Origin: Gnetum montanum
Taxonomy: Eukaryota; Plantae; Gnetophyta
Direction of reading: 5' to 3'
NCBI GenBank assembly: GCA_015680685.1
Contig: MNCI01001687.1
Location: forward strand, 222,255 to 286,254
Length of the DNA stretch: 64,000 nt
Position numbers and translations under genes: made by a program. The notes under the pieces were generated by a model. That model did not search any database. It saw only the letters and a program-made list of their open reading frames with translations, and was not told where the DNA came from. Shown in pieces: positions 1-64,000 of this stretch (position 1 is its first letter; each line of letters starts with the position of its first letter).

Positions 1-1369
1 TAGCTCTTAATGTGATGCTAGATGTATTTAGTAAGTTGTCTATCTTAACTGTCGACTATGCTACTTCCATCACATAGAACATTGAGGATACCTTTGTGGT
101 CATTGTTCATACTGTACCTACCAAGGATTGGTATGATGATATTAAATTTTATCTTAGGCATGATGAATCCTCACAAGACCTGACTACTACTCAAAAGGAT
201 GTTGTATGCAAGTGATCAATCTAGTATGTCATCATAGGTGATAACACATTATGTCAATGATCCTATGATGGCATAATTCTAAGTGCTTAGGTAAAACTAA
301 AGCTAAGATAGTCCTAGACGAAGTTCACAAGGGTGTTCCTGAAGGACATATAGGACCTTGAGCCATGGCCACTAAGATTAGATGGTTAGGCTATTACTAG
401 CTCCATATGGAAGGTGACTATTTATAAAAGGTTAAGTAATGTGACATGTGCCAGCAACATAATAACCTTATATATATATCACTGACTGAGTTGCACACTA
501 CTTAGATCACTTTATCATTTCAATGATGGGGGTTGGATATCATTGCATATATAATGCCTAAGTCTTTGGTGGGACATGGCTTCATCATCACCACAATTGA
601 ATACTTTCTTGAGTAGGTTGTGGAAATTCCCATAAGGAAGACTGCATCTAAGTAGGTTTGTAAATTCATCCTAGATAATATTGTAGTCCATTTTGGCATA
701 CCCATGATCATAGTTATGGATAATGAACTATAATTTAATAGCCACAAAACAAAATATTTCTATCACAACCTAGGCATTAAGCATTCTTTCTCATCACCTT
801 ATTACAGTTAAGCCAATGAACAAGTAGAAGCAAGCAACAAGATCATCATCAACTTGCTCAAGAAGATGCTCAATAATAGAAAGCACAAATTCCATGAGTA
901 TCTTGTCAATGCACTATGGGCATGTAAAAAATCCTATTGCATGGTAATTTGTGTAACCTCTTATAGCCTAGTTTATGATTGTAAATTTGTTTTACCTCTT
1001 GAATTGTAGGTGTCTTTACTCTCAGTAGCCTTGACTGACATCATCAATGATGAGTAGAATGAGGAGTTGTAGACAACAACCTTGGACTCTATGAAGGAGC
1101 AACATATGCAAGTGCTCATTCACATTGAATACTATCAATAGAAGCAAAAGTGGTAGCATCACTATATTTTTACTAGCCATAAGATCAAGGAAGGTGGCCT
1201 AGTTCTGAAACACATCCATGAGCATGCACATAAATTCTCAGCCAACTACGAAGGGTTCTTCCTTGTCACTAGAGCCTATGAGAATGGGGCATTCAGGATA
1301 GTCAACATGGATTGGAATGATTTAGTGAATCTCATCAATAATTCCTATCTAAAGCTATACTACATGTAG
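1..1369 (+). pseudogene. pol: Degenerate pol 3' end of E1 (aRH-INT linker and integrase)
   Basis: Manual translation gives VHKGV..GH / YY*LHM / CDMCQ (HHCC), WGLDII, VMDNE, NEQVEASNK and ANYEGFF (GPY/F-like), ending YLKLYYM*. Many TAA/TAG/TGA stops. Confidence 0.9.
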
Positions 1370-1695
1370 CCAAAAATCATCAATAAGTGATCCTAATTTC
1401 AACTACTTTCCAAGGCCTGAAACTAGTTATATGACCTACTAAGACCTTAAAATAAGCACCACAATATCCTACAATCTTAAAATAGCAACATGGCCTACCA
1501 AGGCTTTAAATTGGTATCATGACCCACCATGGCCTTAAGCTAGCAACATTTGTGACCTGGGCCTATCTCTATTATAGAATTATAACATGTTTTCTTTGCT
1601 TGGTCTTTGTACATCAGTACACTTACAATGGTGTTTTGTATTCTTTGTTAGTGCCTCTTGGGTGAATCCTTCAGACACAAACAAAGAGGAGCCAT

Positions 1696-3219
1696 TGAAA
1701 CACCACAAAAGCTTTCATGTTATGATCATGTTTTATCATGTAGCTTTCACCCCATGAAACTTGAGGTAAAACTTCATTGTAAATGTGAACATTGTAATCC
1801 ATGAGGGGAAATCTCACATATGTCATACTTTGGGACTAAAAAATTCTACATAAGTGGTAAAAGTCTCATTCCCCAATTGCAAGAAGTCATCTAGTGTCTA
1901 TATATTAGCTTAGGAGGGTTAAAAATGTCTTTTGGAAAGCCAAAAATGGAAATTTGATGGGTTTTATGGGGGGTAGGGCGGGGGCATATAGGGGGTAAAA
2001 TGGAAACATATATAGGAGGTAAATTTCACATACCCTTAATGTGGAGGGATCAAGGTTTTCCCCCACAACATAGAAGCCTTTCCCCCTTTACCATGGAAGC
2101 TTTCCCCAACATGGAGACTCCATTCCCAATTTGGAAACTACATGCCCCATAGCATGGAAGGCAAAAAATCCAAATTTCATCACTCCATGCACTTCAATGT
2201 TGATCAACATCTTCAACAAGCATGGTAGAAGCATCAATGTGAAAGATTCATCTCTAGTATAGAAGGTTTACCTCTATTACTATTTATAGTTAATAGAATG
2301 GCCATGGGGGTTTAGCACTTACTATATAAGGTAACCCCCAAAATTTTGGCACTGATCTTATCTGTACAAGGTAGAAATTTGTAGCAATTACAGAGCCAAT
2401 TTACAACAAATCTGTAGCCAAATTATAGACATTTTGCAACATCATTCATGGCCCAAAACCTATAAAACCAAGACCCAAATACCATTTATAGGTTTCATAC
2501 TTTTAAAAAAATCGATATCATTGGCATTGGTTATAGACTCTTAGGAAATTTAAGACTTTTGGCATTTTCACACTTGCACATTTCTAAGAATTCAAGAGCC
2601 CTTGCAATATCCCATGCTTGCATTTTCTTGAGCCCCAGCATGAAAGCATTGTAGCCATTGTAGCATTTTTTGTGTCAGTGCTGCATTGCTAGCATTCCCA
2701 ACCCTTAGTGTGGAGAAATTTGATAGAAAAATCACTCACTTTTCTTACCTTGATTAGTAACCCAAATTATAGATCTACAATTTATAGTAGAAGAGATTTA
2801 AAAGCATCAAGAGGGGCTTGGTACCTGGATCATGAAGCAGATCATGTTGGCTTCAATGGGCTTTGAACTTCTACCTTAATGAACGTCTCTTTGCTTCTTC
2901 ATGGGCATTTCTTGTACACATTTCTAAAACTAATTATTTATTATTTTTAATAAAGTTTTAAAGTTTTATTTTATGTGCAATCTACATTTTCTTTCTATTA
3001 TATAGATTTGTAACTTTTGCATTATATTTTCTCAATTCCTTATTTAATTTTATGTGCAATTCCTTATTATATAGATTATGTCATAAGTCCCTGGGTGATC
3101 TGCCAAATCATCTAGGGCATCTTGAATCCCATTTTATTTGGAGGTCCTAGGGATTGAGGGTTGAAGCTACTACATTGAATCCATTAATTTCCCAAAGATT
3201 GATTTTTCTAATTGCAACA
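1696..3219 (+). repeat. 3' LTR of E1 (~1.52 kb)
   Basis: TG...CA termini, directly after the PPT. Homologous over its length to 11022-12526 and more distantly to 25737-27228. TATA-like CCTATAAAA at ~2459. Confidence 0.85.
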
Positions 3220-6200
3220 AAATCTAGTGAGAATATCTTGTAGGATGCACAAACTTTAAAAAAGAATAAGCAAAACGGTGGAGAAACTTTCAAAAGATTG
3301 AATGAATCAAAACTAATAATTATCAAAAATTATAGATCCACCTATCTTAATAAACATGAATTTGAATAAGAAGAAATCCCATATAAGGTTGAGAACATTA
3401 ACAAAAGAGCTAATGAGAGAAAATATAATGGTAAGAAGGTACTTTTGATAGAGGGCTTCATCTCAAACTCCATTAGTCATTCTTCTATTAGAAAGCAAGT
3501 GAGGTAAGTCATGGTAATTCTTTATTTCCTTTTTTGGTAGATCTAATATAGGCCAATCTTTAAATTTTTTTAACAAAATGTACATACCTATGTTGTATGA
3601 ATTATTTAGTCATCAAAGAAAGTATAACTTCATCATCCAATGTATGATACTACAAAAAAGGGTTTCAAAGAAAAATCAAGATAGTCTGATTATTTCTCAT
3701 GTTCTATATTATCTTACTAACTATTAAGTTATTTAGAAGTCATTAAAAATATTCATGACTAAACAAACTCTAGTTTTGAGAATCAAAAGCATTTCATTGC
3801 ATCAAACCCTATTCTATCTCTTATCATAAGATCCTACTAACATGAGATTTTGGTCATAGTTTTGCATTCTGGATACCCTTAAAGTAAAATGGAAAAATGA
3901 GCCATTACTTAATGATCAAGTAATTCAAAAGTCAAATATTATTATGATTTGTGCCTACTGATATTTTTTAAGCATTAATTTTTTTCTATAAACATTGCTA
4001 ATTTATTCTATATTCTTGAAAAATCAAGTTTGTAATCAAGTAGCATGTGGATCTTAAAAGAGTCAAAGAGGATATTGGCATTCTCCTAACAACTAATGAA
4101 TTAAGAAGCTAAGGCACACATGTAGGAGGATCCTCCTTGTAAACTATTTTGGACAATTAATTTAAGGGATTTTTATGGATATTTTTTCCAAGACATGATA
4201 CTTAGTGACCAATCTCTTGTAGGAAAAAAAAGGTATATTCATCTCATAAAAACATGAAGGTAAAAGAGAAAGTTATTTTTCATTCAATTCTTATGAATCA
4301 TTTACCTAAAAGTAATTATGCGTTATCTTGTATAATTTATCACTATGCTAAGATATTAGTGTTTCATCTTTTATATACTAATAATGTATTCTTTTAAGTA
4401 CTTAAGTCCCTTATTAATGACATTATTGAAATAGTTCTTACCTAGAAGATCTCAAGCATATTAGAGTAAGAAAAGGTACTCATGCTATCTTGTGATAGGG
4501 CTTCTTAAGGAATTTTGAAAATCAATTTATGAGATATTATAAGCTTCCTTCAGATATGTTTCTCTAATGTTTTATGAACATTTTAATTAGAAGTTATTTT
4601 GTTTGATCTCTTGATCTATTTTTGGAATTTCATCTATTTCTTAAAAAATGTGTGTGTATATACTTATTATCCTTGACATGAAATTACTATGTTTATGTTC
4701 TTAATATGAAAATGTAATGAGAAAAACCTAATGAGCATTTTCTTAGATGAATACCATGTAATGTATCTTGATGTTATCTATCTTATTTTTAATCTTTTAT
4801 TCTAATTGTTTTTTGTAAGGCCCAAGCCAATTTTTGAAGAATTCCAAAAATGGAAATAATTTCATGCCTTTTGATATGATTGTGATATAATGTATCATGG
4901 GAAAAATGGGTGTTTAAAGATAATTATGACCTTATGAATATACTTGAATAGATATGGTCTTATGATGGCATTAATATTTATTGATGCTTTATATATAGTA
5001 AATTGTAGATAGACAAGATAATCAAAATTTGTTTCTTAGCCCTTGATCATAAATGACCTTATTCAAAATTCAAAAGTATTTCCTTATGATTAATGTACTT
5101 GTGTTGTATTAAGGATGCATATTTGCATACTCATTCATCTATCATCATCCTTAGCTCAATCAATTTTTAGAGGATACTAACCCATTTTCTTAAGTTTTGG
5201 ACATCATAGAAAAGGGGAAGATTGTTGAAATTTTGGTATGCCAAAGCCTTAAGGAAAATAGAGAATATAGAATGTATGTATGTTATTGTGATTTTTTAGT
5301 GCATGAACAAGAACATCACAAAGATCTCAAAAAACTCAATGAAACAAGATCTACATCAAGATGTCAAAATAAAGACTACATGGGCTAGATGAGAGCATGG
5401 ATGAAAAAAATTCTACAAAAAAATGAGGATACTCAAAAGACTACCAAAAATAAAAATTGATACGAGATTACCATAGAATTAAAAGGTTAAAAGTTGAGTA
5501 GATATCTTCAGAAAACAACAGATGTCTATCTTCCATAGTAGACATCTCACTTTCTAGGTAGACATCTCTCCTACATTGAGGGAAATCTTAGATAGATGTC
5601 TAAACTTTTAATTAGACATCTACACTATCTATTTGGTAGTTTTTGCATGGATTCTAAATATTTTTTGAATCTTCAAGACTATAAGATGTCAAAATCTTGG
5701 GAATTTTGCAAGAATTATTCACACAAAGTTCTTGATTGTTTATTCGAAGAAAATTTAGTCTTACTCTTGATTGTAACATCATTTTCTTGATTGTAATTGT
5801 ACTTAGGCCTAAGAACAAGGATCTATAAATTTAGTTACACTCTTTCCTTATTCGTTTCTATCTTTCTTGTATCCCTTTAGGATTGATGTGCTTCTTGTGA
5901 GAAGAAATTCTAATTAAGCTTGCTAGGATCCTATAGAATTAAGTAGTTTTGCAATGTCAAAATACTCCAAAGTAGAGCTCAATTTTGTAAATGTTGTGGG
6001 ATCATCTAAACTAAATTTTAATTTTATCAAGACCTTGTGGGATTGATTGGTTTCACAATGATAAAACACTCTAGAGTGGAGCTCAAAGCTTGTCTAGGGA
6101 GTGATATCCTTCGATCCACATTCTTAAAGAAACAAAGTCCAAAGTTGTGGATGGATTATACCCTTTGAGTGTGGACATATCCAAGTTAGGAAACCACATA

Positions 6201-6298
6201 AAATTTTGTGTGTTCTTGTGGTTGATGCATTTTTAATTAGGAAACTTATTTAACCCCTCACCCCCCCCAGCCGACCCCTTCTAAGTTCTTGATCAACA
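3220..6298 (+). mobile_element. 3' portion of a degenerate Ty1/copia element, Sirevirus-like
   Basis: PPT-LTR junction AAAAGGGGAAGA-TTGTTG at ~5210-5227 resembles the Sirevirus AAAAAGGGGGAGATTGT signature. The LTR has TGTTGA...TCAACA ends and a C-rich U5 tract at ~6254-6280. The internal part is AT-rich with no recognisable ORF. Confidence 0.6.
5223..6298 (+). repeat. 3' LTR of the Sirevirus-like copia element (1076 bp)
   Basis: 6-bp terminal inverted repeat TGTTGA/TCAACA. Decayed AGACGTCT palindromes at ~5500-5690. TATA (CTATAAAT) at ~5823. Confidence 0.7.
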
Positions 6299-6399
6299 TT
6301 GCCCACAAGTCCACCTAGTAAGGAATGATACCTTAGTAAAACATTCCTATTCTAGAAGAATCTCCAAGTATATGTAACAATAAAAATCAAGTACATCAC

Positions 6400-6800
6400 C
6401 ATTTTCTAGTCAATGGAGATAATACTAGAGGCCTTAGGATTCCCCTACAAAGAGATAAAACTTATATACGTTTCATACAATCTATTATAGAATTCAAAAA
6501 GGAATGGGTCCAAAAATGCTACAACATTAATCACAAGGAGTATTACATCCTAAAAAAGATAATGATATTTTACTTTAAGATAGCATCATGCCATGTTAAT
6601 CTAATGGTATGATTTACTAAGGTGACATATTTCTTTGTCAAGATGTGCACAACTCTTAGTAGAAAGTTCCTTATGAATCTACCTAAGTAATCTTCTTAAA
6701 GGTTGATAAACATCTCAAGGAGAATAAAAATGGTAGGAAGACATTCACCTTCTCATGGTAGCAAGGATTACCTCCTATGCTAACACAATACTTTGGAGGG
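6400..6800 (-). pseudogene. Possible highly degenerate LINE ORF1 fragment (zinc-knuckle region)
   Basis: Minus-strand fragments (LPFLFSLRCL, LGRFIR, ..PCD*C..FG) loosely resemble plant L1 ORF1 near its CCHC knuckle. Several frameshifts are needed. Confidence 0.25.
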
Positions 6801-8349
6801 ATTAAGCTACATCTAGGTAATAAATGATGAAGGAGAAAGAATTTTCAAAGTTTTAAAAGGAGTAGGTACCACCACCATCACTAGCTAAAGATACTAGAGC
6901 TGTAGAGTAGTACTTGAGATAAATAAGAGAATAACAATAGTAAGTGTCTACTAGTGATGAGCCATCATACTATTCTTTTATTAGGATTTACTTAAGTGAG
7001 ATTATAAGGACCATTAGCTAGCCTTAAGACAATCTAGTTCATTTTTTTAAGAACATATAAATGAAGCTATTGAGTGTGAAAATCTTGCCATGAGAGAACT
7101 TTCAGTATTAAAATAAGTCCCAGAAATTTCTAGCAATGCTACAACCTTCTTAGTGATAATAGAGGAAGGGGAAGGAATCACTGTGGTAATTATGCAACTA
7201 AAAGGATAAGAGAAAATTTTTGATATGGTTGTTAATTATATTTACAAAGCACTAAAGGTTCTTGTAGTTGTTGTATTTAACTTTTCTACCATGGCAAACA
7301 TTCCAATGTTTACAAGAATCAAATTCCAAGAAATGACACTATTATAGCATAAAAAGATGCTAGAAATATTAGTAAATATTAGATAAGTGATTCTAGAGAT
7401 GTTTGGCATCCTAAAATATATTTGTATAATCTATTTTAAAATTTTGAAGACAAGGAGCAAGACTCTAGTCACTAAAGTACAACTATAGAAATATACCAAT
7501 ATTAACAAATAGTTGATAGAAAATGTTACATAGCTAAGAGCTTACTTATGTAGCCTTATAATTCTTTTATGAGAGCTAACAAAGAGATGAAGCTTTCTAA
7601 GAGATTTAAATGAAATTTAAGAAGGAAAAAGATGATAAAGAAAGGATCATTTGGGATGCGTCATTATTAGATGAATATTAAATACTATAGATAATGAACT
7701 TATCCAAGTGCATTGAGAAAATAAAGAGCTAACCAAGAAAAATAGAAGGTTTCTTAAGGTGGATAAAACTAGGAACAATTGGAATAATATCTTAAGTAGT
7801 TGTAATAGCAAAATTAAATTAAGATGTGATAAGGTTAGCCATAGAGAACCAAAATCTCTACATGAAGAATATATGCATCATTAGAAAAAAATTAGTAACA
7901 AAGAATGCTACCTAGAAGAATAAGGCCTTAAAGTATGAAAAAGTTAAAAATCACTCTAGGAACCCATGTGGCATGTTAAAATAAGTTAATAAAGAAGAGA
8001 TTTAATTATCCAAGGTCAAAATGAATGACACCCTTCAACAATTCCAATACCATAGTGATGCATGAAAACTCATTTTTATGGACTCAATATACATAATAAG
8101 AAAGAATGAAGGACTTATAAATTGAGGAGATGAAAAAATAAATGAATATTTCCAGATTTTAATACATATCTCTAGTAATGATTAATACTAGAAAATTGAG
8201 GTTATAATTACAAAAGTAAGTGGTCAATTCATACCTCTTACATAAGGATGCATTTAATATGCACAATGATACAAAGTAGAAGCTAGAGATAGCTAATGTG
8301 AAGCTTGAGATTCTTAGAGGTAAATTTGAAGGGCAATAAGTAGTCAAAA

Positions 8350-10770
8350 AGAACCTAAGGTTAAGGTCATATCCAAATTATCAGCACCTACCAACCTTCA
8401 AGATCTTTTGGAATTACAAGGTAGATTACAATTTATTCATAGGTTTATCGCTAGGCTTACCAATGAGTTATAGCCCATGCAATACTTTCTTAAGAAAGGA
8501 ATTCACTACAAATCGATAGATTAATGCTAAGAGGCCTTTGATAACCTTAAGTGATAACTAACACAACTTTCAATAGTCTATCCTCCACAAGAGGGTAAAC
8601 CATTTTACATTTATGTTACCATCTCTAACACATCCATTGCCTCTCTACTATGTTAGAAACATGATGAAGAAGTAGAAATGCCTATATACTACTTTAGCCA
8701 TGTGTTAATTGCTCACAAGACCTAATACACTAAGGTGGAGAAGTATCATATAGCACTAGTATTCTCTTTGAGGAAATGGAGATACTACCTCTTCAAAAGC
8801 CAAGTAAACATAATTTTCAAGGACAACATACTCAAAGCCAGAATGACCATCATCTATGAAAGTAGTCATATAGCCCAATGGAAAGCCATAACCATAGAGT
8901 TTAACCTCCATTATGTCTCTTAACCCTCAACAAAAGGTCAAGCTCTAGCTGTACAACTCACAATTTTACTTGCTAATGACCAAGTAGCCATAGATCCTGA
9001 GTTCCTTAATGAATACATTAGTAGAGTTAGCCAAGTGCTTGAGGATTATGAAGAAATCACAAACTCTGATAGAGCTTCAATCACCCATGGGGCTAGTGCT
9101 ATGACCACTGTAACATTCCCATATGATGAGATTGGACCCTTTGCCTATCATTTGGGCTTTCCATGTATCAACAACATACTAGAATATGAAGGTTTGATTA
9201 CAAGGATAATGGTAGCTTGTAACCTAGGAATTAGACATCTAGCTATCAAATGTAATTCACAACTCATAGTTAACCAAGTAACCAAAGTCTATGAATGAAA
9301 ATATAAGCACTTACAACCTTATTGTGAGCTAGGGATTTGGTTATTACAACAATTCATAGACATTGATATCCAACACATACCTCAAAAAAAAAACACCATA
9401 GCTAATGCAAATACAACATTAGCTCTTAGTGTGATGCTAAATGTGTTTAGCAAGTTGCCCACCTTAACCATGGAGTTCAATACTCCCATCACATAGAATA
9501 CTAAAGGAAACTTTGTGGACATAATTCATATTGCTTCTTCCAAGGAGTGGTATGATGATATCAAATTCTAGCTTATGCATGATGAATCCTCATAAGGGTT
9601 GACTACTACTTAGAAGGATGCCATACACAAGTGATCAAAGTAGTATGTCATCGTAGGTGATAACACATTTTGTTGAGAATCCTATGATGGCATACTCCTA
9701 AAGTGCTTAGGTAAAATTGAAGCCAAAAAAATCTTGGAGGAGGTTCATGAGGGTGTTTATAGCCATGGCTACTAAGATTAGATGGTTATCCTACTATTGG
9801 CCTTATATGGAAAATGGCTACTTGCAAAAGGTTAAGTGACATGGCATATGTCGATAATATAACAACCTGATACATGTATCACCAACTAAGTTACATACAA
9901 CCTAGATAACATGGTCATGTCAATGATGGGGATTGGATATCATTGGAATTATAACACCTAAATCTTCCATAGGACATAGCTTCATCATCACGACAATCAA
10001 ATAATTTACCAAATGGATTGAGGCTATTCCCCTAAGGAAGACCACATATGAGCAAGTTCGAAAATTTATCCTAGATAACATTGTATCTTATTTGAGCATA
10101 CCCATGACCATAGTTACTAATAATGAACCTCAATTTAGTAGCTAATAAACTAAGGATTTTTGTCACAACCTAGGAATTAAGCATTCTTGCTCATCATGTT
10201 ACTACGCTCAAGTTAATGGACAAGTAGAAACAAGCAATAAGGCCATCATCAACTTACTCAAGAAGATGCTCAACAATAGCAAGTAGAAGTGGCATGAGTG
10301 GCTTGTTCATGTACTATGAACATACACAACAACCTATCACATGGTGATCAGCATGATCCCTTATAACCATGTTTATGTTTTTGAAGCTACTTTACCTCTT
10401 AAATTGTAGGTCCCATCACTCCGAGTAGCCTTGACTAACTTCATCAACGATGATTAAAATAAAGAGTTATGGATGGTAGCCATAGATTTGGTGAAGGAGT
10501 GGTGTATGTAAGCACTTTCTCACATTGATCACTATCAAGAGAGATAGAACTAGCAACATCACCATGACTTAACCATTTACATAATCAAGGAGGAAAACCT
10601 ACTCCTCAAGGCCATTTGTGAGCATGCAGACAAATTTATAGCTAATTGGGAAGGACCTTTCCATAATCATCAAAGCGTATGCAAATGCCGCATTCAGAAT
10701 ACCCAACATAGATGGAAATAACATATTCAATCTAGTAAATCATTCCTATCTAAAACCATACTACATGTAG
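8350..10770 (+). pseudogene. pol: Degenerate pol of E2 (RT thumb, RH, archaeal-type RNase H, integrase)
   Basis: ORF pieces at 8735 (EKYHIALVFSLRKWRYYL, RH) and 9035 (NNILEYEGLI...CNSQLIVNQV, aRH). Integrase motifs WGLDII, KWIEAIP and NGQVETSNK, ending YLKPYYM*. Confidence 0.9.
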
Positions 10771-11021
10771 TTGATAGATCATTAGCAAGCGATCTTTCTT
10801 TCAATGGTATGCTATGACCTTAAATGAGCAACATGGCTAGGCAGGGCCTTAAACTAATATAATGGCCTACCATGACCTTAAACTAGAAACCTTGTTGACC
10901 TCTATAGCCTAATTCTCATATGACCCATATGCATTATAGAGTGATAATATGTAGTGGTGTTTTTTATTCTTTGTTAGTGCCTCTTGGGTCAATCCTCAAG
11001 GCACCAAAAAAGAGGGGTCAT

Positions 11022-12526
11022 TGAAACACCAAAAAAAATTTCATATTATAGCCAATCATCATCATGTAGCTTTCATACCTTAAAACCAAAAGTAAAACTT
11101 CATTGTAAATGTGAAAATTGTAACCCACAGTGGAACATTTCACATACTTTATACTTTTGGGGCTACAAAATGCTTCACAAGCAGTTAAAGCCTAATTTCC
11201 CAAGAGAAAAAGGTTACCTAGTTTCTATATTTGGGCTTTGGCATGTCAAAATTCCTTTTGGAGTGTCAAAAAATGAAGTTTAATGGGTTTTATGGAGGTT
11301 ATACATTTTTCTAAGCTAGAAACACATGTAGGGAGGTAGATCTCACCTTTTCCTAGTGTGGAAGGATGGGGGTTTTGGAAACCTTCCTCCCTCAATGTGG
11401 ACCACATGCACAACCTAGAAACGTTTCCCCCTCAGCATGGAAAATTCAATCCCCTAGCGTGGATGCCATAGAATCAAAAATTCATCACTTCATGCATTTC
11501 AACATTGACTAGCTACTTTACCAAGCATGGTGGAGAGCTTAGCATAGAATATTTAACTCTAGTGTGGAAGATGTGACCTAGTTACTGTTTATAGTAAATA
11601 GAATGGCCATGGGATGAGTACTTACTATGTATAGTAACCCCCCAAATTTTTTGACCCATCTCAACTAAATTTGGATTCCAATTTGTATCCATTTTTCAGC
11701 CAATTTATATCCAATTTTTAGCCATGTTTGCAGCCAAATCATATGCATTTTGTAACCCCATTTATGATCCATGGAACCTATAAAAACCAACCTCAAACAC
11801 CATTTACAGGTTTAGCAATTTTTCTCAAGTTTCAGAAAGTTGAAACTAAGTTTAGTATTATCAAGAAAGTTTTGGCATACAAACAACATTTTTCATAGTT
11901 CCATACTTGGGGAATTATTAGGTACTCAAGAGCTCTTGCAAGTTTCATTACTTGCATCCTCTTGAACCCTAGCATGGAAGCACTATAGCCTTGAGATTTT
12001 TTGATTTTGGATGTCAACATTACACTTCTAGGATTTCCAAACCCTAGCATGGAGCAATTTGGTATCAAAATTTTTCACCTTTGTCTCCTACAATAGTGAT
12101 TCAATTATCATATCTAAGGTTACAAAAGTAAAGGAAGGTTTGATAGCATCAAGAGTGGCTTAGCAACTAGATTGTGGAGCAGATCACATAAGCTTCAATG
12201 GGCTTTGAACTTCTGCATACGTGAACTACCTTTTTTTCTCATCCAAGCACCATTTGTACACATTTCTCTAACCTACTCTTTATTCTTTCCCATTAAAGTT
12301 TTATTTTTTGAGTTTTGTGTTCAAAAATAAATTTATTTTCTATGCATTTTTAGATCTATTTGTATTCCCATGTTTTTCATTTCGTAAGTCCTTAGTTGAT
12401 CTCCTAAACTCACCAAGGCATCTCAAATCCCATTTTTCTTATGGAGTCCCTAGGAATTTAGGGTGTAAAACTGCTACACCATGGATCCTAGGTCTTTTCT
12501 AGTTACTAAGATTTTTGATCACAACA
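11022..12526 (+). repeat. 3' LTR of E2 (~1.5 kb)
   Basis: TGAAACACC...CACAACA. Homologous to the E1 LTR. Confidence 0.85.
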
Positions 12527-15500
12527 AACTTAATTTTATCAGCAATATCCACCCATTGTTGCATGAAGAAAGTGGAGGTGGAAGCATTAGCTTGAGACTC
12601 CATAGCTACAAAAAATGTAATGAATGATTAAAAACTATGGATCAAGGTTATATGAAAAGAAGCAAATATTATATACAGAACATGTAAAATCAAAAATCTC
12701 AAGTACCTTAAAGATCCTCTGTTGTGATGGTAAGAGGTTCACCTAAATGTAAACCCTCAAAAAAGGCATTGAAGTTGTTCACTAAAGGATGGGATAGACC
12801 CTCATACTCATGGTGTTGTAGTGCTTCCTCCTCTTGAATACCTCTTTTTGCCTTAGTTGCTACTACCATTGCTATGCTCACCTACTCCTCTTGCTTGCCT
12901 ACATAAACAACAACCATAAAACATAGAACATGTTAATACATTTTATCTACATTACCAAAATCATAACTTAAAATATAACTTTGAAAAAATTAGTACGACA
13001 AATAAAATATACTTTTAACTCCATCCTACACTCGATTAAGCTTGACAATCAATCTCCTCTTTAAGGGCTCCTCTACAACTAGCATTGCCTCATCAACTAA
13101 AGGTTTCTTAAGTTTTTCTAAACCATTAGCTTTGATAAGAAACTTCATAGCCTTTTCCATATTCCCTTATTTAACATAGGGACCCCTCCCCATGCTATCA
13201 AGGGATGCACAACATTTCTCATCAAAGATTTTGGTAGTGATGGATAGCAATTTTCCCACATCCTTTGGTGGATCTTGGCATGCATAGTCTAAAAAAGAAA
13301 CCTTATCCAAGGCTTGGCAAGTTGGGATGGATCATGAGTTACCCATCATCCATCCTTCCTCACTATGAGGAACTTTGCAAATCTCCATATGTAAGCTACA
13401 GAGAATGTGAAGTGCACATGACACTTCATTGTGAGACTTTCTTAAAGCTTTAGGATTTTTGTTTGTAGCCTAGAAACCAAGTGAGCAATGCAGTTGAATT
13501 AGAAGCCCTCGATTAGGACCTTCTTCATGGTGCGTGATTACCGAATGTCCATTATCTTCCCTTGCAAGAGAAACATACTAAATGCATGGGATTGGAATAG
13601 GAAATACATCTCTCTAGCCTCTGGGACTTGGAACTAGTTTAGAGAGAATTCCTTGTTGTCATAGTTTGTGTTTAACCACTTCTGAAATTCATCTTGGTAA
13701 TCCACCTCCTTCACTACTTTGGCGGTAACCATTACATCCTCATTGGGAATACCAAAGAGATTACTAAAAGTGAATTTGTTAACATCCAAGGTAATAGTCA
13801 CACTGTGAACATGGATGATGAACCTCTTGATCCCTTTGATAAAATAATCAATGATGTTAATAATTTCCTTAGTGTAAACAATGGGGCTTTGTGCCATGAA
13901 GATGTTAATTAGGCTTGCATGAATGATCCTTGTCTGAATAGCCCTAGATGCATGATCAACCAACCAATATTTGGTAGGTTCCGCCTCACTAAACTTAAGG
14001 GTTAATCTCTCCTTAGTTTATCCTAAACATAATAGAAATAGCCCATTAGTCTTGACATAGGTACATCATGTGAAACAAAACATAACTAAAACACCACCAA
14101 TTTTGGGCTTCAACACTTCAATAGCAAATTTTCCTAAGTGTCAAAGCACAGAAAAGTTTTCTAAGTGTTGGTGCTACACTCCCCAGTATAGCCAGCATAA
14201 CATGCATCAAGGGCAGTTCTGCCAAAAGTTTCTAAGTGTTGATAGTGGTTGCATGAAATTTTTTTACAGTGTCATGCTAAACCCTCACTCTACTTGCTAT
14301 TCTCTTTAGTGTAGTCAGCATAGCATACACTTCCATGGCTAGTTTTCCCAAGTTCCAAGTAAGAGGTGGTAAAGGTTGCTTAGGATGAATGAAATAGTTT
14401 AGCAAATTTTCTATCTCCTAGGTTGCCATGCTTTCTACACTCCCCAACATAGCCAGCATAGCACATGTCCTAGTGGCTAGTTCACCTAAGTGCCAAGCCA
14501 CAAGCTACCAATATTTCTTGGGATGGAAAAAATAGTTCCACAAATTTTCTATCTTTTGGGTTGCTACACTCTACTACGTTGCCCAACATAGTTAACATAG
14601 CATATCTTTCAGTGCCTAGTTTTTCCTTAGTGTTAGGAAAAAGGCTATCAAGCTAGATCAACATGGAAGAGATATTTTGGCAAGTTTTTAAACTCCTAAT
14701 GCTACCTCTCCTACTACACCTTAGAGCGTAGCCAATGTAGCTTGAAGGAGAACTATAGATTTTTTTAAATTTTGGCTAAGTGTCCTTGCTACACTCTAGA
14801 TTGTAACTACCGTAACTAGTGTTGGACATCAGGTTTTGCAAAAATTTGATTAAGTGTTGTGTTATGCTCTAGATTGTAGCTAGCTTGACATTCAAGACAA
14901 GCCTCTGATAGCCTCCAAAAGCCTTTAGAACTCAACATCAACCTTCATCTCAGCTCTAACATTCCTTTAGCAAGCAAGATCAGCAATTTTCATCTCTTTT
15001 GCACCCTCCATTAGTCCCCAAAATTGTTCCTATGCTTGACCCTACTTGAAAGAGGGTAAGACATAGTCGTAGAGCATATCCACCTTAATAATCTTAAGGG
15101 TTAATGTCTCCTTAGTTTGTCCTAAAGTGATTTTGGTCACTTCAATTAATAAAATAGCTTCCTAAACATAACAAAAATAGCTCATTAGTCTTGACATAGG
15201 TACTTCATGTGAAATAAAACCTAATAAATATAGCTGAATTAAAACTAGCATAGCCATTAAACCAACCAAAAAATAAATAACTCAATAAATCAACAAACCA
15301 ATATACCCACTTTGTGTATATGATAAAGACATCCTTGGAGCTCTAGGAGATGGGTTTGCTTCTACAATATGAGATGTCTCACATTAGTTAAACACCTTTG
15401 GTAGGCCTTAGGATGATGTTTGATATAATTATCAAACTCATCCTTTAGTTCATCCATAACCTTAAGCCTTATTATTGGGCTTTTGGTGAACACCCCCATC

Positions 15501-17650
15501 ACCATTTGGGCCAAGGATAAAAGGTTATCATTCTTGATCAATCCTTCATCATTTACCTTATACCTGTAGGAAAGTGAAACAATGAAACTATTAAAACTTC
15601 ATAAGAAATGAAAAATAGAAAATAAATCATAAAAAAAAATTATAACAATTACACATACCCCTCTATATGGTAGACAATTCCAAGGTATTTTTGAACAAGG
15701 TACACACACAATGGCCAACTAGCAAGGTGTTATTCATGTTCTACTACATGAACTCAAAAATCTCCAAATTTTTGATAATTTGTGAGTCCCCATAGTGCTA
15801 GTGTCATCATGTGCTTTACCCTCTACATGGACCTTAGTATTGTCAACTAGGAACTAGATGATCATGTTGGAAGACCAAGGCACAGTGGTTTCAACAATAG
15901 CCACAACAATTTTGGAAGCTAATTATGACAAAATCATCACACTAAAGTTATGAAGTAGATGGATAAGGAACTCCCTTCCTCCTAGCCTAATCAACAAATG
16001 ATTTTCCCACTTAATGTTATCAAATGGGGTATTGGGACTAGGCACATGAATGTAGCACAAGACATCCACCAGCTCTAAAATAAGCAAGATGAGCTTCAGG
16101 AAGGCCCTTTATCATCCAACACATAACTATCACAACCTTGTACAAACTAAAATTAAAACTTTATAATGTCAAAAACATTACAGTTACCATGTCACATGAC
16201 CATAAAAACCTATGTCTAAAACCAAATAACACTTCAATATAGAAATAACACTTCGGAAAAATATTGAATGAAATACTTCAAACTTAATGAAAATGATAGT
16301 TTAAAACCAAAAGTATGAAAATGACTATTTATAACTAAAAGCATGAACTTAAAAATTTAAAAATAAAGACATGAAATTGATAAGTGTATAACTAAAATTT
16401 CAATTTTCATGTTAACTTCCATGCTTAGAAAAACTCAAAATACAACCTATGTCAATAAACCAAAATTCAACAAAATTGAACAACAACAACATCAAAACTA
16501 CAGTGGTTACCATAAAAAAGTAACAAAAAATATTAAAAAGTTTTTAATTTCACATAAACCATCTCTAAGCCCATCCAAATGCATGCTATTCCTAAGATCA
16601 TGTGACATTAATTGGAAAAATTTTCCAGACTTTCAATGTTGCCCATCTTCACAGGGGTAAATGCATAATAGACATGAAACCTTAATTTTGTGTGAATTTA
16701 CAAAAATATTCATAAAAAATTTAGTACTTAACAAAATTTGATGATTCCATAGTTTTTGGATTAGTAAAACCATGAATTATAATCCCATAACAAGAAAACA
16801 TAAAACTTCTTAACCAATTTCTCAAAAAAAAAAAAGAAAAAAGAAAAAACAAATATGACCTTACCATAGCTATCGTAACTAAAACCCCATTTCATGCAAG
16901 TCAACCGAAATGATTTCTAGAAGCAAACTGTTTAACCAGATTTGATGATTCCACCACCATTGGAATCCTTAAGCGATGAACTAAAAATCCATAGCCATAA
17001 AATACAAAAGTTCAAAACCATTTACTATAAAAAAAACACCAAATTTACACTAGAAAATAGCTAAAAATGGAAAACACACTTGAAACAGCCTAACAAAAAC
17101 AACCCTAAAAAATTAATCATAAGGCAAAATTAAGTGGTTCAAAAATTAGATTCACTAGAAAATAGTACAAAATAACCCATTATCCTTGAAAATTAGAAAT
17201 CCTAGCCATGTCCTTCTAAAAAAATTCATAAATGACATTGCTTCTTGGGTGGAAAAAAGTAGAAAACCCATGGAATTCATGAAAACTACCATTTATTCCA
17301 CAATAGAAACAAAATCCAAATCACAATTAATCCTAAAAATGAACTACAATTATAATGGGCGTTTTACAAAATTCCAAACTAATGAATACACAAGCATACA
17401 TTTGAGAAATGAAATAAATAGAATAAACCCAATAAATGGAATAAAGGGGAAAAATAGGTAAGGTTGTGTATCTAGGATAAAAAGTAGTGGTACCTTCTCA
17501 AATCCTAGGATAGGAGAGGTGTGATAGATGATGAGAAGCTACATCTATCTCCTCGAACAGGGTTTCTCCTAGATGCCTTCCTTCTTGACATGTGTAGAAG
17601 ATTAGTGCAGAAAACACTAGAAAATCTAGGAATTTTGGTAACCCTAGGGA
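12527..17650 (-). pseudogene. Antisense accessory gene of E3 (FCP1/NIF-like and PMD-like exons), degenerate
   Basis: Minus strand ~16110-15930 reads LKLILLILELVDVLCYIH...LIRLGGREFLIHLLHNFSVMILS. ~15740-15660 reads MNNTLLVGHCVCTLFKN followed by a GT donor. ORF 13634-13963 (ASLINIFMAQSP...FSNLFGIPNED) is homologous to E5 37827-38366. Confidence 0.75.
14160..14890. repeat. Degenerate tandem array in an intron of the E3 antisense gene (units ~80-145 bp with GCTACRCT...CAGCRTAGC motifs)
   Basis: Recurrent ctaagtgttg..gctacactccccagcatagccagcatagc blocks at ~14170, 14290, 14435, 14570, 14712 and 14788. Confidence 0.65.
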
Positions 17651-17899
17651 TCTATGCTGGTAGTGGTGACTAGAATGGTTGTGACTACACTAGTGATGGT
17701 AGTAGTATTAGGCACAGAGCTCACAACCTAGGCACAATATCTAGGAAGGATGAAAGAAATAATGATTTTTGCATGTTTGCCAATAATAAAACAACATAAA
17801 CGTAAGCATCCATCTTGGAACCCTAGATTTCATGAATGACTCCCACTACACTCAATGATAGATTTAGCAACATAGAGTACATTAGATGTAATAAATCTA

Positions 17900-20570
17900 C
17901 TCTAGGACAAACCTGCTAAATCCATGTAGGCCTGACTAGGCACTAGGTAAAAAAGCTAATTCTAAGATTACATTAGGATTTTGGACTTCTAGGCTTGACT
18001 ATGTTGGGGGTTTACACCCATGAAGCCTTGGAATAGATGATATATTCCATTCACTCCCAAACTCAATCACTAGTCCTCTATCCATGCTAAAAAATCTTGT
18101 GATCAAGATGGGCAAGTAAGTGTTGACATAAGTCTAAAATCAGTTGCCAAAAAAACTCAAGGTTTATTGAACAACTTGGTATTCCGTGAGACTATGCTAG
18201 CCTAGGACCTGACTACACCAACCTAGCATAGTCAAATGGAATATGAGGCATTTCACCAATTCTAAACAACTCATTCATACTAACCATTGATCCATGAAAC
18301 CTCATACATAAGCTAGCAGCTAGGAGATAGGATTGGGAGTCACTGGGCAGATAAATGATATTAAATCTTACTAGAAACTAGATATTTGGTCTAAATAAAC
18401 TAGGTAAAGGCATGAATATGCTAGCTAAGCATAGTTAAGAATTAAATAGATCATTTCCCATTCACGCAACCTCTAATCAATTCCAAACATTCATGCCATA
18501 TTCCCAAACCCTTGCTAGAGCTACCAGTAGCCTCAAAACTTAGTTAAATTCATAAAATTATGAAGAAAGCTAGTCAAAGTACATGACTATACTAGAGGAA
18601 GGCTATGACTACACTAGCCCAATAATAATAGAGTTTGCAAATGGGATTGATTATTGGAACCATTATAAACTTTTAAAACTTTACTTCACAGCCTTGAAAT
18701 TGCCCAGGATCCCTAGTGACCTTAGAATATTAACCAATCAATTAAAAAACATTCAAGAATCTATGAAAATTCATTTTCCAAGCATGACTACACTAGGCTA
18801 GCATAGAAACTATTGGTGCCCAGTGTAGTCCATATAAAAGCCTCAAATAAATCATCGACAAGTCCAAATCTACCTACAAATATCTCAGGAACATTCCAGA
18901 CTAAAAATAGAGGTTAAAACTCATCATTTCCCACACCAAATTGCATTTTCCAAAGGTGACTATGGTAGGAATTAGATGACTATGTTGGGCTAGCATAGTC
19001 ATTGGTGATGCCAAGAATAGTCCACATAGAAACCACCAAAGTTGATCATAAACCACTTAGATCATCTTGTGGAAAATATTAGAACCTTATCAAAGCCTAT
19101 TTGACCATAAAACTCATCTCTTTTCACTATTTTTTATATTTCCCAACCCCAAATATTTTGGGGATTGCTTGATTATGTTGGACAAGTAGTTATTGGTGGT
19201 GCCTAGCATAATCCACTTAAGATTAAAATAAATTTTCCACAAATAACTCAAAAATCACCTTTGAAAGTCTTTTGATCCTATAAAAACCTTTTTTGGCCAT
19301 AAAACATAGTATTTTCCATGCTCCAACCCCCAACTATGCTGAAATTTGCATGGTTACACTATTTTAGCACAATCACTAGTAGAGCCCAGTGTAGTCCACT
19401 TGAGAAATATCAAAATTATCCATAAACAACTCAAATTGTCCACCCAAAAACTACCAAAGCCTATGAAGACATAAAACCCTTAAAAATCAAATTAAAACTC
19501 ACCATTTATCAGTCCAATATTGTTAACTACACTAGAATTTCCATGACTACGTTGGGCCAGTGTTTTCATCAAAAAAACCTAATATAGTCTACTTGGAAAA
19601 GCCTAAAACATGCTAGAAGTAGCCAAAATCAACCCTCAGAAAGACTTAGAACCCTACAAGAGCTTGCTAAGGCCTTAAAACCTTGGGAAATGAACCAAAT
19701 TTCATCTTTTTCCATTATAAGCCTCTTTACTATGGCAGGTGTTGCATGGCTACATTGGCCCACCATAGTTAAGATGTAACTAGCCATTCCAGGATCCAAA
19801 CAAATTCTAGAACTAACAATTTTAACAATAAAACACTATCTAGTAGCACCAGTGATCTTGAAAGTCCATTACCATGGTTGATTAGGTAAATAAATTCACC
19901 AAACATCATTTCCCATGCATGAATACATTGGGGAAGCCTTGTGACTACACTAGCCAAGCATAGTAATAGTGGAAACTTATTTTGTATTAACATCAACTCA
20001 CATTATACCACTCTAGAATGAACCAAAGCTAATTCAGGAAGCCTAGAATCCTATCCCACCTCATCTAGCTAAAATTGCACTCTAATTCAACCTTGAAAAC
20101 ATTAAATTTCCTATGACTATTATGGCATCATGAATAATTACACTTGCCCAACTTAGCAAAATGGGAAATCCCATAAAACTTAGTTCTATTTTCCAAATTC
20201 GACCTTTAGATAGGCAATTTAGTCCTTCCATGACCCATCACTAACCTGGAAAGCTTGTAGAGCAATACAACCAGCCTTGGAACCCTAGTAATTCACTCAT
20301 TCCATGTGACTATACTTGGGCCTATCATGACTATGCTAGCCTAGTGTAGTCACCAATGGAAACATCATTTTCAACTTTTGAAAGCTAGAAAATAGAGTCA
20401 AAACACGCCAATCCTCAATACCAAACCCCTATGCTAGCTATCTTGACCATTAGAAAATTGAAAGTGATCACATTAAGCTTGGGAAACCATCCATTAGTAT
20501 TGAGTATGTTGGGAAATGCATGACTATGTTGGGCAAGTATACTCACCAGTAGAGCCCAATGTAGTCATAA
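17900..20570. repeat. Degenerate ~192-bp tandem array between the E3 antisense gene and pol
   Basis: Decayed palindrome GACTACGCTGG-N-CCAGCGTAGTC recurs at ~18786, 18978, 19172, 19354, 19545, 19750, 19943, 20138, 20330 and 20522. Looser copies occur upstream. Confidence 0.75.
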
Positions 20571-21274
20571 GAAAAAGTGCCAATTTTACCTCAAAAAAGC
20601 CTTAGAATGATGTCCTCATGTGCCTAAACTCCCTTGGAAATCCTATAGCCTTATACCATGGCCCACTAAGGCCTAATACTAGTAAAATATTATCTTGTTT
20701 ATCTAGTATTGACCAAGTTTTTCCACGTAAATTCTATTTTGATGCAATTGACCTTGTTTATGGTGATTTGTCTTGTTTTAATCCTATTGAGCATTGTTGA
20801 CATTCATTATCATTAGTTTCCATCATGTAGCCTCCACATAATCTTAATTTCCTTATATTTACCTTTTTTTTCTCTATTATGGCTTATGTTTACCATTGTT
20901 TAGCCTTTGATTGATGTTAAGTAATGGGGTTTGACCATCTCTAACCATCATTTGATACCATGTAACTATGCCTTGCCAAGGCCTTTAACTCGCAAAACAT
21001 AACCTTAGTTGACCATGTTTGGCCTTATTTCCTATAATTTTATGATATTTCAACTTGTTTTGACCTTTATCTGCGTTTATTTGGCCTTTATTCTATCTTA
21101 TTTATCTTCACCTACATTCCATATCCTTGGTTGACCTGGTTTGCATTTTATTTGAAAATGGAATACCATGTGTTCACATATTTAGTAAGGTATTTTATAT
21201 TATTTTAACATCATTTACTCATTTTTACCCAAGTTCCAATTAATGTGCTTATGGTTAACATGTAAGGCTAGAGT

Positions 21275-24200
21275 ATGGACACCTAAAAGAAAATCACCTT
21301 ACCTTTGATTCTAAGTGGGTCCCATGATGATATTGAATAGAGTATTTGATATTAATTACCTAGATTTTGAACCTAAGAGTCTCATTAATTACACAGCCTC
21401 TATAGAAAAACCTCTATAATGGCCTAAAAACCTAGTTAAGACCCTTAAGCTTGAGGATGGTGACATTACTGAAGACTCTCTAGTTCAAGTTCCTATCACG
21501 ATACATAGTAGTGAGGAGAAAACCCTAAAACTAAGTTTCTCATTGGCACCTTAATAGGCTCAAAACATCACCAAGGTCCTACAGGATAATATTATAAAAT
21601 TTTCCTAGTCATATGAAGATATGCTAGGTCTAGACATATGTTTAGTCCAGCATAACATCATACTTGATTTAGAATTAGACTAGTTTAGCAAAAGCTTTGT
21701 AAGATTACACCTGATTTGGGGTTAGGAGTTTGTGATGAAATCAAAAAACTAGACGAAGTTGGTTTCATCAAAGCTTTTGATTAAGCATAATGAATTTCCA
21801 ACATATTGTTAGTCCCTAAGAAATATTGAAGTATATGTATTTTCATTGATTTACAGGATCTAAATAAGGTAACCATCAAGGATTATTTTCCTTTGCTTAG
21901 TATTGACTAAGTTATCAATACTACAGGTAGTCATGCATTATTCTCCTTTATCAATGGATTCTTAGGATATAATTAGATTAGGATTAACCTAGAGCATCAA
22001 CTTAGTATGAATTTCATGACCCCTTAGGGTACCTTATGTTACACCATGATGCTCTTTTTCCTAAAGAATGTAGGATTAATCTATGGTGTATATTTTTACT
22101 GACTATATTCTAGGTTTCCTTAATGATTATGTAGATGATATAGCTATTAAGTTTAAAGTGACTAATAACCATGCACATGAACTTAATCTTATACTTAAAT
22201 GATCTCTCAATTATGAGCTTAGGCTTAATTCCAAGAAGTGTGTCTTTCATGTGAAAATTGGTAAGATGCTGTGCTTTGTAGTGTCTGAAGCATCGATACG
22301 TGTCAATCCTCATAAGGTTAAAGCTATTTTCAACTTGGCAACAACTAACGGTAAGGCGATTTAGGGACTATAAGGTAGATTACAATTTATCCATAGATTT
22401 ATCGCTAGGATTACAAATAAGTTAATATAAATTCAACACTTGCTTAAGAAATTAGTTCCCTATGAGTGGACGGCTTAATGCCAAGAAGCATTTGAGAACC
22501 TTAAGGAAGATTTAACATAACTATTGATAGTCTATCCACTACAAAATGATAAGTCCTTTTACATGTGCATTACTATCTTTGACATGTCCATTATCTCTCT
22601 ACTTTGTTAGAAATGAGATGATGGAGCAAAATTTCTAGTATACTACTTAAGCCATGCATTAGTTTCCCATGATATCTGATACACTGAAGTAGAGAAGTAT
22701 TTTCTAGCTCTAGTCTTCTCATTGATGAATTGGTGATACTACCTATTTTGTAGCCAAGTCAATGTCATCTACAAAGATAATTTGATTAGGATCATAATGA
22801 CCAACATTTATGAGAGTAGCCATATAGCTGATTCAAAAGCCATAACAATGGAGTTTAACCTTCATTGCATTTCTCAAACCTCAATGAAGGATGAACCTAT
22901 AGCTGTACAACTTACTATTTCACCTATAGAAGACCATGTAGACATAGACCTAGAATTCCCTAATAAAAATTTCCAAATTGCTAGCAATGTGCCTAAGGGT
23001 TATGAGATAGTCATGCACTTTGATGGAGCTTCAACTACACCTAGCGCTAGTGTCGCTACCATCATAACATTCTTATTTGTTGAAATCCAATTCTTCATCT
23101 ATCATTTTGAATTCCCATGCACCAAAAATGTAGTAGAGTATGAGGGTTTGATCTGAGGATGATGATTGCTCATGACCTAAGAGTAAAACTCTTAAATATT
23201 AAAGATGATTCACAATGTGTGGTCAACCAAGTAACCAAGGTTTACATTTGTAAAGCCAAACAACTTCAACCTTACTATGACCTAGGAAATAAACTACTAC
23301 AACAATTTATAGACATTAATATCCAACATATATCCCAACCAAAAATACTATAGTTGATTTCATTACAACATTAGTCCTTAATGTGATGCTATATGTGTTT
23401 AGCAAGTTATCTACCTTATTTGTGGACTATGCCATTCCCATCACACAGAGCACTGAGGATACTTTTGTGCCCATAGTTCATAATGCTCCTACCAAGGAGT
23501 GGTATGATGATATCATGTTTTACCTTACGTATGATGAACCTTCACAATGCCTAACTATTTCTCAAAAGTATGTTGTACATAAATGATCAAAATAGTATGT
23601 CATAGTAGATGATAACACATTATGTTGATGGTCCTACAATGGCATATTGTTAGCATGATTGGGTAAAACCAAAGCATGCATAGTCCTAGAGAAAGTTTAG
23701 GAGGGTGTATGTAGGGGACATATAGGACATAGAGCCATGGTTACTAAGATCATATGCTTAGGCTATTATTGGCCTTATATGAAAAGCGATTTCCTATAAA
23801 AGGTTAAAACTTGTGACACATGCCAATGTCATAGCAACCTTATACATGTACCATCAACTAAGTTACATACCAATCAAATAACTTGGTCCTTTTAATGATG
23901 GGGGTTAAATATCATTGAACCTATAATACCTAAGTATTTCATAAGGCATATCTTTATCATCATTGCAATTGAATACTTTAAAATGTGGGTTGAAGCTATT
24001 CCCCTAAGAAGGAAAATGTCTAAACAAGTCTATAGATTCATATTGGACAACATAGTAGCTTGTTTTGGTATACCTATGAGCATAGTTACAAAGAATGAAC
24101 TATGGTTTAGGAGCCAAGAAATTAAAAACTTTTATCATGACCTAGGTATTAAGCATTCCTTTTTTTTTATCATACTAACTTCAAACTAATGGATAAGTTG

Positions 24201-24742
24201 AAGCAAGCAATAAATCAATCATAAACTTGCTCAAGATGATGTTGAACAACGATAGATGAAGGTGGCATGAGTGGCTTGTCCATGCACTTAGGTCTTATAG
24301 AAAAACCTATCGAAATATAATTGGCATAATCCCATATAGCTTGTTTTATGATTTTGAAGCTATTTTACCTCTTAAATTATAGGTTCCATCACTTTGATTA
24401 GCCTTATCAAAATTTATCAATGATAAATAGAACAAGGGACTGTGTACCATGAACTTGAACTTAGTGGAGGAGTAAGAGGTTCACACAGTTACTCACATTG
24501 AATGATATCGAGAGAGGAAGAAACAACAACAACATCATACCCAGAACAAGCACAAGATCAAGGAAGGAGACTTCATTCCCAAAGTTTTCTAGGAGCATGT
24601 GAACAAATTCTCAGCCAACTAGGAAGGGCCTTTCATAATTACTAAGGCCTACCATAATGGAGCCTTTAAGATAGTAAATATGGATGGGAATGAGCTCATT
24701 AATCCAATCAATCATTTCTATATAGAGCCCTACTATATGTAG
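21275..24742 (+). pseudogene. pol: Degenerate RT-RH-aRH-INT ORF of E3
   Basis: DYFPLLSID, DYVDD (~22125), aRH motifs MHFDGAS / KNVVEYEGLI / DDSQCVVNQV (ORFs 22782 and 23159), integrase CRGH...CDTCQ, WVEAIP and NWEGPF-like. Confidence 0.9.
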
Positions 24743-25736
24743 ATTGTGAACTATATGGATGGGATAGCTTACATGACCTCTTTTTGTACAATAAATGAAT
24801 TGTGGAATTTTGTAACATTGATGACCTATGGTAGCCTGGTTTACTAATCATTCTATATGGCCTTATGCATTATATTGTAACAACATAATTTTTTGGTTTG
24901 TTTTTCTTATTCTCTTAGAATTGTGCTTACAAGATGAATGATGGAGTCATCATGGAGGTGTGTCACATTACAGTGGCAAGTCATTATGTAACCTCGATGC
25001 AAGAGATTTAGTGAGTTTGTCATGTTGTATCAAAAGTGTTTGTTTCATCTCATTTCCATTACCACTTCTTCAATCCAACTTGATAGCCTAATTATAACCT
25101 TCATCATCCTAAGTAATAGTGATGATAAATGTTTGATATTCATGCTTTATGATCATATGACATCCCTTGTCCATGCTCTTTCATCAAGTACATTGAGTGT
25201 AATACATCTCATTCTATGGAAAAACAAAATCAGAATTGATCTTGGTAATGAAACATAATGAAGTTTTTACCCTAAACAAAAAAAATGAAAAAATGGGAAA
25301 ACAAATTATGAAGAAGCTAAAAGGCCTATAAGAACCAAAATATAAACTAATGGCTCCAAACATGTAAAGGAAGAAACCTAGTGGCTAAAAAAACTTTGGA
25401 ATGAGATGTTGGTTTCTCAAATGATTGGCTAAGGAACCAATTCTTCAAAATGTGAATTGTAAAGAACTATTAGTTAACCAACATGGCATTACAATATCAT
25501 AGTTATGATATCAACATTTGGAACTCATTCTAAAGTTTGTACCTATTTCCATATAATCAATGATATCCCTTACAGTAATATTATCCCATCATCATCACAA
25601 GCATGCTTTGGTAGAAATTAACATTACTAAATCAAACATGTAGAGGGAAAACTAGTAAAGGACTTGCAGTGGTGTTTTGTATTCTTTGTCAATGTCTCTT
25701 GGGTCAATCCTCTAAACATCAATAAAGAGGGGCCAA

Positions 25737-27228
25737 CCAAACATCACAAAAATTTCATGTTGCCAATTCCAACTTCATTTTCCAACTTGAGGCAAGATTC
25801 TATTGTAAATGTAAGATTTGTAGTCCATTAGCTATAAGATTGCATAATTTAGATTTTTGGGGCTAAAAAATGCCTCAAAGTTTTTTATTTCCTCACTTCC
25901 TAAGTGGAAAAATGTACCTCATGTCTATATTTTAGCTTGAAAAGGCTAAAACTTCCTTGGGAATGGCCAAAATTAGCATTTTCATTGGTTTTCATAGGGC
26001 TATACCTTGAACTATGCTAGAACCATCTACCCCTCGGTGTAGATGGAATAGATGGGAATTTCCATTTTCAACCAAGCATAGGCACCAGCAAAACCCAATG
26101 TAGATGTAGTGTTGGAACTACTAGGATTTTCCATTTTGGAATTCATGTCATTTTCCATTTACATTTACATTTTCATTTTTCCTACTATGGCTAGTGAAGT
26201 TACCCTAAGTATTTAGTAGCTATAGCATGACCAGCATATATAGCATTTTCCATGGTTTCCAGTAGTTCTGTCACCAGAAGTTTCCAATATTTTCCAGTAA
26301 TTTTTAACATTTCCCATGGTTTCCAAATTTTTCCACATTTTACAACAACTTCAGCATAGTCAACAAAGTCCAACATAGTTGGGATGATGTCAACATAGTC
26401 ATGAAATTCCATTTACTATTTATAGTAAATAGATGGACTATGGTGGCTATGGTGTATTCCAAACTTACTATAAATGGAAACTATGCTGAGAATTATAACA
26501 ATTGTAACATAAAAATTTACATTAATCTGCTAGTAATTATGAAAGTGTTGTGAAGGCCCTAAAAACAACAATTCCATACCTATAAAACCCAAATGTTTAC
26601 ATATTCTAGTTTTACCACTTTTTGATATAACAAAACTATAACTTATTTCATAGCTTTAAAGCACTCGATAACTAGAAGCATTTGTAATTTTACAACCCAT
26701 TTAAGAAAAACTAGTACCTAGACTAGGCACAAAGACTTCCATGTAATACCACTGCAGTAGAAACTAGTGTAGAGTTACTGAAGACTAGAATTGGAAAGCA
26801 TCCAAATTAGAGTTTCAAGCACAAATCACAGGCTTCAGCAATGACTTCTTATGCATTTAGCATAAAATCAGTACTTTTTAAATTTTCCACTTTATTTTCC
26901 ATTTTTAATAAAGTTGTAGTTCATTATTATGCAAATCTGATTTCAAGTTTTCATTTCTCTATCTTTGTCCATTTTAGATCTGTAATTTCATTTCCACTTA
27001 TGTTTATGTTTTCTTTTGTTTTTATGTTTTCATTTCCATTTACATTTACATTTATGTTTATATTACTATTTAAAACTTTCATAAGTTCCTAGGTAATTGG
27101 CTAGACCACTCAGGGCACCTTGAATCTAGTTTTCTAGAGGCCCTTGGGATTTGAGGATAAAACGTTTCTAATGCCTAGGATATTCTAATTTCAATTCCAG
27201 CAATTAAAATTTCTAAATTGACTAGTGA
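25737..27228 (+). repeat. 3' LTR of E3 (~1.5 kb; 3' end approximate)
   Basis: Follows the PPT. The start is decayed (CCAAACATCAC for TGAAACACCAC). Shares blocks with the E1/E2 LTRs and abuts the middle of the E4 5' LTR. Confidence 0.75.
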
Positions 27229-28271
27229 CTAGCACACTTCAGAGGTTTCTCATGCATGCAGCAGGATACAATGCAAGTTTCTCACTTCAAACCGGTGGCT
27301 ACACTACGCTACGCTCTATAGCGTAGCACAACATAACAAAATGCTACGCTACAAAGAATGGAAAAATGTGGTGAGCAGTTACGTGAAATCAATGCACCTC
27401 ACCTAATTACACCATTTCTCTGACAATGTAATTATGATGCAGTAGGTTTGTAATTATGCCATGGAAGGCTCGCCCAATAGTCATGTAGGCACATGCAACA
27501 TAGACAAGTCAACATAGGCCCAAGGCACGTGGCGTTCAAACCATATCTTTGACGTGCTTGGGCCATATAAATACCCCAATGAGCAATGCTTACGGGGTTT
27601 GATTCTCCCTTTTAGGGCTTTTGGACTTCTGGCACTCGAGCTCTCTTTTTTACACTTTCAATTTCGATTTTCAAAGTAGTCTAGTCGGCTAAGGATTTTG
27701 TTGGCATACAAGTAAGCATGATAGCACCGTAACCTCGAGCATTGTAAGCTTCCTCATTCGACATTGTAAATAGTTAGCATTCTTAGTTGGCATTCTATTA
27801 TGCTCTTTCCCACCACCTTGGTAGCACTTCACATTATTAATGCTTGAGTCCATGTTCAAGCAGATAGTCATCTCGCTCTATATGTCTTGGTTACCCTCAG
27901 GATCTCTGCACTTCCTAGCACTGTGCAACCAATTGTATCCATCTTGATAGAGTGAAGTTGTAGCTCCGAAGTAGTGCATTTTTCTAACTGCACTTTACTT
28001 TGTCACTTGCTTATTGTTGCATTTTACACTATTTTCTACCTCTTTTACATTCAAGCATTGCTTTACACTATCAATTTTTGTTTTTCAAATCACATATTGC
28101 AAAAGGTTATATAGACACTGACTAAGTCCCTATCTGATTGACCAGACCATTCAAGGTGCTCTGTTTCTATCCCATCTAGCATGACCCTCCCACAGAAATG
28201 GGGTCAAGACTATCTATGACCAAAGACTAGTCGACATTCTTTTCCAGTGGCTAACTTTTTTGGTCACTACA
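27229..28271 (+). repeat. 5' LTR of E4 (5'-truncated)
   Basis: Ends ...CACTACA before the PBS. TATA (CATATAAATA) at ~27564. The U5 part is similar to the E6 LTR. Confidence 0.8.
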
Positions 28272-28278
28272 GTTTCTC

Positions 28279-28296
28279 TGGTACTAGAAGGAGGGC
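28279..28296 (+). promoter_or_regulatory. Primer binding site of E4, tRNA-Asn type
   Basis: TGGTACTAGAAGGAGGGC, a decayed form of TGGCGCTAGAAGGAGGG, which is complementary to the 3' end of plant tRNA-Asn(GUU) (...CCCUCCUUCUAGCGCCA). Confidence 0.85.
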
Positions 28297-28369
28297 CTTT
28301 GGTGCCCTTTCTATGTGTCATGGTAGTCCTGTAAGCCTTCTACACCATGATACGCATTAGTGTAAATTT

Positions 28370-28640
28370 GACACCCTTTTGCAGTTGTTTACACGTTGTG
28401 CAGTGCAGATCGGTCACCTCGATGGTTCCTCGAGAGCCCTAGATGACATAAAGCCTCTAGTTGCCAGCTGACTTGCCTATCTTATGGTAGTCTTGCATGC
28501 GTTCTGTATCCTTTCGTGCACTAGCATAAACGTGACACTTATTTGCGGTTGTTTACCCATCATGTGGTACTAGTCGGTTGCCTCAATGGCTCCTTGGGAG
28601 CACTACAAGACATAAAGCCTCTTTTTGATTACTTGCCAAA
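28370..28640 (+). repeat. 5' UTR tandem repeat of E4 (2 units of ~163 bp)
   Basis: tgacac...gcggttgtttac...cggt..cctc.atgg..cct...gacataaagcctct repeated at ~28370 and ~28533. Confidence 0.75.
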
Positions 28641-28727
28641 TTATTGCTCTTTCCATTCGCAAAACTATTTATCTTTCTAGTTTCCTTGCTTTTTTTCATG
28701 TTTGCAAAACTATCTAGCTTAGTAACA

Positions 28728-31700
28728 ATGACTTCTGCAACTACTGCTACTAACACCTTCAATGTTGAGGTTCCCATCACGGTTCAAGGCACCCTTGGTG
28801 CTGAAGAACTATTGAACCCAATGCTGGAAACACGACAATCCCTTAGGATCCAAAATCACAGACCTAAGGGCTTGGCCTAGCAACACGAGCACTATAACTT
28901 CCTCTGTGCAAAGGTTCAAGAAAACTTTCATTTGGATGTACATGAATTCGAGGGCAAATGTAGCTTTGAGTTCACTTATTGCGACGGGAAGGAGTTTGTT
29001 CCCACTACCAGCACTTCCATACCTTTCACAAAGATAAACCAAAGGCTTCTAGACCAACTAATCTAGTTGGCTAGGCTTTGGTAGTAGTAGGACACAACAT
29101 CGAACCAGGATGATGCTTTTCAGGGCAGACAGGAGGAACTTGATTCCCAATCCGATGAGGGAGGTTTAACCAACCCTGTTCCTACCCCTCCTACCCAGTC
29201 CTTCTAGGCCAACCTGTTGCCTTTCACTGCTCCCTTTTTCATCATGCCTACGCTCCTGTAGCCTGCAACTACAACCACAATGGGTAGCCATGTCACCTTC
29301 CCAGTGTATCAATGCCCTTATTCCCCTATTTCATTTCTAGCGACTATGCCTTCACAAACTATTCATCAATCCACTCCCATAGCACATCTCATACTAATCA
29401 CAGCTACCCTATTGCATGTTCACAATATACCTACTTCGTAGTCATATGCAACTCTCATTTTTATTCCTACGTTAACATCTATTCCATCCACCACAGCATG
29501 CCTGGGCCCATCCACATGGTGGACCCCATTCACTTTTTTGCCTATTTCACAACCTTCGTAGATGTCTCATTATGTTCACCCTCAGACCTACCAAACCCCG
29601 AAAATGGTATAACCTAACATGAGGCTATGGTCTATTCCACCGATGACACAAGCGGTCTATTTGACAGCTCAAACCATGGTTGCTGCTCCAAGAGCACCAC
29701 CTGTTGGGTGGTGGATAATGCAAGCAGCACCACTCGTGTGGGCTACGCCAATGGTACCAGTAATGGGTCACACTGCCACCCCCGCCACTCCATAGGTGGG
29801 TCCTGCCTCAGGAGTTCCCCAACTGCCTACACCATCGTAGGGTTTGGATCAAGCATTCTAGCTTATCCAGAGCCTCACTGAGGAAATGAAACACCTCAAG
29901 GATATTAGGGCTAACACGGTACAAGTCATGGACTTTTACTAGGATTACCCCATCAGCTTTGCAATCCCTGCTCTAACGTTACCCCTAGGGATGTCTCTCC
30001 CACACTTCACGAAGTACGATGGGGAGGGGGATCCCAATAGACATCTAGTTACCCTTAGGTCTGAGTCTCTTCTATTGCAATAATGGTGACACATGATTAT
30101 TGGTGTCTTTGGCATGTCCTTAGATGGGAGAGCCTTAGATTGGTATTGTGCTGCCATGCTTGTCCATTTCAACATTAGAAGAGCTTCTGACCTAGTTTGT
30201 GGCGTGCTTCAAGTACAACTTGAGGCCAGAGATCACATTGGATGAGTTGATGAGCATAAAATAGGAGCCTCTGGAACTAGTCCAGAAGTTCATCTAGCAA
30301 TAGAGTGTGACCCTTAATGAAATCCCCGAGCCCATCGTGGAGGCTCACTTGTTGGCCATCTTTAAGGATGCAGTGAATGACTTTATCAAGTCTAAACTGT
30401 ACTACCTTTCCCCTCGCACTCTTAGTCAAGCCTTTGCTTAGACTAAGAGTATACAAGATGTGGCCGAGGCAAGCAAACACCTGGCCTACATCGCTTACAA
30501 AAACACATTCACAAAGAATGACAAGGGTAAGGCCCCAACAACCAAAGTGGCCATTGTGGAAACTAAGGCCAAGCCCAAACCTAGTAACAATGGTAACAAG
30601 GGCAACAAGAAACTAGCTGTACCCGCAGCTAACCCCATGCCCAAGCAGGGAACATGTCACAACCTCCATCACCTACACCTGAGACATCTGTGCAACCCAA
30701 AATGAACTTTGAGGGTAAAGATTGCTCAAAGTACACCGCACTGCGTCGAAAGCCTTTAGAACTTCTGAAGCAACTACTAGCAGTGGGGCACATTCAACAC
30801 AAGTAAATGTTGAAAGAAGCTAGCAGGAGACATTAATGCTACTGCGAGCTCCTTAGGAACCGCTCCTTGGATCTGCCCAATGAGCCCCCAATTCCTAAGG
30901 GTTTTCAGCTAGAAAAGTTTTGTGACAACCACCAATAGTGTGGTCACAACATGGATTACTGTCTGGCATTGTAGGATGACATCTAGAGGTTGATCAACTA
31001 GGGAAAACTGGTGTTGGATGAAACCAACCCAGTACATCCCGAAAACCAATCTATTCATGTCTACATAGACCCCCTCAATGCCAATAATTCCGATTACATC
31101 AACAACACCATTAGCATTGACAGTGATCCTAGGCCAACCCAATAGCCATTCATGGTCCCTGTGCCTCAACGTAGTGCACCAGCACCATGAGTGACTAGTC
31201 AAAGCTTGTAACAACTATTCATCCTGAGAGTTCCACCATGGGCATCCATCTCCATGCCACCTATTAGTGAAACCGTGCTACTTCACCTGCTAACACCGTT
31301 AGCTCCTTTCATCATTAGGGGGCCAACTCCTTCGACAACCCCTGCCCTGTAAAAAATAGCTGAATAACCTTCTCATCCTAAAAAATGGGAAGTGCGTTTT
31401 GTGGTTGAGGCATTGAAGGGGAATACCACCCAAGGCATTCTGAAGCCTACGTCTTTGGCCCCTACACCTGCACCTTTATCACTAAAGATGAATGTTGCTG
31501 TAACCATGCAGTCTATGCCACCATACCAAAAAGGGTCTAAACCTAGATTTGAAGTTTCCCCTGCTTGGGAAATTCATCTTCTAGGATGAATCAAAGAGGA
31601 GGGAAGCTTCAAATAGGGGGTTGGCCAAGACCTTTTGGATGCCCTCGCTCAGGAAAAGTAGGCTTTAAAATAGAAAAACACTACACTTAGCCTATATGAC

Positions 31701-32531
31701 CTGATCATGACATCTTTCCCCCACCATGAGGCTCTGATCCACATGTTGATAGTGATTCTGGTCAATGAAAACATGCTAATAGAAGAGGAAGTGATCCACT
31801 CAGTCATGCTTCCCTCTGCACCCATAAATCCTGAGCCATCTCAATTGACTTTCAGAGATGATGCCATTAGGGAGGATCTAGAGAGGGGTCAGCTGACCAT
31901 GGCATCCCTTTTCATCATAATTCAGTTTAGCCAACATCATATTCGAAGGGTACACATTGATGATCGGGCTGCCACAAATGTCATCCCTTTCCCTATTGTG
32001 GTCAAGCTGGGCTTGGTCAACCAGATCAAGCCCACAACAACATCGTGCCTAAGGTCATTCAATGGGGCATGCATCTTGGTGAAAGGCACAGTCTACATAG
32101 ACTTTGTAGTAGGGGACCAGTTCCCCATAAGCACAACATTCATCGTGGTCTAGGAAATGCCCGGGGTTAACCTAATCTTGGGGAGATCATGGTTAGAAAA
32201 ACTTAGGGTTGTCTCCTCACCCATACATCAGGAAATCCACCTACCATACATGGGCAGGGAGGTGGTGATCCATGGTGAAAAAATAGCAGCATAAGCTATT
32301 AGTAACATAGACAGGGAGTAGGGTTTAGAGGTCATAACCTCTAAGAATGAAGCGCCTGCTCATGCGCACATTAACCACTCAGCGGGAGAGTCAGCCCAAC
32401 ATGCTGGTCTCCAAAATGAAAGCGTATGGGTTGAGTTGTCCTTCCAAGCGGGGGACAATGATGTGAATGAGATCCCTAGAAAAACACCTCAGCCTTACAT
32501 TCCACTCAACCCATGATGGTTCAAGAAGTAG
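28728..32531 (+). pseudogene. gag: Degenerate gag-protease ORF of E4, with a Pro/Thr-rich N-terminal extension
   Basis: ATG at 28728. Capsid motifs LPHFTKYDGEGDP..HL and GRALDWY, knuckle FCDNHQ*CGHNMDYC, protease VHIDDRAATNVIP...NLILGRSWL. Stop TAG at 32529-32531 with no RT following. Confidence 0.9.
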
Positions 32532-32629
32532 CTACACATAGCATAGCAACCCCATTGCTTCCTACCCAGTTGCCATCCCTTGTACGTTCACCCCTTTTTT
32601 TCTTTGTTAACGTACCATCCTTTTGGTAT

Positions 32630-32930
32630 GCTATGCTATGACCAAAAATGGCCTAAAACTATGTTTCACAATTGCCTGAAATGGCCTAAATCTATGCTAT
32701 GCTATGGCCCGAAATGGCCTAAAACAAGTAATAGCCCGAAATGGCCTAAAACTACCAATGGCCCGAAATGGCCTAAAACTATGCTACGCTATGGCCCGAA
32801 ACAACCTAAAACTAGCATGAGTTACCAATTAGCCATTGTTCATGTTGTTAACGTATCATTTCTTTGGCATGTTATGCAAAGACCTGAAATGGCCTAAAAT
32901 TAGCAATGGCCCAAAATGGCCAAAAACTAG
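32630..32930 (+). repeat. Minisatellite after the E4 protease stop (TGGCCCGAAATGGCCTAAAACTA units, ~8 copies)
   Basis: Directly visible units of ~27-34 bp. They produce the spurious PKWPKT ORF at 32580. Confidence 0.85.
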
Positions 32931-33099
32931 CACATGAAAGCATGAACATTTTACTCGAAACATAGCATGTATACAATGTACAAGGTAATGCAGAACCAAT
33001 TTCTATTTCACAAAATCCTCTTTTCTTTATTCAAAACTATTGTCTTGTAAACAATGTTTGCAAAATTTGTTACACAAAAAATTAAAAATTCCAAAAAAA

Positions 33100-34081
33100 G
33101 AATCCCATGCTGTCATGGATTGTCTTTGTTTGCATCATCTTCACCTTTCATTTTTGCATCATTTCCTTTTGTATCACCTTCCCCTACATTTTCCTCTGCT
33201 GATTCTTCATTCCTTCCATCCACGGGCCCTGTGCCCTCATCTGGAGCCTGCATCATAGGGGTGAAGCGATCAACTAGGAAAACAAACGTAAACTACAATA
33301 GAGCATAAGCATTAACACGGTAGAAAGCAACTAACTTGAGAAGGGCCTACATCCGTCTCAAAGGGTATCTAGTCTAAACTAAGCCCGAGGCGATGCCAGA
33401 CCTCCTCTATTGTGATGTCCACCCAACACCTATTGCTTGGTTCAACATCCGTAGTAGCTCTCTCCCTTTCAGCAATTGTCCACCTTGGTGGTCCTAGAGA
33501 AAGGAGACGGTTGTGGTCTCTCCTATGGGAAGGTCCACTTTCAGGTTAGGAGATTTTGTAACCTTTACCTACTTCTTAAACTTAGCATAGGCCTTAGAAG
33601 GATCAATAGCATTTATGAATGCTTCATACATAAATGCCTCCACAGTAGTGTCCCTATATAGTTTACGATGGGTGGAATTTTCCTATTTATACATCTGTTT
33701 ATGGTTTCTCTGGGACTGCCCCCATTCGTAAACCTTGGCATTGAATTCTTTCAAATCTTGACACTTCTGGGCTAGCAAGTCTATCTGCATCTACTATTCT
33801 ATTATTTCTTGGGTGGATTCAATGTTTTGACGAATGACTATCCAAAACCTGGAATAGTTTATTACAACAATGCACCAGTCCTCATTATTAGTGTCGCAGG
33901 CTATGGGGAACTCGTTTCTTGACTTGAGATCCTCCACCTCGATAATTAAGTTGGCCTCCCTTTGCTCAGCTCTTTGGACCTATTTCAACAGGTGCTCGTT
34001 GACATGCTGATACTCCCATAAGGAGTGTACCAAGTGCAAAACACATTTGCAAGCCTCGTTGTACGTGTGACAAGAGACCTC
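33100..34081 (-). pseudogene. 3' exons (coiled coil, acidic tail) of the E4 antisense gene
   Basis: Minus strand reads VSCHTYNEACKCVLHLVHSLWEYQH...EVEDLKSR and EEVWHRLGLSLD, homologous to E5 exon 7. The frame continues into 46973+ once E5 and one TSD copy are removed. Confidence 0.8.
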
Positions 34082-35215
34082 AGTACTACCTGAAATTGTC
34101 GATCACCGACTGGAAGGAAACAGAGATCGTGGGATTGAAGGACGTGCACAGAAGACCCTGCCTTCACCTGAGGGCAAACTCAAATGCACGAAGGTAGAGC
34201 ACCTTGGGTGGTCGGCACGCAGATCAGATAAGGACTTACCCGCACATATGCCGAAGTGCTATACGCTGGGTTATGCGTAAACAGCGTAAACGGGCGTAAA
34301 CGACGTCACAGATATAACAGGGCGTAAACGTAAACGAGCGTAAACAGAAAACATGCAAGAAATTAATGTAAACTATAAACAATGGTATTACAGAGTTCGA
34401 ATACAGTGCACCAGTCTAACACAGTTGTGATGAACACAAGGCATACGAAAAGCCCTGGTGGATGCAGGGATGACTCGGTGGATTTGCACAATAGGTGGAG
34501 CGTAGAGACTGTGTACATGGCGTACAGGGCTTTCTAGCGTAAGAGGGTTTTAGCTCTGGTGTGCAGCATAAATGTCTCTGGTCTACTCTAATATTTTTTT
34601 GCCAACCGTCCTAGGTCAAGTGGAGAAGTGGGGTTTTTATACCAGTTGTTACGCTAGACTCGGGTTAGGGGACACATGGCATGTTGACCGGGTGCATACA
34701 ATTTAGAAATATACATCATATTACATCTCTTGGGCATACACGCTAGATCAAGCCAGCGTACATGCTGGGCATATACGCTGGATGTGCTAGGCGTGTGAAC
34801 TTGGGTGGAGATGCCATGGATGCTAGGCGTGCACGCTGACAATGGCTGGGCATATACGCTAACGGCCGCCGACTTGCTTCAATTCTTGCTCTTCGGTGTT
34901 GTCTCCATTCTATCATCGAGACTTCATTGTTGGGCGTGTGCATTTGTGGTGCCGAGCGTACAGACAAGGCGTGTACATTGGGCGCGTAAGTCGGATGTCT
35001 GTTGGGCGTATACACTGGGAATGTCAGGCGTATACACTAGGAGTATATGCTGTTGATGCTGAGCGTATACGCTGGTACTGCACTTAGTGAAAAGTAAGCC
35101 TTTTGATTCCAGAAGTTGCAATGTGCGACGCCAGATGTAGTCGTGGCCGTTTGTGGGTCACAGGGACCTGCTTCTTGCTGGGGAAGCACTAAACTCAAAA
35201 TTTTATGGTGTTTCA
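34082..35215 (-). repeat. 3' LTR of E5 (1134 bp)
   Basis: Collinear with 45788-46972. Starts TGAAACACC on the minus strand at 35215, after PPT AAAGAGGCGCCAA. Rich in GCGTATACGC. Confidence 0.95.
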
Positions 35216-35844
35216 TTGGCGCCTCTTTGTTGACGCTTGGAGGAATCGACCTGAGAAACCTTGACAAAGAAGTGCAAAACACCACAAGCAACATGATATA
35301 AACTTTGTCCTTTGCCACTGGACTAGATGTCATCGCACCGTGTTTAGTAGTACATGAGATCGAAAAGGGAAATTTGTAGCTGATAGGAGAAGAGAGATTA
35401 TGGGGAGTGGTGACTCCCCAAGAAACTATGCTGGGAGATGGGGTGCTCGAGTGTGCGGCATGCTGGTCCTTGTCAATAGCCATTGTTGAGCAGACTCGGA
35501 GTTCAGACATGCGATGCGTGTCCTTTGGTGGGACAAGGCTCCTGGTTAGTGTTCAAGAGTACTTGTTGGCAAGACCAAAGCTATGGAGAGTTGTGTTACA
35601 TGCTTTGGAGGAACAGGGCCCATGTTTAATGTTTAGAGGGACCTGTTGGCGGAGAGCCAGAGCCATGCAACTATATGCTTCTCGATCGTTTCTTAGACAT
35701 GAGTACTTGGTTTTGAGACAACTGCCCTCCCGCCTGGGGCTTATATGGGAAGTTCTAGGAGTCTCGGTTTTTTTTTTTTGCTTTGAAAATAAGGAAAAAG
35801 GCGAAAAAAGCAAAAAGGCATAACGGCTGCGTCAGTGTCAGCGG

Positions 35845-35865
35845 AACGTTATATAAAGGGGGGGT
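35845..35865 (+). promoter_or_regulatory. Putative TATA box of the E5 antisense gene
   Basis: TTATATAAAGGGGGGG about 215 bp upstream of the exon-1 ATG (36064). A similar CATAAATAGGG lies upstream of the E4 copy (~50595-50605, minus strand). Confidence 0.5.
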
Positions 35866-36063
35866 GTCCATTTGCTTCTTACTTTGAAAGTGACAAAGCG
35901 TAAGCGACAGCGTAAAACTGTGAAAGTGTAAGCATGAACTAAGCGTAAATTTCCTCGTGAGCATAGACGCCGAAGAGTAACCCCAGTGTAGACGCGTGGC
36001 ATTAAACCCCAGCATAGACGTGGAGTGCAAACTTGTAGGCGTTCATAGCGTAATCAGGCCGAG

Positions 36064-39000
36064 ATGGGCAAGGGCAAAGAAGTGGAGGGCCAGGGGAGGA
36101 AGGGTCCCGACTTGACCTTCGCGGAGGAGACGGAGGCTATGCTGCAGGGCCTGCCCATGCCAAGGATACCATCCTGGCCCATGACATCGCACAGGTAGGC
36201 TCTGATCTTTGCATTTGATTATTTCTATGCTTTGTCCTATATAGCATAGATAGTCTCGGCGTATACGCCGAGCGTAAGGGTTTTTAGGCACATGGGGTTT
36301 TGCGGCGTATATGCCAAGTGTTACTTTAAGCGTAAAGTATTGTCGGGGTAAACATTTTCCCTGTACTAGCATATCAACGTAAGCCACGACGTCGTGAGTT
36401 TTTTTTTGTGCTGTCTTGCCAGCATGATTTGTTTGTTTTATTAGTGTAAACTCTATACTGTGACGATGTATATGCTGAGGGTTGATTCGGTGTGTACGCT
36501 ATTAGTTTATAGCTGTCTGTCAGTGTAAAGTTGTTTTTTCTATTTCTGGCATAAACTTGTTTATTCTATGCTGGCGTAGACTGTTTACGCTTAAATCGCG
36601 CTGCAGCGTATACGCTAAGGGTTTCGTCGGCGTATACGCTAAGGGTTTCGTTGGCGTATATGCTAAGGGTTGGACAGTTCATTTTCAGCATATAGGCTGA
36701 GCCAAGCAGCATATACGCTCAGTGTACAACGTATACGCTGAGTTTGGATTGCGTTTTTGCGCCAAGTGTGAACGGTTTCACCGGCGTATACGTTGGTCTA
36801 TGTGGCGTATACGCTGAATGCAAATAGTTAGTAAAATTTTTCCAGATTTTTAAGTGTCGATTTATGATGTAAACTTTCTCTTTTTTCAGGCTAATCTGTC
36901 ATGGCATCATGATTGTTTATAGGGACAACAAACGCTTCCTCATCATTGTCGAACTTGTCGGGGTATTAACATGGGTTGGCCCCGTTGAGGAAGGCGAGGT
37001 TCCCCTGGATCTGACCGTGGATGATAACAGGGTTTGGTTCAGGGGAGGCACATGTGGATTTCTGTCCTTCCTATTGGACAATTTCAAGGTGGGTATCTGG
37101 TCCAACTTTGACGAGGTAACTGCAGGAAGCGTGCTTGAGGAGATGCTGCTGGGGGCTACAGAGGATGTCATGGTTTTTATACAGGACATTAATGAGGGAC
37201 CTCTGGTTAACGAAGATGGTACTACCCGCGGGCCTTGGTCTACATGCCAATTAATGCGCGTGTGGGCACTATTGCTGTGAGGGTTGGATTATCTCAACAA
37301 TACGTTGTTCATAGTTGCCCATGCACATACATTATTCCAGAACCCTCCCGACAGAGTGTATCGAGTGGCCAGGTAGGAATGTTTAAGCTTACTGTTTCCT
37401 TTCGCTATTTAGCATTTGCTTCTTGTTTTGACCCATATTTTCTTACAGGCCGAAGACCAACCCGGATGGGACACTTATTGAAGATGAAGGATTAGCCCTT
37501 GCACGCACTGCTCTAGAAGCATTTATGACAGGCCCCACCCTTCGTGGGACCGTACTAAGTTAAACGAAGGGTTCGATGATCCACTTTCACAAGAAGTTCT
37601 CCAGAGCATTTGCGATGTGCAAGGCTCGTGGGTGGCTTCATGAAGACTAGACTGACAATGGGCCAGTCTTCCCTCGTGACTTTGGCAGCACATCTAGATC
37701 TTCCACTAACGGTAAATGATAACATTTCTTAGATGTGTTAGTGGGTTTATCCAATTGTCTTGATTTACGTTGATACGATCATTTTAAATTGCTTTTACAG
37801 TTGATGTACCTTCTGGTGAGGATCCGGTGACCACTGGGCGAATCGAGACAACTTTGTCGATGAAGTTCAGAGGGGTGGCTAAGGCCCAGAAGTGGTTGCG
37901 TAATCGCGCTCCTCCATCCCTTGCTCGTTGCCTGGATGACGCTGGCCTCATGGAGCTTTTTATGACTCCGAGTCCTGATGTTTCCATTGGGGAGATGATT
38001 GGGATAGTAGACTCCCTCAATGAGTCTACCTCATACTACAGCACCCTGATCAAGGGTGTGAAGGTAGTTTTCCATTTGTCGCCCAAGTTCTTTTCAAACC
38101 TATTTGGCGTGCCGGCAGATGGCTTGAATGTAGTACTAGACAGAGCTCATAAGGAGCTCCAGATGATTCAGGAATTGGAAGATTGGCTAGGCGTGACCAA
38201 GGGTGCGAAGGGATTCCTGATGCAGGGGAAGGAAAAATTTGTAGAAGTGAACGAACTATATCCCCTATTTCGAGCACAGGTATTTCCCAAAACTCTTTCC
38301 CAGGTGAGGTGCCTTGGGGTTGAGGCTGTTTGTGTCATGCGAACTGTTTTGGAAACAGGCATGTGATATAACTGGGCATGATTTTTGTTGTCAGGTATGC
38401 ACAAGGAGATAGTGCGGTTGTGCTCAAATGTCAAGGCGCAATCCCATTTCACCTTCGCAATCTTTGCCGGTTATCTTCGCCGTTTTGCCGAGTTCTTGGT
38501 GGTTCGCGTAGACAAAAAGTTTGTTCTGCGGGATCGGGGTCAACTATCCCACCCGTGGATCAATCACCTGTATGATACAGCCAAATCCCAAGATGCACCT
38601 GAAGGCATTGATGAATCCGCTTCTATTACCATAAGGGGATCATTTGGCGGTTCAATCCACACACGTGATAGTTTGGGGTTGGAGCCAGATGAGGTACCCT
38701 ACACTGCTAGAAGGGCAGAACGGGTCATCAAGGAAACCGTTGGCCAAGCTAAAGCAAAGCTAAAGAGGCCTGAGCGCCTAGCTGAGGAAGTCTCCAGCGT
38801 GAACCAGCCACGCGTGAAGCGGATACGCTTCAAGATGCCTGGTAGGCGAACCTCGTCCGTTTATCGTTTTCGTCTTGTTTATAAGTTTTACCCCGATCGC
38901 TTACATGTCTTTGATATTTTCTTTTGGCCCAACTCTAAAATAGTGAGGAAGCAGGCTCTAGAGACTATTACTAAGGAGGAGGAGACCAATATAGAGAAAA

Positions 39001-40521
39001 ACAATGAGGAGGAACATACAGAGAAGAGCCAGGGCGGAGAGACGGAGGAGTTAAAGGAGAAAACCACGGTAACTGAGCCATTGGACAACCAGGGCAGTGT
39101 CGATCAAGTGTTCCGTAGGTTTCTTTAGGGAGACTTGGATCTGGGAGACCCCCCAAAAGGTGACAAGGATCATGGTATGTTTTTCCCTTTATCTCATTTC
39201 AATTTCTCTTGTCAGTCATCATTTTTGTGGTATATTATCTTTTTATGTTTTTCTTTTTTACCTTGTCCAGATGAAGGTAGCGAGACTAGGATGGTGCATT
39301 TGGATGTACCAATGAAGATGGTTCCCCCAGAGAGAACCGCTGAGGCTAGTTCATCGCATACACGTGAGCCATTTACTTGGTCAAAAATGCTGAGCAAAAT
39401 GGATTTTGTGGCTGGACTCGCAGAAGAAGTCGTTAAAGGGATCTAGGAGGCCCACCCTGACATAGGTATACATCGTTTAAAGGTTTGGAACTTGACATCC
39501 TGGTTATATTGTCCTAACATTTGTATTTTTTGTGTGGGAAGGTACTAAATTGAGATGGGATCCATCTGAAAGCATTAGCATAGACAGTTTAACCACACTT
39601 TTCCCAAAAGTGGAACAGGTGTCAAGGCCTGTTTACGATGGAGTTGTGGAAGGCTTTGTGCACAGTGCTAAATCGTTATGGACCTGTAGGCATTCCATTG
39701 AGCAATTGTGGCTACAGATTTAAGCAAAAGAAAGGGAAGTCTCTGAGTTGTCAGTGGAACGTGACGATTTGAAGGCCCGGTACGAGTTCGCCGCTGCTAG
39801 GCAAAGCGGTGATCGCTCTTGGCGCACGTCCGAGGTCACATATAGAAGATATTGGAATTTATTGAATCGTAATGCATCGCTAACTCAGAGAATGGCAGAG
39901 CGCAAAGCCCAAATTGATCTCCTAAACCTTAAATGTCAAGATTGGAAAGCCTTTGCTTCCAAGGTTTTTAAATGGGGTCAGGATGAGAAAAATCACAAAC
40001 ATTATTACAAGAAGTCGCTAAAAGAGGTGTTTATTGAAAAGTGGCAACTACAGATGCTTGTAGAGGGTTTGGGTTTGCGTTCTTCTTTCGATACTTTTGC
40101 TCATAATACAACTGTGGAAATGGAGTCGCCTATGAGGGTGATTACAACTGCTTCTGGGGAAGTGTCGGTTGGTGAATTCCCTCTAAAACATCCTACCTGG
40201 TCAGCTGTCGACAAAGGAAAAACTTTGGCATACGTTGACTTAGGCCTGGATGGGACGGACTAGGCCAGCGTTTCAGAAGAAGAAATACTTCATCGGCTGG
40301 AGTTTGGCTTAGGGGGATCTCTTATGGTAAGCATCTCGTCCTTATGAAATCTGCTGAATAGTGTTTAAAACTTTGACATCCACTTATTCTTATGTTGGTT
40401 GTTTTCTTTGGTATTTCCAAGATGAAGGTGGCGATGATGATCAAGAAGCTCGCCCCAGTGGAGTAGGGGCCTCTGATGCTGGTGGATCCAAAGGGGACGA
40501 TCCTCCCGTCCTGGATGCTTA
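36064..40521 (+). pseudogene. Antisense 8-exon gene of E5: FCP1/NIF-like pseudophosphatase + plant-mobile-domain-like region + acidic linker + coiled coil (~1,070 aa)
   Basis: Exons 36064-36194, 36890-37372, 37449-37711, 37801-38841, 38944-39174, 39271-39465, 39542-40326 and 40422-~40521. All introns are GT-AG, and exons 1-7 join in frame. Nine in-frame stops (37278, 37561, 37648, 38364, 38379, 39126, 39444, 39721, 40261) can each be explained by one transition from CAA/CAG/CGA/TGG. The exon 8 frame is ambiguous. Confidence 0.85.
36590..36820. repeat. Array of GCGTATACGCT palindromic motifs in intron 1 of the E5 antisense gene
   Basis: Near-tandem 24-bp units GGCGTATACGCTAAGGGTTTCGTC at 36606-36670, plus dispersed copies up to 36815. 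Confidence 0.85.
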
Positions 40522-41063
40522 GGCTCTCTTTTTTTTTTGACTCAGACCCAGACTGATACGGGAATTGTAATTTGTGACAATTTTGAGATGACGAAAACAG
40601 TTGATACTTGTAATTGTACAACATTGCATGTAAGAAAATTTTTGTTGATTTTGACTTTAATTGTAAACACAACGCAGCAGTAAAAAGATGTTTTGGCTTT
40701 TTTTCTGTTTTGTTTTAAATGTAAAGCGGAGATGTGATTGTAAATTCTGAACAAAAAGGAGAACACAGTATGCACGCATGAACAAGTTTAAGGCCATTTC
40801 GGGCCCCCCAGTCGTAAATGAAGAATATTCCGAATGACACGGGTGGATATTTTTTGTTAACCAATCATTGCTGATCATGGCTAGTTTTACGTCTTTGCAG
40901 AAATGATAGTTTAACGTCATTTCGAACAAGGAGGGTAGTTTAGTAATAATTTTTTTTTGTTTTTCAATTTATCGTAGTTTAGTGTCATTTCGGATGGATG
41001 GTATTTTAACGTTGTTTCAGACATGTTATAGTTTAACGTCGTTTTAGACTAGGAGCATTGATA

Positions 41064-44000
41064 TTATTGTAAAATTTTTTTTATTTTCTTTTTTTTAATG
41101 TTAGGCGATATGTCAACCGGGATGATTCTGTATTCAGCGTCCCCTTCACTGATTACGTTAAATGGTAATTCAGCCCAAGGTACGTCTGATGGAATGGCTT
41201 CCGTGTCAGTATTTTTAGATGTTTTGATAATTGGTAGGGGTTCTATGTTATTTTCCATTTGAGACGTTGTATGTACAGAGTCAGATGCAGGTGTTTCTAT
41301 TTTAGGAGGCTCTTGTTCTATGTTCGAAGGTTTACTACTTACCAGTGGGTGCGTGTTTTTATCATTTAGTTTAGGCTCTTCAAGTTCCACTTCTGATCCT
41401 TGGTCCATGTTCACGTGTGATGAGATAATAGGCGTAGCGGCTTCCCCGTGTATGATGATTTCACCACCTTCATAAGGCAGGTGGATCTCCTGCTGTACTG
41501 GGGAGGAGACAGCTCTTAGTTGGGCCAACCAGGGTCTTCCTAATATTAGGTTGAACCCTGGCATCTCATCGACTACTAGGAATTCGGCAGATGTAGGGAA
41601 CTGATCTCCTGCTATGAAATCTAAAGTTATTGTGTCTTTTACCATTACGCGTGACCCGCTGAACGATTTTAAACATGTAGTAGCAGTTGGTTTGATTAAT
41701 TCAGTAAGCCCCAATTGTTCAACGATGGGATATGGCACAACATTTGTTGTGGCTCCGTCGTCTACGTGGACCCTATGTATCTTAAACTAGTTAATACGTA
41801 TCGTTATGAACATGGGGGCTATTGTTATTTCCCCTATTTTTCATCCACCCTAATGTTGTTGTCATGGAAGCTCAAGGGCTTAGGAGTGGTCCCGTGAGAT
41901 GAGTACATTACTGTATGGATGATAGGTTCGTTCGGGGGCAAGTCCTCGCTTACCGGGATCGATGTTAACATGCGTACTAGGGCTTCTCGATGTGTTTGGG
42001 ATGTTAGCACCAAGTCATACAAGCTCAACGAAGTGTTCTTTTTCTTCAATGCTTGGGTGACTTGTGTCAAGGCCGTTGCTAAATCTTTACTATTTGGAGC
42101 ATTTTTATCAATGATAACTGGGTCCATTGGGCCCAACAGTTTTATTTCATGTTTTGTTGGTTCGTCATTTTTGTTCGAAGATGTCGTTTTAAGAAGTTCA
42201 TGTTTTTCAAAGGATTCGCCTTCATTTCCCACGTCTGATTGGTTGTTAGGCGACGACATAGGCACAGAGTTAAGTGGAATGGGCTTAGGTGGCCCTAGAG
42301 CTAACCGTTGGCATTCCTTCTCCACACGTTCACATGTAAGCCTATCTACTAGACGTTCTCATGTGTGGCATGGAGGTGGGACTGGTCTTGGAGCCTCGGG
42401 CTGCCCTGGGATTCGCACCACATATGGAGCTGGGCGGGGTCGCGGTTGTGCCATTGGATGTAACTAGTTAGAAGGCTGGCTAGGGATCCTAATGACGTAG
42501 GGGCTAGGCTGGCCTGGCGCTCGTGAGATGGAGGTTTGGTAATCATTAGGAGTTTCGGGTATCCTAATGATATACGGAGTTGATTTTGGTGGAGGTTGGA
42601 CCTTCGCCATTGCGACCGCGGGTGGTACCTGAACTACGAAAGGGGTAGGCCGAGTATGAGGGGTTGATGCATTCAAGGGGACGACGGGAGGGACATGTAC
42701 TACATACGGTTTGTCCCGTGTCATGGCGTTAGGCGTGGGTGTGGGCACAACGGGGGGAATCTGAACTACGAATGGCCTATTGGGTGTTTTCTTGTTTATA
42801 CTGGGGATAGAAAGTGCTAATGATGGTTGCTTCAGAACCATCATCAAGGTAGATTGTACTAATGACGTACGACACCTCGCTGGTGTTCAGGGGGTCTTTG
42901 TACACCCCGATAGCTTGATTCTGTGGTTGGATCGGGTTGGCCTTGTCAAAAGTGATTTGGCCTTCATCGATCATCCACTGGATGTCCTGTTTCAAGGTGA
43001 AATAGTAGTCTGTACCGTGTCCGTTTCATTGATGGTAGTCACAAAAGTGATCCATCCTGAAGCCTTTGGGTACGGGAGGCTCATCCGGCATTGCTAAACT
43101 TGGGTTCTAAACAAGTTGGCAGGACCGGTCATGTCTCTGGATGGCCACGGGGGACAACTGTTTATGTTTCATCAGCCTAGCCTTCATGAGTTGATCGAAG
43201 AGCTAGGAAGGCTTCATTGGCAGAGGCGTGTATTGCGAGGGTACTTTCCTCTTGAAGTTTCGCGTGCGGTTCGTTGTTGGATTTTGCGATGATGATGATT
43301 CTGACGCAACTGTGGGAGTTGGTTTATTGTAGTTAGTAGGGGTTGCGGGTGGTTTGTTTTGTTGTTGTGCCCCTGCTATCGCCGCTATAGTCACCTTAGC
43401 CTTATCTTTATCTTTTTTGGTGTGTTGATTCTTAAAGCCTAGGTATGCAGGGTCATGGTTGTTTTGGGCCGCTTGTTCTATGTTTTTAATTTGTACAAAT
43501 TCTTGGTTAAGATCACGTGTGTTAAGGTAATACAGCTTGGATTGAAAGAAATCGTTAATGGCTCCTTTTAGAATAGTGAGCAGGTAGGTCTGGGAGATTG
43601 GCTCATGCAGTTCATTCAGAGTGGCGCTCCACCTCTGAATAAATTTCTGTACAGGTTCAAGCGGTGCTTGCTTAACCTGTATGAGGCTTTCTAGGGTGGC
43701 CTCGGGTTTCAAGTTGTACTTGAACCGAGTCACGAACTAGTGTAATAAGTCTTCCAAGGAGAAGATGGAATTCCTTGGCAGGGCCCGATACCAATCAAGT
43801 GCCCTCCCTGAGAGGGACATGGGGAACACTCGGAGAATGGAGTGGGGCCAAGCCTGGAGCAGCGCGCATTCTAGTCTAAATGTTACCAAGTATGCATTGG
43901 GATCTGTCTCCTCGTTGTATTTGGTTAGTGTTGGTAAGGAAACACCTTTGGATAAGGTTAATGGTGGGACTGATGAGCCGATGGGGTCATCCTGGTAGAA

Positions 44001-45164
44001 ATCCACTACCTTCAGTTCCCCATCGACAGTTATTTTGAGGAGTTTTACCTCATCAGCTAATTCTTGCATCAATTTCTTGGCATCCGCCTAATCTTGGGCA
44101 CTTGGTAACATGGCAGCTGGAGGTTTTGCTATATTATATGAGTTAGACTATTGGATGGTGGGTTGAAAGGCCGAAAGTTGTGCAGCCAGGGGTTGCACTT
44201 ATGGCACGTGATAGGGGAAAGGTTGTGGTTGCTGTGGCGGTGGCTGTACTGGAGGAATGTTGGCTGGTTGCACCATAGGGGGTGGGATGTTATAGTGAGA
44301 AGGTTGATGTTGCTGTGGTTGAGTGCCCATCGTTACCCATTGTGTAGCTACATTTTGTGGAGGGATCCTCTGTTGGGTTACGGCGGTAGAAGGGGCTGTA
44401 TGCATTTGGATGTGCGGGATGTAGTGAGCGGATGTGGATGTCGGTATTACGTGTGGCATTCCTATCACTTGGGATGGGAGTGTCACTCCCACGCTATCAT
44501 GACGGAGCAGTGCTTGTGAAGATGGGCTAGCTGCTGCATCGGGGACGATGGCGAGAGGGAGTGTGCTGAATTGCGTATCAGTTGGAGGTGGCACATGAGC
44601 AAACGAGGATGTATGCGATGGAGGCATTTGTGTGTGAGTTAATCTGAGGGGTTGGATGGGTAGGATCTCCCCTGTACTAGGGTGAAAAATGGGGTTAACC
44701 TGTGCTTGCGGGCTCAGAGTGTGGTAAGAATCCTCTTGTTCAGATTGAGCGGCAAATTTGTCCTCTTCCTCTAGTTGGGACTCTAGTGCGGGCTGATCTA
44801 AGGAGTGTCTCCTTTGCAGGAGGAGCCGTGTGACGAGCTCCGAATACTGCTCTGGAATAGGGATGATGTCATACGGCAAGGGGATGAACTCGCGTCCCCC
44901 TCTGTAAAAGAGTTTGAACTGCCTCTTTACCTTCAGTTCGGCTCGGTCTACAGCCAGGCCAACTTGTATCTTGATGCATATAAATTTATACTGATCCTGA
45001 GTTATGATGTCGAAGGATGGGTCTCTCGCTTGCAACCTTAGGGACCGGCGGGGCCCCGTGGTGGGTTGTACTCCCGGGTGTTGCGTGGCAGGCTGTTGGA
45101 TAGCCATGGTGTCCACGATGTCGGTTATTTGAGCTATTGCAATGGTGGTGTTCACGGGGTTCAT
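41064..45164 (-). pseudogene. gag: gag-protease ORF of E5 with in-frame stops
   Basis: ORF pieces 45164-44199 (Pro/Gln-rich N-terminus), 44072-43737 (LPTLTKYNEETDPNAYL..GRALDWY) and 43733-43203, knuckle CDYHQ*NGH, and protease VHVDDGATTNVVPYP...NLILGRPWL ending KKKKIKKILQ*. Confidence 0.92.
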
Positions 45165-45764
45165 GATGAATCGTTATGGGTATGACACGGGGTAGAGGAG
45201 CGAAATTAGTGTACTTAGTACAGCGTAAACTAAGGGACAAAGTGCAGCATATACGCTAGGTGGTGTATACAGTTTCAGCGTAACACAGTACAACGTAAAC
45301 GGAGTACAACGTAAACGGAGTACAACATGAACAGGATAGAGCATAAAACAGAGTAGGGCGTAAATAAAGTACGGCGTAAAACAAGACAGCGTAAACAAGG
45401 CTCAGCGTAAAAATAGGCAAGGCATAAAAAGAATACAACATAAACGATGCTCAGCGTAAGATAAGGGATAGTGTAAATACTGAACAGCGTACACGCTGGG
45501 CAGTTCGTAGGATGAATTTTTAGGCTAGCTTGCGTAGACGCTAGGCTTTCTGTGGACAGTCCACATGAAGTTGGCAGCGTATATGCTGAAAGACTTGTAA
45601 AGTTTAACACAGGGCAGCGAAAACACTGAAGAGCGTAGACATTGGTAGGCGTGTAGGCAAGGTTTCCAGACGAGGCTGGGGTTTCAGTAGAAAATAGCGT
45701 GGTTGACGGCGTATACGCTCATCAGTGTAGACGCGGAGACGTTTGCAAGCGAGTTTTTTAGGAG

Positions 45765-45782
45765 GCCCTCCTTCTAGCTCCA
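45765..45782 (-). promoter_or_regulatory. Primer binding site of E5, tRNA-Asn type
   Basis: Minus strand TGGAGCTAGAAGGAGGGC, 5 nt inside the 5' LTR end. Confidence 0.9.
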
Positions 45783-45787
45783 ATTTC

Positions 45788-46972
45788 TATACTGCCTAAA
45801 ATCGTCGGTCACCGGCTGGAAGGAAATAGAGACCGTGGAATCGCAGGATGCGCATAGAAGACCCTACCTTCCCCTGAGGGCAAACTGGAATATATGAAGG
45901 TAGAGCACCTTGGGTGGTCCGCACGCGGATTAGACAAGGATTTACCCACACGTATGCCGAAGTGCTATACGTTGGGTTATGCGTAAACAGCGTAAACGGG
46001 CGTAAACGGCATCACAGATATAACAGGGCGTAAACGTAAATGAGCGTAAATAGAAAACATGTAAGAAATTAACGTAAACTGTAAAAAATGGTATTACAGA
46101 GTCAAAATATAGTGCACAGGTCTAACACAGTTGTGATGAACACAAGATGAACGAAAAGCCCCGGTGGATGCAGGGATGACTCAGCGGATTTACACAGTAG
46201 GCGGAGCGTAGAGACTGTGTACACAGCGTACAGGGCTTTCCAGAGTAAGAGGGTTTCAACTCTGGTGCGCAGCGTAAATTTCTCTGGTCTGCTATGATAT
46301 TTTTTTCCAACCGTCCTAGGTCAAGTGGAGAAGTGGGGTTTTTATACCAGTTGTTACGCTAGACTCGGGTTAGGGGACACGTGCCACGTTGACCGGGTGC
46401 ATAAAATTTACAAATATACATCATATTACATCTGCTGGGCGTATACGTGGGGTGTATACGCTACATCAGGCTGGCGTACATGTTGGGCATATACACTGGA
46501 CATGCTGGGCATGTGAACTTGGGTGGAGATGCAATGGATGCTGGGCGTACACGCCAACAATGGCTGGGCGTATACGCCAGGCGTATACACTGACGGCCGC
46601 CGACTTGCTTCAATTCTTGCTCTTCGATGTTGTCTCGATTTTGTCATCCAGACTTCATCGTCGGGCGTGTGCATTTGTGGTGCCGAGCATACAGACGAGG
46701 TGTGTACATTGGGCGTGTAAGTCGGATGTCTGCTGGGCGTATACGCTAGGAATGTCGGGCGTATACGCTGGGCATATACGCTGTTGATGCTGGGCATATA
46801 CGCTGGGCGTATACGCTGGGCGTATACGCTGGTACTGCACTTAGCGAAACTAAGACAAGTATTAGTAGGAAGGTGCAATGTGCGATGCTAGATGTAGCCG
46901 TGGCCGTTTGTGGGTCGCAGGGACCTGCTTCTTGCTAGGGAAGCACTAAACTCGAAATTTTGTGGTGTTTCA
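45788..46972 (-). repeat. 5' LTR of E5 (1185 bp)
   Basis: Starts TGAAACACCAC at 46972 (minus strand). It is longer than the 3' LTR mainly because of extra GGCGTATACGCTG units at ~46790-46832. TATA-like TATAAAAA at ~46338-46346. Confidence 0.95.
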
Positions 46973-49900
46973 ACCTCAGTCACTTCAAGTAGGAATTTAG
47001 GAATGACATCGACTTTCAAAGGCCGTGCCAGGTCCCATTTGAGTCGAGAAGCTGCCATGACACAAAGAGCATAGCAATCGCGTTAGCATAGAAAGATTAT
47101 CAAACTCAAGAAACTCTAGCATAACAACATGAGAACATCTAATACTACTACTTACCCATGTCAAGGTTTGCTTGCTGGAGGTGGTTGATCATGTCATCAA
47201 CATTTTTCTACAAAAACATAAACTTGTTAGGGATCTTGGCCCAGGACTCCACACGAATCAAAGAGGGTCCTGCAGCATCAGTAATAGCGCCTGTTACATA
47301 ACTAAACATATCAGCAATGGCCGAAATGGACTAAGACAAGGCAAACACATTGCCCAACTCACCAGCATCTAATTGCGGTCTCCCTTCTTGCTGATGCAAG
47401 ATGATGGTGGTAACCTTGGTAGAGGTCCTTGCCAAGTCTGTACAAACCTCTTCCTCATGTGCTAGTGCCTTTCTTTTTAGGAGACCAACATATTTTTTAT
47501 TCAAAGGAGGCTCCTCTTCATTAGTAGGAGGATTCTCCCTATTGACAAGAGCTCCCGCCTTAGCAATAGTGGTTCTTCCCTTCTCGATCGAGGCCCTTTC
47601 TTCCAAGATTGAGGTCTCCATGTCTTTATTCGTCACCCCTGTCTTAGACCAACACCTCTTCATCACCTTCTTCTTCCACTTCTTCTTCCTTTGCTAGCAA
47701 AGAAACATATTTGCATTAGTTCAAAATAAGTTAGCTTAAAGAAAGCACTACACTAGGCCACACCACCTAGCATAGCATAGCATAGCAAGCAATAACAAAG
47801 TAAGCATTAGAAAAAAGCGTTTACCAATGGGGGTTGCATCCTCTGTAGTTTAAGTTACAATCTCTGCCCCTCCTCTTCCTCCATATAAAGGGTTTCCTTA
47901 GGTGGGTGAGGCCTCTTTCATTGCAATATTTTGGGCAAAGTCTCAGCTATGAGACATTCCCCCCACGACACACTACTTGCTATAGCATGGGGTGTCTCTC
48001 CTATGCTATCCTGGCCATGAACATTGCGAGCCACCTAATCCTTAGTCATCATAGAGAATGACTCCCCAATTATTTCTAGGGAATCTTAGGCTCAAATGGT
48101 CCTGAGGATCTAGTGAATCCACATTCTAGAAATCTGGTTGCGAATTTGCATGGCCCAGGCCCCATTCTTGTGAACCACTAGGAATTCCATGAACTGCTTT
48201 AGATAGGCTACATAAAAGGCATAGTGTATGTTGGAATGGAACTCTAATTTCTGACAGAGTCCCAAGATTTCAGCCTACAAGCCTTTACATAGAAAGCTAG
48301 CCCAGTTGTAATGGCCCCCTCTTCCATGACCTCACGCATTATCTAGGCTTGATTAATCCATAGGACCTTCCCTTGGGTAAGCAGCTAGGGGAAAGCACAA
48401 GCATGGAAGACAGGGTAGATCTCCTTGGTGGGCCCATCTTTAAGCTTCTCCATGGAGAGCCCTTTTCACTCCTTAGCAATCCCTAGGCACTCCTAAATGT
48501 CCTTCATCTGAAGGATCAGCTCCTTCTTACCATTTGATCCTATGAGGATGCCTTCGGTAGGAACACTGAATAGATCAACGAATAGCTAGTCATTCATTTC
48601 AATGACCACCCACACACCTTGTATTTGCAGAGCAAAGCATCCTATCTTTTTGGAAAAGGAGTTGACCAAGGAAAGCATCTTGGTGGTAGAAACGCTCAGA
48701 TTTGGGGCCAGGAATAGATCCATAAGCCTAGCCTTTTGGATGTTCTAGACCAAGGAGTTTGAAGCTGCACAGTTTATCTAGCGTTGGCTCAATTCTACTT
48801 CGCCATATTTGAAGTATATGTTTGATCCCTGTGTTTCGGCAGTTACCACCATCACCTCCTAGGGCTTCTTTTCCCATGCAACAATTTCACAAAAATGTTT
48901 AGCGTAAAAATGTAGAAAATACAAAGATTGTAAAGGAACTTAAGCATGCGACACTTATTGTTTGGCCTACCAGGTCTGTACAGTAACAGAAATGGTGGGA
49001 GTTCAACTAGAACTTGTTCAACTGTGACCATTTTAAAGGGTTCTATCCACTCCTCATCCATCCAATCCTTCCCCTTGCACTGATCATAGGGAATATGATA
49101 TAGGCCTGGGTAGGTATGGTATTTAGCCCCACATTGACTGATCACACCCACCCATAGGTTCTTAGCAGAATAGAACTCCTGTAGGGCTATCTGTTCTATA
49201 GTCAGTAGACCTGGTAGGTCATGAACCCCATCCTTGTCGATGAGGAACCTGATAAAAAACACATACTGTTAGCATTAGGCCAATATGGCTAGCATCACAC
49301 AAACACAGCAAAACAAGGATACAAAACTCACCTGCTAGCACAGTAGACAGTTCCCTATGGGTTCTGGAAGCACATCGCTATATAACACATGATGAATAAT
49401 GTGTTGTAATGGTGGTAGAAGTTGTAATCAGGCATGTCCTAGATCTAAGAAAAATTCCTTAACCCTACTAGGCACTGGTTGGATCCTTCTCCCTTCCTAC
49501 TCATGATTGTCCCATCAGTTAGAAACCTCAGAATGCCCTGACTTGCCCCAAGAAAAATGGCTTCTATTATGCCAGCCACCTCCTCCTCCTCTAGGGATGA
49601 CCAAATGATCACACTAAAGTGGTCAAGGAGGAATTATAAGAAGTCCTATGCCCCTTTCCTGAACCAAACCCACCATTCTCCCATACGTATCTAGGGAGGA
49701 GGAGCATTGGCCATAGTTTTGCTCACATGACACAAGATCCCTCTAATTTCTAAAACAATTAGGATTGGCCATAGCCCCATCCTACACAACAAAACCAGTA
49801 AGTGTTAGCATCATGTCTAAGTGAAATACACATGCAACATAGCAACACCTAACAGTTCATGTATATAGCATAGCATAACCCTCTTCCCGTGCATAGCGTA

Positions 49901-50520
49901 GTGAGAACATGAAAGCGCTAGCTTAGCAAAAATAGCCTAGCGTAGCAATAGAGCAATTATCCCTAACAAGGTGATTAAGAATACACCCCGATAGAACATG
50001 TGTCACACTATCACATCACGCATGGCCCAACCCTCCTCCAGGTCCTACATCATGTTATTCGAAAGCCAAGTAACTTAAACTACACAAACCCGCTGCGGTT
50101 ATCACAACTACGATGGTGGTAGTTTAAGCCACCTTGCATGCAATAATGGTGTAATGTTTATGTACTTTCCATGGCCAAAATGGCAATAGCAGTGGTGCAA
50201 AATCCAAAACAACGTGATAACAGAAAACACAGGTGGCTAAGAATAGGATGCAAAATGAGAGTAGAGAACAACAGAAGCAAAAAATGATAACAGAATCACG
50301 GAAAAATAGAGGAAGCATAGTAAGATACCAGGTCAATGGTGTGTCCTTCTGCATTGTGATGCGTGCTTGTGTCATGTGCCCTAGGATTTGCTTCACCTCC
50401 TTGACCTTTGCAAGCACCAAATGTGTGTGTCCCTTCTTCGGAGCCATCGTCCTGCTCACAGATTTCTTTTCCTCATCGTTGTGGAGAAAACCACCTTCCA
50501 TGCTATTAGCACAATTGCTC
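46973..50520 (-). pseudogene. 5' and central exons of the E4 antisense gene (FCP1/NIF-like and PMD-like)
   Basis: ~49775-49590 reads ILIVLEIRGILCHV...WVWFRKGA*DFL*FLLDHFSVIIWSS. ~49410-49335 reads YNTLFIMCYIAMCFQNP*GTVYCASR followed by GT. ORF 48852-49262 contains CKGKDWMDEEW. ~48850-48280 reads ARLMDLFLAP...DLFSVPTEG...GHYNWASFL. Confidence 0.85.
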
Positions 50521-51172
50521 TAAAATCACCTTGTGCTCCGAATATGGGCTCCATGCTCTTACGATGAAGAATGACAAGCTTACCAAGGTTTAATCCCTAT
50601 TTATGGCTGTAATGATAAAAAGAAGAAACTTGTGCTCTCTCTCTCCATTTAATGTAGAATGCACCATACGGCGTAGCATGCTCGCCATGACATCATAGCA
50701 CTGTTAGCATTAAAATCTTGACACGCTTCAAGCTAACTACTTGCTTTCCCGAAAAATAAAAAATATATATTTTTGATTATCCTGGTCTGGAAAGACCTTA
50801 AACTAGCAATCGTAGCATAGTTGATCTCTTACTAGTTCGAAAAGACCTTAAAATAGCAAACCCCAGTGCAGTTGCAACTTTCATGGTCCAAAAAGACCTT
50901 AAACTAGCATGTTTTGATCTGTTATACATTCGTAGTCTGTAATTATGCTAAACTAGTAGTATCACATTTTCACATCGATAGTTTTACATTTTCTATTTTA
51001 GCAGCTCTGAATCTCCATGCCATAACAGTCTACCATGACTTTAAACTGGAAAAATTTTAATCTTTATATCATACATCTCGTCATTGCTTCGCATGTTTTT
51101 GTTATACACGATTGCTACCAATAGGTGCCTCTTAACCAGGCTTTTGTCTCATTTTGACAAGTTAAGCGAAAA

Positions 51173-54100
51173 ATGAAAATCCATCGTGATCTCTCCACAC
51201 CTTTAGCCCTAGTAGGTCCACATGGCAAGCTTGCGAGACAGCTAAACCCAGACCTGATTGACTAGGGGTCAATCAAAGCTAGCACAATAGCATCCTTAGA
51301 AAAATCCCCAGACTAGCCCAAGCATCTAGTCTGAACCCTAGATCTAGAGGTTAGGGATGTAATTGAGGACCCTCTCATCAAGACGTTTATGACCATGTCC
51401 AAGGGAGAAGTAAGAACGCTAAAGCTTAGCTCCCTCCTAGATGCACAAACGCACGAAAACATAGCCAAGATTCTGCAAGACAACGTCAAATTCTTCACAT
51501 GGTTGTACAACAACATGTTAGGTTTGGATCCAAGGCTGATAGAGCACAACATCATCCTAGACCTGCATGTGAAGGCAGTCAAGAAGAAGGCTCGTAAAGT
51601 TAAACTAGAAATCGCACTAGCTATAAGGGACAAAATCACCAAACTATACCAAGCTGGTTTCATCTGCGTAGTTGATTATTCAGAATGGATGTCCAACATC
51701 ATCATGGTTTCTAAGAAAATGGGAGGAATATGAATTTTTATAGACTTTAGGGATTTGAACAGGGAAATAATCAAATATGATTTCCCACTTTTGAGCATTG
51801 ATCAACTCATCGACACTACAGTTGGTCATGCTCTGTTATCCTTCATGAATGGCTTTTCCGGCTACAACCAAATTCACATCAATTCGAAGCATCAACTAGC
51901 AACAACCTTCATGATCCCATGGGATACCTTCTATTACAGCATGATGCCTTTTGGGCTTAAGAACGTTGGAGCAACCTACTAGCGAGCCATGAGCTACATC
52001 TTCAACGACTACATCCTAGAAACATTAAATGACTACATGGATGATATAGCAGTCAAGTCCAAGGAGGGAGTTGATCACCCACGTGATCTAGGGGTAGTCC
52101 TTAAATGTTGTTAAATGCATGATCTATGCCTTAATCCTAAGAAGTGTGTCTTCAGTGTGAAAATCGAATGCATGTTAGGGTTCATAGTATCGAAGGTCGA
52201 AATAAAGGTGGACCCTGATAAAGTCAAGGCCATTGTCAACCTGGCACCTCCCACAAACCTTAAGGAGTTACGTGGCTTGCAAGGTAGTGTAAAATTCATC
52301 CAAAGGTTTATAGCAAAGTTGAATAATAGGTTACATCCCATGAAACATCTTCTAAAGAAAAGGGTTAACTTCAAATGGACAACCCAATGTCAACGAGCCT
52401 TCGATGACTTGAAGGAAGAGCTTTTACACCTCCCAACTGTGCATTTGCCATAGAGGGATCAGCCTTTCTTCATCTACCTCATGACCTCCGACAGATCTAT
52501 CGCAACACTGCTATGTCAGAAATGAGATGATGGATCTAAGATACCAGTGTACTACCTGAGTCATGCATTAATAGTGCATGAGCTGAAATATAATGAAGTA
52601 GAGTGGAATTGCCTTGCCTTAGTGTTTGTTCTAAAAATGTGGAGGCACTATCTATTTCATAGTGTAGTCAACATCATTTGCAAAATCAACATACTCTAAG
52701 CTATCACTAACAACCACTATGAAAGCAACAAGATAGCTCGATGAAAAGCAATAACCATGGAGTTTGACCTACACTATGTAAGCCATTCTTTGACCAAGAA
52801 TTAAGCCATAGCAATGCAACTTATGGCCTTGCCCCTTGACAACCATGCAACCATAGATCCTGAATTCCTAGATGAGCATGTTGCACTATCAACATCATTC
52901 CATCACACCTAGAAGCCACTCTACACTTTGATGGCACCTCAACCATGCGAGGAGGTAGCACAAGTGCCATCACTACATTTCCCTCTAGGGAAATGCACCC
53001 GTTTGCTTATCATTTTATGTTCCCCTATAGCAAAAATGTGGTAGAGTATGAGGGGCTACTCAAAGGCCTCTCAGCTACCCAAGCACTACGCATACAACAC
53101 TTGGAAATCCATGGTGATTTGTAACTAGTTGTGAATCAAATCACCAAGGTCTACACCTGTGAAGCTATGCACCTACAACCCTACTGCAACCTAGCAAAAA
53201 GCATGCTTAAGTAATTTGCAACCATAGATGTGCAACATGTTCCATGCAATGACAAAACCATGGCAGATTCCTTAGCCACCCTTGCATTAAAAATTCCACC
53301 TCACTCATTCGCAAGTCTACCAACTACGATCGTCGAATGTACTAAGCTTATCACTCAGGTAGGACACGTGGCCTTTATTAGTGTCGTGGATACCTAGGAG
53401 TGGTATGCTAACATTAAATCCTAATTGCAACACGGTGAACCCCCAAGTGGACTAACATCTGCGCAAAGAGATGCGATCCGAAAGTGCACCCAGCAATATA
53501 CGCTCATGGGGAATGATGCCCTATGCCAACGCTCCTATGATGGGATATTGCTGGCATGCATGGGTGGGGAGCAAGAATAGAAGGTAGTTAATGAAGTGCA
53601 TGAGGGGCTATGTGGTGGACACATTACACCCAGGGCTATGGCTACAGAAATTAGATGCCTAGGGTACTATTGGCCTCACATGGAGCATGATTGCTTATCA
53701 AAAGGTAAGACATTTGACATGTGCCAGAGATACACAAATCTCATACACATCTCACCTACGGACCTACACCCAATGTAAATCACGCCTAAGTCCTTCACAG
53801 GGCATAGCTTCATTATCACCACCACTGAGTATTTTACTAAGTGGATGGAAGCCATTTCCCTAAGGAAAATGATGTCTCAAAAAATCTACAACTTCATCTT
53901 AGACAACATCATGATAATTTTTGGGCTTCCAATGACTATTGTGACTAACAATGGACCACAACTCAGTAGTACAGAAAACCCAAACCTTCTGTAGCAACCT
54001 AGGCATCAGGTAATCATTCTCCTCCCCATACTACTTGTAGGTGAATGGACAGGCAGAGGCTACAAATAAGTCCATTATCAACTTGCTGAAGTGGATGCTT

Positions 54101-54597
54101 GGAAATAGCAAAAGGTGGTGGCATGAGCAAATCCTCTATGTTCTATGGGCCTACAGAAAGACATCAGAACCGCAACAAGTAAGACTCCTTACAACCTTGT
54201 TTATGGACCTGAAGCTATGTTGCCTCTTTAGTTGCAGGTACCATCACTCCAGATGATCCTCTTAGATGTCATAAGAAAACCCCAGAATAATGAGTCACAA
54301 ATCATCAACCTCAACTCAATAGAGGTGGAGCACACATAGACGCTGAGATGCATAGAGCACTATCAGAGCAACCAACAACAAAAGCACCATGCAATCCTGC
54401 ATTGATGGCTAATATAGAAGGGAAACCTCATTCTCAAGGCTATGTATGAGCATGTGAGTAAATTCTCAGCCAATTGGGAAGATCCTTACATGGACACTAA
54501 AGCCTTTGGGAATGGAGCGTTCAAGCTGGTGGACATGGATGGCAACTCGTTTGCCAACTCGATGAATCACTCATACTTCAAGCCATACTACATCTAA
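51173..54597 (+). pseudogene. pol: RT-RH-aRH-INT ORF of E4, degenerate, with its own ATG
   Basis: ATG 51173 is in frame with ORF 51389. Motifs: SFMNGFSGYNQI, MPFGLKNVGATY, DYMDD (~52031), LNPKKCVF, aRH LHFDGTS / NVVEYEGL, integrase HEGLCGGH..YYWPHM..DMCQ, NGQAEATNK and NWEDPY. Ends YFKPYYI*. Confidence 0.92.
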
Positions 54598-54599
54598 AG

Positions 54600-54905
54600 C
54601 ATGGCGACATCGAGAAGCATTTGCAATGACATTAAACTAGTAGCATCAAGCAGCGTCCGCAATGACATTAAATTTGTGGCATTGAGTAGCATCTGCAATG
54701 ATGTTAAACTAGTAGCACCAAGCACCATCCACTACGATGAGAAACTAGCAACAACAACAAGCAGCATTTGCTATGATGTTAAACTGGTGACAACTATCCA
54801 CTACGATGTAAAAATGACATGTACTCTCTACTAGGATATTAAACCAGCATAGTAATTTGCTAGGACTCTAAACTAGCATACACTCCACTAGGACCTTAAA
54901 CTGGG
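54600..54905 (+). repeat. 3' UTR minisatellite of E4 (~30-36-bp units with a GAYRTTAAACTAG core, ~10 copies)
   Basis: Directly visible. It generates the spurious ORF at 54601 (NDIKLVA repeats). Confidence 0.85.
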
Positions 54906-55941
54906 TTCGCATCACGTCCCTAGCATGCATCTATGCCAAGTACACATTGAACGAGCATGCATAGTGTCAATGAAGAGGTGGGATGTTGTAGCTCCAGAAC
55001 ATAGTTCACGATGCACTGGGAACATGATCTGGAACACATGTGACACCGCCATCCTTGGCATCATGCTAATGCTTCGAAGATGTCATATGGCATCACACTA
55101 GCCCTCTGAACCTACTATCACCATGGCCCACCACCCTGACGGTAGTTCCTTGGCCAATGCCCATCGTTGGAGTTCCAGTAATATTGTCATCCTCCAGCCC
55201 CCTACCAACACCTTAGCTCAAATGACGTTTAGCTATGTGGTAGCTGATCCCATAGCTAAACTGAGAATGCATGCCTTTTGCAGGGATTGCAAAGCATCTG
55301 CACTCACAGCAGCTCCCGATGCTTTCGACGGCAGCTCCTCCATGTTGATGCTACCAAGGCCACTACTAGCATTCCTACTTTGGACACCGTGCACCAACAT
55401 GGATATCCAAGAGCTTCAAGAACATATATGGTAAGCAAGACCTCTTTCCTCGCTTCGCATCGTGGCTGTTTCATTCTTTGACATGCTTACAGGGTGTGGC
55501 CAAAAGCATGTCCAAGCCACAACAATAGGTGCTACAACATTACGAAGTGAGTGCCTCAACTAGCTTGACTACTTCAAAGTGCAAATTCCATGACATGTGT
55601 AACATTGCTTGCCACATGAGAAGCATCTGTAGGTAGGTCAAAACCCTTTGCGGATGTAACACAACTCATCCTACGACGGAAAAATCTATCCTACATGAGG
55701 TTGAAGGTCAGAGTAAAGATGAAAACGTGAACAAGTCCCTCATGAGCACTCCAATGAGCGACTTTGCTAAACCTCATCTTTTCCATTTACCTAGAAACCA
55801 ATGCAACACTCTCAAGCATAGCTAGGTGACATCTTGACACTCACCAAGTAGTAACATTACCATCATGCCTTCCATGGTATTTCATTTTCTTTGTCAATGT
55901 CTCTCGAGCCTATCCTCCAGATGTCGACAAAGAGGGGCCAA

Positions 55942-56585
55942 TGAAACACCCCAAACATTGAAGACATCCTTGCTTCACCAAGTCTTTGCAATTCGCGCAG
56001 CATTACGGTAGTTCTTCAAGAGATGGATGCTTTGATTTTAAGACTATCGATTTCAACAAGTTTTCTAAGTTAAGGAGCCTTGCTACGCTACACTACACCG
56101 TGTAGTATAGAAAACTCCAGAAGACATTTGCAGAAGCACAGTGTTATGCTACAGTGTGCTACGTAGCATAGAACAGCATAGCAAAAGGCTAGAAAACCAA
56201 TCCCCTTGCCCAACTTCAAGTCCTTCAGCAATGTCTCCTTCCGTCAAAAAGTGGAAAACTTGGAAAAATAAAGTTATGTTTGCTGCTATGCTACACTAAG
56301 GTACAAGGTGTAGCGAGGCATAGTAATTTTTCAAATGTGACAGAAGGTAACTCGAAGGGTGGGATTAGCAAGTTTGCAAGTTTCATAGTGTAAAAGACAA
56401 AGTTTGCAGGTGGGCAACATTTTTTTGTGACTAAGGCCAATTGCTATGCTACGATACGCTACGTAGCATATCATAGCATAGAAAAATGTGAAAAATAGTT
56501 AGCACACTTCAAAGGTTTCTAATGCATGTAGCAGGATACAATGCAAGTTTCTGGCTTCAAATCAGTGGCTACGCTACGCTATGCT
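55942..56585 (+). repeat. 3' LTR of E4 (3'-truncated)
   Basis: TGAAACACCCC follows PPT AAAGAGGGGCCAA. Its last ~86 bp match the start of the 5' LTR remnant at 27229. Unrelated sequence follows at 56586-56898. Confidence 0.85.
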
Positions 56586-56898
56586 AATCTTGTGCACTAT
56601 TTGCATAACTAGTCTAATGCTAGGGTCCAATATGATGTTGTGCTAGACTAGATGTTGGTATAGGCCTAGAATGTCTTCAAATCACTAGGAAAATGCCTTA
56701 ATGTTGTTCTATAAGACTTTGGTGATATATTGGGCATATTGAGGTTCTAGTGAGAAACTTAGTTTATGGGTTTTCTCCTCACCACTGTGTTATGATAGGA
56801 ACCTCAATTAGAGGGTATTTAGTTATGTCTCCTACTTCTAAGTCAAGGGATTTGACGAGGTTTTTAGGCCATTCTAGAGATTTCTCTATTGAGCCTAT

Positions 56899-58739
56899 TG
56901 AAACACCCTAAAAAATGAGAGGTCATCCTGGCCTCGTTGGGCTCTTGCAATCCGCACGGCAGCATGGAAGTTCATCGAGAGAAGAATGTTCTAAGTCTAG
57001 GATGGCCAGTTTGGCAAATTTTCTACTTTGGGCATGGATGGGTTCTATAACAACCTGCCTGCCCACCAAAGTAGCCTAAACAGCTGGCAGCCTGCTCAGA
57101 AATGGTGTGCAGAATCGGCGGCAGTACCCTGGGTGCACAAAAAATAGTTCAACAAGTTTTCTAAGTCACGAAGCCTGCTACGCTATGTTACAACATGTAG
57201 TGTAGCAAGCCTCAAAAAATAACGGTGAAAAAAAATTCTACACTACACAATGTCAGACAGCGTAGCATAGCAACGACTCCACTACCTGCTCCCCTCGCCC
57301 AGCTTTGAGTTTTGTAGTGATATCTCTTTTCGCTAGGAAGTAGTGGACCATGTCTACTGCTACGCTACACTAAGCTACATCATGTAGCAAGGCGTAGAAA
57401 TCCTACAGAAGGGACAGAAGGCAGTTCAAAAGGTGAAGTCAGCAAAGTTTGCAAAACTTGCATCATAGGAGAATGGGTTGGAATTTAGCAAAACTGTCGC
57501 AAGTAAGGCTAGTCGCTATGCTACGTAGCATAGCCTCGCATCACAAGTACGTGACATATGGTAGGATGCGTGGCAAAATGCTACGCCATGCCAAGCAAGC
57601 CATGTCACAAAGCACAGCGTAGCATGTAGGTGGTCATGTGACATCAATGCACTCCACCCAATGGGACTGTTGGTGCACATCTCTAGGAGTTGATGACACA
57701 GTTGCGACATAGTAGGATCATAGTTATTGCATGGCAAGTCCACATCGCAACGATCTTGTAAGCCCAATGGTCACAAACGATTTGAGTAATGCAAGTGAGG
57801 TAGCATAAGTCTGCAGCATGTAGCATTCAAATGATCCCTTTTTCATACCTTCAGCCCTATAAATATCTTGGCAAACAACATACAAAAGGTTTGAAAAAGT
57901 TTATTGACTAAAGAATTAAAAAAGATACCTATGATTTGGCAAAAAGAAAAGGAAAAGCCAGCAATCTATAAAGTTAAAAATTTCAAAAGGGGGTTTGCAT
58001 CCACTAGGAAGTAAAGGCATTCCCACCCCCCNNNNNCACCCTTTTTTTTAGCCAGTGCTGTAACAATCGTACCCATCTGTTTAACACTGTAAACAGAGAA
58101 CATCTCCCAACTGGTTTAAGGTCCTAGTCTTCATTCTACCACCTTGGTAGGATCCTGCATTGTTTGTACGTGATGTCCGTGCCCAAGCGCATAGCTCTTT
58201 CTACTTCCCAACATGCTTCGGTTACTCTCGGAACTTCTGCACTCCATCACGCTGTGCAGCCGATTGTATCCACCCTAATCGGACGAATTTGTAGCTCTAA
58301 AGCAATGCATGTTTCTAACCGTGTTTTAATTTACCTCTCATTCACTATTTAGTTTTCTTGCATTATTTTCTATCTTATTTACCTTCAATAATCATCTCGC
58401 ATTACTACTGCATTTACATTTCTCATGTTCAACATCACTTCATATTACTGTCGCATCTCTACTTTATTCATTATTTGGCATTACTGTTACAGTTTTACAG
58501 TTTCTTCCTTTTTTCCATTGTATCTACTTGTAAGCATTATCTCACAATTCGTACTATACAATTCATATTGCAAAAGGCTATATTGATGCCGATGTAAGTC
58601 CCTATCTAATCAACTAGATCGTTAAGGGCACCCTATATTCACATACACCTAGCACCACCCTCCGACAGGCATGGGGTTGGAACTGTTGTGTTTGTTGACC
58701 CCGGTGTTCTTCTAGCTATCAATGTTTTTGGTTGCTATA
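56899..58739 (+). repeat. 5' LTR of E6 (~1.84 kb; contains an N gap at 58032-58036)
   Basis: TGAAACACCC...GCTATA (decayed CA end). Shares blocks with both E4 LTR remnants. TATA CCTATAAATA at ~57856. Confidence 0.85.
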
Positions 58740-58745
58740 GTTTTC

Positions 58746-58763
58746 TGGCACTAGAAGGAGGGC
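58746..58763 (+). promoter_or_regulatory. Primer binding site of E6, tRNA-Asn type
   Basis: TGGCACTAGAAGGAGGGC, 6 nt after the LTR end. Confidence 0.9.
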
Positions 58764-58834
58764 CTTTTGGTGCCTTTGTTCTATGTCATGGTAGTTCTGT
58801 GAGCCTTCTACACCCTTATACACATGAGAATAGA

Positions 58835-59510
58835 CACAACACCCTCTTGCGGTTGTTTACGCTCTGTGCGGTGCAGACCGGTAGCCCCAATGGTTTCCCT
58901 AGAGCCCTACAGAACACAAGGCCTTCGATCGTTGGTTAACTAGCTCATTCTACGATCATCTTGCATGCGTACTACACCCCATCTCATGTCGTGTAGACCA
59001 GTCTCCTGGAAAGTCGCTTCAAGACCATACGAGACATAAAGCCTGCCTGATTGCTAACTAGCTTGTCCATCCTACAGTTGTCTTGCCTACGCTCTGTACC
59101 CCATTCCGTGTGGTATAGACTAGTCACCGCAATGGTCCCTCTGGGATCCTATGAGACATAAAACTTACCTGGTTGCTAGTTAGTTTTCTCATCTTATGGT
59201 AGTCTCATATGCCTTCCACACCCCAACTTACATTAGCGTAGACTCGACACCCTTTGTGGTTGTTTACACTTCGTGCGGTGTAGATCGGTCACCTCGATGG
59301 TTTCTCCAAAATGCTATGAGACAATAAGCCTTCAGAGAATGATTTAACTTGCCTCTACTATTTACAATAGTCCTACATGCCTCCTGCACCCTAGCCAGCA
59401 TAGGAAAAAATGTGACACCCTTTGAGGTTGTTTGCACATTGCGTGGTGCAGGTCGGTTGCCTCGACGGTCCCTCCAGGATCCTGCAAGATGTAAAGCCAC
59501 CTATTGTCAT
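58835..59510 (+). repeat. 5' UTR tandem repeat of E6 (~5 units of ~120-165 bp)
   Basis: Same unit as E4 28370-28640, with gacataaagcc-like ends at ~58915, 59035, 59157, 59325 and 59490. Confidence 0.75.
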
Positions 59511-59569
59511 TTTTAAATCCTTCTATTCTTCTACATTTTCTAGCATTTGTTTGCATAATCACTTGCTTG

Positions 59570-62500
59570 ATGACGGTTTCCACGACAACCACCATTGGTG
59601 CCTCCAACACGGAGGTGCCCTTCACGGTCCAAGGCACTACTGGTGTCGAACAGTGGCTGAATCCAATGCCAGAAACACGCCAGTTTCTCAGAATCCAAAA
59701 TTGAGGACCTGAGGGACTAGCCCAACAACATGAGCATTACAGTTTCCTCTGTGTGAAGGTGTAGGCTAACTAAGGCATTACAGAAAAATATAGCTTCGAC
59801 TTCACTTACTGCAATGGGGAGGAATTCATTCCTAACCAAGGCTTTCCTCTACCTTTAACACAAGTGTACCAAAAGGCTGCTAGATCAACTAATCTAGTTG
59901 ACAAGGCTTAGGAAGCAACAAGACATGACATCCAACTAGGATGACACCTTTCAAGATGGTCAGGAAGAACTTGATTCCCAATCTAACGAGGGAGGCCCAG
60001 CCAACCCCGTTATTGTCCCGGCTACCCAGTCCTTCTAGGCCAACTCGTTGCCTATCGCCACCGAATTTTTCATCACGCCTACACTTCAGCAACCTACAAC
60101 TACAACTACAGTGGGTAGCCATACCACATTCCTAGTGCCTCATCATCCCTATCCCCTGGTTGCACCTGTAGCAACTGTGTCACTACAAACTATTTATCAG
60201 CACGCTATCAAAATACGCAACATGTGTATCACGGCTACCCTACTGCATGTCCATATTGTACCTACTTTGTAACTGCACATAACTCCTATGCCAATTCCTA
60301 CATATGCATCTGTTCCACCCACTATGATGGGCCTAGGTCCATCCACATGGTGAAATCTGCTCACTTCTTCGTCTGTTATGCAATCGTCACAGATGTCTCA
60401 CTACATTCGTCCTCAGGCCTACTCAACTCCGCAAATGGTACATCCTGGCACAGGGCCATGGGCTGTTCCACCAGTGATCCAAGAGGCCTACCTAGTGACT
60501 CAACCTACTATTACTGCTCCAATAATACCACCCACCAGATGGTGGATAATGCAAATAGCACCTTTTGCAGGTGTGGCCCCAACGGTGCAGCTGATGGGTG
60601 AAATCTCCATTGCTTCCATGCCACATGTGGGAGTTGCCTTTGTAGTCCCTCAGTCATCTACAATGTCTCCAGGTCTAGACTAGGCATTTCAGCTCATCTA
60701 GACCCTAACCAAGGAAGTGAAACACCTCAAAGCTATTGGGTCTGATATGGTACATGTCATGGACATTTAGGAAGGTGACCCCGTCAACCCTGCAATCCCT
60801 GCTTTGATATTACCACCTGGGATGTCCCTCCTGCACTTCACAAAGTATGATAGAGAAGGATATCCCAATACACACCTCATCACTTTTTGGTCAGAGTCTT
60901 TTTTACTGCAACAATGGACACATATGATCATTCACATCTTCGCCATGTCCCTAGCTGGGAAAGCCCTTGATTGGTATCGCACATTGCCACGTTCATCCAT
61001 TTCAACTTTGGAAGAACTCTTGACCTAGTTTGTGACATGCTTCAAATATAACTTGAATCCAAAAACCACACTGGATCAGTTGATGAGCATAAAGCAAGAC
61101 CCGCTAGAACCAGTCCAAATATTCATTTAACGTTGGAGCGCAACCCTTAATGAAATCTATGAACCTATCACGAAGGCTCACTTGTTAGCCATCTTTAAAG
61201 GTGTAGTGAATGACTTCATCAAGTCATAACTATATTACCTTGTTCCACACTCACTTAGCCAAGCTTTCGCTCAGAAAAAAAGCATACAAGACATGGTCAA
61301 GACAAGCAAAGACTCAGCTTACATCACTTACAAGAACAATTTTGCAAAAAAGGACAAGGGTAAAGCCCCAACAACCATGGTGGCTACTGTGGCAGCTGAG
61401 GCTAAGCCCAAACATAGCAACAGCAGAAACAAGAATAACAAGAAACCATCCATGCCTATGGCTGACTCTGCGTCCAGACCGAGCCAAGCATCATAACCTG
61501 CTGCACCTGAGACATCTGCATATACCAAACGTAACTTTGAACATAAAGATTGTTCTAAATACACCCCGCTGCCTCTCAAACCTTAAAAACTCTTGAAGCA
61601 GCTATTGGTAGTGAGATACATCCAATACAAGTAGATGTCAGAGGAAGCGAACATGAGGCATCGGTACTACTACAAGCTCTTTAGAAATCCCTCTTTAGCC
61701 CTACCCAATAAGCCTCTAGTTCCTAGGGGTTTTAGGCTAGACAGGTTTTGTGACTACCATCAATTATGTGGTCATACCACGGATTATTTTTTGTCATTGC
61801 AAGATGACATCCAAAGGTTGATTGACTTGGGACAGTTGATGCTAGATGAAAGTAGCCTAGTATGTCTTGAAAACTAATCTATGCATGTCTACATAGATTC
61901 CGTCAACACCAATAATGTTGATTATGTAATCAACACCATTGGTATTGATAATGATCCCATGACACCCTTCCAGCTATTTGTGATTCTTGTGCCTCAACGT
62001 AGCGCACCAATGCCACCAATGACTGGTCCAAGCTCACAGTTGCTCTTCATCCTGAAATTTCCACCATGGGCATCTACCTCTATACCACCTGTTAGTGGTG
62101 CCACACAACCCCATCAACTAACACCCTTACCTCCATTCATCATCAGGGGGCCAACATCTTTGACAGCCCCCACCCCATGCCCCACAACGCAAGAAGCCTA
62201 CTTGGTGGGCGAGGCATCGAAGGGGAATAAGATCCAAAGTATCTCCAAAACTATGTCTTCACCCTTTAAATTTACACCTTCATCACCAAAGATGAAGAAT
62301 GACATGATTACATGACCCGTGGCATCTTGTTGCCAAAAATATGAACCTAGGTCTAGGGCCATCTCCCCTCGGGAGATTCGTCTTCTAGGGAAAATCGAAG
62401 AGGAGGGTGTCAAACAAATGGATGGTCAAGACTTCTTGGACACCCTCATCTAGGTTGGGCAAGCCCTAAGGTAGAAAAACATCATGTTAATCCTATATGA

Positions 62501-63332
62501 CTTAGTCATGACGTCTGCCCCTCACTGCGAGGCTCTAGTCTGCATGTTAACGGCAATTCTAGTCGATAAAAACATGTCGACAGACGAGAAAGAAATCCAC
62601 TCGGTCATACTCCCTTTTGTACCCACAGAGTTTGCAATACCTCAATTAACTTTCAACAATGATGTCATTAAGAAAGATCCCAAAGCAGGTCAAGTAACCA
62701 TGGCACCTCTCTTCATCACAATTCGGGTTGGCCAATACAAAGTCTGAAAGGTACATGTTGATGATGGGGCAGCCACAAATTTCATCTCCTTTTCTATTAT
62801 AGATAAGCTAGGGTTGGTCGACCAGATCAAACCAACAACAAAGTCATGTCTATGGTCCTTCAACGGGGCACATGTCTTGGTGAAGTTCATAATTCATGCA
62901 TACTTCGTAGCAGGGGACAAGCTCCTCACAGATGCAATGTTTGTCATGGTCGAAGAAATGCTTAGGTTTAACCTAATATTGGGAAGATCATGGTTAGCAC
63001 AACTCAGGGCCATCTCCTTGCCTATACACCAAGAAATCCACTTACCATATGGAGGTAGGAAGGTTATAATCCATGGTGACAAGGTGGTAATGCCAGTAAT
63101 CAACAACATAAACATGGAGTAGGATTCAGAGGTTACAACCTCTGAAGATGAAGTGCTTGTTCATGCATGCACCAATCATACAACTAAGGGATTAGCCCAA
63201 TGAGGTGACCCCCAAATCAAAAATAGATGGGTAGAGTCACCCTTTCAAGCGAGGAGTAGTGACACAAGCGAAGGCCCTGGCAAAACGCCTCAACATTACA
63301 TCTCGATTAACCCAAGAAAGGTCAAGAGGTAG
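59570..63332 (+). pseudogene. gag: Degenerate gag-protease ORF of E6
   Basis: LLHFTKYDREGYPNTHL..AGKALDWY, FCDYHQLCGHTTDY, VHVDDGAATNFI...NLILGRSWL. Stop TAG at 63330, equivalent to the E4 stop. Confidence 0.9.
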
Positions 63333-63619
63333 CTACACATAGCATAGCAGCCTTGCAACCTCCCACTTAGTCGCCATCCTCACATATTCACTTTCTACTT
63401 AGCCTGTTAGTGTGTCATCCTTTCTGCATGCTACGCCAACAGCCCGAAATGGCCTAAAACTAGCATATGAGAGCACAAAAATTTTACATAACACACATGA
63501 TAATACAAAATTGGTTTCCTTTCTAAAGTCTTGCATTTCAATAAAAACTTTTTTCCTATTGGAAGTATCTACAAATTCGTTCAAAAAAACACAAGGGGAG
63601 TCGAGCCCCACACTCTCAT

Positions 63620-64000
63620 GAATTATCCCTATTCACATCGCCTCTGCCTTTTGTCTCTACTTCATCCACTTGCGCACTACCTACTCTTACATTGTCCCCT
63701 ACCGACACCTCATTCCTTCCCTCCACAGGCCTCACACCTTCGTTGAAAGCCTGTATCCCAAAAGATAAAGTAGTTAAAAAAGACAAAAAATGCAATAAAT
63801 GATAGTTGTAGAAAACCATTAAAGCAACTAACCTAAGGAGAGCCTACGTTAGTCACAAGAGGTATCTGGTCTAGACCAAGCCTGAGATGATGCTCAATCT
63901 CCTCAATCGAAATATGCATCCAATGCCTATCACTAGATTCAGCATTCACAATAGTAACTTTCTCCCTTTCCAAAGTTGTCCACTTTAGAGGTTCTTGGGA
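63620..64000 (-). pseudogene. 3' exons of the E6 antisense gene (truncated by the window end)
   Basis: Nucleotide homology to E4 33100-33500. Minus strand reads EEIEHHLRLGLDQIPLVTNVGSP followed by a GT donor. Confidence 0.75.

Follow-up and report, generated by a model that had tools for sequence, protein, structure and literature searches.

A non-autonomous LTR retrotransposon of Gnetum montanum that is no longer functional carries, on the strand opposite its own genes, the decayed copy of an eight-exon accessory gene that begins with what looks like a catalytically dead CTD-phosphatase (NIF/FCP1) domain. The gene is shared by at least three very divergent element lineages in the window that we analyzed, a 64,000-nucleotide stretch of contig MNCI01001687.1 (GenBank assembly GCA_015680685.1, positions 222,255 to 286,254 of the forward strand), and relatives of it are transcribed and spliced. 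We found no paper describing this gene.

Results

Gene structure and its host element

The gene lies antisense inside an element that we refer to as E5 (34082-46972, minus strand), which has two LTRs that are 84.6% identical, a 5-bp target-site duplication, ORF1, gag, and protease but no RT or integrase. Two further copies of the gene, copy X and copy Z, sit in the same window, and E5 is inserted into exon 7 of copy X. The features of these elements, in window coordinates, are as follows.

34077-34081, target-site duplication ACCTC, left copy (right copy at 46973-46977)
34082-35215, minus strand, E5 3′ LTR
35197-35285, minus strand, PPT and LTR-start region, conserved with copy X (55887-55950) and the AT-rich family (25669-25755)
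35850-35856, plus strand, the only TATA-like box in the 850 bp upstream of exon 1, 214 bp before the ATG; candidate promoter of the antisense gene (inferred)
36064-36194, plus strand, exon 1 (ATG at 36064; ends in phase 2)
36195-36889, plus strand, intron 1, 695 nt, GT-AG, with arrays of a GCGTATACGC-type motif
36890-37372, plus strand, exon 2, NIF/FCP1-like domain without catalytic motifs; in-frame stop at 37278
37449-37711, plus strand, exon 3; in-frame stops at 37561 and 37648
37801-38841, plus strand, exon 4, central domain conserved in all three copies, family unknown; in-frame stops at 38364 and 38379
38944-39174, plus strand, exon 5, Glu/Lys-rich low-complexity region, lineage-variable; in-frame stop at 39126
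39271-39465, plus strand, exon 6; in-frame stop at 39444
39542-40326, plus strand, exon 7, helical, coiled-coil-like region, the best conserved part and the most covered by RNA reads; in-frame stops at 39721 and 40261
40422-40521, plus strand, exon 8, acidic tail
41067-41786, minus strand, E5 protease region (58% amino acid identity to copy X, 52% to copy Y), with no RT/RH/INT following
43206-44087, minus strand, E5 gag
44202-45173, minus strand, E5 ORF1-like frame upstream of gag (Pro/Gln-rich, no Pfam hit)
45788-46972, minus strand, E5 5′ LTR
46978-50519, minus strand, copy X of the gene, exon 1 to the start of exon 7, heavily decayed
33116-34081, minus strand, copy X, rest of exon 7 and exon 8
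12700-16108, minus strand, copy Z of the gene (AT-rich family), decayed, with at least one frameshift
28695-32333, plus strand, copy X element, ORF1-gag-protease, upstream of its antisense gene
51335-54253, plus strand, copy X element, RT, aRH (RVT_3), and integrase, downstream of its antisense gene

Confirming the observation made in a sequence-only reading of this DNA, exons 1 to 7 (36064-40326) join into a single frame of 3,129 nt, or 1,043 codons, with matching phases at every junction and no frameshift. All seven introns of the gene are GT-AG, with six of 76 to 102 nt and intron 1 of 695 nt, and the introns are U-rich as in plants (GC 0.377, T 0.408), whereas the exons are not (GC 0.487, T 0.249). 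The frame contains nine in-frame stops, whereas the other five frames of the same exons hold 33 to 70 and 2,000 shuffles gave 55.4 ± 6.9 with a minimum of 33. Exon 8 is one base out of register in the E5 copy, but RNA reads of relatives show the in-frame version. The residue motifs that the sequence-only reading had picked out in the translated exons, including LMRVW in exon 2 and IVDSL in exon 4, are all present. Its remark that only transition-type stops interrupt the frame says little by itself, because every stop codon is one transition from a sense codon. However, an outgroup shows a sense codon at three of the nine sites (copy X at 37561 and 37648, and all reads at 39721).

Divergent copies of the gene in the window

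Copies X and Z were detected by tblastn (E values down to 1e-20 and 6e-21), and the copies share 26 to 43% amino acid identity without DNA similarity, with exon 7 at 37 to 43% identity between E5 and copy X. Between E5 and X, gag is 50 to 55% identical, protease 58%, and ORF1 25%. Introns 1, 2, and 3 keep the same position and phase in E5 and X, and intron 2 splits an Arg codon between AG and G in both. Intron 2 is at about the same place in Z. All three copies in the window are broken, so no intact ORF was seen, but these findings support a real multiexon gene that is carried by the lineage rather than by one copy.

The autonomous copy X element runs ORF1-gag-protease on the plus strand, then the gene on the minus strand, and then RT-aRH-integrase on the plus strand. 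Thus, the gene sits between protease and RT in an Ogre-like split, which is not the position between pol and the 3′ LTR of the Retand and Grande antisense ORFs with which the sequence-only reading had compared it. The gene abuts the 3′ LTR in E5 only because E5 lacks RT and integrase. In copy X, we detected RVT_1 at 51734-51979, RVT_3 at 52876-53121 (E = 0.0024 for an 82-amino-acid piece, below the cutoff), Integrase_H2C2 at 53581-53775 (E = 1e-5), and rve at 53779-53991. An extra archaeal-type RNase H in pol, between RT/RH and INT in angiosperm clades, is a character of the Tat lineage of Ty3/gypsy elements (PMC6317226), and copy X has this character. The element also shares with the Ogre clade an extra ORF upstream of gag (a 324-codon frame in E5 with homologues in X and Y) and the separation of gag-protease from RT-RH-INT. 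Without a reference RT set, we built no RT tree, and the lack of a PMD hit in ORF1 does not decide Ogre membership either way, since PMD occurs in 57% of Ogre elements and is not universal. The sequence of copy X was too decayed to call a sense-strand splice donor after its protease, and splicing of the sense strand across the gap was not examined.

Transcription and splicing of relatives

Spliced antisense reads had been proposed beforehand as a test of the gene model. We examined poly(A) RNA reads of the same species, which lie on the gene at mostly under 90% identity. In one run (X4), eight reads break exactly at the exon 7 donor (40326) and continue in exon-8-like sequence that aligns 23/29 to 40422-40450, with shuffles reaching at most 13 against the observed score of 17. 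Although the libraries are unstranded and only this one junction is documented by reads, the GT-AG polarity puts that transcript on the plus strand. Reads lie in both orientations, and some carry intron sequence. In another run (X1), we considered strand-switch adaptor letters next to 39556 and 40441 as evidence for plus-strand 5′ ends but set them aside because the first site overlaps the adaptor's own 3′ letters. A dN/dS near 1 had been named as a result that would count against a maintained protein. We did not estimate dN/dS, but 39 differences between E5 and the transcribed relatives could be scored, and these showed no synonymous excess (10 synonymous and 29 nonsynonymous). These differences are a biased subset that mixes the decay of E5 itself with family divergence.

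Domain assignment

We next tested the proposal of the sequence-only reading that exon 2 encodes an FCP1/NIF-like pseudophosphatase domain and exon 4 a domain resembling the plant mobile domain (PMD). Exons were searched piece by piece, without joining the spliced protein or repairing its stops. A Pfam search of 19 pieces of the gene from the three copies gave a single hit, of E5 exon 2 to PF03031 (E = 0.14, residues 39-78 on profile positions 34-73, co-linear over the region around motif II). This hit falls below the gathering score (12.3 against 21.8 bits), and the pieces of copies X and Z gave no hit. In contrast, 29 of the 30 nearest ESM Atlas clusters in protein-language-model feature space carry PF03031, with top scores of 0.94, 0.92, and 0.90, with 205 (of 256), 189, and 168 shared features, respectively, and recognition of 3280. 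The catalytic motifs are absent in all three copies. The position of the DxDx(T/V) motif I reads E-L-V-G-V in E5, E-L-V-D-V in Z, and E-I-R-G-I in X, and the motif IV position after N-T-L is nonacidic in all three, which fits a pseudoenzyme and not an active member. The NIF/FCP1 reading is thus supported by independent but subthreshold evidence and is not proven.

As for the predicted HAD-like fold, whose absence would have counted against this reading, AlphaFold2 models of the exon 2 and exon 4 pieces made from alignments of three to four rows had mean pLDDT values of only 43.6 and 36.8, respectively. These models were unusable and no fold search was run with them, so they speak neither for nor against the fold. 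phmmer and profile searches of PDB sequences gave no NIF or HAD hit, with unrelated top hits at E values of 0.18 to 0.78. Word-indexed protein searches with the exon 2 piece, the exon 2 alignment, and the exon 7 piece returned no hit, and two scans of metagenome contigs found no relatives.

The PMD reading of exon 4 was not supported. Pfam gave no PMD (PF10536), Transposase_28 (PF04195), or PF20167 hit at E ≤ 10 for any piece of any copy, and a full HMMER profile search of 1.84 billion protein representatives with the exon 4 alignment gave no hits. No PMD cluster was among the 30 nearest Atlas neighbors of exon 4, which gave only a weak DUF1985 lead.

Discussion

Our findings confirm the observation of the sequence-only reading, whereas its interpretation is supported only in part, with the antisense multiexon gene carried by the lineage upheld, the NIF/FCP1-like domain gaining subthreshold support, and the PMD reading not supported. 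We favor, with good but not full confidence, a model where this is a decayed copy of a lineage-specific accessory gene of an Ogre/Tat-like Ty3/gypsy retrotransposon clade. In functional relatives, the gene is probably transcribed from its own promoter on the strand opposite gag-pol, spliced, and translated into a protein of about 1,050 to 1,080 residues. In this model, the protein consists of a short N-terminal exon, a NIF/FCP1-type HAD domain that has lost its catalytic aspartates, a central conserved domain of unknown family, a variable charged linker, a helical, coiled-coil-like region, and an acidic tail. Because the gene is antisense, the sense genomic RNA of the element does not present its introns as introns, and they would therefore pass through reverse transcription and be inherited, an argument that the sequence-only reading had also made and that we consider sound. 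In copy X, the gene occupies the gap between gag-protease and RT-RH-INT, which in Ogre elements is a sense-strand intron. The dead phosphatase fold most likely serves as a (phospho)peptide-binding module, for example for the RNA polymerase II CTD, so that the protein would regulate transcription or silencing of the element, although no function was assayed. The gene structure, its conservation and orientation, and the transcription and splicing of relatives rest on our data, whereas the promoter, the nesting in a sense intron, and the binding function are inferences. The E5 copy itself is dead, with nine stops, a broken exon 8 junction, no RT or integrase, and old LTRs.

Other explanations appear less likely. 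An ancestral element may have captured once a host gene with introns and a NIF-like domain and carried it along as a passenger that has been decaying since, without a role for the element. NIF-domain genes are ordinary host genes, the nearest Atlas clusters are Streptophyta proteins, and this unlikely possibility would also be consistent with the loss of catalytic residues, the lack of a synonymous excess among the scored read differences, and the broken state of all three copies. However, a useless 4.5-kb passenger should not keep its frame, intron positions, and protein similarity while gag has fallen to 50% identity and all DNA similarity is gone. Furthermore, the nonautonomous E5 lost RT and integrase but kept the whole gene, and relatives are still transcribed and spliced. 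We consider it more doubtful still that the antisense RNA is the working product, for example as a source of double-stranded RNA that tunes expression of the element, with the reading frame secondary. Antisense transcription has been proposed as a regulator of plant LTR elements (PMC7264820), and the reads in both orientations and with intron sequence would be consistent with this idea, but RNA function alone does not explain amino acid conservation without nucleotide conservation, nine stops against about 55 expected, or conserved intron phases. Chance open frames and chance GT-AG pairs in decayed repeat DNA, for which nothing speaks beyond the copy being broken, are refuted by the shuffles, the two homologous copies, and the read-confirmed junction.

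Antisense accessory ORFs of plant Tat-lineage elements are known, but none has an assigned function or a recognizable domain apart from TRP28. Those of Retand, Grande (gene23), RIRE2, and PvRetro13 (PMC11963269, PMC7264820) are likewise antisense to gag-pol in Tat-lineage Ty3/gypsy elements, probably expressed from their own promoter, and of unknown but presumed regulatory function. However, they lie between pol and the 3′ LTR, are described as continuous ORFs, and mostly carry Transposase_28, whereas the gene described here lies between protease and RT, has seven introns, shows no Transposase_28 hit, and starts with a NIF-like domain. Ogre elements share the ORF upstream of gag, the separate gag-PR and RT-RH-INT blocks, and the aRH between RT and INT, but their gap, a partially spliced intron, averages 274 bp (PMC6317226), whereas here it is about 5 kb and holds a whole antisense gene. 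This arrangement, together with what looks like a dead enzyme fold, gives a concrete hypothesis, binding of phosphopeptides or the Pol II CTD, and the gene is a natural example of introns carried through retrotransposition because they lie antisense. The NIF/FCP1/SCP family includes noncatalytic members such as TIM50.

A more speculative reading, which we consider unlikely but would be of high interest if true, is that a clade of plant Ogre/Tat-like retrotransposons encodes its own spliced antisense regulator inside the sense-strand intron of the element. In this view, its catalytically dead CTD-phosphatase fold would dock on RNA polymerase II or another phosphoprotein at the element's own motif arrays and steer sense against antisense transcription or shield the element from host silencing. 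It would then be a transposon-borne counterpart of host modules that pair a TE-type domain with a phosphatase-like protein. The host PMD proteins MAIN and MAIL1 with the phosphatase-like PP7L, a TE-type domain paired with a phosphatase-like module acting on TE expression, are similar as an idea only. A PMD was not detected here, and PP7L is a PPP-type rather than a HAD/NIF-type protein. Another analogy is the spliced antisense gene HBZ of HTLV-1 (PMC7264820), a protein-coding gene with its own promoter opposite gag-pol that has no sequence relation to the gene described here. HBZ starts in the 3′ LTR and has one intron, whereas this gene is internal and has seven.

Structure of a spliced antisense gene in the E5 element

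The + strand between 36064 and 40521 contains unusually long stop-poor stretches. By reading the DNA at the boundaries and verifying the arithmetic exon by exon, we resolved these stretches into eight exons:

36064-36194 (+), exon 1
36890-37372 (+), exon 2
37449-37711 (+), exon 3
37801-38841 (+), exon 4
38944-39174 (+), exon 5
39271-39465 (+), exon 6
39542-40326 (+), exon 7
40422-40521 (+), exon 8

All seven introns are GT-AG. Six introns are 76-102 nt, whereas intron 1 is 695 nt, and most acceptors have clear polypyrimidine tracts. Phases agree at every junction of exons 1-7, which total 3,129 nt and correspond to the 1,043 codons counted in the sequence-only reading, with no frameshift and nine in-frame stops. 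In comparison, the other five frames of the same exons carry 33-70 stops, and 2,000 shuffles gave 55.4 +/- 6.9 stops with a minimum of 33. Exon 8 is one base out of register in this copy. Although splicing of the exons and repair of the stops had been suggested as a way to examine the protein, we neither joined the exons nor repaired any stop, and all searches used stop-free pieces. Introns are U-rich (T 0.41, GC 0.38) and exons are not (T 0.25, GC 0.49), as in plant genes. The observation of an eight-exon gene at this locus is upheld.

We also observed dense arrays of a GCGTATACGC-type palindromic motif in intron 1 (36195-36889) and in the LTRs at 34.6-35.1 kb and 46.4-46.9 kb, which give repetitive "AYTPS/VYAQ" frames when translated.

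The gene is antisense to a nonautonomous LTR element

The gene lies inside E5, an LTR element on the minus strand with the following features:

34082-46972 (-), E5
34082-35215 and about 45788-46972, the two LTRs, 84.6% identical
45173-44202 (-), ORF1-like frame
44087-43206 (-), gag
41786-41067 (-), protease region

E5 is flanked by a 5-bp duplication, ACCTC, and contains no RT, RNase H, or integrase. The sequence next to the left LTR matches the PPT region of two other elements in the window, which fixes the orientation of E5. The stretch just inside the 3' LTR (PPT region and first LTR bases) is about 80% identical between E5 (35197-35285, minus strand), the element carrying a second copy of the gene (copy X; 55887-55950, + strand), and an AT-rich family (25669-25755, + strand), even though the rest of these elements shares no DNA similarity. 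The gene is thus antisense to the element, and this copy is old, nonautonomous, and dead.

Two additional divergent copies of the gene

Searches by tblastn and tblastx within the window identified two more copies of the gene:

50519-46978 and 34081-33116 (-), copy X
about 16108-12700 (-), copy Z

E5 has inserted into exon 7 of copy X, and the reading frame continues across the insertion. Identities to E5 are 26-43% at the protein level, with E values down to 1e-20 and 6e-21, whereas blastn found no similarity between these regions. For scale, E5 and copy X share 50-55% identity in gag, 58% in protease, and 25% in ORF1. The accessory protein therefore evolves faster than gag but is clearly held, although selection was not measured and no intact copy was seen. 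Introns 1, 2, and 3 occur at the same place and in the same phase in E5 and copy X, with intron 2 splitting an arginine codon AG|G in both. Copy Z has intron 2 at about the same place. Copies X and Z are more broken than E5, with many stops and frameshifts.

Position of the gene between protease and RT

In copy X, the antisense gene is flanked on the + strand by the two coding blocks of its element:

28695-32333 (+), ORF1-gag-protease, preceding the antisense gene
51335-54253 (+), RT, aRH (RVT_3), and integrase, following the antisense gene

The gene therefore occupies the gap between protease and RT, which is not the pol-3' LTR position of the antisense ORFs of Retand, Grande, or RIRE2 (PMC11963269, PMC7264820). 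This arrangement instead recalls Ogre elements, which have an extra ORF before gag and in which the gag-PR and RT-INT frames are separated by a partially spliced intron of 274 bp on average (PMC6317226). The gap here is about 5 kb, and splicing of the sense RNA across it was not assessed. In E5, the gene abuts the 3' LTR only because RT-INT is missing.

Copy X has a PPT and an apparent 3' LTR start near 55952. However, self-BLAST shows no LTR pair, and no matching 5' LTR was found upstream of its ORF1 (regions 28000-28700 and 55952-58500), so the element may be 5' truncated or rearranged. GC content jumps from 0.36 to 0.45 at about 28 kb.

Relatives of the gene are transcribed and spliced

The sequence-only reading had made its model depend on the presence of spliced antisense reads from intact copies. 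We aligned four RNA runs of the same species at 80% identity or more. A few hundred reads align to the stretch, nearly all at less than 90% identity, indicating that they come from relatives and not from E5. These reads are densest on exon 7. In polyA run X4, eight reads break exactly after 40326, the predicted exon-7 donor, and continue with 30 nucleotides that do not match the intron. These nucleotides align 23/29 to 40422-40450, the predicted start of exon 8, with one extra base between (alignment score of 17, compared to a maximum of 13 in shuffles). The extra base puts exon 8 in the frame of the acidic tail and explains why the E5 junction is off by one. Only this one junction was documented, from a part of the unaligned read ends. 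A GT-AG intron on the + strand also fixes the strand of the transcript.

At 39721, one of the E5 stops, every covering read differs from E5, so that this stop is private to this copy. Other reads carry intron sequence, and thus unspliced or sense-strand RNA is also present. In run X1, we observed a strongly one-sided read direction over 39542-40003 (first mates on the minus strand, up to 68x against under 2x), with 62 molecules beginning at 39938. Because the library type of this run is unclear, we did not infer the strand from it. Strand-switch adaptor sequence abuts 39556 and 40441.

Domain composition of the predicted protein

We next examined whether the protein pieces match the families that had been named as tests of the proposed FCP1/NIF and plant-mobile-domain identities. 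For exon 2, Pfam gave NIF (PF03031) at an E value of 0.14 and 12.3 bits, below the 21.8 cutoff, although the match is co-linear (residues 39-78 on profile positions 34-73). In an ESM-Atlas feature search, 29 of the 30 nearest clusters were NIF, with a top score of 0.94, 205 of 256 shared features, and a recognition of 3280. The best clusters are from Streptophyta. The assignment to a plant rests on the element type, the ESM-Atlas taxa, and the intron style. The motif I and motif IV positions are nonacidic in all three copies. PDB sequence searches and AlphaFold, the latter also proposed beforehand as a check, gave nothing usable, and the fold was not confirmed. Considering these results together, we regard a NIF-derived pseudophosphatase as likely.

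For exon 4, no Pfam family matched, and specifically not PMD, Transposase_28, or PF20167. A profile search of 1.84e9 proteins gave no hit, and no external relatives were retrieved. The ESM-Atlas neighbors are unnamed Streptophyta proteins plus a weak DUF1985 lead, with recognition below the threshold of the method. The PMD-like motifs described in the sequence-only reading are present by eye, but they have no statistical support. Of the remaining exons, exon 5 is a variable charged linker, exon 7 looks helical, and exon 8 is acidic. Overall, the sequence-only interpretation is supported in part, in that the NIF-like identity of exon 2 gained subthreshold support and the PMD identity of exon 4 did not.

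Model for the antisense gene

Our analyses demonstrate a lineage-borne, antisense, multi-intron gene whose relatives are transcribed and spliced. Introns survive retrotransposition only if the genomic RNA does not present them as introns, which holds for an antisense gene, and the seven introns therefore fit the orientation, as the sequence-only reading had argued. Beyond these points, our model is inferred. The gene may have its own promoter, with a single TATA-like box at 35850, 214 bp before the ATG, and it may be nested in a sense-strand intron of the Ogre type. In this view, the protein would use a dead CTD-phosphatase fold as a binding module to influence the transcription or silencing of the element.

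Of the alternatives, a functionless captured host gene appears unlikely, and a function of the RNA alone appears somewhat less likely still. We consider an origin of these frames by chance to be very improbable.

In a literature collection that does not cover all journals, we found no paper describing a NIF/FCP1-like domain or an intron-rich antisense gene between protease and RT in a plant retrotransposon. Antisense accessory genes of Tat-lineage elements are already known, and we place this gene among them as a variant that differs in these respects.

Other retroelement sequences in the window

The window contains three copies of RT/RH/INT from one AT-rich family, at about 70% nucleotide identity:

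1-934, first copy
8357-10422, second copy
21441-24358, third copy

Only the third copy is preceded by a copy of the antisense gene (copy Z). Its gag-protease is missing, and the post-integrase region of the second copy abuts the gene at about 12.3-12.7 kb. An inverted RT-like fragment (56580-56801, minus strand), with 76% nucleotide identity to the RT start of the AT-rich family (21395-21692, + strand), lies inside what should be the 3' LTR region of copy X. A run of five N at 58032-58036 is probably an assembly gap.
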